NCBI GenBank assembly: GCA_001643675.2
Contig: LSRY02000005.1
Coordinates: 310,001 to 374,000, forward strand
Direction of reading: 5' to 3'
DNA from: Monocercomonoides exilis PA203
Lineage: Eukaryota > Protista > Preaxostyla
Length of the DNA stretch: 64,000 nucleotides
Made by a program: the position numbers and the translations under genes. This document shows, piece by piece, positions 1-64,000 of the stretch. Position 1 is the stretch's first letter. Each line of letters starts with the position of its first letter. The notes beneath the pieces were generated by a model. The model worked only from the letters and a program-made list of their open reading frames with translations, searched no databases and was not told where the DNA came from.

Positions 1-98
1 CTTTTTCCTCTTCATTGCCTCCTTATCCACTCACTACTAAAAGTACCTCCGCCTCTTCCCCCAAAGCTTTCTCCACTGCACCTCCTGTCAAAAAGCGC

Positions 99-589
99 CT
101 TCTCATCCACGACACCCGCCCGAAACTGAACGCAGTGGTCCAGTCTTTCATCTTCAGCTGGTTCGAATCCGAATCAACTATCTCTTAGCTGAGTGCAGCA
201 ACTTAGCAATCCCTAACCTCCATTCCATGCGCACGTGCATGTACTCTATGCGTGCGGAGTGTGTGGAGTGGGCGCACAGCGAGATCGATGCGGATGTCTT
301 CAACGCTCTGTTACAGCTATCACGCAGGCTGGAGAACATCCAGGCGCTCGTGCGGTCTGCACTCGAAATCTTTCAAGCAGTTCAAGGAGGGTGGAATGTG
401 CTTGCTCACTGCGCTGATGGCTGGAACAGGATGCTCGCCATCACTTCAGTAGCGTTCTTGCTGCTGGATCTATTCTACAGGACGATTGCTGGCTTTTCAT
501 CGCTGGTGAAGAAGGAGTGGATGCACTTTGGGCATCAGTTTGCGACGAGGAACGTGAACAGGCAGAGAGGGTGGCCGGTGGGAGAATGA
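99..589 (+). pseudogene. Myotubularin-family phosphoinositide phosphatase fragment, frameshifted
   Basis: LLIHDTRPKLNAVV (from 99) is in a different frame from IPNLHSMR...VLAHCADGWNRM...LLLDLFYRTIAGFSSLVKKEWMHFGHQF. These match the myotubularin motifs DxRPxxNA, NIHxMR, HCSDGWDRT and DPYYRTxxGFxxLIEKEWxxFGH. Frameshift near 175-180, early stop at 589, active-site D replaced by N. Confidence 0.8.
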
Positions 590-813
590 AGAAGTAATTA
601 TGTGCACAAGCACACTTTTAATGAAAAAGCTTGAGGAAGCAGAACAGGAGAGCACTGCAACAATGGACGTGATAATACTACTGATGGTGGTGGTGGTAGT
701 GGTGGTGGCAGAGGACTGAAGGGAAATACAAGCAAAAAGATGGAGCATGGCTCTGCTTTACCGTCTTTCGCACATCCAGCATCTTTTACGCCTGTCTTTC
801 CTGTTTCTCAAAT

Positions 814-873
814 CTCTTCTTCTTCTTCTTCTTCTTCTTCTTCTTCTTCTTCTTCTTCTTCTTCTTCTTCTTC
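814..873. repeat. (TCT)n microsatellite
   Basis: About 20 uninterrupted TCT units. Confidence 0.95.
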
Positions 874-1170
874 TGCATTTGACAAACCGCATTCTCCATT
901 AACTTCATCATTTCCTTCTCCAACCCCTTCTTCTTCTCCAATCTTTTCTCCAAATGCTTCTCATTTCTCTCTTCAAGCCTCTTCTCCTTCAGCCATTTCT
1001 TCTTTTTCTTCTGCTTCTTCTTCTTCTTCTTCTGTTTCTTCTTCTGATGCAGCTAGTGTCAAATCAGCAGAGCACAAGTTATTCAGAGAGAGGGAAATTT
1101 AGCCGCCTGCAAGATGCTTCTGTCCCATCTATTAAACATCCCTCACTTCCTCTCTCTCCTTCCTCCACCT

Positions 1171-1426
1171 GGGTGATTATTTTTCAAATCATATTTTTTC
1201 GAACAAAAATTTCTGAACAAAAATATTTCTTGGATATCAATAAAAAAAATTGAAATGTGAAAAGGCTTATTAAATTCATTTTTATTTTTGGTTCGGAAAA
1301 CCCATTTGTTTTCAAAAACAATTATCATGCTTTTTCTCCTTTGAATAAATATTTTCTTTCAAAAAACAAACAATCTTTGAAAAATAAACACCCCGAAAAA
1401 AGATATGAATTCAAAAATAAACACCC
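1171..1426. mobile_element. 256-bp MITE with Sola2-like ends (copy 1)
   Basis: Starts gggtgattatttttcaaatcatatttttt and ends aaaaaagatatgaattcaaaaataaacaccc (imperfect TIR). Flanked by ACCT at 1167-1170 and 1427-1430. AT-rich insert inside a CT-rich segment. Confidence 0.85.
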
Positions 1427-2486
1427 ACCTCTTTCACTTCTTCTCTTCACTTCTCCTCAGCTCATTATCAGTCTGGTCATTCCTCTCCTTCCACATTTCC
1501 TTCCCCTTTCCAATCACCGTCTCCTTCTCCTTCTCCTTCTTTGTCTCCATTTCCTTCTCCTTCTTTCTCTCCTGTTTCTTCCACTCCTTCCTCTTCCCCT
1601 CTCTTCGCACACTCTCTTTCCAGCACTTCTCCTTATGTCACTCCAATTCTGTTTGCTGGCCGGCTCTCGACACCTCCAACAAGCTCTTCGTTCTCTTCCT
1701 GTTTGTCCAGTTATGAATTGTCAGCTTCTGCACATCCTTTAACAATGTTATCGCATTATCCTCCGCGGAAAACTTAAGCTGTGCCTGTTTTTTTCTCTTC
1801 ATCCTTCGCTTCTTCATTTGCTCCATCTTCAACATCTTCTTCTTCTTCTTTTATGTCAGCTTCAATTCTGGTTCAATCTCAGTCTCAGTCTCAGTCTTAG
1901 CCTCAGTTTCTGTCTCAATCTCAATCTCATATTTCTTCAACTGAAATATCTCCTCTTTTTTCTTTTCAATTGCATCCTTCTTCTGAAGCAATGAATACAG
2001 TTACTCCTCAACAGTTGCAGAAAACTTTTGTGCATTCACAGCTTTTCAATCAAATGTCCAGGCAGGAATCATCTGCATCCCAAAATTCAAACAACGCAGC
2101 TCAAATAAAAGCAACATCAGCATAAACAGAACAGAAATTGCATTCAGACAGGCAAAAGCTGAAAGCTGAGGTTGAGTCAGTTAAGGATCCAAAGAAGTTT
2201 ATGATGAGGGCATTGTCCCTTCACAAAACAGCCCCTCATCATCCTTGGCTGCCTCGAACACCTCGTTTGTCAGGTGCTATCGATCACAGAATGTTGCAAC
2301 CAGCGGGAGTGAAGGGAATCCATCGAAACCAGGGAGATAGCAGATTACAGAAAATGGGGCGAATTCATTCACTTGGTGTGAGTGGAATGGCTCTAAAACA
2401 ACTGGGACATCGCCTCACATAGATAATGGTGTTTCGAATGGAGGGGCGATAAGCATGAATAATCTTGCATCTGGGACACTTTCAGC

Positions 2487-2562
2487 TAGCCCTGGGTGAC
2501 GCGGTGACTTCTGACGTGACCTTTTCGATTTTTGACGTACGTGACAGATTTTTCCACGTCAC

Positions 2563-2607
<45 letters not shown>

Positions 2608-5241
2608 AAAAGAAAAGAAAAGAAAAGAAAATTACAAATAATAATTACCATTATTCAATTTTCACTGACGCAAAAGCGGAAATCGGAATTTTGACGCGTC
2701 ACTGACGTCAGTGACTTTTGACGTCACATGCAGTCATGAAATAAATGAAGTATAAAAAGGAGCAGAAGATCAAAACAAACCAGCTAAATTTCTTATTTGA
2801 TAGCTTTAATTATTTTCAATTCACACAACCATTACAATTTTAATTAATATTGGAATTCTCTTATTTTTTATGAAAGAACTGAATACAAATCTCAAAATGA
2901 TGCTGAAGAATGCTCATTGATTGATTAAAAAATAAATGATTGTTCGAAGTTGTGAATTTGACTCTTTGGTTGTTAAATAGTTCTTTGTTTGATCAACTCA
3001 TCAAACTTTTCGCTTCGTGTGATACGACAGTTTTCATCTGATAAAGAAGAAACTTATTAATATCAAAAACCATCTTTCTACAATTTTTTGCACTCATCCG
3101 GAACCGTATGTGACGTTACAGAAAAAAAATCACTTTTTTAATACCAAGAACACCAATAAGATTCTCAATTGCTTTTATGAAGTGAATAAAATTTTTGTTT
3201 GTGGGCACAGCAGGCGAAGGTTTTCAATCAGGGTGTTTTGAAATTGCTATTGAAGAAGTTGAGTCATCAGGAGAATATAAATAATGAAAGGAATAATACA
3301 AAATTGAACAAATTGAAGAAGATGAACGTAACAATTCATTTTAGGAAAACAATTTTGAAGAGTCAATGAAAATAAGAAAGTTATTCATTCATAAAGAGCA
3401 TTTTCAACTTTGTTTTATTATCACCGTTTCACTTTTTTTTTTGAAATAATGAAAAAAATTCGCTTTAAAATAAGAAAATGATTGTTTTCTTTTTTTACGA
3501 AATAATGAAAATGGAAAAATATCATTTTTAAGTAATTAGACTCAAAGCAATTTCTCAATAATTTACAAAATAATCATAGAATTTTAAAATCAATAAACAA
3601 TTATTCTTTCTGAAAAGAAAATCAAGAAGAATATGAAAACATAAGATGATATCTTCATATCCTTCTTCTTCCATCTTTTCAAACACTTCGCTTTTCTTTG
3701 TCTTTTTTCACTTCTTCGTCAGCTTTTTTCAATTTTCTTGAAATATTCTGTAAGAAATTCAAATAGCTTCAAACAAGTTTCATCTTTCAAAATTAATTGA
3801 TTCATTTCCTCCGAAAATAGATTAATAGTGCCTTCATTTGCAAAAGTATCAATTCTCACATATCAATTTTTTGCTGCCACTCTGATTAAAAAAATGAATC
3901 ATTATCTTATTCCTTTGTAATTATCCTTCGCTGCTCGAAATACATTCACAATGCTGCTGATGAGTCCAGCAAGTTCTTCGTTCCACAATTGGCAAAAGAG
4001 AAAATGCAGCTCCAACGTAAGGAGCTATTTCAATAAAACTAGTTTTTCTTTCACTTCTTTTCCTTCATTTTTCTCTTCTTTTTTTCTCCTCCAATATGCT
4101 TTTCCATCAGCTCTTTCAATTTTTTGCTTCCTCTATTGTGAAATGTGATTCATTCACAATCACTCCTTCAAGGCTTTGATCAATACAAAATCCTTCAAAC
4201 AAAATCCGCCAAGAAGACTGATGCTCAAGCCATGTCAGATTATGATGTCGCTGGTGATATCTGATGATTTCTTTGATTTCATCCAGGAAAACTTCTTTTT
4301 CAATTTTCTGTTGAAAAAATTCAAGAAAAATACAAAATCATTAAAAAGAAGGAAAAAATGAACAAACATTATATCCATTATTGCAATTCAAAGCAAATAA
4401 AACAATTTTAACTTCAAACAATGGTTCTTCGCTTTCATCTTTGTTCAAAGCTGTTATCAAAAGTCAAGACACACATATCGAAAGAAATTCCAAAAATATA
4501 TTACAATAACTGTGAAGCATAATGTAGAATTTGCATAAGCCAAACAACAGTCTTTCATTCTTTTCTTCTTTTTTCTCATTTTCATCAATAATCATCTTTT
4601 CGAATCTTTCGTTCAACAAAGATTCTTTTATGCAATCAACCTTCATGTTTTTCAACTTTTTTGTAATGTCCAATACACTTCAACAGCAAAATTGCATTTT
4701 CCATCGTATCTTTCTTTCCTCCTATCATATCATCAATTCCATCGTAATTTCTCTCTTGAAAATTGAACCAAATTATTCTTCATTCATTTTCTCGATTTTC
4801 TGTTTTTGATCTTTATCTTTGCCCTGTTCCACTTTAGCCACCAATTCTTTGTGAAAAAACTGGAAAAAAATCGAAATGAAAAAATTAAGTACAATATTAT
4901 CTGCAAACCAGTATATTTGCAACAAATGTTCTTCCCTCATTTCTTTGAAAATGCATTGTGTTCAGAAAACAATGTTATTATCATATAAATATGGGATTAT
5001 CATATGCTAAGGCACAACTATTCCAGGCGAAAGAATAACAATAAAAAGCAACGAAAAGTCTGCACTCAAACCATCATCTTATGCACTTGAATTTCTTATT
5101 TGATTTTGATTCAAAAAAAGCTTTATTTTCTAATTGTATGAAAATGGGATTTTTGATATAAAATATCTTTAATATATTTCAAAAATAATAATCCGAATTC
5201 AGCAAAAAATAAATAGGCAAATTATTAAAACAACAGCCAAT

Positions 5242-5277
<36 letters not shown>

Positions 5278-5353
5278 TTTTTTTTTTTTTTTTTTGGAAG
5301 TGGAAAAGTGGTGACGGACGTGACGAATTTTCAACCTCACATCACCCAGGGCC
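2487..5353. mobile_element. Non-autonomous TIR DNA transposon (~2.87 kb) with 9-10-bp TSD and captured cargo (Pack-MULE-like)
   Basis: gccctgggtga (2489-2499) is inverted to tcacccagggc (5342-5352). A poly-A tract follows the left end and is mirrored by poly-T before the right end. TGAC/GTCA-rich subterminal DNA. Direct repeat (c)actttcagc at 2477-2486 and 5353-5362. Interrupts a restorable reading frame. Confidence 0.85.
3630..4790 (-). pseudogene. Decayed copy of an expanded, uncharacterised E/K-rich helical protein family, carried inside the TIR element
   Basis: Fragments in several frames with stops: LNERFEKMIIDENEKKEEKNERLLFGLCKFY...LSICVS*LLITALNKDESEE, NLTWLEHQSSWRIL, EGVIVNESHF. I recognise these from memory as a large Monocercomonoides hypothetical family; not searched. 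Confidence 0.65.
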
Positions 5354-6307
5354 ACTTTCAGCGAAATTTTGTTCGTTCAACAACTGCACGACATATTGTG
5401 CTGGGGGAGGTATTATGTGCCGTTCAATCAACTCCATCAAGATTGAGAACAACTTATTCAACTCCTGCATTGCTAAAAATCGTTATGGAGGAGGGATGAA
5501 TGCTTATAATACTTAATCATGTGTCACGATCAGCAGTTGTGAATTTCAGAAATGCACAGCAAAAGAATGTGGAGGAGGACTTTTTTTCAATTCTTTTTAT
5601 GTTTCTGGATCTGACTGAATAGGAGCAATAAATGGGCCTAATGCTTGTGAATAAAACAAAGCTTGGCAATAAGATAGAATCTTTTTGGTATTTATTGATT
5701 TAACATTTTTCCTTCTCTATTTTAAAGTTTTATCTTTTTTCTTCATTTCACCTGTACACTGGTTAAGTGAAATAAAAATTTTGAAATTGCTAAAGTTAAT
5801 TATATGTTTATTGAAAAATCAAATTAATGTGTTATGTTTAACTTGTTCTTCTGTCGAATTAATCAAAAAAACTAAGTCTCATTTCAGTTCTGACAAATTT
5901 ATGTTTTTTCAGTGATAAACGAAGTGTAAATTGCAAAAATGAAAAACACTTTTCTATTAAAACAATAAGGTCTATAATTGAAATGAAGAAAAAACAAAAA
6001 ATGACAAAAAGAAAAATAACAGCTTAACAAACCATTGTGGTTCCTTTTCATATTTTTTCCGAAATGTTCAAAAAGATAACATGTTTAATTCCTGATTTGG
6101 TCTCTTTCGAATTAAATAACTCGTTTCATCATCCAAACAACAAAATAAATATTAAATAGTATATATAACTTCCCTTTAACCTCTCGAATCGAAATAAATT
6201 GAATTGTGAACGTCCATAACATTAATAAAGTTTTAAATCACAATATATAGATTTAAAAACCTCGTAATATCGTATCTGAATTTAATGAAACAATTATTTA
6301 TTTATAT

Positions 6308-6772
6308 TATTCCTCTGTGACATGACAAGAGAAAATTGAAAAAATGACAAAATGATTGACAAGATATTTATGACTTGTCAAAAAGTGTCATTTATAATGA
6401 TTTCATAATTCTTAAAAACTTAAATAATAAATTTGAAAATCTTCATGAAATAATTCTTATTATTTTGAAAAAATCAAAATCAAAATAAAATGATCAGGTT
6501 CCCAATATTTATATTATTTGACACGAAATGTCAGTTGAGGAATATTTTTGTCACAATTTGTCATTGACAGTCACTGACGGTCACTGACAAAAAAGAAAAT
6601 ACGACAAGATATTACAGATGCAATCAACAAATCTTTTCCATAGTGCTTTGAAAAGTCTTTAGAAGTTTTAGCAATATTTTATTTTATATTAATTAAATAA
6701 TAATAATAATAATAATTTCTGTATTTTTGTGACAGACGAGGCTTCAAGTTATTCGTCAGGTCACAGAGGTAT
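6308..6772. mobile_element. ~460-bp MITE, CCTCTGTGAC family (copy A)
   Basis: TIR core cctctgtgacatgac from 6312 and gtcaggtcacagagg to 6769. Full-length similar copy at 60386-60856. Flanking direct repeat atttatatta at 6300-6309 and 6774-6783. Confidence 0.9.
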
Positions 6773-8250
6773 AATTTATATTAAAATGATGGTTTATTAA
6801 AAGCATTAAAAAAGCAATATCGTTAAATCACACTCAAATATTAATCAATAATATTCAATAACTGAGCTTGAAGGGAGATGTTATGCAATATAATTTTGAT
6901 ATAAATAAAAACTCAATAAATAAATGTGATAATGGAATTATCAAGATTATCGCAAATTAACTAAGTTTTCAAAATTTTAATCAAGATTCTTTTTCTATTA
7001 ATTTAAAAACATGTATTTTTGCATTTTTCATTTCATACCACAATTACAAAAAAAAAGATCTTTCTTCGAACAAAGTTACGATATGAAAGACAATGACTCA
7101 TTTAAGCTGCTCTAAATGGATATTCTTCGTCTATGAGAACATGTTTATGAAAAGACGTGATTGTTTGTGGAATCGAAAGTCAATCTCTGTTGACGATTAG
7201 AAACATCTCTTGATATAAGTTTAAAAATGTTATTTGTGTATTTTTTGTCGTAATTTGAAACTGCAATTTCAATATTGATCTTTGAAGAGAATGAGACAGG
7301 GTGCGAAGCGTTTCTTATTGCAAATTCAAATCCATCTTAAAGTGTCAATTTTAATGAATAAGAAGGATCTCTTGTGGGATGAAAAGCTGTCGAACAAGAA
7401 TGATGTGGAAATAATTTTTCACAGTTCTTTCTTTCAATTTTGATGTTGATTGTTGAATAATCTTTTGAAAAAAAAAAGTTGACAGTTTATGGAAATAGCT
7501 TCAAAGAAAAGGTTTTCTTGTGACGAAAAAGATTAAAAGCTTATTCGGAAATTTGTCATCAAGCAATTTTCAACATTGTATGCTTTGATAATTATTTTTA
7601 AATGCAAATCATTTTGTTTTATTTCAGATTTTCTTTTAGAGAATTGACCACTTTCATCCAATGCATCATAATATTTCTTTTTATGAAAACATTTTCAACC
7701 TTTAAGTTTCATCACTCGTTCGAATCTATTTTTGGAATAATCTGATTTTTCAATTCATCACTTCGATTACGAGCATTGAATAATTCATTTTCTTAATATA
7801 ATTCATATTTATTTGTTTCAAATATCAACAAAATTTTCACGAATTGATAATCAACCAGAAATGTGGAATAGCAATATTTTTGAATGTATACAAATAACAT
7901 TAGATAATTTTCATGCATTGTGTCATCATCTCTTCCTTTGTTGTCTTGTATGCTCAACTTCTTTTTATCATTGTCTCCGCTTTATTTCATATCCTTCAAC
8001 CTTTTTCAAATTGTCTTCTTTTTTCTTTTCTTCACATCTTCTTCTTCTTCCCTCTCACTATTCAACTTCTTCTTCCAATTCTCTCTGCTTCTTCTCTCCT
8101 TTCCTGTTTCTTCTTTTTCCTTATATTCATCTTCTCTCCTCTCCATCATAATCAAAATCACCATTATCATCATCTTCTTCTTCTTCCAATGAAAAATCAT
8201 TTCGTTAATCATTTGAGAAGTCACTCAACAAAACTTAAAAGAATGTTCAT

Positions 8251-9600
8251 TTGGCCGTTGAATACAGAGAAAAGAAGGAACAAACAGCACTTTTGAAGAT
8301 GATCGAGAAGGCAAAAGAAGAAGGCAAAAGAGAAGAAGAAGAGAAAAGACGAGCAGAGGCCGAAGAGAAAGCAGCAGAAAAGAATGAAGAGAAAGGTGCA
8401 AGTGACACTGGAAGTGTGAAGAGCTATGCAAGCACAGGATCAGCCGACAGCTCAAATGCCTCGACCAACTCGTCGCAAGCAGCTGCATCTGTATTGAAAT
8501 CCCCAAAGACATCTCTTATTTCTTCTTCTTCTTCTTCTTCCTCTCCTGCTGCAAATTTATCCACTTCTTCTTCCAACTCATTCTCAACTTCCTCTTCCTT
8601 CTTCCTTGGTGGTACACTACGTGGTGAGTCTTTCTTTACTCGGAAGCTTCTCTAAACAGGTCCTCTTCTCTCTGTTAGAGGCAGTTCTGGTGCACAGACA
8701 CTGAATACGAGATATCTGTAGTCTCTACAGGCGAAGCTTAAGCAGAATACGAAGGCAGCAATGGACAAAGAGCGAATGAAGGCATCAAGAGGGGTAGGAG
8801 GAATGAGAGAAGGAGAGAGAGGAGGAGAGGAAGAAGAGAGAGGAGAGAGATAGAGAGAGGGCGATGTGGGTGCATCAGGAGAAAGAGAGGGAAGCGGAGA
8901 AAAAGGTATTGCGGAACTTATGAGGAGGAAATGGGGTGTGTTTGGAGTGAGTGGAGTGTATGAGGAAGAAGCAGATATTGAGTACAATGCGAAGGAAAGA
9001 GTGCTTTTGTTGAGGAAGAAAAGAATTGTGGCTGATGGGAAAGGCGAGGCAGCAGTTGTGAGAAGTGTGTTTGCGGTAAACGTGAAGTTTTTGTATGGAA
9101 AAATGCTGGACGAAGAGGAAAACACGCGAAAGGAGGAGATTCTGAGAACTGTGGAGGAAGTGGAGAGAGGGAAGACAGAGAAGGAGAAAGAGAGAAAGGA
9201 GCAGAAAGCGTCGCTGGCAATGCTTTCGGAAAAAGAAATTGGAAGAACGATGAAGGCGATGATGATTATCCGCTGCCTCCGAACTTTGGTAGGGCGACAA
9301 CTGTGCTCAGCAGAGATGCTCTGAAGGCGTCTTCTGCTCGTTCGACGGCTGTGGCTGAGCCGAAGAGAACGAGAGTGCACTCACAACTGCAGACATCGCT
9401 GGAGAAGGCGCAGGAGATGGAGCAGAAGGAGAAGGAGAAGGCAGCAATCGAAAGGGAAAAAAGGAAGGAGCTATCGATGGACGACGAAAATGTGCTGCAC
9501 TCGCTCAAAGGAAGAGACATTGGAGATGGAAGAATGCTGGCTGGACAGTCTAAACAAAATGGGAATGATAACTCTGCTGATCAGCCCACACCATTTCCAA
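8251..9600 (+). pseudogene. Fragmented hypothetical E/K/R-rich coding relic
   Basis: Consecutive coding-like ORFs 8251-8655, 8866-9324 and 9303 onward, in different frames and separated by stops. No recognisable domain. Confidence 0.35.
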
Positions 9601-9614
9601 GCACTTCTTTGACT

Positions 9615-10100
9615 CCCTCTTCTTCCTTCTTCCTTCTTCCTTCTTCTTCCTTTTTTTCTTTGTTCTTCTTCCTTTCGAAGTCTTTTCTTTCAATCTTTCA
9701 ATCTTCCTTTCTATCTATCTATCTATCTTTCTATCTATCTATCTATTTATTTATCTTTCTTTTCTTTCTTTTTCTTCTTTTTCATTCTTATTCTTTTTTT
9801 TATTATTTCCTTTTTCTTTTTCTTTTTCTCTCCTCTCTTTCTTCTTCTTCTTCTTCTTCTTCTCACCTCTTCTTCATCTCCTTCTCCATCTTCTTCTCCT
9901 TCTCTCCTCGCCTTCTTCTTCTTCTCTCCACTTCTTCTTCTTTATGCTTCAACCTTCTTTTCCTTCTCTCTTTTTTCTCTCTCTTTTCTTATTCTTCTTT
10001 CTCTCTCTTTTCTCCTTTCTTTTTCTTCTCTCTTTATCTTTTCTCCTTTCTTTTTCTTCTCTCTTTATCTTTTTTCCTTTCAACTTCTTTCCTATAATCT
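9615..10100. repeat. CT-rich low-complexity tract with (TCTA)n
   Basis: Nearly pure pyrimidine; tcta repeats near 9710-9745. Confidence 0.8.
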
Positions 10101-13100
10101 TCTTTTTATGCAGCTATTCTATTTCCATATGTTTGTGAATTCAACTATTAAACCTCAAGCATCTTTCATTTAATACTTTCTTCTCTCATCTTTTCCTTGA
10201 TCTTGTTTTTTTCTTTCTTCATATTTTTTTTCTTTAAACTCCAGTTATAAAAAAGATATCCCCTTAAAATTGTTTCAAATATTCAGATATTTTTTTGTTT
10301 CCGAAATTTCAATCGTTCATTGACTATGTCATTGAATGTCACAGGAATAAAACAAATTTTATAAATTTTCAATAAAAAACAAAAATTAAATCATTACAAA
10401 GATCAAAGCTATTTGTTACAAACACAATGATTGAAATATATATTATATGTTAAATGCTGAATGAAATAAAAGACAAATGAAAAGAAGGAAAATAATACGA
10501 TCCAAAAAAAGTTTATATCATCAAAAATCAAAAACAAAACCATATCCAACATGCAACACCTGCGGAAACTTCTAATTCTTCTTCCGATCTTCTATGTTTG
10601 TTGTCGTTGCCAATTGCTTATCTCGAGTAATCTTAAAAAAAAATTGAAAAGAATGAAAAGCTTCCATTCATGTGTGTTCATGAACAATTAAACATTTTCC
10701 GAAAATGAAACTTATTAAAGATTGAAATTTAATATTCTTCGAACATCAAAAAGTTTGCACAACCGAATAATACTCAGCAAAAAAGAAAATGCTTTATATA
10801 CGAACAATTATGGTTATTTTCGAAAATTGAATCAATCCAAATTTGCGTATTAAAAATATTACAGAAAATGATGATTTATCACATTAATTAATTTCCAATG
10901 CATTTAAAAAGTTGTTCCACAAAAATTCAAAAAAAAGATCAAACATTGAACGAGATTATCATCTCAAAAATAATTACCCAAATGAGCTATAAATAACTCA
11001 CTTTTTTTCACACAATATTTTGACATTTGTGACTTTTCTAAATCATGAACCAAAATTCACATCAGTTTTAAATTGATAACGATAAAAGAATTAATAAAGA
11101 AAATTGATAAATGAAAAGAAACAATTATTCAAATAATGAAAATTTGGTTGAAACTGAAACAATAAAAGAAATAGAAAAAAATGATTTTTCAGAACAAAAA
11201 TATTTTTTGAAACTGAGAATAAGAAAAAAAAGAAAAGAAAACATTTTTTCCAACGTGATGATGTTCCAGTTCTCGATGATTTTTATCTGAAATCCAATGA
11301 TAACAACAGCTCATCTTCTTTTTCTTCGGATTCAGATCAATTTGAAGCTGGAAAACTTTGGCTTCACAACAGAACTGACTGATAATTGAATTTCTTGAAA
11401 GAAAAAATTGAACTTTTTTGACAGTTTTTATTTGTTCATAACTTTTTTTCTGTTTGGACAAAACAGTTGAATGATCAAAGTTTTATTTGTTTATTGTTTG
11501 GGGAAAAACATTGAAAAGCAGATTTTTAAAGATTAATACGAACAAAAAATCAAATTCAAAAAAAAAGGACACTTGAAACCCTTATCTTCAAAGATAAGCA
11601 CAAATACGATTTGAGTGGTTTTGTTGCCTCAATTCTGAAATTTGAGCAAAATGTAATTGGTGGAAAAAATTCATTCAGAAAACGAACAAATGTGGAATCA
11701 GTGATATTTAGTATGTTGCGAGTTTGAATGGTTGTTGATGATGAAAAATATTCAAATGGACAAGAATTTGATTGTCAGGAAATACAAAAATATTCCAATC
11801 AAGCTAATTTTCCCATTAAATAAGTTGAATATAATATATAATCTAATAATTCAAGTGACAATAACTTTTTGAAAAAGATCATTCACAAATAAGTTGGAAA
11901 AACCACACTTTTCAAATAAAAAAATCACAAGAACCATAAATGATAAGGGTAATTGTTTTTGGAATTAAATATTTTTGTTGGTCTATGTCCTGATGCTAAG
12001 TTTTTTTGATAAAGATAAGAAAAACATTGTCCTTGTGAAAAAAGGGCAAAGATTGTGTTTGAGGAAGAAATTACTGAGATGAAAGATAGATAGATAAGTG
12101 TAAAAATGTTTTTTTCAGAGACATTGAATTTATCACAAATATATATTTTGTTAATACATGGAGCAGTATTTTTGAAAGAATAATAATAATTTCAAAAAGA
12201 ATCACCCATTTATATCAATAAAAGTCGAATAAAATCGTTTTTCAAAAAATGAATAATTGGGGCAAAACATTACACTTCAGGCATTTTCATTGAAAAATTA
12301 TGCACAGTGGACGAACTTTTTGTGATCCAAAAAACACATTTAAAATGGATTATTTTTTTGAAATACTTGTGAGATCACAAAAAATTTTTGAAATTATATA
12401 AATGATGTTTTCTTTCGGAAATGAAAATACAATTTATTTTGTAATCTGATAAAGTTATTGAAAGTTATGAGTGTAACAAATATTTTTTGCATTGTGCGAA
12501 AAATGCTTGATAGTTCGTATTTTCCCCCAATTGGTCAAAAAAACAAATGTTTTTTGTAATTTTTCTTTTCTTTTTTTCTCAATACTTGAAATTCTACAAT
12601 TCAAAATTTGAGAATAGCAATATTAAACTTTTGAAAACGAACACATGCCAAATGAAAAACATTAAAAATTCATAATTTAAATATTGTTTGACAATTTCAC
12701 AACAGTCCAGATGAATCAAATTCACTTGTTTTTCGTTTGATTTTTGGATCAGTCAAGAGGAAAAAAAATGTTTGAAGTTCAAAATGATGAAGATTTTTCT
12801 TTGCCAATTTCCCAACTCAAACAGATTTTCGATTGGCACTCGAGCATTGATCGGGATTTCAAAAGAAAAAGAAAAAGTTTTATTTGAACATCGCGCGTGC
12901 TAATATTTGAATGAGCGTTCAAAATAAAATAACTTATTTGCGAAAATTTGAAATAATTATTGCTTCAAAACAAAAATGACAACTTAAAAATTACAATCAA
13001 TCTGCAACAATCGCTTCAACACAAGCATTTTGAAAACTCAAATTGAAGCAATTCTGGGAAATGCAACTTATGAACAATTAATTTTGCAAATTGAAATTAG

Positions 13101-13719
13101 TGACGATAGTTTTCGTATGAATTCACAAATAATAACTGAATATTTTACAAAAATGGTGGATAATTTCAAAAAAATAAAAATGGTTAAAAATGTTCTGGAA
13201 AAAAAAATATTTCAATTATTAACAGAAACGAATCTGGTTCACGCAATTTTCAAAAAAACAGAAAATTATTCGAAAACATATCACAAAAATTAAAATCACA
13301 TGAATACACAGTTTTGGAGTTACAAAGAAGAAAAAAAGTTAGAAAATGAAAAATATCTTATTTAATTATTCTTTGATTCCGTTTTCTCTCATTGTTACTG
13401 ATTTTTTGCTTGAACGTCATATCGTCAGGCCATGAAGCCATATCAGCAAAGAAAAACATATCATGCAATTATTCGATGCCTCTTCTTCAAAACATCAAAA
13501 GCACTGACTTCGTCCAACTTTCTCTCCAAAAATATCAATTCTCCTTATCAACTTTCACTGTTCTTTCTCTTCTTATTATTTTCTCCATTTTGGTGAAATC
13601 TTTTTGCCTTCAGAATCTTCCTCATTTTCAAATGCTTGCTTGACTATTTTCCTTATTCAGTGCCTTTCAGTTCCACAAAAGCAATATTTTTATCCTTTCA
13701 TATTTTCTCTCCCATTCTC

Positions 13720-16700
13720 TTATATTTTGACGCTCGCATCCTGTCTTTGCTCCTCGTCTTTCTTTTTTGAGGAAACATCATCTGCAAGTGAAATAAGTTC
13801 GCTTCCATCTTCTGTTGAACCATACCCATCATTCTCGCTTGAGCTTTCCTCTATCCTGATTGCATCAGTCATCGTAACCATCGTAGCACCTGCTGGAAAC
13901 TTCTCGAAAAACTCACGCTTCAGATGAGCCAGCATTGGTCTGCTTTCTTCATCTTTCAGCATGCATTTCTTCACAATCTCCTTCAAAGAACTTTCTGTGA
14001 TCGGGGTCATGTCTGGCCTCTCCCCATTCGCAATCTTCTGCCCTGCCACCTCTGCTGGATACTCTCCAAACGGGATCTGCAGTGTCAAGCACTCCCACAG
14101 CATCATCCCAATCGAAAAGGCAACTGACTTCTTTGTCGCTCCCATTTTCTTGTTCATCAGCAGTTCTGGTGCCTTCCACCTCAAACACTCTTTTTTGAAG
14201 CTATCCTCATCCTCAAATGCCGATGAGGGAAGAGAATCATTATCATCATCATCAGTTGCAGACGTTGCAACTGTTGACGAAGAGATCGATGAGGAATCTG
14301 AGTCATCATCAGACAAGAAGTCTGAGTGCATCACAATGCAGATGACCATATGCTCAGAGAACAGAACAATGTGCGGGCTGAGATTGGAAAGTGAAGAAAG
14401 AGGATTTTCCATTTCATCAAATGAATGCAGTGCGAGATTGGCCACCCAGAACAGGATTTGAGCAGCTGTTTGTTCTCTTTCTTTCAGTGAGCCAATTGCC
14501 ATCTCCTTCTTGGCATTCCTTCCGTGCAACAGCATGAACAGCGAATCCCTCAGATCCACTATCAGCTTCTCGTGTGGCGATGAGCAGGCCATCGCATCCA
14601 CCAGATTCGACATCGACGAGGTGGTTGGACACATGCTCTCTGGCCGGATAAAAGTTGAATCTGAGTCTGTTGTTGAGGTGGATGAAATGGAAGGCGATGG
14701 CGTTCGTTTTCTCGTTTCGTCCTCGATCTCTTTCTCATCGATTTTCTCCAACATCCATTCTGGAATTTTGTCTGAGTCCTTCCCCAGAATATATTCTGTT
14801 GATCCACTCTCACTCAATAAATGCTCTGATGACTCAGAATGTCCCAAGCTTTTCTCATACACCCTCTTTTTGATCCTCTCTTCGTTTTTCTTCTCTGCCT
14901 CCCTCTCTGCTCTCCTCCATTGCGCTTCTGGAGACATTTCCATCGTCACCATCTCAAACACCTTCGGATCCTTCTTGATGTTATCATTCACAATCTCTTC
15001 CAATTCTTCTGTTCTTCTCTCCGACTTTCTCCATCGAACAATAAAGGCAACTGCAATGATAAGAACAATCAACAATATCACAACCAATACAACAATCACA
15101 ATCAACGCCCATGATGATTTTTCTTCTTTTCCACTTTCAACAATTTTTTCATTCCCTTTTGGTGGAGTAATGCTCGCATTCTTCAAAACGAATGACTGTG
15201 TTGATGATGGAGATTCCGAATTCCCAAATAAAACAGAAACACTTACTTCAATTTCATTCCCACAACTGCTGATAATATCTTTCGCAACGCTTCCTTCAAC
15301 TTCTCTTTCTGACAAAATCCCATTTGAATCAAAAGAGTGTTTTTCAATCTCTTTCTCTTCTCCCTTCTTCTTCACAACCGAGAACGACAGATTACAAGGA
15401 ACAAGAAGCATCCCTTTGAATGTCAGCTTCATTCTATCTGTCTCTTCTTTTGCTTCCACACTCTCAAGAACAGGAATAAAGAATGGAGATGCTCTTTCAG
15501 AAACAATCCCTTCAAAACTGCACCCTTTATTCAACATCCACAATGATGAGTTATCTTTCAGTCCATCTCCTCCTTTCAAACTCATCACATTCAATGTTCC
15601 AGAATCTGAACAGATGATATTTCTTCTCAATGATGGATATCCTTCAATTGATGGATTGTTATTCAAAAACTCTCCTTTTTCAAAAATCACATTTCCTCCA
15701 CTCATTGTTATTCCACCTTCTGGTGAATTCGAGATTGTTGTATCTTTCATGGTCACAGAGCTATTCGCTTCATCGACAAGAGATCCAGACCATCTGCATA
15801 TTTCTTCTTCTTTATTCAAATATTGTTCATTTCTTTCTTTTGAATTTCCATCAAAAATGCAACCGTCCATTTTCACATCCAAACTATTCTCCAATTTCAT
15901 CAATTTCCCCTTTGTGGTCTTTGAATTGACTCCACCTATCGTGCAATTCGTTAATTGCATTGTCTTTTTCATTGACAAGCAAGATATCAATGATTCTTCA
16001 TTTCCTTCAACTGAGATATTTTCTGTGTTGAAATTCTTTATTGTCAATTGTCCACATTCATTAATATCTATCAGAGATGTTTTAATTGTTGAATTGCAAA
16101 TCGTTAATGAATCAATTACTGATGGAAGATAAGATGAAAGATATAATGCAGATTTTTGAAGAATGAGATGTGATATCTTGCATTCCATGAGCTGCAATTC
16201 TCCTTTATCCATATTAATGATGTGGAATGGAATGTTTGCAAATTCAACATTACCTTCTTCATTAGATTGTTTTGAGGTAAATGAGCAATTCATGATTTCA
16301 AGAATTCCTTCTTCTGGCGATATCAATGATCCATGTTGAGAAATGAAATTCGAATAGAACACAAAATTCATTCTCGACAACGAAACTATTCCTGTTGTTG
16401 TGATCAAAGCATCTCTTGCTTTTTCAATACCAGTTTTCACTTCAACCTCACATAAGCCTCTGCTCTTCGAGCTCAAACTCATCTCCTCCAGATTTATCTC
16501 TTCACCAATCACACTCTCCTCAACAATGAACATCAGACTCATGAAATCTGAAGTCAGATGCATCAGCCCATAATCAATCGAATCACATGGAAAAGTGTTG
16601 GTTCCACATTGCCTCTCATCCGATCCATTCACACTGCTCACAATAATGGTGTCACTCTGATAGATAGTCACAAAATCAATCAGATCTGTATCTTCTTTGT

Positions 16701-19700
16701 TTTCACATTCATCAATTCCATATATCGCATTCATTCGTGAATAATGGCCTTCTCGAAGATCAAACTGAAATTGCCTTTCATTGATCTGAGATGTGATGTT
16801 GAAGCATTCAATGAAAATATCATTCCCCACACTTGCTGTGTTCGCACTGAATTTCATCCCCACAAACGAAAAATTCAAATCTCCTCTTTCCTTTGTTGCC
16901 AGATACACCCCTCCCCCTTTCCCATTGGTGCAGCTGCATTGGCTGATTGTTGAGTCAATCATCTTCATTGATCCTGATGCACCCAATGTGAAGAATATTG
17001 CCCCTCCTTTTTCACTTGTTTCTGCTTTGTCTTCTGTGATGTTGCTCTCATTCACAACAAAACAAATCTTTTTCTCACTTTTTGATTGCAGAACGCTTGC
17101 TCCATTGTCACTTCTCTTCACTCCTGAAAATGATGAATTGTTAATTTGGAGATTTATTTCCTCGACTCCTTCATTTATCTTTGTTGTTGATTCAGTTCCT
17201 TTGATCAGAAGAAGACATCCTCTGCTTTCATTCAACGAATCCACTCGAACATTCACAAAATGGCAAGTTGTTCCAGAATCATGAATGGCAAAAATGCTGT
17301 TTCCAACATTGCATGATTCCAAAGACAAATCATTCACTTCCACACTTCCTCCAATCACATCCACAAATACACAATCAAATCCATTGTTCACTCCTGCCTC
17401 TGAATGGAATGAACATCCACTTATCACCAAATTGCCAGCTCTGTTTGAAATAATTGTTTTGGCTGAGTTGTCAAATCCCGATGTCAGTTGAAGTTGGATA
17501 TTTGTCAATTCTAGATGAATATTATTCACCATAAAATATTCTAGTTGATTTCCAATTGCCTTTTCAATATTCAAAGTTACTTTCGTATTCTCTTCTCCCA
17601 TCTTCACACTTTTTTTGATCTGATAATTGGATATGTTGAATGAATCTTGAATAACAGTCGATCCTGATATTTGAATTGTTTTATTTCCTTCCTCTTTTTT
17701 CATGTTTTCCATCCCTTTCCATAGCGTGAAGCATGGCTCTTCTTCACTTCCACAACGTGCAACATCAAATCCTTCTGATGAGATAAATATCTCAAATGAG
17801 CTATATGGAACAAGGAACATGAACAAATCCTTTTCTTGACGAAAATCATCACTTCCAACAAACAAATTGTTATCGTTTGTCATTTCAGAGTAATCGAATT
17901 TGAACGACTCATTTGTCACAGAACCATTCAAATCCTTTCCTATAATGAACACATTCTTTCCAATGGCTGCCTTATTGTTCACAAAAGTAATTCCTGCATC
18001 AAAAACAAATGGTGTTTTATCCAAACAATCTTCGCAGTCCAAATGCAGGAATCCTCCTTTTCCATTGTTCGTTGAAAGTGAACAAGATGACGCATTTGTT
18101 GATTTGATCACCAATTTTTCATTTCCTTGCAATGCCACTTTTGCAACACCTCCTTCTTCACTGATTGCGTTTTCAATATTCGAAAAATTGCTGTTTTCAA
18201 ACAAAACAGAAGAAGATATCATCAATGGAGATCCACCAAATGAGGTGTTATCTAGACCGCATCCTTCCATCGTGCAATTCAACAGTTTCACTTTGTGTTC
18301 TCCTTCGCTCTCTCCTTTATTCATATTTCCTGATGAAGGAGAAAATGAAAACAGCGCGACAGATGATTTCACATCTGAAATCGCGACAGAGTCCAGCTCA
18401 ACCATCTTTCCTGTTGATTTGATCAATGAAAATCCAATTGCGTTTTGTTTCCCTCCAATCACACTCATCTCACAGTTCTTCATGTGCAACTCCCCATTTT
18501 GAGTGCTTGATTCGACAACTGATGTGATTGTTCTGTTATAACTTGATGGAACAACAATCCCAACGAACTGAATTTCTGTGATCGATGATGATTTCATAAC
18601 GCATTGTTCAGAGCCGCTTACTTCCCTTTTGCATTCGATACCAACAATTGTCTCGGATTTGGACTTCACACTCATCCCACTCACATCCACATATCCAGTA
18701 ACAGATGAATTTGCAGATAAAATAATCTCCTGTTTAATATTCAGCGTTCTCTTCAAACGCTCCATCCCATAATTCACATTCAAACATGGTGCATTTTCCA
18801 GCCCACAATACACCTTTTCCACTCCAGATGCTCCATCAACATATATCGTATCAGCAAAGAAACCGTCGAAAAATATAAATAAATCCACATCCCAGTTGTC
18901 GAATGCTTCTGTTCTATCATGCCCAACAACCGAGTTGTCTTTTTCAGTGATGCTTTTCATGAAGGCGAACATGGGCTCTTTCACAGAAGCGACAAGGGAT
19001 TCACACACAAAATACATATCTCTTCCGACACTGGCCTTGTTGGCTGAAAACACAACATTCATCATGGAAAAGGAGGTGGATGACACTTGTGAGCCATGAT
19101 TGTACTCGATCATGAGAGCACCGCCTCTTCCTCCAGAACTTGTATCCTCGCTCACGCAGCAGCTGGAGAAGGAGGTGTCACTCACTGAAAATATGTTGGC
19201 AGAGACGGATGAGGCGAATGAGATGCACCCGCCATTGGTGGCAGTCTGATGGTTCAGCTGTGCTGAGTTGATGTTGGTGATGGTGCAGTTGGCGAGGGAG
19301 ATGGAGAGGGCAGGGGAGGTGGCAGAGGAGAGGACACAGCTGGTGGGAGTGGCTGTGGAGGTGATGTCGGTGATGCTGGAGGAGTTGAGAGTGAGGGAGC
19401 CTGTGAGGGAGGTGAGGTGGAAGATGCTTTGGCTGTTGAGGGAGAGTTGAGTGATTGCTGTGTGGTTGAGGGCGAGGGAGCCAGCAGTGATGAAGAAGAG
19501 GGGTGTGGTGATTGATGATGAAGATGGGGTTGTTCCTGTGATGGTGGTTGTGTTCAGGTTGAGGGAAGGGGAGTTTTGGGAGAGGTGGAAGAGGATGGGG
19601 GTGATGGGATTTGTGGAGTTATGGGCGATGGCGAGGGCAGAAACTGTGAGGGAGCCCTGTGTTTGTGCGAAGAGGGCAGAAGTGGCAGATGGTTCAGGGG

Positions 19701-21819
19701 ATGATGATAAAGTGGAAGAAGAAGAAGAAGAAGATGGCTGAGGAATACCACTGGAAGCAATTATTGTAGAATCTGTGCCATTCCCAGTGACTTTTGTATT
19801 CGGGGCACGGAATATGAGAGTCTTTAAGGGAGTGAAAGTGGAGACGAGAAGAGAGAGGGAAGCATCACTGAAGGGAGCAATGCATCTGAGAGCATACTCG
19901 ACCGTGGCACATGGGTTTTGCTGTGTTTTGCCACAGGCGTCAACATCACTTCCACCATTTGCAACGATTTTGTTCTGGTTGATGAGAGGAAGCCAGCCAT
20001 TATATACATCGCTATCAGCTGTTTCACAATTCCAGACTCTTTTTGACGGGGTTGTTGATCCACAATTTTCAAATGGAGATTGAGTGATATCACTTCCGTA
20101 AAAGAACACATCATTTCCTCTGCCATTTGTTGCTCTATTTCCATCGAAAAAGCAGAATGTGATGAATTTTATTCCATTCATCCAGGAATGTGAATCTCTG
20201 TAAAACATTGCAGCGCCTCCCCATGAAGTTGAGGTTGATTTCAATATATTGTTTATAAATTGGCAATCATTAACCAAAAATAGAGTTGGTTTGTTCTGTG
20301 GAGGAAAATTAAATGTGAGTGATCCGGTTGAATCACCACCAGAATTTGAGATGCACTTGCATTTGGTGAATAAGAATTGACCATTTGAAGAAAAATCACC
20401 AATATAGAAATACCATCCAGTACCACACCAATCTGTTATTGAACAATTTTCCACCATGTTATCAGAAAATGAATAAACGGAAGATGATTGTTGTCCATCT
20501 ACACAAATTGCTCCTCCATGAAATGCAAAACAGTTTGTAAAATTTGATTTTGTAATATTCACGTTTTGTAAACCGTAACTGTATAGCGCTCCGCCTGCAG
20601 TTGTACCAATGGTTGAACAATTGTTGAATAAACATGATGTGATCGTGAGATTTGCGTTTGTGCAAAAAACATAAAGAGCACCTCCTTCTGAGGAGCAACT
20701 ATTCGAATCATTCCATTCACACCATTCAAAGAGATAGCTATTCAAATCTGTAAAGGACAATTGACTTAATTTCTTTCTTTCAGTTTCAGTTCCTTCATAT
20801 ATCACAGGATCATTTGATAAAGAGCGTGTTTGATGGAGGAAAGAGGTGTTGAAGGCAGAGAGAGACATTGATGGGCTGTTGAGGTCGGGGAGGATGGCAC
20901 CATTGATTGGGTTGGAGGTGTGGAGGAAGATGGATGAGTGGATATAGAGAGAGGAGCGAAGAGAGAAGGAGAGGATTGTGTTTGTGTTAGTGGTGATTGT
21001 GGTGGTGGTGAATGAGTTGTGTGCGTGAGTGGGTTTGGCAGGAATGGTGTGTGTGGATTGTGGTGCAGTGGTGATGTTTGTGAAGAGTGTGTCTGAGAGG
21101 TGGAGATCGAGGTGAATTTGGAGATGACGATGAAGAATGGAAGAAGAAGAGGACACGGAAGGAGAAAAAAGGAAGGGCTGGGTGAGGGAGATGAAAGAAG
21201 AGAAAGAGGAATGAGAGATTGAGAAGGAGGAGGGGATTGGGGAGTGGGCATGTGAGAGGAGATTATTTGGAATGGAAAATAGAGGGAAGGAGAGGATGGC
21301 TGGGTGAGGGATGATGAGGGAGAAGTTTGTGAGAGAGAGGGAGCTGTGGGAAGAGAGGAAAAGTGGGTAGCTGGCATCTGTGTGGATTCGGCAGGCAGAG
21401 GAGAAAATGGTGCACGATGAGTGGTGTAGTGCAGAGAGGAATGCACAGCCACTGAGAGGTTCCATGACGAGATCGCTCACACACAACGAGGTGTTGACGA
21501 TATTCACACTTGTTCGGGCACAACTGACACGATCGCCTGGCGAGAATATGACTTTTGCTGCACCTATGCCATAATTATTGTAGTATTTGTTGCTGCTGTT
21601 TTCAACGCTGATCGTGCTTTCTGGCATCTCCCAATTCATTTCTTGTTGATGTTGATTTTCAGCAATGCTTCTGTAATTGCTGCAATTGACAACAACCAAC
21701 ATCAGAGCAACAACATTGAATGCAACTTTTGCGCTGGTGGAGAACCTCGCCATGGAAGAAGATGAAAGAAAAAACTTAAAAATAAAAATTCCTGCGCCCA
21801 ATATATATATATTTTCCAT
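13720..21819 (-). CDS. Large receptor-like membrane protein: parallel beta-helix repeats, one TM helix, degenerate C-terminal kinase-like domain (likely start Met at 21753)
   Basis: 2699-aa ORF. Signal-like FNVVALMLVVVNC; repeated GGAI / FxxNxAxxGxD / CGxxxxPC motifs; TM WALIVIVVLVVILLIVLIIAVAFIV; kinase subdomains VIII-XI (RWKAPELL, VAFSIGMMLWECLTLQIPF, CMLKDEESRP) without HRD or DFG. Confidence 0.9.
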   Translation of the reverse strand: MENIYILGAGIFIFKFFLSSSSMARFSTSAKVAFNVVALMLVVVNCSNYRSIAENQHQQEMNWEMPESTISVENSSNKYYNNYGIGAAKVIFSPGDRVSCARTSVNIVNTSLCVSDLVMEPLSGCAFLSALHHSSCTIFSSACRIHTDASYPLFLSSHSSLSLTNFSLIIPHPAILSFPLFSIPNNLLSHAHSPIPSSFSISHSSFSSFISLTQPFLFSPSVSSSSSILHRHLQIHLDLHLSDTLFTNITTAPQSTHTIPAKPTHAHNSFTTTTITTNTNTILSFSLRSSLYIHSSIFLHTSNPINGAILPDLNSPSMSLSAFNTSFLHQTRSLSNDPVIYEGTETERKKLSQLSFTDLNSYLFEWCEWNDSNSCSSEGGALYVFCTNANLTITSCLFNNCSTIGTTAGGALYSYGLQNVNITKSNFTNCFAFHGGAICVDGQQSSSVYSFSDNMVENCSITDWCGTGWYFYIGDFSSNGQFLFTKCKCISNSGGDSTGSLTFNFPPQNKPTLFLVNDCQFINNILKSTSTSWGGAAMFYRDSHSWMNGIKFITFCFFDGNRATNGRGNDVFFYGSDITQSPFENCGSTTPSKRVWNCETADSDVYNGWLPLINQNKIVANGGSDVDACGKTQQNPCATVEYALRCIAPFSDASLSLLVSTFTPLKTLIFRAPNTKVTGNGTDSTIIASSGIPQPSSSSSSSTLSSSPEPSATSALFAQTQGSLTVSALAIAHNSTNPITPILFHLSQNSPSLNLNTTTITGTTPSSSSITTPLFFITAGSLALNHTAITQLSLNSQSIFHLTSLTGSLTLNSSSITDITSTATPTSCVLSSATSPALSISLANCTITNINSAQLNHQTATNGGCISFASSVSANIFSVSDTSFSSCCVSEDTSSGGRGGALMIEYNHGSQVSSTSFSMMNVVFSANKASVGRDMYFVCESLVASVKEPMFAFMKSITEKDNSVVGHDRTEAFDNWDVDLFIFFDGFFADTIYVDGASGVEKVYCGLENAPCLNVNYGMERLKRTLNIKQEIILSANSSVTGYVDVSGMSVKSKSETIVGIECKREVSGSEQCVMKSSSITEIQFVGIVVPSSYNRTITSVVESSTQNGELHMKNCEMSVIGGKQNAIGFSLIKSTGKMVELDSVAISDVKSSVALFSFSPSSGNMNKGESEGEHKVKLLNCTMEGCGLDNTSFGGSPLMISSSVLFENSNFSNIENAISEEGGVAKVALQGNEKLVIKSTNASSCSLSTNNGKGGFLHLDCEDCLDKTPFVFDAGITFVNNKAAIGKNVFIIGKDLNGSVTNESFKFDYSEMTNDNNLFVGSDDFRQEKDLFMFLVPYSSFEIFISSEGFDVARCGSEEEPCFTLWKGMENMKKEEGNKTIQISGSTVIQDSFNISNYQIKKSVKMGEENTKVTLNIEKAIGNQLEYFMVNNIHLELTNIQLQLTSGFDNSAKTIISNRAGNLVISGCSFHSEAGVNNGFDCVFVDVIGGSVEVNDLSLESCNVGNSIFAIHDSGTTCHFVNVRVDSLNESRGCLLLIKGTESTTKINEGVEEINLQINNSSFSGVKRSDNGASVLQSKSEKKICFVVNESNITEDKAETSEKGGAIFFTLGASGSMKMIDSTISQCSCTNGKGGGVYLATKERGDLNFSFVGMKFSANTASVGNDIFIECFNITSQINERQFQFDLREGHYSRMNAIYGIDECENKEDTDLIDFVTIYQSDTIIVSSVNGSDERQCGTNTFPCDSIDYGLMHLTSDFMSLMFIVEESVIGEEINLEEMSLSSKSRGLCEVEVKTGIEKARDALITTTGIVSLSRMNFVFYSNFISQHGSLISPEEGILEIMNCSFTSKQSNEEGNVEFANIPFHIINMDKGELQLMECKISHLILQKSALYLSSYLPSVIDSLTICNSTIKTSLIDINECGQLTIKNFNTENISVEGNEESLISCLSMKKTMQLTNCTIGGVNSKTTKGKLMKLENSLDVKMDGCIFDGNSKERNEQYLNKEEEICRWSGSLVDEANSSVTMKDTTISNSPEGGITMSGGNVIFEKGEFLNNNPSIEGYPSLRRNIICSDSGTLNVMSLKGGDGLKDNSSLWMLNKGCSFEGIVSERASPFFIPVLESVEAKEETDRMKLTFKGMLLVPCNLSFSVVKKKGEEKEIEKHSFDSNGILSEREVEGSVAKDIISSCGNEIEVSVSVLFGNSESPSSTQSFVLKNASITPPKGNEKIVESGKEEKSSWALIVIVVLVVILLIVLIIAVAFIVRWRKSERRTEELEEIVNDNIKKDPKVFEMVTMEMSPEAQWRRAEREAEKKNEERIKKRVYEKSLGHSESSEHLLSESGSTEYILGKDSDKIPEWMLEKIDEKEIEDETRKRTPSPSISSTSTTDSDSTFIRPESMCPTTSSMSNLVDAMACSSPHEKLIVDLRDSLFMLLHGRNAKKEMAIGSLKEREQTAAQILFWVANLALHSFDEMENPLSSLSNLSPHIVLFSEHMVICIVMHSDFLSDDDSDSSSISSSTVATSATDDDDNDSLPSSAFEDEDSFKKECLRWKAPELLMNKKMGATKKSVAFSIGMMLWECLTLQIPFGEYPAEVAGQKIANGERPDMTPITESSLKEIVKKCMLKDEESRPMLAHLKREFFEKFPAGATMVTMTDAIRIEESSSENDGYGSTEDGSELISLADDVSSKKKDEEQRQDASVKI

Positions 21820-22521
21820 TTAAATTTTTGTTTTTTTTGTAATATCTGAAAATGAATAAAACGATTTTTCAAAATTTTCATTATAACATCTGGTTTATTG
21901 ATAAATTATTGTTTGTTTCATTAATCACTTTTGAAGAGAGAAATATCAGAATATTATAAAAAAGATGAATAAAACAAAAATTATTGAATGGAATCGAAAG
22001 ATCTTTTGTTTATTCGTCGAATAAAAAATGTTAACAGATGAATTCTATTTTCAGTGTGAAATTTGGATTGATATCCAATTGCAACAATGTTTGTCTAATG
22101 TTTGTGAAGAACATTTTAATGAATTGTTGAAGATAATTCATTTGATGAAACTTTTGAAAGGAGCAATTATAGACTTTTTCATCTTGCATTCAAGTCAATC
22201 AACTTTTGTTTCGGAACAGTTTTTGAAACTTCCAATTAAATTCGTATTAGAAAATTTCTCAAATTGAAATGAACAACAGTTGGATTATTTGAAGAAAAGT
22301 GAAGAATAATAAAAATAAAACAAGATAAAAAATTTTATAGGAAAACATATTTATTGTTTCATTCCAATAAGAATTGACTTTTGAATATTTATATGTTTCG
22401 AAAAAAAAAACTTGTGATTAATTGATCAAATCCCATTTCCTACAGAACTGATTTTTGCATTTTTCAAGTTGCTGGTTTATTTGCCACACTTGCTTTAATT
22501 TCTTTAGCGGTTAGCTTTCAT

Positions 22522-25500
22522 ATGCAGCAATCAAATGAGCCATTGCAATTAGATGGAGGTGAAGGAAAGCCCCTTCCTGATATGAAAGTTTTCGATAATG
22601 AGACAGAATTTAAAAAGAAAAAATATGTACCACTTCCTCAGGATTACGACACAGTTGATGGAGAAAACCAAAGAAAAAGGAAATTGCCAGCACAAAAGCC
22701 AGGGGTTGTATATCGCCCTGATAGAATAAGCGACTTTGCTCATCAGTTTTCTCATTTCTTTGAGACTATTGCATTTATCGGAACTGGCTCATTTGGAGAT
22801 GTTTACAAAGTTAGAAGTTTACAAGATAATAAATATTATGCTGTAAAATGGAGCAAAAAGAAACACAGAGGAAATACTGACAGAAAAACAAGCTTAACAG
22901 AGTTATACACTTATGCTCTGATTGGAAAACATCCGCATCTCGTTGAACTTGTTCAGGCATGGGAGCAAAAAGGGCATATGGTTACTCAAATTGAGCTTTG
23001 TGATCATGGAGATCTCGATGAATTTTTAACTCATTATCCACATATTTCAGAACAAGAAATATGGAAAATTTTGTTGGACATAACTTTAGCGGCTAAATGG
23101 CTTCATGATCAGCAAGTGGTTCATTTGGATATTAAACCAGATAACATCTTTTTAATGTCAAATGGGGATTACAAACTTGGTGATTTTGGACTTTCTCATA
23201 TAACCGATTTTACTTCTCCGAATTCAGAAGGAGATTCTCGGTATTTAGCGCCTGAGATTTTATCGGGATACACGACAACTGCTGCCGATATATTTTCCAT
23301 TGGGGCGACTATCTTCGAGGTGAGTGAGTTTGTGGATCTTCCATCACAGGGAGCCCTGTGGCACAGATTGAGAGATGACCCGCCATTGCTGGAAGGGAGG
23401 AGCGAGGAGCTGTCTACGCTCGTGCGGAAGATGCTTTCGGCTGATCCGCGCGAGCGGCCGACGGCAGACATGATACTGGAGACGCCCACGCTGAAGAAGA
23501 TGGCGCGTGAAAGGGAGTGGCCGACGATGCCGCTGACACACTTGATGCTGCGGAGGACATCCAACATCGTGTCGCTGATGTGGAAGACGTACTACAACCT
23601 CTCGCAGAAGGCGCCGCTGCGGCCGGACAATCTGAGCGAGAAGAGGACGCTTGATTATGGCGAGTCGGGGACTATCAATTACGAACAGGGAGATTCTCAG
23701 GGGAATATAACAGGCTCGCCAATATTTCCTTCTTTTCCTTCTTCTTTTCTTGCAAATTCTGATACAACAGAACTGCCTTCCTCTTCTAATTCTGCATCTT
23801 CATCGGATTCTGCTGTGCCTTCTTCATTCTTTGCTTCATCCGACAGCCAAGAATCCAATGCAGCAAATTCAAATCTGAGCAATAATCTTCCTGATGCTGT
23901 GCAATCGTCACAAACAGCAGACAACTCTGCTACCTGTCACCAGCAGACCCCCATTCATCCACCTCATTTCTCTTCTTCTTCTTCTTCTTCTTCTTCTTCT
24001 TCTCCCCAGCTTCTTCACGATGAGCATCAAGACGCCTCGTTTTCTCCTTCTCCTTCATTCGGCACAGAAATGTCCCGTCGGACACGCAATTCCTCCGGCG
24101 CTGCCTCCATCACCAACTTCAGCCCAGCCGCCCTTCTGCATCCTCTGCAGCTGGCGTCGTTCTTCATCCCGCCTGACTCGAGCATCTTCGACTCCCGCTC
24201 GCAGGAGATCACACGCATGATGGAGATTCTGAAGGAGCACGAGGAAGACGACCTGCGCAGAGAGACTGACGTGAGCATCGAGTCAGAGGAAGAGGAGGAG
24301 ATGGAAGGCGACGGAGAAGAAGAAAACGAGGATTTGTATGACGCAGCAGGCTCGTCTGCCTCAGCTGCTTCAGAGAGTGCTGCTTATGGCTTCGGAAGCA
24401 CGCCCGTGAAGGAGGACAAGAAGTTTGGGCAGATTCCTCCTCCTTCGTCCACTCCGCCCAGCTCTTCTTATTCTCCCATGCGCTGTGCACCTCCTTCTCC
24501 TGTCGTCGAGCGCAAGGCCAGACTCAACCTGGACACAAAGCTGCTTCCTCTTGGATCCACTCTCGGTTCACAAAGGAAGTCTGCTTTGGATTCATCTCCC
24601 ACGTTTCCTGTGCTTTCGCTTCCTTCCTTCGGATCAGGCTTTTCTTTTGGCTGCGACACAATTTGCAGCTCTGCTCTGGGGTCGCCCATTGAATATCGTC
24701 CGCTTGTGGATGGAATGGGAACACCAGCAGACAACACAGACACACACCAGACAGCAACAGCAACAACAGCAGCTTTTACTGCTGCAGCATCTGTTGCAGG
24801 AATCCCACACGACTTGCCAGCAGACGAGCACTTCTCCATCTCAAGACAGCCCTCTCTTTTCAGCATCTCATCTGGCAACACTTCATCCCTCTCGTCTCCG
24901 ATGAAGGAAAAAACCAGACCTCCTCTGAGTGCGCTGGGGAAGTCTGCCTCGTCTGACTCTATGCTTTCTTTCCCTTCGCTTTCAAGCTCTTCCACTCCCT
25001 CGCATTCAGCTGAGCGGTCGCCCAGCCATCCTCAGTCAGCCCCACTCTCTGGCAACGCCTCTTCTGCTGCCTCTTCTTCCTCATCCTCCAAAGCAGTCAG
25101 TCCAAAACTGCCTGCTTCGCCTTCTGTCGACTCTGTTGCACTGTCATACTCCACAAACTCGCTCAGCCAAACACCCATCGCTTCTCACAAATCGCCTTCT
25201 TCGAACCTTCCCTTCCACCACGTCACAGAACTCCATCTGAGCCTTTCCAAACAGCCCACCCATCAAACAACAGCACAGTCCAGCCCGCTTTCAGAGCATC
25301 GCATTTCTGCCTCGCAAGTCTCCCCTTCGCTCACCCACCTCACAAACTCCACAGAGCCATATGCTCAGTCTGAAGGCAGCTTCTCTCCGACTCATTCAGC
25401 ACCCTTTGAATTCCAGCCGCTCTTCCAAAATGTGAGCACTCCTTCATCAGCATCCAATGAGAAGGATGCAGGAGATGCTGACCCGAACAGACCAGTTGTG

Positions 25501-28500
25501 CTGCCTGTTCCTCTCCTTCTTCCGTCCACTCCTCAAAACAACCAGCAAACCACTTCACCGTTCAAAGACACGTCAACCCCCACCTCACTCTGCCCTGCCT
25601 CCTTCCCTGCTGTGCAGCAGATGGCTGAGTCTGTCTTGCTCAGCACATCCGCCAGCCATTCTGGAAACCCTTCCTCTCACGTCACTCCACACCACTCCCG
25701 CTCTTCCTCCCCCACAATTCGCACTCCTCCCTCTCAGCGCATGTCATCCCAATCTCCAAACACTTCATTCCATTCACGTCATTCACATTCAGTCCCTTCG
25801 TGCCCATCGCCAAGCTGTGTGTGCGCGAACAAATCAAACGGCTCTGCTGCTGCTTTAAATTCTCCTTCCCCTTCTCCTTCTCAATCTCCTTCTCAATCTC
25901 CTTCTCCTCTTTCTCCTTCTCCTTCATCTGCCCAGTCACAGCCATCTCAGTTGTTGGAGAGCAATGACATTCAGCAGACACCTCGCAGCAGTCTGTCACA
26001 TGAAATAGTCAAATTCAAACACACGCCAAAGAAAAAGAGGAAAGACGAAGATTCATCCAGCAGCAAAAGATCGTCTTCGAAGGAAGGAAACGAACAAGAC
26101 ATTTTGACTCCAGTTTCTGAGAATAAGAAGGCAATGAAAGAACATTCGCAGACAGCCACGCCAGAGACAGCAGTAAAGTCAACACGCCACAAACACAGCT
26201 CGTCTCAGCAGCTGGAGAAAAAGAAGAAGAAGAAGAAGAAGAAGAGCTCAAAAGAAAGGAAAACCAGTCGTTCAGGAACATCCACACACTCACTGCCACA
26301 CGATGAAAGTGGCTCTTCTCTCTTTGACGCCATTCCTAATTCTTCTCTGCAGCAGTCAGGGAGCATATCCCAATCACCACACGACACTTCATTTGCCTCC
26401 TCCTCCATGTCGCATCTGTTTCCTCCTGTTCAGCAGCATCTGTCTGATCCATTGGATAACCAATACACCCTTCAAAATGAACCCTCTTTGCCTCAGGCGT
26501 CTCCTCCACCCACAATCCGCAAGAGAGCGACGCGTTCGTCATCGACGCCTTCTACCTCATCTCCTGCTCATTCTGATGATTCCACTTCAGCTGTTGCTGC
26601 TCACAAAACATCTCTTTCCCCAAGTCATTCACGTTCTCCGCATTCCACCTCTGCCTCTTCCTCTTCATCATCCACATCAACATCTTCCACACTTTCTGCC
26701 GGTTCTTCTCGTTCCTTCTCTGCCACTGCTGAGTCCTCCCCTGTCTCTCACTCGCCCAACAGCATCTCTCTCGCTAACAGCCGCTTGGATTCCAATGGCA
26801 AGCCAAAGGGAAGGCTTTCTGCTTGCACCAAATCGAAGTCCTTTTCCGTTCCTTCTGATTCTTTCCTTTTGCCTGCCTCTTCTCCTTCTGCCTCTTCCAG
26901 TTTCAGCACCTCGCCTCTTCCTTCTTTCATCTCCTCTCTCTACCCCTCTTCTCAATCACCGTCTGCCACATCTCCTCTCATAAAGCCTTCTTTTTCCTCT
27001 GCCCCTCCCCTCTCCGATGCAGCTGGTGCCTCTGCCTCTTCCCAATCGCTCAGCTCTTCGCATAAGCCTCCTCTTCCTTCTGCTTCTCCTCCACACAAAA
27101 CAGAAGCCATCCAGCCAAACAAGCAGGCACTCGACAAACTTGGTAACCCTTCTATTAATATGAAGCGTTCCCATTCCGGCTTCCTTCTGCCGTATCAGAA
27201 CTGGAGCCATCGGCGCTGTGCATCCGATATGAACGGCGTCGTTATCTACTCCAACTCCTTCCAGTCAGGGGAAGCTGCTGATGTTAATGGCCCTCTGAAC
27301 ATCATGGCAAAAGGGTTGCCCAATGTCCTTGGCCTCGGAAACAGCATCAGCAGCAGAGGCAGGTTCCTTCCCCCTCCTTCTCCTCTCTCACAGCAGGGGG
27401 AGAGTGTGGTGAGGCGCTCTTTTAACAGACTGAAATTGGGGCGCACAGTTTCCTGTGCAAATCTGCCATTCCCTCGCTCGCCTGCATTGGGTGAGTTTGG
27501 ATTGTTGACTTCTTCTGATGCCTCTGCTGCCTCTGCTGCCTCAGGAAATACAATCGCTTCCGCCTCAACCATTTCATCTTCTTCCTCTTCTTCCTCTTCT
27601 TCCTTTGCCTCTTCCTGTTCTCCCAATATCAATTCACCTTCCTCCACTGCCAATGCAGACATCCAGTTACAGCACTCTCTCTTCAAAGAAAGCTTCGCCC
27701 CTTCTCCTCCTCCCTCCTCCCTCTCTTCCTGCCTCATCGACACGAGCAGCTCTGATTCCTCTCTCCCTGACTCCTCTGCCAATCCTCCTAATAAATCGGA
27801 TATCGGCTTCCTTATCCGCCCTCAAGACTCTGGTGGTAAGAGAAATAGTTCAGAAGTCCAGCTTTCTCTCTCCCCCAACGCCAATTTAAAGCGCGCACAG
27901 CCTGCCCCTTCGACTTCTCCTCTTCAATTCGGCTCTGTCAACCCAAGCGTCAACCAAGTCTCTTTCGCTTCAGACGAGCAGGGCTTTTCAACTTCTTCTC
28001 TGGCGTTGTCTGTTGCCTCTTCTGGACAATCATCATCTTCCTCCTCCTCTTCCTCACCAAACTCCCCTTCTGCCTCTCCGACTGTTTCCAGCGCGTTCAT
28101 CAATAGGAACTCTCTGCGCAAAAGTATCCCTTTTTCTTCTTCTTCTTCTTCTTCTTCTTCTTCCACCTCTTCTCTGAAACGTCCTCTCTACAGATCCATG
28201 TCATTCGCATCAAGACCCAATTCCACTCTGCCTGCTCTCACCATCAACTGGCCTCTGGCATTCCCAAGCGGATCGCCAGACACAGCTGCGTCTGTTGAGA
28301 CCCCCTCTTCCGAGCAATACCCTCTCCGGCTCGCTTCTGCCTTGTCTCCTTCTCCTCCGCCTCCTCCTATTTCCTCAGGCGGCGGCTCACCTTCTCTTTC
28401 GGTCTCCTCCGCCTCCTCCTTCTCTGCCCAGCCGTCGCCAAACGTGCGCTCTCCGCTCTACAGCCAGCCGTCTTCTTCCTATCACTCGCCGCTTGCTCAG

Positions 28501-29415
28501 TCTCTCTGTGCTGCTTCACCTGGGCAGCTTCGTCAGGGCAATGCTCAACCGATCCAAAACATGAATTCCGTCAAAACCATCTACGGCGTCCCGTACATCG
28601 AAGACAAAAGACCGATGATTCCATACACTCAATCGATATCATCAACATCTTCTTCTTCTTCTGTCTCTTCAACCACTGCTCAGGGTGATAATGTATCCAA
28701 CTTCACACAAAATGAGCCGTTTTCCCCGGACATAGCGAAGATAAGAAAGGTAAGTCATCTAAATTCTTTATCTACAACGCCATACGATCAGCATACCCCA
28801 GAAACAAACGACGAGCAGACGAAGCCAGCAGCAGGTGACACTCACAATGCAAATCAGCCGTCTGCAACAGCAGAAGTCCAAACACGCAGCGAAGGAGCAA
28901 AGCAGCCTTCGTCTTCTGCTTCTGCCTCGCCGCAGAAGAAAAAGACTAACACCATAAATCCAAGAAAGAAGACGAATATAAAGTTCTCGATTCTGCTGAA
29001 CGACGACAAGAAGCTGCCGTCTTCAGCTAAAGAGAGGCCTTTGGACATCTCAGTGGAGTCCTTCCCAGGCTCTGTCTCTTCCTCCTCTGCCTCCTTCCAC
29101 GCGCAGCCCGACGAGTTGCCCACTGAGCGGTCGTGGGCAAGCCACGTGTCGCCCGTGTCTGTGCCCGCCAGCCCGTTTTCGAGCGACGAGATGAAGCTGC
29201 CTGAAGAGAGCAGCGCAGATGCCGCATCGATGCCCCAGTGCAACGTGTCTGACGTGTCGCCCACCTTCGGCCTGAAAAGACCTTCGAAGCACACGCGAGG
29301 ACTGACGATGGACCATTCGCATCTGTCGCAGTCATCTTCCTTCTGCACACCAAAGAAAGAGCAGGATGTTGTCCGTTCTGTATGCGCAAAGTCGCTTGAT
29401 GTCTCATCATCATCA

Positions 29416-29454
<39 letters not shown>

Positions 29455-32400
29455 TCTTCTTCCTCTTCTTCTTCCTCTTCTTCTTCATCTGACCAAGCGG
29501 AACTTGCTATTCGAAATTCTGCTGTGCGTGCGTCCACCTCGTCTTCAGCAGCGCTCTCTGAAATGTTAGCCGTCAAGCCAAAGCCTCAGCGGAAGGACAA
29601 ACAGCCCATGGAGTACAAGCTTAATCGTTCAAAGAACTTCAAATGCACAAATCCTCTCAACAGCTTTGTTAACGAACGCCAGCAGCTTTGTCCACTCTTG
29701 TATCGCAGTGCCTGCAGCATGCCCATCTCATCCGTCGAGAGCCTTCCCATCATCTGCCCCATCGCCCAGCAGCCAGACGCGTCGATTTCGAACGCCCCGT
29801 CACCGCCTTACACAAACACCTCCACTCCTGTCCCTTCTCCTCCCTCTTCTGCGCAGCAGTCGCATCGGAGGGAGATGCAATTCTCAAGCACGCCCAACCC
29901 TTTCCCGCCTGACTTTTCCAGCAGAAAAGCATTGCAATACGCGAAGCAGTGTTCACCTGTCTCGTCGCTTCCTCTGAAGTCTCTGGTGCAGACGCAGATG
30001 CAGCCGCTGGATGTGAGGTATGCTGCCCCTCTCTCAGACAGATCATATGAAAGCGAGTCCCTCCGCAAGAAGGAGCAGATGCAGCTGCTTCTGTCACAGA
30101 AACACCCTCTCGACAGCCTCCGCCACTCAGATGACAGTGTAAAGCTGCCCAAGCAGATCAGAGGACCACTCCCTGCCTTTTCAGAGCCATCTGCTTCGCC
30201 CTCACGAATGAGCAACACGAAGTTAATGCATCTGCAACAATCACAGCAATCTCAAATAGCTCAGCAACTTCAACAGTCTGAACAGCCAGCACTGCGGAAT
30301 GAACAAAAGCAGCAGCAAAATTTTTCTTACTTGACCAACAGCAGAGAACTCCCGCTGATTCCATCGAGAACTGGTTCGTACAGCTCGATGGCTGAGGCAG
30401 ATGCGCCAGCACATTCTGAAGAACCCTCTGCTTTGAGATGTTCATCGACCGAATCAATATCTCAAACGGGATGCGATGACACCTCTTCTATTGCAACGAC
30501 TGAGGCTGTGCCTTCTGAGGATTCTGACCATCCAACAGAATCTAAAACAGACAGCCAGCATTTCTCTCCTGAAAGGCAATGGGGCAGATACGGTCTTCGT
30601 TCAAACATCGGAGAAAGCGGAGAAATGAACAACCAAACAACACCTTCTCCTCCGCCGCCGCTGATAAGATTGCAGTCAGCTGACGATGGAAGCACAATGA
30701 ACACTGCAAATGTGGAGTTCACACCAAAAAAGACTTTCTTGGCAAAGCCCGCACCACGTGGGTATTCATCGCTGATGTCTCCGTCAATGTCGCCTGATTC
30801 ATACAGAACAGAATCTGATTTGACTTCTGCTGGTTCGCTGAAACCTCGTTATGACAGACGATTCAACAGACAAGCAGTGTCTGCTCATTCTGATGGCACA
30901 ACCCCAGAATCTCTCAAATTTGTGGACGAATACGGATTTTCTGAGGGAAACAGCTTTGTCGATGGAGAAGATAAAATGAAAAAGAACGAGCTTCAGCAAG
31001 TGCCTGTTCGATATAAGCATTCAGAGGAGGAGGAAGACATAGTAGATGAGCAGGACGAATTTGCTTCACAGAAATCTTCTCGTCTTTTCCCTTCTTTGGA
31101 GATGAAAGACCATTCAATGTCTTTGGCAACGCCTTCTGCACAGAAAGATCCGCTATCTTCGCCGGACGCATCGACTCCTCCGTCTTTTCGTTCGCCACTT
31201 CCACATTTGTCGAACACCAACAGAACTGGGAGCTTTCCTTGTGCATCTCTGTCGACGCCAACGCCTCCTTCCTTCCCTTCTGCCTGTTCTCAGACAGATG
31301 TTAACACACCTGTCTCTTCTATCCCTCCTTCCTTTTTGAGCCAGTCGATCGGCACGCCAATCAAAAATGGCTATTTGTCCTGTCAAAATGCTTCAATTCC
31401 AACAGCTGCTGCTGCAGTCACGCCAATGGCACTGAGGAGCACTGAGTTGATGTCCACACCTGAGGCACAGACAACTCCGGAGCGCTTGTTCACTCCCACT
31501 GCTGGCACTCCACAGGGCAATGTTGCCTTAGATTTCACACCCCAGTCTCCTGTTTTGCTCACTCGCACCACAAAATTCTCTTCTCAGCTGAAGAAGCACA
31601 ACTCTGCCAAGATGAAAGAGTATGCCTTGTCTGCTTCTCCTCAAAATGCGAATTGTTCCAGGCCTTCGTTTCCAGCAACTCCTTTTCCAACTCGCCAGGC
31701 ACCTTCACTTGCTTCTGGTGAAACACAACAGGTGCTGAGAAATCAGCCAAAGGGGAGTGTTTTGGACAGTTGGGATGCTGATGAAGATGGGAAGGGAAGT
31801 GTCCAGGAAGAAATCTCGTTGAAGCCAATCCGCCTTTCGGCATTGTCTTCTCCACTGTCTTCACCTGTGGCTAATTCGAAAGGGCTTAGCAGTCCAATCC
31901 GTCCGCTTCGCAACATCAATGACAGCCTGCCTCCATTGGAATCACTTGCTTCTCCTTCATCAGATAACGATGATGTTATCGAAATCAATCTGGCTATCCG
32001 TGGCAAGGAAACCTCCACACAGATGCCTCTCACATCGCTGGAGGATGACTTGAAAGCGCTTGAGCTGACCAGCGATGTTCTGCAACTCGATGCTGATTCG
32101 TTTCTATTGTCTTCAATGGAGGCACAACCACCAGGTCTCCTCTTCTCCACTGTTCCCTTTGGGCAGCAAGCATCGCCTTCCACTCCAGTTAGGGAAGCCT
32201 TCCGCTCGTATACATCAACAGCACACAATCAAAGCGATGAGGAAGGTGCTGCACCTGCCACTTCTCCTTTCAAAACCCTTTCGCATCGGTATTTCTCAGC
32301 ATCGTCTCGTTTTACCACAAATGGTTCGCTTCTATCAGCCAAAATCGAAGATGTCATTACAGAGCCATATGAGTTTGCTATTAACTCATTCTGCATCATG

Positions 32401-35400
32401 TCCATTCCGTGTTTGCTGACTCCATTTATCACCTGTCCCATCCCATTTTACTTCAACTTCATCAACTGCACTGTCACAACTGCCTTTTTCGTTCGCTTGT
32501 TCATCAGAAGCTTCGAATACAACCAGAAACACAATGCACTTATCAAATCGATCTATCCAGACATCGATTTTCTGTTGGGCGATTGCAGTTCTTACGCAAA
32601 TGATGACTCTCCGATGAAGAATTACAGCAGCTTCCAGGAATCGCAAAGGCAGACAGAGGACTTTTCGAGCGAGCAGTTTGGGACAGAATATTCTTCAGAA
32701 GAAACAACCCCATTCTCCATCTCATCTTCAGCTGCATCCACTCCTTACCACTCCAACTTCGACAACGCATCGCCTTCATCCAGTATCACCTCTACTGTCG
32801 AACTTTCTACGCCTTCTTCAGAACGATCTCGGGCGAACTCTCTTGCCAATGCATCTCCAACCACTCCCCCTATGTTAAGAGAAGTTTGTCCGTCGTCTCA
32901 GACTCTTTGGTCTCCTCTGCGCCACTCCTCAACAACGCTTCATCCAGATGCATCAACCGTTTCTCAGGAAGGAAAGGCAAAATCAACAATATCATCCACA
33001 ACAACCTCAACATCAGCCTCGCCATTGAAAGATGGAAGTGCATCACGTCCATTTGCCGATCCTAACAAGATGAAAACAATAATAGCTGGAAAGATAGCAG
33101 CAATGCTTATTGTGTCCTACATCAGAGGAGATTTCAGGGCATTTCTGTCTGAACGGCAGAACGACAGTGATACAGAAGAAAAGGAAAAAGAAGAGAAAGA
33201 GAAAGATAATCAGACAGTACATTCTCACGCAAAGACTCACAGAAAGTCGAAGAAGCATTCAAAGCATTCTGATCGTTCAGAACATACAAAGAAAAAGAAA
33301 AGAACGAAACACAAACAATCACAGCACTCAACACATTCAGAACATTCAAAGAGCTCGAAGGATGAGAATGCAAAATTGGATGGTCAGTCTCTATTTCTTT
33401 CTCCGATGAAAGGCGATTCTCAGCTGAATGTGATGGATTCTCCACAAAGACGACAAACAGGCTCGCAAGTTATTTCTACTCCTCAAACAGAAAAATCTCA
33501 GAAGCGTTCTCGTTTCGGTAGCAATAACGTCTCTAAAAGCGCGTCTCATTCACATTCTCTTTCACCTTCATCGTCAATCACAAGAAAGCGCTGTTCCATC
33601 CGATCAGCTTCGCACGAGCCGATTTTGCAGATCAGCCAAAAGACTCAACCACATCCAACGACGCCAAGCACAGGCAGAACAATAAGATCGCTGGGACTAT
33701 CTGCTTCTGGAGTGTCGCCTTCCTCTCGCATAGCACAGAATCTCATCTTGGCACCATCTCCCCAGCGCCCAACAGTGACGTCTCCGACATCCACGCCAAC
33801 AGCACCCTCACGCACATTGCCTGCTAATCAGTCAAGTCTTTCTCCTTCGTCTGTTGTTTCTTCTGTTTCTGTACATGACACTGAACAGATTGAGTCAACA
33901 CCTCTTTCTCAGTCATTGTCGACAATTCGCACTAACGACACTCCAGCCACATTTGCTTCGATGATTTCTGTTTCACCACCGTCTTCTCCTTCGGGGGATA
34001 TTAAAAATCAAGAATTTGCGTATACTTCTCCGTTGCAGAAGCATATGTTCACAATGGAAATGAACAAAACAACAACTTCACTGGAAACAGAGAAACCGAC
34101 AGAAACACCTCCATTGTCACCAACTGACAAAGATGCATTACCTTTTGAAATGACAACAGAATTCGAAAAAGAAGTAGCAAATTCAAAAGATATCAAAAAT
34201 TCGACTTTTTCATATTTCGATTCGTCTTATTCACCAATTTACACTGGCAAAAAGCCAGCTGTGTTCCACACCCAACTTGTCGGGAATATTGGTAGCAATA
34301 TCCGCTCCTCATCGCTTGCATCATCTTCAATTCCTCAAAGTCCAGACTCAATTTTCCCATCTTCTTCAAAAGGCAGTCGAAGGATTCATTCTCGTCATCC
34401 ATCCACTCCTCCTCCGTCGATGCCTTCTCGCCAGCCATCTACGCTCGCACTTGGCCTATCGCCTTCTTCTCATCCCTCGTCGTCCACACCTCCTCCACCA
34501 CACGCCAAATACTCTCCACCCTTCCGCCACTCCAACTCTCCTCCTGTCACTCCTCCTCAACTGAGTGCTTCTCTTCCTCTTTCTCAGATCGGTGGGCAAA
34601 CTGCCATTTCTTTGTTTAAGCCATTGGATCAGCCTCTTGCTGCTACTTTTTCTGCTCTCACACGCGGCAGGTCTGCCGTACCACGCCCAACTCTCTCCAC
34701 AACTGTCAATTCGCTGTCTTCCACAAACCGCAGCAAAGACAAAATGCAGGTACTGAACGTAACTTCCACACATGCTCATGTGCACTTTACTCCAGCCCGC
34801 CATTTAAATAACCCTGCTTTTAGCTTCTCATTGCCTCCTACAAATCCTTTGCATCTTCTTTCTTCATTCTCAAATTCTTTAAAGCCGAAGATGCTGAATG
34901 GTACAGAACGAAGCGCCGATGATGCTCTTTCTTTGACAACTCAAGCACACTTATCACAGCCTTCGAGTGACTCTTCAACAACTTCTACATTCGGCTCGAC
35001 AGTTGCAGGTCAAGCTTCAGAAGGGAAAGATGACAACTCGCTTGTTGAAAGCATGGCATCGTTATCTATTACACCTCCTAAAAAGCATGTTCGTCGTGTT
35101 TCTGTTCAGTTTAGCTCGCCTCATAACGAGCAGCGAAAGCATAATTCGTCTTCTCCTGCTTCAACAACCGCAGCAATTGCAGAGAGAGACAATGAGATGA
35201 TCCACACCGCACACACATTACTAACACTGGAATCAATTCCATCTTCAACTCCTTCAGAACTGACTGCTTCGTTTGGTTTGGATCTCACCCAGGCACAAAC
35301 AATTTCAGAAGAAAAGGAAAAAGAAAAAGAAAAAGAAAAAGAAGAGATTGAACAGATATGCACAGCAGCTGTTGAGCAGGAGATTGCTGCAACATACCCT

Positions 35401-35679
35401 CAGGACAATTCATTAACTCCGCCTCAACTATTACATAATCAGATGTTTGCAGAATATCCAGACAATGAAGAGGAAGAGCTAGCACAAGAGCAAGTGCAAG
35501 AGGAAGATGCAAATATGAGGGCAATCAGACAGCGAAAGGAAGACTACTACTATCAAGTGGCTCATTTGCTATCACCTGAAGAATTTATGAATGTGTTTGG
35601 ATATCCTCCTGCACCTTCAATACCTCAAGATTTGACGAGTGTAATTACTGTATTTGTTCTTCTTCTTCTCTTCAGGTGA
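22522..35679 (+). CDS. Wee1/Myt1-family (Myt1-like) protein kinase with very long Ser/Pro-rich extension, 4385 aa
   Basis: N-terminal kinase motifs IGTGSFGDVYKV, YAVK, HPHLVELVQAWEQ, HLDIKPDNIF, YKLGDFGL and EGDSRYLAPEIL (the EGDxRY Wee1/Myt1 signature). Hydrophobic segments near 32370-32505 and at the C-terminus. Confidence 0.9.
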
Positions 35680-36795
35680 ATTTTAAACATTATTTTTGTT
35701 TCTCTTATTGTTTGATTGGAAAACTGTTCCTATTCTTATCTTTCTAATTTCTTCTTGTATTAATTTTGAAAACATCTCACATTTTTTCAAAAGAAAAAAA
35801 AAGACAATTTTACCAAAAAGACAACGCTCAAACTTCTTGTGCTGAGAAGAGCAAAGCACTCTGAATAAATATTTTGTTGATTGTTTGTAATATGATGGCT
35901 TTTGTTTTCTTTTTTGAAATGGAACAAATTACAAATAGTTTTCGAGATTTCACGTATTTTTCAAGATTGTGGAGGAAACGCACTGAAGAGAGAAAAGCGA
36001 ACATTAACTGTAGTTCATAAAAGCCAGATTTTTTGCTATTTCAAGTGAAAAGGAGGAAAAATTTTTAAATTAAAATTCTCAAAGACTATGCTGTTGACAG
36101 AAATGAAAGCAAACAAGATGAAAGATGAATTCAATACAATATCAAAATAACAAGATAGAAAGGGATGAAGAGAAAGAAGGGGAAATAAAAATTGGCAAGA
36201 AGTGAATTGACAAAGGTCAAAAACTTTTTCTTCTCAAAAGTGAATAATCTTTGTAACATCAAAACTAACTCTTATATTTTTTGTACATCAAAGTACCTCT
36301 CAACAAGTGTCAAAATAGAATAATCACTCAAAATGAACAAAAAGAAACCCTCAATGCCAACAATTGGAAAAATTGATTGAAACAAAGATTATTTGGAAAA
36401 ATAAAACAAAATAATGAAAAAAATAAAAAATGAACACTTTTAAAAATAAGCTTTTAAAACAGACTTCACTGAATTATAGCTATGAATGACAGTTTTCGGT
36501 TTAAAAATAAAAAAAGAAAGGAAAAGAAAGGAAAGTTTAAAAAAAATGAATGAAAAAGAGCAAAACGTGCAATGGAAACAGCTAATTCCAACGTGATAAA
36601 AATTAACAATTTTTGATGATCTAATGTACTAAAAATTAGAAAACTAATTAGAAACAAATTAGAACAAGCTTTCCCAAAAAATATTTTATAAAATTAGAAA
36701 AATAAAAGATGGGTTGCAGCATCGCAACAGTTTTGTGATGCTTCATCCTTTCAAAAAAGATAATAAAAAAATCAAACATTTTCCATAGCACAATT

Positions 36796-39700
36796 TTAGA
36801 GTCCGATTGAGACATGAAGATCGGTATCAAATATAATCGCCATGGCAAGTGACATAAGCCCAAATATTACTCCAAGAAACAGTAACGTCCAGGCAAAGCA
36901 TACAGGCAGTGAAAGATGTTTCTTTGGAACAAGCAACTCTTGCAGTCTGTTCTGATGCATCTCCACAACCTCTGCATCCAACTCATAGGTATCTGCTGCG
37001 ACATTTTCCTTTCTTAAAGAGCGCTCCTTCGCTGATTCGTCTTCGTCCATTGCGGATCTCAATGAAGCATCTGATGGTTCGTTTGGCCTGTGTCTCATTC
37101 GCTGTGTTGTTGTGCTGCCATTTCCAGATTTGCTTCGTCTGATCGGTTTGCGGTGAACACTCTTCTTATTTGTGTGCTTTCTTCTTCGAACAACTCTTGT
37201 TGCAGAATCGCCAGATTTGAGTCTCTTGCTTTGCACTTCTTCAGGAGTTAACTCTGGAGGGATGGCATCTGGCACCTCATCATGACCATCTGCGAATTAT
37301 AAGTGTGAGCGAGAAAAAGACAAAGGATGCAAGCAAAGCATATTTAAAAAAAAATTAATAATAATAAATTTATATAAAAGAATTGATAAATAAAACAGCA
37401 ATACAACACTTGAAGCCTTAAAGACTGTAACAACACTTCAAAAACACCACAATCAAAAAAGACTCAAAACCATAAAATGCAGCTTTGTTGCATACCATTA
37501 GCAGCAGCATCTGTCATAACTGCATAGCTTGGCGAAAAGAAAGAAGGTCTCTTTGTCATTCCGTCCATTGCGGAGTGGATGGATTGCGTGGATGAGAGGT
37601 TCACTCTTGATGGAGTGAATCCCAGTCTTGTGGAAGATGCATGTTGTGGCAATGTGATTGCCTGCTTTGATGCCGAATGCAAAGAACCCATCGCCTGGGA
37701 GCCCATGGCACTTGAAGAGGGAGAGGCTGAAAGAGCAGCAGTCATGTTCATCGATGAGCCAACTGAGGAAGGTGAAGAGACGTGTGGCGACACGGCAGAG
37801 CGAGGAGCCTCCGGCTGTGGTGTTAGCGACGAAGGTGTTGCTTGTGATGAAGGTGTGGTTGGCGATGGAGAAGTCGGGTAAGTCGGAGGAGTGGTCGACG
37901 AAATTGGCATTGAGCCAGTTGAAGGCGACTGGAAAAAGGAGGTGGAAGGTGTGGAGTGCATTCCTGTTCGCGGGGTTGGTGCAGCAAATCCTGTAGACGA
38001 GGAAGATGTCGTCATCCCTGGGTTTGTTGGAGTAGGCTGAGTAGACGAGGTTGTGAAAACACTTGACGATGCAGAGGGGATCGAAGAAGGCTGAGCTGCT
38101 ATCGAAGGCGGTGTTTGCGAGCTCTGCCGAGAAGGCCCAGCACTAGGTGCTGCTTGTGAGGGGTCAAACTTGATCTCTGTTGCTGTCGCAGATGGCGTTG
38201 CTTCAAAAGGCTGATCGGCGTAAAACGATGGAGAGCGGTGTGGAATGGTCATTGTGTTTGACGATGGCGTTTGAGCAATCGAAGTTGGAGACGCCGTCAT
38301 CCTCAGCGCAGATGAATGGCGCGATCCAGAAGACTGGGAAGAGTTAGACGAGGCCGGAACAAACGAAGTTGGAGCTGCATCGTAGTTATCGCCTTCGCCT
38401 TCAGAGTCAGAATCAGAGTTGGAGTCATCGTCAGAATCGAAGCCTTCGTCGTCGGTGGTCGTGTCGTACTTCACGTTGGGATCTGCAGATGAGTCATTGC
38501 TCGGATGATTCGATGGAATATTTTCCATTTCTTTTGCTTTGAATCTGCTTGACCGTGAAGAAATAGGATTGCTTGTTACACTCGACATTTCAACAGATTC
38601 GTTGCCTTCGTAGTCATCGTCATCATCGTCTTCCTCTTCCTCCTCTTCGTCTTCATCGGAGTCAACATAGTTTTCACCATCAATAACTTCAATCTCCTCT
38701 CCTTTCTCTTTAATGTATTCCACGCCAGATTTCTTTTCTTTGACTTCATTCTCTGGTGTTTCTGGCAATCCTTCGATGACCTGAAGCCTCTTCTCATTCA
38801 CAAATCGCCAGGGCTGAGTGGACACACGGATGAAAAACATGCATGGTACCACAAATGTCACGCATGTTCCGGCTGTTGACCCAAATATGTCAAACACAAA
38901 CGAGACCTATTTCAAGTTTATAAATGTCAACAAATTGGTAAAAAAAATAAATTAAAAAAAAAATATTTCAAAATGATATTAATGTACAATATCGAATAAA
39001 TATTTTTCTAAAATAAATAAAAATATGTTCATTAACTTCATTCGAGAAAAGTCAACACGATTTCGAGAGTTTAATAAAATAAAAATATTTGCAGGAATTA
39101 TTTATCTGTTTCAAATGATCAAACTTTATGCAAAAAGATAGCCAGCACGCACATAATAACAGTCATTCCTGATCCGATCAGCCCTGTTGCAAAATGATGC
39201 TTAGTGAGCTTCCCGAACACGATCACGTTCTTCCATTCTTTTGGAATCAAAGGAGGAGGTCCTCTTCCACCGCTGTATCTCCTTTTCAGTTCGGCTTTGT
39301 CTTTCATTGTTATCAGATCCACTGCACATCTAATAATTCCCAGTAATTCAGCACGGGTTGGTATCATCATAACGGGATATGAACATATCAGGGCTGCAAT
39401 GAAGCCAATACGCGCAATTAGTACAACAACATCATTATCTGGATACATCGTCAATATATTTCCTCCAGATTCTGCTGAAAAAAACAAATCAGTAAACTGT
39501 ATGTATCCAAACAGCGAGCAGCATAGATACAACACTCCAACAAGACTAAGTGTAAAGATTGCAACTTTTTTCATTGATCGTATGCTTTTGTGTCCGAGTT
39601 CTCCTTGGATAATTGGTATGTTCTGTTGGCACCCGAATGCGAAGCATAAAGTTGAAAAGCATTGAATAATTGTCAAAGAAGGATGCACTGCCTCTGCGGG

Positions 39701-40362
39701 GATGTGTGGTGGCATTCCATCCGCTGGAGCAACAAATCTTATAAAAACAACAATTATTGCATAAATAAACGCAATGATTGCAAGTGAACTTACAGTCTTC
39801 AATGAATCCACTCGACGAAACCATGATAGAGGTTGAAAGAAGAAAAATCCCAGAATGATTGTTATAAACCAGCGTTGTAACGTAACACTTCCTTCCGGAA
39901 CTCCGGCTGCTCGTAGTAAAGAAAGAATAAAATCTCCAACAAGAATTACATATGCCCAAAGAAACCCAAAGCACTGCAAAAATGTGCAAGCTCCGACAAA
40001 AAATATGCCAATAGGACCAAATAATCTCCCTCCAATCTGAAACAAAATTTATGAAAATATCAAAAAAATTATCAAAAATTTTAAAGTTTATCTAATCCAA
40101 ATAGTCAAACACTCCCGAGCGTGTATAAGCATGTAGCATCCGCAGCATACATAAGGAAAGTGAATGATACATATGAAAGAAGGATCATTACCAAAAATAT
40201 CAATATAGCTGGCACCAATCCAGATTTAGCAAAAGCAAATGGAAGACCAAGTATTCCAGCTCCAACGATTGTGTTTGCCAAATTTGCTGTTCCAGAAAAA
40301 ACAGATGCAGCCTTTTTCTTTGATGGAACTTTTTGTAAAGGTGCTTTTTTTGATTTCACCAT
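36796..40362 (-). CDS. SLC38/AAAP (Aa_trans) amino-acid transporter, multi-exon (approx. 40362-40113, 40037-39125, 38907-37470, 37290-36796)
   Basis: NLANTIVGAGILGLPFAFAKSG, FAFGCQQNIP, FGYIQF, SYPVMMIPTR, FDIFGSTAGTCVTFVVPCMFF and a final TM WTLLFLGVIFGLMSL, separated by AT-rich introns. Exon borders approximate. Confidence 0.9.
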
Positions 40363-41142
40363 GAGTGCAATATTCACAACCTTCTCTTTACTGATCAAGT
40401 TCCCACATTAACACATCAAAATATTACTTGAAGATTAGTCCACCCAAAGCCACTTGTACAAAACTTACATTCGATTTTATATTAGAAATAAAGATTTCTA
40501 TTAAGCATTTCGATTTGGAGAAAACGCGAAAAGTTTTTACTGAATGAATTTAAAAGGCATCAAATGAATGGTTTCCTTTTGAAATAAGAAATGATAATTT
40601 GTGATCGTTAACTATCAAATTCATTTACAAAATATTTCTCAATAATGCAAATTTGTGCAGAATAATCATATCATTGCAAAAAGTGACAACTTGTGAAAAT
40701 AACTATTTTTCTCATTTGTCCAGTTTTATTAATGGATAGCAGTTTCAAGTCGAAATTCTATTGAAGTGCATAGAAGTTTGAAGCAGTATTTTGAATGTCT
40801 GGTGTTGGATAAATTGATTCATCTTTCGCTGGTTGAACATATTTTGAAAATTCGAAATAATGTCCATTAATAAACCGTGCAACAAATGCATAATATTCAT
40901 TTGAAAAGGAACATGTGTGCACAATTAATTGAAATAGCGAACAACTTCTTTAAATTTTTAAATGTTGAAGCATATTGTTTGGATATATTATCATTTTTCT
41001 TGTAAATGACATTTTGAATGATGAATGTGTCTAATAGAAAATGAATCCCTCAGAATCGTCATATAAAATAAATGGTAGTATTTTGATGAAAGAAGTTTGC
41101 AGCGAAAAAAAATTGAACAATAATTAAAATGGAAAAGAAAAT

Positions 41143-41214
41143 TGCTTCTACCTGGATTCGAACCAGGATTACAGGATTCAGAGTCCTAGGTGCTAACCAT
41201 TACACTATAGAAGC
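41143..41214 (-). tRNA. tRNA-Gln (anticodon CTG)
   Basis: GCTTCTATAGTGTAATGGTTAGCACCTAGGACTCTGAATCCTGTAATCCTGGTTCGAATCCAGGTAGAAGCA: full cloverleaf with TGG D-loop and GTTCGAATC T-loop. Confidence 0.97.
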
Positions 41215-41515
41215 GTTGTTTTGTATGAATTTATTTATGGTTTTAATTTGTTATTAAATTTTTTCTAAAAACTTTTTTTTCATTTTATTATTCATAATGA
41301 GAAGATTGTTATTTTTCCAAATAGTTTATTCATGATTTGAGCTGAACAAAACCTTTGCCATTCAATTCTTTTTATATTATCATGTTAGAACTTTTTCAAG
41401 AAATATTTTTGAATCGGAACAATGGTGAATTTAATTTCAGAATCGCAAAAGAAAATTTTTGTTCAAATAAAATCCAAACTCATAATCAGTTTTTTGAAAT
41501 TTGAAGAATAAATCT

Positions 41516-41544
41516 GGGTAATTCTTTTTGGGATCATACTTTTT
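41516..41544 (+). repeat. Left TIR of the giant element
   Basis: gggtaattctttttgggatcatacttttt, preceded by ATCT. Confidence 0.85.
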
Positions 41545-42329
41545 CTGTCAAAATTTTCGGTCTGATTTTTTTCGGTTCGAAAGTTATCAACATGTGAAGA
41601 ATATGAACGGAAAACATCGAAAAATCAATAAAGATAAAATCTCTCGTGAAACTCTTCGAAATCCTTTATTTTTAACTTGAATGGTCGCATTTTATCATAA
41701 TTTTGAAACATTGACATTGTTTTTTTTCATTCAGTTTACGTTATTCTTGAAAAACAAATGTTATCATGATAATATTTAAAAACATGTCACAAACTTCATT
41801 TGTTCGACAATCAATCAGATTTAAAAAGTTATGTTTTTTGATCTCATAAAAATTTCAATTGCTGATTTTTGGTGAATTAGAGTTTTTTCTTTTTGATCCA
41901 TCTTGAAAATAGATGTTTATAAAATTTACAATGAATGTTTCGATTCTTTTTTAAGAAAATTAAATATTAAGATACGTATATAAAATTTTATTCAATCAGA
42001 TATTTTCAAATCTCAGAATTGATATCAACGTTTCGTATTAGCAAATACATCTCACTAAAATTTAAAGCAAAAAAAGCATTTTTATAATTGGTTGTTTGTA
42101 ATTTGTTTTTTCTTAAAAGTTTAATTTATTTTTGGATTTTTTGAATTCGTTTTTTTGTTGCAATATTCTCAAAAAATATAACTTCTGCATTTAACTATTA
42201 CAACGATCGGTGAATTTTCAGAGGGAAATATTTCATGTTGTCAATAACAATTTTGAACATTTTTAATTTGACGATGAAGAATATTTAGCCGGAAGGAGTA
42301 AGTGAATTGAGCATTTGAAAGAGTTCAAG

Positions 42330-45300
42330 AAGAGTTAAAAAATGAAGTTGAACAAGATGTTGTTATTGAATGGAGTGTATTTGAAGAAGTCACCCAGAGA
42401 ACATCAAAAAATGTGAAGCGCAACCAGTGTGAGCATCAACCCTCAAGAGTCTCCGTCTTCTGCATTCAACCATCTAGACTCGTTCATCAGCGCTGCCCTA
42501 CCATCTTTGAAACCTATTCGAACGAACGGATCGAGTATCTCCACTTTTTCTTCTTCTCGAACTTTTTGCACTCGGCTGGTGATGTTGTATTCCACACCTA
42601 TGGCAAGATCTTTTTTCCTATGACAAGCTTGCTTCCTCTTTATCACCAGCCACACCTTCAACTTCCACCCTCACCCGGTGCATTCCATCTCGGCTGCATC
42701 ACACATGCCGCCCCCGCATCATCACCAACGCTGGATAGTGCATAAACTCCCCATTCTCCTGGAAATAGACTTCATGCGACACCGTCTGCATCACATACGC
42801 ACCCGGAACAACGCTCCGTGTCCTCGTCGCACTGCCCCTTTGCAGCACAATTGACCGTCCTGGCACCTGCATCAGCACCTCCACCGACCTCTGCGCTGAC
42901 GTCGTGTTTGTCAGCACCGCATCGCACACACACGCACCGCTAGCATCTTCTCCCACTCCACATACTTCCTCGCCTTCCTCCCTTCCTCATTCATCTCCCA
43001 CTCTTCGCTCACGTCATACACAAACTTTTACACAACCACCTGCTTCATCTCCACTCGTTTCCCCAAGCCACTCAAGTACAGCCCTTGTTTCCTCACTTGT
43101 CTCTCTTATTCTCTTTCTCTTTCCTTTTCTCCTTCTCCTTTTTCTTCTCCTTCTATTCCTTCTTTCCCTCTTTCTAATTCCTCCATCTCCTTCACAAACA
43201 GCACTGCGGCTGTGCCATGCTCCTAATAAACACACTCGCTCTTCCTCCCCTCATCTCAATCGCCTTCTCCTCGCAAACAGGGTGCACACAAACATGTGTC
43301 AGCGCAGCTTCAAACGCTGCTGATGCAAACGAATCGGTGCATTCAATCACATTCGCTGACACTAAAGGAACAGACCTTCCACACTCACGCGTATCCCTGC
43401 CCACCCTCTCCCTGGCACACCCAAACAGATATCGCGCAAAGCCCAGGAAGAAATGGTTCCACTCAACCAGCACAGAATGAAATGACGCCACACGATGATA
43501 TTAGTTCTCTCGGTATTCCTTCATGTTCTCCACCTGCTGGAACTTCGCAACTGGCATTTTCTCTTCTTCTTTCCAGGTACAAAGCTCATCATCTCCAATA
43601 GAGTTTTAAGAAACACAAGAACCAGAAGTGAAAACATTACACATATACTCTGATTCCATCCGCATTCCCATAGGCATCGCTATCTGAGGATCTGATGGAA
43701 TAGCCATTAAGAAAGAGCCACAAAAGCCATATGCCCAACGAGGCATCGCACCAGCATTGCTTATCCTCTGCCATGCATTCGACTGCATCTATATTCTCGG
43801 ACTCTGCCCTAATCCTGCCTCTGCCCCTGCCCTAGCCATCCCAACCATCGGCGTTGCCATTCTCGATCCAGGCCTCGATCCTTTCTCCATCTGCCCCATC
43901 TGCCCCATCTGCCCTTGAACATCCATTGCACCCCCCAGCAGACGCGGCATCAGCTTCAGCTCTTCGTTGTTCCGGATGAAGCACCCGCTCATCGTGCACA
44001 TGTCACTCAGCTGCATATCGTTGAAGACAATCTTCTGCATGTCAGGCAGAATCCCTTCTTTCTTCTGCACAAGCTCCTTCTGCTCCGCCACCGTCGTCTC
44101 CTTCGTCACGCAAACTCGAATTATCTTCCCTTGCATCGTCCTCACCTGCACTACCATCTTCCCCAAATCTCCTCCTTCTTTGAATGCTCGTCCCGATGCT
44201 CCTTTCACACTGCTCTTTCTTCCTCTTTCTTCTTCTTCTTCTGCCTCAATGAAACCCCCATCATCCAGTCCCAATGGAAGCACTTTCTCAAATACCTTCT
44301 CCTCTTCTTTCTTGTCTATCAGCTGCGACCTCAGCTATTTTTCCACATTCTCCACCGACGCCACACACCTCCTCAAACTCCTCTCCAGCAATTCTTCTCC
44401 TTCTCTTACCTCTCCTTCTCTTCTTCCTTTTTCTCTTGCTTTTCGTTTTCATCAATTGCTTCACAATATCTTCTTTTCAACACTTTCTTTCAGAATCAGC
44501 TCCGAGTGCATCTTCTGCAAAACATTCTTCTTCGGGTCAAACACATTCATTAGCCTCATTTCTCTCAATTATCCTTCTCTTTTTTCTTTTTCTCTTCCCT
44601 CCGTTTTCCTTCTCCCACGGCACAGATTCAGATCCACTCATACCTTTTTCGCAACGAAATACTCATTGTCTGTAGCCACCACTATCACAGTGCTCTGCCC
44701 TTTCCCTGCAATCACTTCCTTCGGGATAACAGCACGCCTCCTCTTTCCTTCATACAGTGCTTCGTTCAGTACAACTGCAGTTGTAACCCCCAAAAAGTTG
44801 ATGTTCTTCCAGTCTGAAACGCTTCTCCTCCAGTTCTGCGCTGCTTCCATTCCCTCTCCTATCACAACGTTCATCATCATCATCTTCTTCTTCTTCCTCG
44901 CCATCGTGTCTACCATCATCTCTCCGCTTGCTGCTCCTGCGCAGATTGCATCCCCTGAAAATGCACTCGCCTCCTTCCTCCAAGTCTCCTGCGTCACAAC
45001 CCCGTGCATCAGCACAGAAGGCGCATCCAGCGCGTTCCCCAGCCGCTCTGCTGCCGTTTGTCTTCGCTGGATGTATTCTTGCTCTGTGCTCAGCCTCTTG
45101 TCCTACGTGTTGAACGACCTCACCACCTTTGCTGTTTCCACCTCTGCCTGACTTCCTTCCTCCAACCCAGTCAGCTGCATCTCTGCATCAAACACCTGCG
45201 CAAGCACACTCCCAAACACATGAACACGCGTAATCACTGTGCAGTTGCTCAGAGTCACCTCCACTTTCCTTGCTTCTACTCCTTCTCTCATCTGCCTAAC

Positions 45301-46300
45301 TCCCACAATCACAACTGTAGCATCACCTCCTCGTCACCAAATCTTCCGCATACCATTTAGAAGCGATGTGTTGTCCTGTCTCACACCGCAATTGATTTCT
45401 TCTTTCGATTTTTAGATCATGTTTTCCCCATTCATTCCATCTTTCTTGTTGTTTTCAACCATCTTGCATGGCTCATTCAGCGAAATAGACGTCCGCAGCC
45501 CCGTCGCCCACTCAAATAGCTCAAATTCCCCACAAGTACAATCAGCCGACAGAATTGCCTTCCCTTCCTTCATCACCATCTTCTCGCTCACATCACGCAG
45601 TGGGACAATCCGCTCTGTTCCGATCATTTGCGTCAACGAAACCAGTCACTTCTCAATCCCCTTCTTCTCATTATTCGCTCTCTCCTTTTCTTCCTCTTAA
45701 ATCTTTTCCTCTTCACTCCTTTCCTCTTCTCCTTCATCCCATCCCTTCACCTTCCAGCTTTTCCACCACACGCCTCGACTGCAGTAATTGCGACACCAGC
45801 CGATTTATCACCGACGGAAGTAGCGACGGGTCAAATAGATCGCAGATCGATGTGAGCGCATTCACATCTGCAGCTGCAACGATCCGCTTTTTCCCCGACT
45901 TCGTGCTCACAGATGCTGCAAGCGATGGAGCTTGACCAACAAACGGAACAGAAAGCACCACCTAAAGCACAACATCATCAGCACACGAAACACCTCCATT
46001 CAGAACTCCCCTCCGAGCCACAACATATCCCTTGAAGCGTCTGTTGCTCCCTTAATTACGAATTCTTTTTATTTGCATGCGCCCCAGCTTCTTCTGACAC
46101 AGCAATTAGCATCCGTCTATCGATATCGTCCATCGCTGCTGCAGACGTGTATGACGACGAAACCGCCGACGCATACGAAGAGTTAATTGCAGGCGAAGAT
46201 GAAGATGATAATTACTTATCATCTCCTTCCGCTTTCTTCTCTTCGCTGCTCTGCCTCCTGAATGGAGAAGAAGATCTGCGTTCTGCTTTAGTTGAATAAG
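42330..46300 (-). pseudogene. Decayed large-protein gene with an internal ubiquitin-like domain; C-terminal part resembles uncharacterised alpha-2-macroglobulin-like proteins
   Basis: Chain of minus-strand ORF pieces broken by stops and frameshifts. Ubl at 43930-44157. The segment CDAVLTNTTSAQRSVEVLMQVPG...YFQENGEFMHYPALV recalls A2M-like C-termini (from memory, low certainty). Confidence 0.55.
43930..44157 (-). other. Ubiquitin-like domain, exactly 76 aa, ending LLGG
   Basis: MVVQVRTMQGKIIRVCVTKETTVAEQKELVQKKEGILPDMQKIVFNDMQLSDMCTMSGCFIRNNEELKLMPRLLGG aligns gap-free with ubiquitin (TLTGKTI, KEGIPPDQQRLIF, LRLRGG). Confidence 0.85.
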
Positions 46301-48997
46301 ACGAAGTCAAAAAAAAAAAATAGAATGAAAAGAATAATGCTGTGCTGTTTTCCTGAAATAAAAATGTGCAAGAGATGTGAGATAATTTTTTAAAAGTTGA
46401 CCAACAAACTTCACTTTGGCTTCTTCAATTTTCGCATCAGAAAGTTAAAACAGTTGATGAAGTCATTCACCTCAAAATGATGATCCTTCGAAGTGTTTTC
46501 CTTTCCTTTCCTTTTATTTTTTGAAATTTCATTACAGATTGTATGATGCCGAACTTTGAATAGTTAATATTCATAAAATTCCGATTTTGTTGATTGCAAA
46601 ATAAAAGGAGACATAACAGAATGTTAATATTTGACTAAGAAACAACAATTAAGTTTGCTTGTGTATATCAGATTTCTTCAGTTCTTTCGAGAAGTGTACA
46701 GGATAAACAATCAAATTGACTTCTTATGCATATGCCATTTCCTTTGTTTTATTGGTCATTCATAATTGTAATTAGTGACTTTTGTGTATATCTCTTTTCA
46801 ATTGTTTATTTGTTATTTAGTATTTTTTTAATACTCAACCAAAAGATCATAAATCAACATTGAAGCTTATTTTTTTGTGACTATTTTAATATTTTTAACA
46901 TGTTCAAAAATTCAATAAGTTTGAAAAGAACAATTAAAAAAACCAGTAAACAAGAATAAACCAAATTCTTGATCCAAAACTCTAATCACAAATTGAGAGC
47001 AATTCCAACTGTAAATGCGATGCTTCACAGAACTTTTTGAAGTTTAATAAATATTTTGAAGTTGGTGCAGCCATTTTAGAATGATTATTTTGAAACAGAT
47101 AGACTGTTGATTGAAAGTTGAAAGGAAGCTGAAGCTCAGAAATGAAAGATAGTCGAATGGAAGATGAAAGAGTTGCGTGATTGTGGAAGATGTGTGAAAA
47201 AATTATCTGCTGAAGCTCTGCAATTGAGCAATATTGGCTAAGGAAGAAACAAGTTTGTTTGAAGATGAGGTTGCAATATGATAGGAGATAAAAGTATTTT
47301 TTCGATAATTGTGAAAGAAAAATGAATTTTGATGAAGGAAAATGTGAGTTGAGTGAAATGGTTGATAAAGAATGCTGATAAGAAGAAGAAGAAGATGATG
47401 ATGATGAAGGAGGAGAAGGAGAAGGAGAAAAAGAAGTGAATGAAGAATTTCGTGCTTTCATGTTGCTTGGCGAAGAGTAATGATAAGGCAATGAGCCAAT
47501 TGTTGACGATGATGATGAATGAGAATAACTTGTATTTTCGCTTGTTTTATGAGAAAACTACCAAAAATTCGACAGGAATGAATCCAAAGTTTCATTAATA
47601 AAAGCATATGTTTTAAAATAGAAAAAGTCGATGTTATAATCAGATCAAGAAATTGATGGATTGCGATGTATCCAGATCTTCTCGATCATTCTCATTGGCT
47701 TTGCTGTTCACCACTTTCATTTGAACGAACTTTTTTATGCGTTGCTGTTTCATTTATCGGTTTAATCGCTTCTTTTTCTTCCTATTTTTCTCTATTTTTT
47801 CTTTTTTTTCTTCTACTATCACATCTTCTTCAACTTTCACTTAAAAACATTTCTAAAACAGATAAATAGACAGTATCAAAACTTTTTCATATTATTCTTG
47901 TGAATACTCGACAAAACTTTCAATTCTTCCATATTCCGATATATGTTCAGCAACATTGTTCGACTTTTCGTCTCGGTATATAACTTCAATTCTTTTATTT
48001 CCTTTTTTTTTCTCATCTTCCTCTTTTCCCTCGTTGCAATTATCTCTTTCTCTTCCTTCCTCATTGTTCTTCCCTTACTGCTTCAGCTGCACTCGTTGGA
48101 GTCATATTATGTCGTTCATCAAGTTCTGATATCTCTTGCTTTTTATCATCTGCATAACTGCTTCTAGGTACGTTGCTTCCTCAAATATTCATTCTTATTT
48201 ATTTAGTGATCTCTCATTCAGCATTGATCTCACTGAGTTAACTTCTTGAAATATAAATTTGTTTGTGCTGTATGGTTTTTCGAATATTCTCTCTTAAGCC
48301 TAATGAAAATTTTAACTAAAAGGATGTCTGGTTTCAGATGCCTTATAAATAAATACTTATTCAAAGGAGAGAAAATCAAAAATAAGCAAATAAATGAATT
48401 TGAATGTGCTGGAAAACTGTGGATTGATAAGAAAACATTGGATGTGTTTTCTGCAATTGATTGAGCAAATATATTCATGTGATTTTTTTGTCGAACATCG
48501 TTAAATAAAAGCACATCTTTTTCAAAAGCCAATATTTTTTTCAATAATTGTTGCTTTTTAAATTGGAATCTCTGCAATTCACTTTTGCTGAATTAAAATG
48601 ACACAAAACGGAATAAAAAGGAGAATTTGTGAAAATTTGTATTGCTTTGAATTAAAATCGTTTAAAGCAGCCAAACCTTGTTTTATTCAAAAGTTGTATC
48701 GGTGCAAGCTTCCGTTCTGCAGAAACACATTTTTTCCCCTTTCGTTCAACGAATATTTGTCAGGATAAACTAATAATTTAGAAAATTCTCAGTGAAAACG
48801 TTAAATAAAATCATATTCTTGAAATTTGAAAAGTGTTCAATATCCATCAATTCAAAAAATGCATGTGCTCTATATTCATTTTCCACGCATTGATGTTTGT
48901 TTTTAAAAGTTAAAATTATCAACAATAAAAGATTTCGCAGATCATCCCATTTGTGGAACTTTGTTATCACAAAGAATAAACTATTTTTTGTTGAATC

Positions 48998-51900
48998 ATG
49001 GAACGAATCAAGTTTTCTCTTTTATCAAACTCGAGGAAAAGCGAAAAATGCAGAGATGTTTGGGAGTATCTATCAAACAAATCTGCAAATGATTGTGTGG
49101 AAATGCTGAAGTACATGTTTTTCCATACAAATACGGGTAAAAAAATATTTCCCTAGATTCAAAATATATTTAACGGTTTGTTTTTATTTTTCGTCTTTGT
49201 ATTTATATTAATTAAACTCTTTTAAACTTTTGATTACTGAAGATCGAAATCGATATGTAATTTTGCGATTAGCGTCTGCGTATAATCGAGAAGAAAATCC
49301 ACATACAAAAGTGACGCTTTTAAAATGTGTTTGCCAGGAATATGCCCTCTCGCAATTGATCGATTTGGGTTTTGAATGTTCTCATGGAAGCTATTATCAC
49401 GCAAAGGATAATAGCTCGTTCACATCGTTTGATTTTCGAACTCCAAAAAAAGCTGCTCTTCCCCCATCAAAACGAAGTTTGATCTAATTCTTTATTGAAA
49501 AAATGTGTAACTGTTCATCTTTAATTTGTTCTTTGTCATATATTAACATTTTTACAGAGATGAGCCCAGAAGATGAAAAAGTTTTCACTGATTTCATAAA
49601 TGAAAATTCAACCGAATCATCGAAATGCATTTGTAAGTTGTCACAACAGAATAACAGTTTGTCTTCTTATTGGGTTCTTTAATTAAAAGTGTTGAAGAAT
49701 TATCACTTTCAGAATCTTCAATGGAAATAGATGATGATTTCAAAATCATAAACTGCAGCGAAGAAATGGAAGAAGATGAAGATCCTCTTTATCATTATTT
49801 CACAGAGAACAACACAAGAAGCGAATATTTGCAGACAGTAGAAGAATCAAACAATTCAAAATACAATGAATTCATTCACATGGAGATAGATGATGAAATT
49901 TCACTTTTGGACGTTCAATGTGAAATGGATGAAGAAAGCTGTTTCGAACCGGAAATAAATTTGGATTTATCAGAATTAGCATCGCAAAGCAATAATGGAG
50001 AAAATATGGAGATTGAAAAAAATGAAGAACTGCATTATTCCAACGAAACCAATGAAAATTCAATAAAGAATAGTCAAGGCTCGATTTCTTCTTGCAGCTC
50101 AATCATCGAATGCTGTTCAAAGAATAATCAGCACGCTGCACAAACTGGAACACAGAGAGAAAACAAGAATTATTATCCGTTACCAAACATGGGAAACACT
50201 TGTTATCTCGCTGCAATGCTACAAGTGTTCCGTTCTATTTATTTGCACTCAGAACGATTTTGTACACGAAAAGGGAAGATTTCACACTATTTGCATCGTT
50301 TGCTGGACATTGTCCAACCTTTGGATTTTTCAGTTAACATAAACAATGATAATGTCCCACAATCTTGGTCCTTGCCTTTTGTGAGATGTTGGGAAAAAAG
50401 GCATGGACTGAAAAAGGGTGAACAACAAGAATGTTATGAAACATTTTTTAATATGTACCAGGATCTCATATCAATAACACCAGCATTAGCAAACCAAATG
50501 AGAACGAACCAATCATTTCCAAGAAAATGTTGTGAATGTGGATCATATGAGTATGGAATTTGTGAATCAACTCCATTAATTCGACTTCACGGTTCAGATG
50601 TCATTTCGGAATTTAATGAATCATTTTCATCAGGTCAAACAAATACAAACAATAGAGAGGCCTTTTGTCTCAGATGTCAGAAAAATACAGATCAATATTC
50701 AACAATGAATATCCTTCAATTCCCTCATATTTTAACAATCACACTTGAATCTGATAAATTTGATCAAAAGAAAATATACAACATTCCATTACAAATTTCA
50801 TTTTTAAAGAATGAAGAAACAATTAAGGCTTTTCCTTTCCATTCAGAAAATATGTGCAATTATCGATTGATAGCAGTTCTGTTTTATCGAGGGTCGAAAG
50901 ATTGTGGACATTTTTATGCAATGTGTAGAAGCAGATGCCCATCACCAAAATGTTCATCATACAAAGATTGTTGGTATATTTGTAACGACGGAGAAATATC
51001 CTTCATTAATAATGAAATTACAACAGAAACAAACTCTCACATAAATAAAGGTTCAATTCCGTTTATGATTGTTTACTCTCAGGAGAATCGTGGATGCATT
51101 CCTGTTTCCGATATTGCTTCACCAAATTTGTTTCAATTGGGACTATCACATCAAGGAAGTTCTTTTTCGAATAATATTTCATCAATGAATCAGAGTAAAA
51201 CAAATGTTCGTTCGGTTTGCATTAATTGTGATGGTTTATTGCAAGATCCTTCTTATTCACTTCATCCTAATACGACAAATCCACATCATTCCACTTCACC
51301 TTCAATAATATATGATGATGAAATTACTGAGGTTCATTCTTCATCAGAAAATCACCACAAAAAATCGACCTTATTTGATTTATCAAATCGACCTTCCGGA
51401 TGTTCCATCCCATCTGAAATAGACACTTCATTTCTTCATTTTTCAAACGAATTTTCTTCTGAATGCAATTATCAAACGAACTCAAAAGACAATGAAACTA
51501 ATAATACTACAATTAATAATCATCTCACTCATAATTCAACCGCATCTACAAAACCAAATGGAAAACAATCTCTCTTTCCAGAAATGATTTCATCCAGCCA
51601 TTTGAGTGAAACAAAAAACAGATCAACAAATCCTAATCAATACTTTTCAACACTTCACAATTATCGACATCAAGATACACAAAATGCAAGCGTCAATAAT
51701 CCATTCTTTCATGGTTCTCCAAACAATTCTTATTCACATATTAAAAAACAAAAAGTTCGTATCATTAATACAACAAAAGCGCAGCTATTCAGAAAGCTAA
51801 TGGAAACCACGAATATTAAAATGTCAAAAAGTTCTTTCTACAAAAAGACAAAACACCTCAAAAGGGCTTCCAGGCGAACTGACTTGTGTAACTTATGTGA

Positions 51901-52993
51901 AATGTTCAATCATCTGAAGAAAAAAGAAGAATATCTTAAAACAAAATCACAAACATTGAATGATCAAGAGCAACAAACAATAAGACTAATTGAAAAGCAT
52001 CGTTTTCTGGCGTCAAATCAACGTCAGCACTTCCATCAAATCAAAAGGAACATTGCATTTTCGGAAGCGTTGGTTTTGTTCGACTTTAAAGAGAATTGGA
52101 CGCTTCCTATTTGCAAAAATCAAATAAGCCGAGATTATTACGAAAAAGAGGAAATCACACATTTTTGTGTAATTGTTTACATTGTTAACAAGAAAGGAGA
52201 CAAAGAAAAGCACATTTTTAACTTCTTCTCAAACGCTCTATCTCACGACTACCGTTTCACCATTGAATGTCTGAAGCAAGTTTTGGAAGATAAAATCGTT
52301 AAAGACAAGCAAACTCTTCATTTTGTATGTGATACAGGGCCACACTTTCGGAATTCCCAGCTTATGCATTTTCTTCTTTCTGACAACTCTTCTCCCGTCA
52401 AAGGCAAACGAACAACTCTTTCCTTTTTTTGTGAAAAACATGGAAAAAGTGAATGTGACGGAGAATTCGGGAATCTGACAAACTGTGTAAAAAATAACTT
52501 GCCCAATGGACCTTCACTTAATAATATTGATGAACTTATTAAATTTCTGAAAGACCATACAGATGACTCATATGATTCCCTCCATAACAACTCGGATAAT
52601 TATCAAAAGACAACGCGATATTTTGTCAAGTGTGATGCAATTATGTAAATTTTGTTTTTATTTTCTTCATTTCTTTATTAACTCAGACACTCTTCTGGAA
52701 ATAAAATACGATGGAGGAAAATTGAAGCGAAGTCCATAAAGACGTATTTGTTCTATGAGAAACGAGGTAATCAAATTTTCAGATCTGTGTGTTCACCACA
52801 AAATTCCCGAGGAAAAGAGTTAATGAACTTCCTTGAAAAAAGCATAAGAGATGAAAGGATGATAAAATCCTCAAAAAAATATTCTCGCAAAACAGAAATG
52901 TTTGAAATAGGGAATGCCACAAGAAAACTATTAAATGATAGGAAAAAATTGGATACAATTTGTTTTAAAAGTTCTGGTCTTATTGATGAGTAA
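48998..52993 (+). CDS. Sola2-like DDD transposase with in-frame USP (peptidase C19) deubiquitinase domain; 5 predicted exons; premature TAG in exon 1
   Basis: Phase-consistent exons 48998-49175, 49243-49476, 49558-49656, 49713-52629, 52687-52993 (3735 nt, 1244 codons plus stop). USP motifs: PLPNMGNTCY, EQQEC, GHFYA, WYICNDG, FMIVY. Transposase motifs: TDLCNLC, FDFKEN (D 52082), CDTGPHF (D 52331), HGKSECDGEFG (D 52457). Confidence 0.85.
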
Positions 52994-53006
52994 TTTTGTT
53001 TTTGTT

Positions 53007-53253
53007 GAATTTTATATTGAAACGAATGACGTTTTTTGATTCGTCTGCTGCTCAAGCCATTAAGTATTTGCTTCAAACAAATGCTTTCTGGTACCCCAGT
53101 TTTCGCTCAAGAGCAAAACAAATGGGGCTAGGCTGATTCCGTCCTGGGACTGTGCTGTGACCGGTCCAGCACAGTCCCTTGAAGGCTTTGGGTCCAGAAT
53201 CAGCCTCCCAGGGTAGACAATCATTAAATAAATTCGTTTCAATATTGAAATTC
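53007..53253 (+). ncRNA. Unassigned multibranched structured RNA candidate (3'UTR element or ncRNA)
   Basis: Nested stems: 53014-27/53232-45 (14 bp perfect), 53043-49/53212-18, 53062-70/53078-86, 53094-98/53123-27, 53130-39/53197-206 (10 bp perfect), 53146-57/53167-78 (12 bp perfect). G-U pairs favour the + strand. Followed by a T run. Confidence 0.6.
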
Positions 53254-54390
53254 TTTTTTTTCATTAGTTTTATTTTTTCTGTTTTTCAAATGTCGGCATT
53301 TGATGTTTTATTATAAAGTATCACATTGATTTCTATTTAAAATATTCATTTTTCAATTAACTTTTGTTCAGTGAAATGATCAAGAAATGTATTATATTAA
53401 TATTGAATTATAATTCACAAGTTTTCTACACATTTTCAGAGCAGATTGGATTAGTAATTTAAAGTGCGTTGAAAAAAAACAAGAACTTTCGTTGATTTAG
53501 CTTTGAATTAACAATAATATTTGTATTAACTGAAATTGAAAAGCAAATCATTCAATGATTTATCTATTGACATTGATCAAAAAGCGAATTCATAAAGTTT
53601 GTTTTCATTGCAACAATGAAATATGCTATTTAACGATCAATTGTGAATGATTTATAAATGCAACTGTTGCTTTTGAACAATTTGCTGTAACACTTTCTTT
53701 TCAGAAAATTGAAATGCCTGCGAAGCGTTTTTGAAGCACGGAAAAACACTAACAAAGATTCATAAATATTGCCTGAATGATGAATAACACTTCAATATAG
53801 ACCAAAATATTTTTTGGAATTCACTTTTTGTTACAATGAAGATTTTGAATGCAGAGATAAATAGTTTGTTAATAAGGAAATAAGTGAAAATGAACGAAGA
53901 AAGGAACTGAGAAAAAAGAATCCGAAAAAAAGAACAAAATTCAGAGATCAAAGGAAAGTCCAAAGATAAGCATCCAATTGAAAACATGGCTTATGAATAT
54001 TATGTTCAAATCACAGAAAAATCTGCGGGAATCTTATAACGGAGTTTGTTGTTTGCATCATATTGCTTATATTTATTGTGAAGCTGATTAAGCTTTATTC
54101 ATCCTTCTTTCGTTTTTTTTGTTAGAGCGCATTTACACAAATATTCATAAAAAGATTTTTCTTTCTTTTTCCTTCTTTGCGTATATGTGATCTGAATTAC
54201 TTTTTTTGATGATAAGAATAAATGTTATTTATATATTAATATTTTCAAGGAAAGTTACTTTGTTCCCGTTTTGTGAGTGATAGTGTTCAACTTCTTTGTG
54301 AAGTTCACCAACAACAACTTCAATAATGAAATTTTATGTCTTCTTCTACTCCATCTGATCTTTCTTTAGTTGTATTCTCAAATAATCCGG

Positions 54391-55546
54391 TTTCTTCTTC
54401 TTCTCCTCCTTCTCCTTCCTCTTCTCCTCCTCCTCTTCTCCTCCTCCTCTTCTCCTCCTCCTCTTCTCCTCCTCCTCTTCTCCTCCTCCTCTTCTCCTCC
54501 TCCTCTTCTCCTCCTCCTCCTCTTCTCCTCCTTCTCCTTCCTCTTCTCCTCCTCCTCTTCTCCTCCTTCTCCTTCCTCTTCTCCTCCTCCTCTTCTCCTC
54601 CTCCTCTTCTCCTCCTCCTCCTCTTCTCCTCCTTCTCCTTCCTCTTCTCCTCCTCCTCTTCTCCTCCTCCTCCTCTTCTCCTCCTCCTCTTCTCCTCCTC
54701 CTCTTCTCCTCCTCCTCCTCTTCTCCTCCTTCTCCTTCCTCTTCTCCTCCTCCTCTTCTCCTCCTCCTCTTCTCCTCCTCCTCCTCTTCTCCTCCTTCTC
54801 CTTCCTCTTCTCCTCCTCCTCTTCTCCTCCTCCTCCTCTTCTCCTCCTCCTCTTCTCCTCCTCCTCTTCTCCTCCTCCTCCTCTTCTCCTCCTTCTCCTT
54901 CCTCTTCTCCTCCTCCTCTTCTCCTCCTCCTCTTCTCCTCCTCCTCTTCTCCTCCTCCTCCTCTTCTCCTCCTTCTCCTTCCTCTTCTCCTCCTCCTCCT
55001 CTTCTCCTCCTCCTCCTCTTCTCCTCCTCTTCTCCTCCTCCTCTTCTCCTCCTCCTCTTCTCCTCCTCCTCCTCTTCTCCTCCTTCTCCTTCCTCTTCTC
55101 CTCCTCCTCTTCTCCTCCTTCTCCTTCCTCTTCTCCTCCTCCTCTTCTCCTCCTCCTCTTCTCCTCCTCCTCTTCTCCTCCTCCTCTTCTCCTCCTCCTC
55201 TTCTCCTCCTCCTCTTCTCCTCCTCCTCCTCTTCTCCTCCTTCTCCTTCCTCTTCTCCTCCTCCTCTTCTCCTCCTTCTCCTTCCTCTTCTCCTCCTCCT
55301 CTTCTCCTCCTCCTCTTCTCCTCCTCCTCCTCTTCTCCTCCTTCTCCTTCCTCTTCTCCTCCTCCTCTTCTCCTCCTCCTCCTCTTCTCCTCCTCCTCTT
55401 CTCCTCCTCCTCTTCTCCTCCTCCTCCTCTTCTCCTCCTTCTCCTTCCTCTTCTCCTCCTCCTCTCTTCTCCTCCTCCTCTTCTCCTCCTCCTCTTCTCC
55501 TCCTCCTCTTCTCCTCCTCTTCTCCTCCTCTTCTCCTCCTCCTTTT
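54391..55546. repeat. 1.16-kb pure polypyrimidine complex tandem repeat
   Basis: No purine seen on the + strand; shuffled units cttct(cct)n and ccttctccttcctctt. Confidence 0.95.
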
Positions 55547-58500
55547 ATTTTCCTCCTTTTATTTATTCCAAAGAAGAAAATAATCTTATGTTACAGCATC
55601 AGCGATACGATAACTGTGCAGGCGTCAATCCTTTTTCGTCAAGATTTTCAAATTTTCTCTGTCAGATTGTTTGGAAAGACATTCACAGAGATCAACAACG
55701 TGAGATGAGTGCAATACGCGTTGAGTAATTGCTCAGGAGAAATAATGAATGAGAAAGGAAGAGAAAGAGAAAAGAAGAAGAACTCAGAAATTGAGCTACG
55801 ACACCACGAGGTAGCGAATGAGATGATGGCACTGCAATCGGTACAAAGCGAATGGAAAGAAGGCAGAAGGAGAGAAGACGACAAGGCAATCGAAGTGGCT
55901 TCGTGGAAGCAAACATAACAAGAAGTGGAAAAAAAGAAACTTGTTTTCTAACTGTGGCTGTCGGGGAATGATGGAGAGGAGAAGCTGAAGACCGAAAAGC
56001 AGCAGATGCATGAGAAGAAGGAGATTGTTACGAACCTGAAGCATTATATATATAAACCTATGTTAATGCACAATATTTTTACACGGACCAAGGCGAAACT
56101 TACGTTGCATTTGACTCACTTGTTGTCAATGCTATCGCTAACGATGATATTCTAAGAGGAATAGCGTTTTGAGGAGCAAATGAAAAAGCTGGCATGGAAC
56201 AACAAAGAAAAGAGGAGAATGATGATTGAGGAGAACAAACGAGAGATTATGCAGAGAGAGAATAAGGAGAAAGCAAAGAACGCAGAAAAGTCAAATACTT
56301 CAAAAATTATTGTCACAGTTCATCCTTTTGCAGATGTGTCTCAGAAGTCGCAAACGGTAAAAGCATCCCACAAGACATATAAGTGAACACCGTTTCTCAT
56401 CCAACCTCGCTTCCATCCACTTTTTCAATTTTCAATATCATCTATGAGCAGCCAAGGCAACCTCTTTCCTTCCAAGTGAAAAAAACCAGTTAGGTCAACA
56501 AAATTCAACTTGTCAATTTTCAAGAGATAATCTCCTGCTTGGACGAGCTTGTATCTGTTATGAAGCAGTACCTGATACCATTCAATAAAATTTGTGGAAC
56601 AGGAGATGGTCAAGTGGACTGGAGAGTAATTAAAAGTGACAAAGAAGTTGAAGAGGTTCAGGAAAGAGCAGACAGAAAAGGAAAAGGAAAAACTTCATGC
56701 GGAGCTGAGGAAGCTGAATGAAGGAGAAAAGACAGGCGAAAAGATGACTGCGAAGTTGAATTAGAAATCGGAGTTAAGGGGACGCATAGAAGAGAAAAAG
56801 AGGATTTTGAAGAAGGAGAACGAGTAGAGCAAAGAGTTTGTGCAGAACGATAAGCTGCCACAGTTTGTGAGCCCCCCGAACAGTAAAACTTCTCAGGTAT
56901 ATCCAATATCTTCTTCTTCTCCTTTTTCTTCTGCTGATGCTTCAAATTTGAGGTCATCAAGAACAAACATCTTCAAAAGTTTTCTGAAAACATGATTGAC
57001 TTTTCGGTTTCCACATAATTCTCATTATGGCTGGATTTAAGAGGAGAAATGGCAAAGACAGATGAACAGAAATGTGAAATATGTATGACTGGTTATATGA
57101 GCATTTTTTTGGAGTTGTTTTGTATGATTTTCGTAATTTTTTTTTATATATATGTACTGAAGGATCAGAATATATTTGTTTTTCTTATTAGTAATTTTGT
57201 GCTTTCATGAAACAACTTAAATATTTGTTGTTATCACTTTTCTTCTTTTTCTTCTTCTTTCTCATCCATGAACTTTTTTGACTCATTTCAGAATATGTAA
57301 TTTCACTATCTCATCTTCTGAGTGACATCTCAGCTATTCAAGCCGCTCTCATCGCGCAAATTCGCTTCCTCTGCCCTGCCAGCGAAGATACAATTTCACT
57401 TCCTTCTTTTCTCCAAAAATAGAAAACAATAAAATTTTCTACAAACACTTCTTGGCCTTCTGCCACCAGGACTATTCATTTTCCAGGTGCAGATGAGCAC
57501 ACCACATGCACCACTTCCTTCTGTGATGATTCATGGAAACCACTGAAGAAGGGATGAAAGAGATGCAGGGAGAGAAAGTGAGGAAGAAGAAATGAGGCTT
57601 GAACTGCCGTTTTGCCAGGATCTGCACTCAATATCATCATTATTGATGCTTCTGGAGGTGCATCAAGGAAATTTTGTGGAGCGGCTGGAAAAGAGAGAGA
57701 GAAAGAGAAAACAGAAAAATAAAAGGAAGAGAAGAGGAAGAGAGAAGAGAGAAGAGCAAAAAAATAAAGAATTTTAGGAAACAGCCCAAATGATGGAAAA
57801 GAAAAAGATAAGCAAGGAAAGCCAGAAGAGAAACATGAGAAAGAAGCGAAAGACTGAAAAGAAGAGAAGGCCAAAGAAGGCACGGAAGAAAAGAAGGAGA
57901 AGAAAAAAAGAGGGAGTGAGAGATAAAAAAAAATAAAAAGAAATGCAATCCGAAGGAGAACTTTTTTTTCTGTTTATGGAGAAAAATTATCTCAAAATGC
58001 CTCGCTTTGAAAAGAACAGTTTGCAACTAATTTGTTAGATAAAATGAGTCTCAAATTCAATATTGTTTCAATTTTTTTTTTTTTTTGGACTTAGAAACAC
58101 AGACAGATTATATTTTTAAAAAACATTATTGACATTTTTTAACTGCGAATCGATAATTACTGTGAAGAATAAAATGCCAGTTTTGAAGAAAAGAAAAAAA
58201 TGAAAACGAGAAATATATGGAATTCAATGAAACTTTTAAAACAACAATAATATTCAGTTTAATAAGAGAATGAATAGATTACAAACAACTTACACTCAAT
58301 TTATTGCAAAATTTGATACAATATTGGATAGTGTTGTTGCATATTTGAAACAAACAATAAAGTGATTAAGTTTTTCATTATTGTTCACGATTGTGCGAAA
58401 CAGTAACATTTGACAAAATTTTTCCAAATCGAAATGATTGCATTTCTATTGGATAGCGCAAAATTATCATAATAGATCATAAACATTCATGCAATATGTG

Positions 58501-58707
58501 CGAACCGTAAAAGTTGTTTTTCATCAAAAAAGACAAATATCAAACAAGTTACGTTTTTAATAATGGTCATCCAACAATAATCATTAAAAAAACTATTTTT
58601 TTTTATAATTGTTGACTTGAAAGTTGATGACTGATATTATTCATGATGCCTGAAAGCATTTTTGATGTTTGAAAACAGTTTTTTCATAATCTTAAACTTA
58701 CCCCGAA

Positions 58708-58736
58708 AAAAAGTATGATCCCAAAAATAATTACCC
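58708..58736 (-). repeat. Right TIR of the giant element
   Basis: aaaaagtatgatcccaaaaataattaccc, followed by ATCT. Confidence 0.85.
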
Positions 58737-59005
58737 ATCTTTCTTTGAAATTTAATTTTTCATTATTCATTTGTCCATTTTTAACTATTTTAACCACTGT
58801 GTTTGATGGAGAATTTGTTATTGAAACTGTAAAACATGCGATGTTCAAAAGAAACAGAAAATAAAACATATACGACTTTTTTAAAAGATTTATCTATATT
58901 GTTTATGAACATGAAAAAATCGAGAAACAGAACGTTTGTTAAAATCTTTGAAAATAAACATTCTAATTCCCCATTATTTCGAAAAAATTCTTCTCCATCA
59001 AATTA

Positions 59006-59401
59006 CAGGTATCGCAAAAAAATGCCGAACATTGCACAAAATTCCGGACAAGATCGATTTCAAAATAACTGCAAGAAGGAAAATTAGACAATTTTCCTCA
59101 AAAGATATCTCATCAACACAAACTCATTTGATATTCATAATTTACTAAGCTTTATCGTTTGTGCTCAGAAAAAGTTGTATTAAAAAACTCGAAGAAACTC
59201 AAAATCCAATTTCTCCGAAATTTCAAAAATGATTTTTACTGAGCACAAATGAGGGTATTTTGAAAGTTTTGTGTATCACTTTTGTTTGTATTAACTAGAT
59301 GTATTTTGAGGAAAATTGTCAGAATTATTCCTCTTGTAGTTTTTGTGACGTCGATCTTGTCATGTATTTTGTGCGATCTCCAGTATTTTATGCGACATCT
59401 G
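59006..59401. mobile_element. 396-bp foldback MITE with CAG...CTG ends and TA TSD (Tc1/mariner/pogo-type)
   Basis: Imperfect palindrome centred near 59203: gacaattttcctcaaaa/ttttgaggaaaattgtc, gacaagatcga/tcgatcttgtc, tttgtgctcag/ctgagcacaaa. TA on both sides. Confidence 0.8.
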
Positions 59402-60381
59402 TATTAGAATTTTCAAATGAAAATATCAATGAAAGTTGCGGTACACTTCTTTCGGTCAAGATAAATAATGTGTGATTGCTTTTCAAATCATAATTTTTTA
59501 GGGTTTGTTAATAATGTGAAAAAATTAATTGCTTTATGAATTTTGTTCCACACAATTGTTTCTGAATTTTTTCTCAATTAATTGTCTTTTTCTTTATTCT
59601 AATTCACAGGAATGTCAGATGAAAAAAACGCTCTGAAGAAAAAGTCTGGAACAAATCATTGAATTGTTCATTAAGACAAAAATATTATCCCAAATTCAAA
59701 AGTTTTTCATCATCAGCAGAAAATTTCCTATCCAAATGTGTGATTCTTTTTGAAAAGTCGCAAATGTTTAATATTCTTATGAATCAAATATTTCACATTT
59801 AGCTCATATTTTTGTTTCCACTCACGAATCTTTTTCAGAATGAATGAAATAACAATATCCAGGAATAGATTCCATAAAAGTGAAGTTTGGTGTGTGAAAA
59901 CTAAAATTTGAGCAAAATATGAAAATTATTGTTTTTTGATAATTAAACATTTGCGATTTTTCAAAAAGAATTACCCAAATGTTGAGTGAAAGACAATTAT
60001 AACAAATGCCAAATTTGGAAATGAAAAAACAGCTGAGGTACCATATAATAGCTTCATTTCTTTTCAGGGTTTATTTATGACTATACAAAACGAGAATTCA
60101 AACTGTAAAATAATAAAAAAGAAAAAACTTGAAAGCAAAAATTATTGCACATATTTCGTTTTCACGAAAATGAAAGTCTGATTTGGACAATGAATTGATA
60201 TTGATTTGATTTATATGAAGAAATATATCAGAATTTTTCCTCTTGTGGTCACAGAGAAAAGGATGTTGAACAATATTTTGTGTGATGTCCCATATTTGAG
60301 ACATAATCAATATTTCTGTTCAAAGACACATGACATATTATCATTATCTGAAGTTTTCATAACAAAATTCAGAACATTAAG

Positions 60382-60859
60382 AACACCTCTGTGACATGAC
60401 AAGAGAAAATTGAAAAAATGACAAAATGACTGACACGATATTTATGATTTGTCAAAAAGGGTAATTTGTAACTATTTCATAATTCTTAATTACAATAATA
60501 ATTTATTTGAAAATCCACATAAAATAATTCTTATTATTTAAAAAAATCATATTTTTTTTCTAATGTGATCAAGTTCCCAATATTTATTTTATTTGACACG
60601 AAATGTCAGTTAAGGAATATTTTTGTCACAATTTGTCATTGACCGTCACTGACGGTCACTGACAAAATACAAAAAACGACAAGATATTACAGATCCTATC
60701 AACAAATCATTTCCAATGTGCTATGAAAAGTCTTTTGAAGTTTTAGCAATCGTATGTTTTATATTAGTTTTAAAAAATTAAATTTAATTTTATTTTATTT
60801 TATTTTATTTTTTTTGTGACAGACGAGGCTTCAAGTTATTTGTCAGGTCACAGAGGCCT
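60382..60859. mobile_element. ~470-bp MITE, CCTCTGTGAC family (copy B)
   Basis: TIR cores at 60386 and 60856; collinear with copy A; direct repeat aacattaag at 60373-60381 and 60860-60868. Confidence 0.9.
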
Positions 60860-60988
60860 AACATTAAGTAAATCAAGTGATTGATTTCACAAAAAAAAAA
60901 AAAAATAAAATAAAATAAAAAAAAAATAAAATAAAAAATAAAATAAAAAAATTATATATCAGTCTATTTGTTGTTTTTTTTAGTAAAT

Positions 60989-61243
60989 GGGTGATTATTT
61001 TTGAAAAAATATTTTTTCGAAGAAAAATTTCGGTACAAAAATTTTATTTTGAATTTTGTCAATGAACACAGAAAAGAAATAACTTAAACAAAAATTATCT
61101 CTGTCTTTCTTTCTTATCAAACAATGTCTTTTGATTCAATAAAATGAATAAAACATTTCAACAAATGTTTTATTTTCGAATTCATAAAACTTTCTTAATT
61201 ATCCACACACCGAAAAATGTTATGATTTCAAATATAATAACCC
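60989..61243. mobile_element. 255-bp MITE with Sola2-like ends (copy 2)
   Basis: Starts gggtgattatttt and ends aatataataaccc; AAAT on both sides (60985-60988, 61244-61247); left part similar to 1171-1230. Confidence 0.8.
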
Positions 61244-61743
61244 AAATTTTTTTAAACATGGGACAAAATATTTTTCTTTAAGCATTTTCATTGAAAAATT
61301 ATGAACTTTTCATTGACTTTTTGAGACCATAAAACGCAATAAAAATGGGTGCATTTTTTGGCTTTCGTGAGATGTCCCTATTCTTTATGTTTTGATTTCA
61401 ATGATTCCTGTTTAAAAATTATTAAGTCCGATTTATTTTGAAATCTGAGAAAGAGAAGTGAAGTTATAAGAAAAGCTATTTTTCAATGCTTCGTGCAAAA
61501 AATGCTTGAAAGTCCATATTTACCCCCACATATTTTTGAATAATTTATTAACAACACACTAATAGTGAAAAAGAACTTTCTTTTAAAAAAATGTTACAAA
61601 ATCATCTTTAAAAAAAAGAATTATATAAAAAATAAAAAATGGAGAATCAATATTTCGATAGTGAAAAAAATAATATTAGAAACAAACATTAGATGTAAAT
61701 GTTTTGTAGTAGATAAAATAAGACAATTAAATCTTTTTTTGCT

Positions 61744-61817
61744 GGCCCTGTAGCGTAGCTGGATAGCGTGTGGGATTTCTAATCCCGAGGTCGTGGGTTC
61801 GAATCCCACCAGGGTCG
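61744..61817 (+). tRNA. tRNA-Arg (anticodon TCT)
   Basis: GGCCCTGTAGCGTAGCTGGATAGCGTGTGGGATTTCTAATCCCGAGGTCGTGGGTTCGAATCCCACCAGGGTCG followed by a poly-T Pol III terminator. Confidence 0.97.
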
Positions 61818-62515
61818 TGTTTTTTTTCCATATTGCTGATTTGATAACTTACAACCTATTTCATTTGTACAAATGATTCATGAAAAACAGAAATCAATAG
61901 AAAAATTTGAGATTTGATTGCTGATTTTTTTATTTTCATATATAAAAATTGATGAACAGTATTCAATTTTCTTTTGTAATTTTCTTTTGAAAAAATGAAT
62001 AATTCCTTAACCTTTTCTTATTTCATTTTTTATTCAATGAAAACACACACATATATGATTTAATAAGAATTCATATATCATTAGAACTTGGTTTTCAACG
62101 ATCTTTTCATTGATTTCATTGCGAAAGTTGCATTATTCTTGAATTGTTGGAAAAAAACTGAAAAATATCTGTAATCATGAATTTTTGGATAAGAAACATT
62201 TAACAAAATTTGCAATGCTTTATTGTGAATATTTCTTTTCAATTATTGCAGAAACTCGTCAAAGGGCTAACTTTCTTATTGATTTATCTGATATGAAAAA
62301 TTTTATTTGTTTGAATGTATTTACCAAACATGTGTATTTTCAACACATCTGCTTTAAAAAATCACAACCGAAAATGATTGATTCAAATTCGCTTCAATAT
62401 TGCATATAATTTTTAAAGCTTTTCGCAAACAAACCAAATTATAATTTGGATTAAACTGCGTAAACAACATAAAAATGATCATATATGCCATAGCTTAGTA
62501 TTATAACATCCGAAA

Positions 62516-64000
62516 ATGGTACATCCTCTGATTCAGATTGGCCTTTCGGCTGGAATGCTTCTTACAGGAACTTTAAATACTGTGTCTAAAAAACTCCAAT
62601 TTCAAGTTTGCGTACCAGGTGACGACACTTGTCCTGGTGATTTAAAGAGTTTTGAATTTTTTTTTCAAATAAAAATAACTTAGTCCTTGTGAAATTTTGT
62701 TCAGATTGTGATTTAACAGTCCATCCTTCAAATCATAAATTTGATAAGGTTATCATTTCTTTTAATTGAGATTTCATAACAAAGATTTTTAGCCTTTCAC
62801 TCAAAGTGGCTGTATGTTTCTTGGAGAAGCAACATGCCTTCTGTTTCATGCATTTTTGCTATTTAAGAATAGAAATAAACCAAAATCGCCAGAAGAAGCT
62901 GGACGTACAATGAAGCAAACTATTTTCAGAACTATAAAATACTTTCCATTGTTTATAATGCTTGCATTTTGCGATATGGTTGGAACAACTTTAGCAGCAA
63001 TTGGTCTTGTTACAATTCCATCATCTATTTACCAATTGTTTCGCGGTTCTATCATTATTTTCTCAAGTATATGGTCTGTTACTTTCTTGAGACAAAAATA
63101 TGGTTGGTACAAATGGGTCGGCATCGCTCTGGTTGTTACAGGTCTTTTGATAGTTGGACTTTCAGGAGTACTTAACAACTTAACATCAAAGAATTCCATA
63201 TCAACAGGTAAATATATATTGGGGATTGTTCTTGTTATTCTTGGACAGCTGGCAAACAGGTTTGAAATAAACATTCAACAGTTTTAAACATTAACAATTT
63301 TTATATAAATGCTTCTTAAAGCACACAAATGATTTTTGAGGAGAAATACTTGAAATCAGCAAATCTTCAACCTCTGCTAGTTATTGGATTTGAAGGAATT
63401 TTTGGGTTTCTTATGTGCGTTGCAGTGGCATATCCAATTGTATCTTCAATTCCAGGTGATGATTGCAACAAATACGAGAACGTGTTAGATGCTTTAACCA
63501 TGCTCGGGCAAAATACTTTTTTGCTAATTATGTTTCTGTGCTATTTTGCTTCAATTTCTTTTTACAATGGGCTGGGATTGACAGTGTGTTTCTTTATCAT
63601 TATTTATATAATTATTAATGTGTTTGCAAACGTTAACTATAAAAATTTCTTTCATCCCCCCCCCCATTTTTGAAAAATATTTTCAAAAAAAAAAATAGGT
63701 ATCGAAACTTCTTTCAGCAGTTCACCGCACGTTGATTGATGCGTGCCGATCAATTTTCGTATGGCTGTCGATGCTTATTGTTAATTGGTGTACAAAAGAA
63801 TCATTTGGAGAGCCTTGGCTGCAATACTCCTGGATACAGGTTATTGGATTCATTCCGCTTGTGATAGGAACTCTTATTTACAATCACGTCATCCCAATTG
63901 ATGAATGGGTGAAGAAGCTGAGGAAGTCAAAGCAGACAGCAGAAGTCAGCGGAGGAGAAGACAAGCCTTTGCTCTCATCTCAGGATGACATTCCATATCA
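62516..64000 (+). CDS. SLC35F6-like (DMT/nucleotide-sugar transporter superfamily) protein, multi-exon, runs off the window end
   Basis: GMLLTGTLNTVSKKLQ, MFLGEATCL, CDMVGTTL, SIYQLFRGSIIIFS, FEEKYLK, GFEGIFG, SISFYN, LSAVHRTLIDACRSIFVW, IGTLIYN; short AT-rich introns. Confidence 0.9.

Follow-up and report, generated by a model that had tools for sequence, protein, structure and literature searches.

The sequence analysed here, referred to as the window, is a 64,000-nt stretch of the genome of Monocercomonoides exilis PA203, a mitochondrion-less gut protist (contig LSRY02000005.1, positions 310,001 to 374,000; contig C47 in our numbering). The window contains a transposon of 17,221 bp extending from a GGG at position 41516 to a CCC at 58736, and its features are collected in the table. 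The neighbouring genes to the left include two very large kinase ORFs of 2,699 and 4,385 aa (13720–21819 and 22522–35679), an amino-acid transporter piece (39119–40045) and, 300 bp from the element, tRNA-Gln (41143–41214); tRNA-Arg (61743–61818) is located on the right side.

Table. Features of the M. exilis transposon and its exon model, in window coordinates (TSD, target site duplication; TIR, terminal inverted repeat; USP, peptidase C19 domain).
Feature	Position	Strand	Remarks
Left TSD, ATCT	41512..41515	.	directly outside GGG end
Left TIR, 29 bp, GGG start	41516..41544	+	13 close genome copies
Decayed captured gene, ubiquitin-like domain ending LLGG (43792–44283)	42650..45750	-	Pfam ubiquitin E 1e-11
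Exon 1 (model)	48998..49175	+	TAG at 49154, window copy only
Exon 2, Sola2 N-terminal domain	49243..49476	+	similar to N-terminal regions of homologues without USP (best E 8e-6)
Exon 3 (model)	49558..49636	+	in phase; splice sites preserved in 11/11 copies
Exon 4: acidic linker, USP, linker, CxxC-H motif, DDD core	49690..52629	+	
USP (peptidase C19) domain	50165..51094	+	Pfam UCH E 2e-15
Sola2 DDD catalytic core (DFKEN, CDTG, HGKSECD)	51740..52629	+	Sola2_PPa-1 homology
Last exon	52687..52993	+	other copies stop at 52967–52969; splice choice agrees with paralogue P0001
89-nt conserved structured motif	53124..53212	+	two stems, conserved loops, just upstream of AATAAA
CT-rich 14-bp tandem array	54393..55543	.	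expanded in window copy only
Right-arm relic	55810..57930	.	70% identity to a single other locus in the genome (C18)
Right TIR, CCC terminal	58708..58736	-	12 close genome copies
Right TSD, ATCT	58737..58740	.	directly outside CCC end

The two TIRs, 17.2 kb apart, were identical at 28 of 29 positions, the single mismatch being at position 9, and both the coordinates and the letters of ends and flanking ATCT given in a preliminary description of the window were verified. As that description had also stated, the similarity of the other end-like sequences in the window is lower. Most of these pair into elements of about 255 bp. Non-autonomous elements of this size with related GGGT-type ends were located at 1171–1426, 60989–61243 and 11947–12207, the first two within perfect 4-bp TSDs (ACCT and AAAT, respectively).

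In the M. exilis assembly (82.3 Mb, 101 contigs), the TIR pattern produced 133 matches, against 0 with the reversed control. Pairing of the ends by TSD, as had been suggested, resulted in 12 two-ended copies with both ends on the same contig and an end spacing of 15–21 kb, and the transposase core between the paired ends was 93–97% identical to the window core. All 12 pairs were bordered by perfect 4-bp duplications of the form AnnT (ATAT in five, including the C13 copy, AAAT in three, and ATGT, ATTT, ACAT and ATCT in one each), nine of which fit the AWWT criterion (PMC3627910), and the termini were GGG...CCC in all copies. The TIR signal together with the perfect duplications means that the ends are not due to chance. 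Eleven copies including that of the window were read end to end, when the interiors of the C13 and C24 copies and the diverged families were covered by coordinates only. The fully read copies were all collinear from end to end and 90–100% identical, with a common backbone of 15–17 kb, and differed merely by nested insertions, deletions and the length of the CT tract. Homology between copies ended exactly at the TIRs, in unrelated flanks. Since the C23 and C44 copies, situated at different loci, were separated by only 7 substitutions over 16.8 kb, the whole unit has moved very recently.

Thus, the unit that moves is the entire 15–17 kb sequence, bounded by the 29-bp TIRs and duplicating a 4-bp AnnT target, and the proposal of one single element was upheld. 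Many related ends and elements of about 255 bp exist in the genome, from which two unrelated small elements could have supplied the window ends, or the block could be a segmental duplication; with matching TSDs in 12/12 pairs, homology stopping at the ends and unrelated flanks, both readings were ruled out and retain a practically negligible probability. An empty site for the window copy, which the preliminary description had recommended searching for, was not found in the assembly, in which the first ca. 235 bp of the right flank are unique; this is expected, because a single strain was assembled. One partnerless left end (C24:1197732) tracks the element for ca. 1.3 kb, after which similarity stops.

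The catalytic core query retrieved 984 relatives in a search of 1.8 billion proteins, and the published Sola2_PPa-1 protein (P0055, Heterostelium album PN500) was recovered in this search with an E-value of 4e-21; in pairwise alignment it was 27% identical to the window core over 278 aa (E 3e-30). The three Asp residues of the DDD triad, at 52082, 52331 and 52457, were kept in the 11 copies and were 99–100% conserved across 150 homologues; the upstream CxxC-H motif is conserved as well. Sola2 termini follow the rule GRG...CYC, with which GGG...CCC of the window element agrees. The element is accordingly a member of Sola2 on every feature examined, i.e. transposase homology, DDD triad, TSD and TIR termini, and the initial assignment to Sola2 with a DDD transposase gene was correct.

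The dictyostelid Sola2 elements PPa-1, PPa-4, PPa-5, DFa-1, DFa-2 and DFa-3 (Bao and Jurka 2013, PMC3627910) have a homologous transposase with the motifs RTDxC, DFKEN and HGKSECD, and like the M. exilis element they combine short inverted repeats, 4-bp AT-rich TSDs and large size with a second gene inside. Dictyostelid elements of 10.3–15.3 kb carrying a second gene, Fanzor1, have already been published (PMC3627910), so the size of the window element is not exceptional as was first supposed. The differences concern the TIRs (12–22 bp in dictyostelids, 29 bp here), the TSDs (AWWT versus AnnT), the transposase, which is without USP in dictyostelids, the 89-nt motif, which was not found at a PPa locus, and the passenger, as no Fanzor was found in the M. 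exilis element. The Fanzor motif was not seen in the two element copies scanned, and no TnpB or Fanzor was detected in the M. exilis genome with PF07282 or a Fanzor1 exon as query, both of which are weak tests.

The five-exon model of the Sola2 transposase, built from DNA alone and checked per exon, predicts a protein of about 1,237 aa, and places the USP domain between the N-terminal domain and the DDD core. The exons are in phase, all splice sites were preserved in 11/11 copies, and the model was intact and open in five of them (C26, C41, C23, C19 and C80). The core had a dN/dS of 0.20 among copies. Reads of four runs over the gene, all of which look like DNA and represent one sample, contained no splice joints. 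The window copy, with the TAG in exon 1 and read-through past the usual stop at 52967, probably encodes a dead transposase; this is likely rather than certain, because the TAG would be spliced out with an alternative donor at 49137. Such a copy would have been moved in trans, or would have been broken after insertion. In the C21 copy (L039/L040), a 1.87-kb foldback-like nested insertion with very long inverted arms was located at the end of exon 1 (window-equivalent position 49167).

The USP domain inside the transposase was overlooked in the earlier reading. Its catalytic residues occur in the order Cys (50201), His (50909) and Asn/Asp (50984/50987), and zinc-finger cysteines are present; the catalytic Cys and His were kept in all 11 copies. 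Comparison with human PDB structures of USP34, USP21, USP8 and USP2 returned E-values of 3e-7 to 4e-5. As the similarity of exon 2 is to the N-terminal domain of homologues that lack a USP, and the USP precedes the core in exon 4, the USP domain represents an insertion. On the genome scale, by coordinates, a USP match of 48–100% identity was situated just upstream of 52 of 54 cores, and weak USP matches adjoined many more distant cores. The USP was absent from 150/150 core homologues, many of which are partial, and a length-limited search with the USP region returned no homologue. A single-sequence AlphaFold model (pLDDT 32) was unusable and was discarded.

Evidence of selection on the USP was modest, with dN/dS values of 0.46–0.50 among young copies and 0.43–0.71 for the best frame of non-coding windows by the same method. 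In the C91 and C21 copies, the middle of the USP is occupied by a segment of about 500 bp (window-equivalent 50400–50900) with an identity of only 65–68% to the other copies but 90–96% between C91 and C21; its zinc-finger cysteines are changed, and the C13 copy looks similar. On sequence grounds, this segment is a product of recombination with another family.

Transposon-borne ubiquitin or SUMO proteases have been described in Ginger1 (OTU, Ulp1), Mutator (Ulp1) and Helitron (OTU, VTD), and one C19 case has been published, the Trichomonas protein XP_001314237.1 with transposase_11 plus peptidase C19 (PMC2836005, PMC9741609). In these as well as in M. exilis, the protease is joined to a transposition protein. 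None of them is a Sola2, however, when the M. exilis USP sits inside the transposase and is common to many diverged families; for Sola2, no literature report of a protease-transposase fusion was found. A deubiquitinating role that protects the transposase from degradation is rather probable for the domain, because protective or chromatin-related roles have been proposed for other transposon deubiquitinases (PMC9741609, PMC2836005). The USP would strip ubiquitin from the transposase, or from chromatin or repair proteins at the site. In a Sola2 homologue from Logan SRR25904989 (P0005), the core is preceded by ADGECG, an OTU-like Cys motif with no Pfam match, and this is possibly an independent protease insertion.

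Approximately 13 kb of the element is non-transposase sequence common to all fully read copies. Its description as cargo holds for the part that is a captured host-like gene, the Ubl-containing relic recognised at the outset and now supported by Pfam, but not for cargo specific to each copy, as the backbone is fixed in 11 copies. Other copies with different cargo, which had been anticipated, did not appear, and a Pack-type transposon was rejected since the 11 copies are collinear with no differing captured genes. Paralogues of the captured gene occur elsewhere in the genome with 70–89% identity, and the closest, on C1, has no detected Sola2 part nearby, which makes a host gene family the likely source.

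The captured gene retains an open frame of 688 aa in the C41 copy and has one stop in C26, and the GG-ending ubiquitin-like domain near the end of the gene shares the element with a deubiquitinase; it could accordingly be a working second gene whose product serves the USP as partner, substrate or decoy. This is quite improbable, as the gene is disrupted or has lost a part in the other 9/11 copies, including copies with intact transposase, its dN/dS of 0.53–0.62 lies inside the non-coding range, and no counterpart was detected in the sister-family arms. The window copy lacks about 620 bp of the gene that four other copies keep. None of the cargo frames showed clear selection by dN/dS among copies. 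In the sister family, the left ends are located 8.4–13.6 kb upstream of the USP, compared to 8.6 kb in the window family, and long arms therefore look like a trait of the lineage. We infer that the arms derive from a single ancestral capture: host-like sequence would have been acquired once in the family ancestor and would now be decaying, with no working payload.

The CT tract had been counted as cargo and is indeed present, yet it is no family trait: the array covers 1.15 kb in the window copy and 83–170 bp in the others, and here the array may truly have expanded, or its length may be an artefact of assembly. One non-autonomous element of about 255 bp is inserted in the C26 copy, in its left arm.

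The 89-nt motif behind the transposase gene has a G+C content of 62% in a neighbourhood of 26%, and its hairpin folds better than shuffled sequences (z -3.1). Compared with 128 other windows of 89 nt, it showed the smallest number of variable sites among copies, and it was 100% identical over 90 nt in families with cores only 54–58% identical. In assembled reads, the borders of the motif were sharp in unrelated flanks, with loose ends at 53124–53126 and 53212–53218. The covariance model produced 103 genome matches, and 71/76 cores had a match at most 1.5 kb downstream in the same orientation (expected 0.0008 per core), at a nearly constant distance of 490–520 bp for cores of over 48% identity. 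M. exilis has two reported poly(A) signals, and one of them, AATAAA, follows the motif within 15 nt in the other copies. The distance between the motif and the right end of the element is 5.5 kb, and the sequence downstream of the motif is fixed. The preliminary description had listed a structured RNA among the cargo; the hairpin is in place, but it has long been a fixed component of the region around the transposase gene and is not cargo.

Outside M. exilis, the covariance model matched metagenome contig L042 (E 5e-8), 110 nt behind the stop codon of a Sola2 gene with no USP. In this sequence, which as the one outside sequence supplies all the covariation, 12 pairs were changed on both sides and 0 were broken, the loops were fixed, and the G-U pairs fall on the sense strand. 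The L042 transposase was sister to those of M. exilis with a support of 97 in a quick tree (SH-aLRT) of Sola2-like homologues only. Because the sister gene has the motif without a USP, the motif probably predates the USP insertion; loss of the USP in L042 is possible instead. Exact search of metagenomes gave no match to the motif, it was not found at more distant Sola2 loci, and ten viral pattern matches were attributed to chance.

The first loop and the 3′ tail contain an invariant 5-bp pairing, with no covariation behind it, and may form a pseudoknot. Rfam covariance models, including ribozymes, SECIS, snoRNA and xrRNA, gave no match (best E 0.22, well short of the gathering score), and ARAGORN made no tRNA call at the motif. 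Hand fitting to an HDV-like ribozyme failed on both strands, the hammerhead core was missing, and hand fits to the folds of twister, SECIS, Y RNA, SRP Alu and tRNA failed. Omega RNAs of Fanzor and TnpB, retrotransposon ribozymes of the HDV-like, hammerhead and twister types and viral xrRNAs are likewise compact structured RNAs tied to a mobile-element gene, and the possible pseudoknot closed by the 3′ tail is a further likeness; in contrast to them, the M. exilis motif is internal, not at the element end, and has no Rfam match. No paper was found on a structured RNA of this type in a Sola element.

The fixed distance to the gene speaks for a role in cis, and on balance we lean towards a cis-acting RNA in the 3′ UTR of the transposase mRNA, which would determine the stability, the translation or the 3′ end of this mRNA. 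The variable stems, fixed loops and possible pseudoknot would be compatible with a self-cleaving ribozyme or an exonuclease block. More tentatively, this clade of cut-and-paste transposons might depend on an RNA of its own of an undescribed class, self-cleaving or transposase-binding, older than the USP and shared across species.

The published Sola2 elements carry Fanzor1 (PMC3627910), and the sharp borders in unrelated flanks and extreme sequence constraint would also suit a separate small RNA acting in trans, either as a transposase cofactor or as a scaffold remaining from a Fanzor guide RNA that has since been lost. We regard this as unlikely: the weak tests described above revealed no TnpB or Fanzor in the genome, Fanzor RNAs run into variable flank at the element end (PMC13565253), when the motif is internal, the Sola2-Fanzor locus L041 lacks the motif, and the constant spacing suits a cis role. 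Lower still is the probability that the motif functions at the DNA level, be it as a hairpin, a promoter part or a protein-binding site, or that gene conversion has homogenised it among families. The families do recombine, as the divergent USP segment in two copies demonstrates, and 100% identity between diverged families is unusually high even for RNA; the L042 stems, however, are rewritten with pairing kept, loops fixed and G-U pairs on the sense strand, and conversion cannot yield stems that are rewritten but paired.

The window element is most likely a member of a young Sola2 family of autonomous cut-and-paste transposons with a USP-bearing transposase, arms that are probably decaying and a motif that may act as RNA in cis. 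Its novelty is in the inserted USP and the conserved motif, and the size and captured relics are least novel. For the USP-bearing family, defined boundaries, a target preference and five apparently intact copies are now available, and with a defined element the question of why transposons carry ubiquitin proteases becomes testable. Fanzor passengers aside, eukaryotic cut-and-paste elements are, to our knowledge, not known to require an RNA structure. The motif, with covariation support and a position behind nearly every transposase of the clade, is small enough for direct assays of self-cleavage, exonuclease blocking and transposase binding.

Unclassified repeats are listed as 35% of the M. 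exilis genome (PMC8767320), part of which the Sola2 lineage may explain. Other repeats in the window were a palindromic repeat of about 400 bp (59000–59405) with at least 40 genome copies of ca. 80% identity, inverted poly-A/poly-T arms 2.6 kb apart (2512–2611 and 5245–5344), and a 228-bp direct repeat, 87% identical, with its two units 54 kb apart (6486–6713 and 60561–60788). On the ENA metagenome contig L050 (positions 1–6600), about 6 kb upstream of a Sola2-like gene is densely filled with short repeats in direct and inverted orientation.
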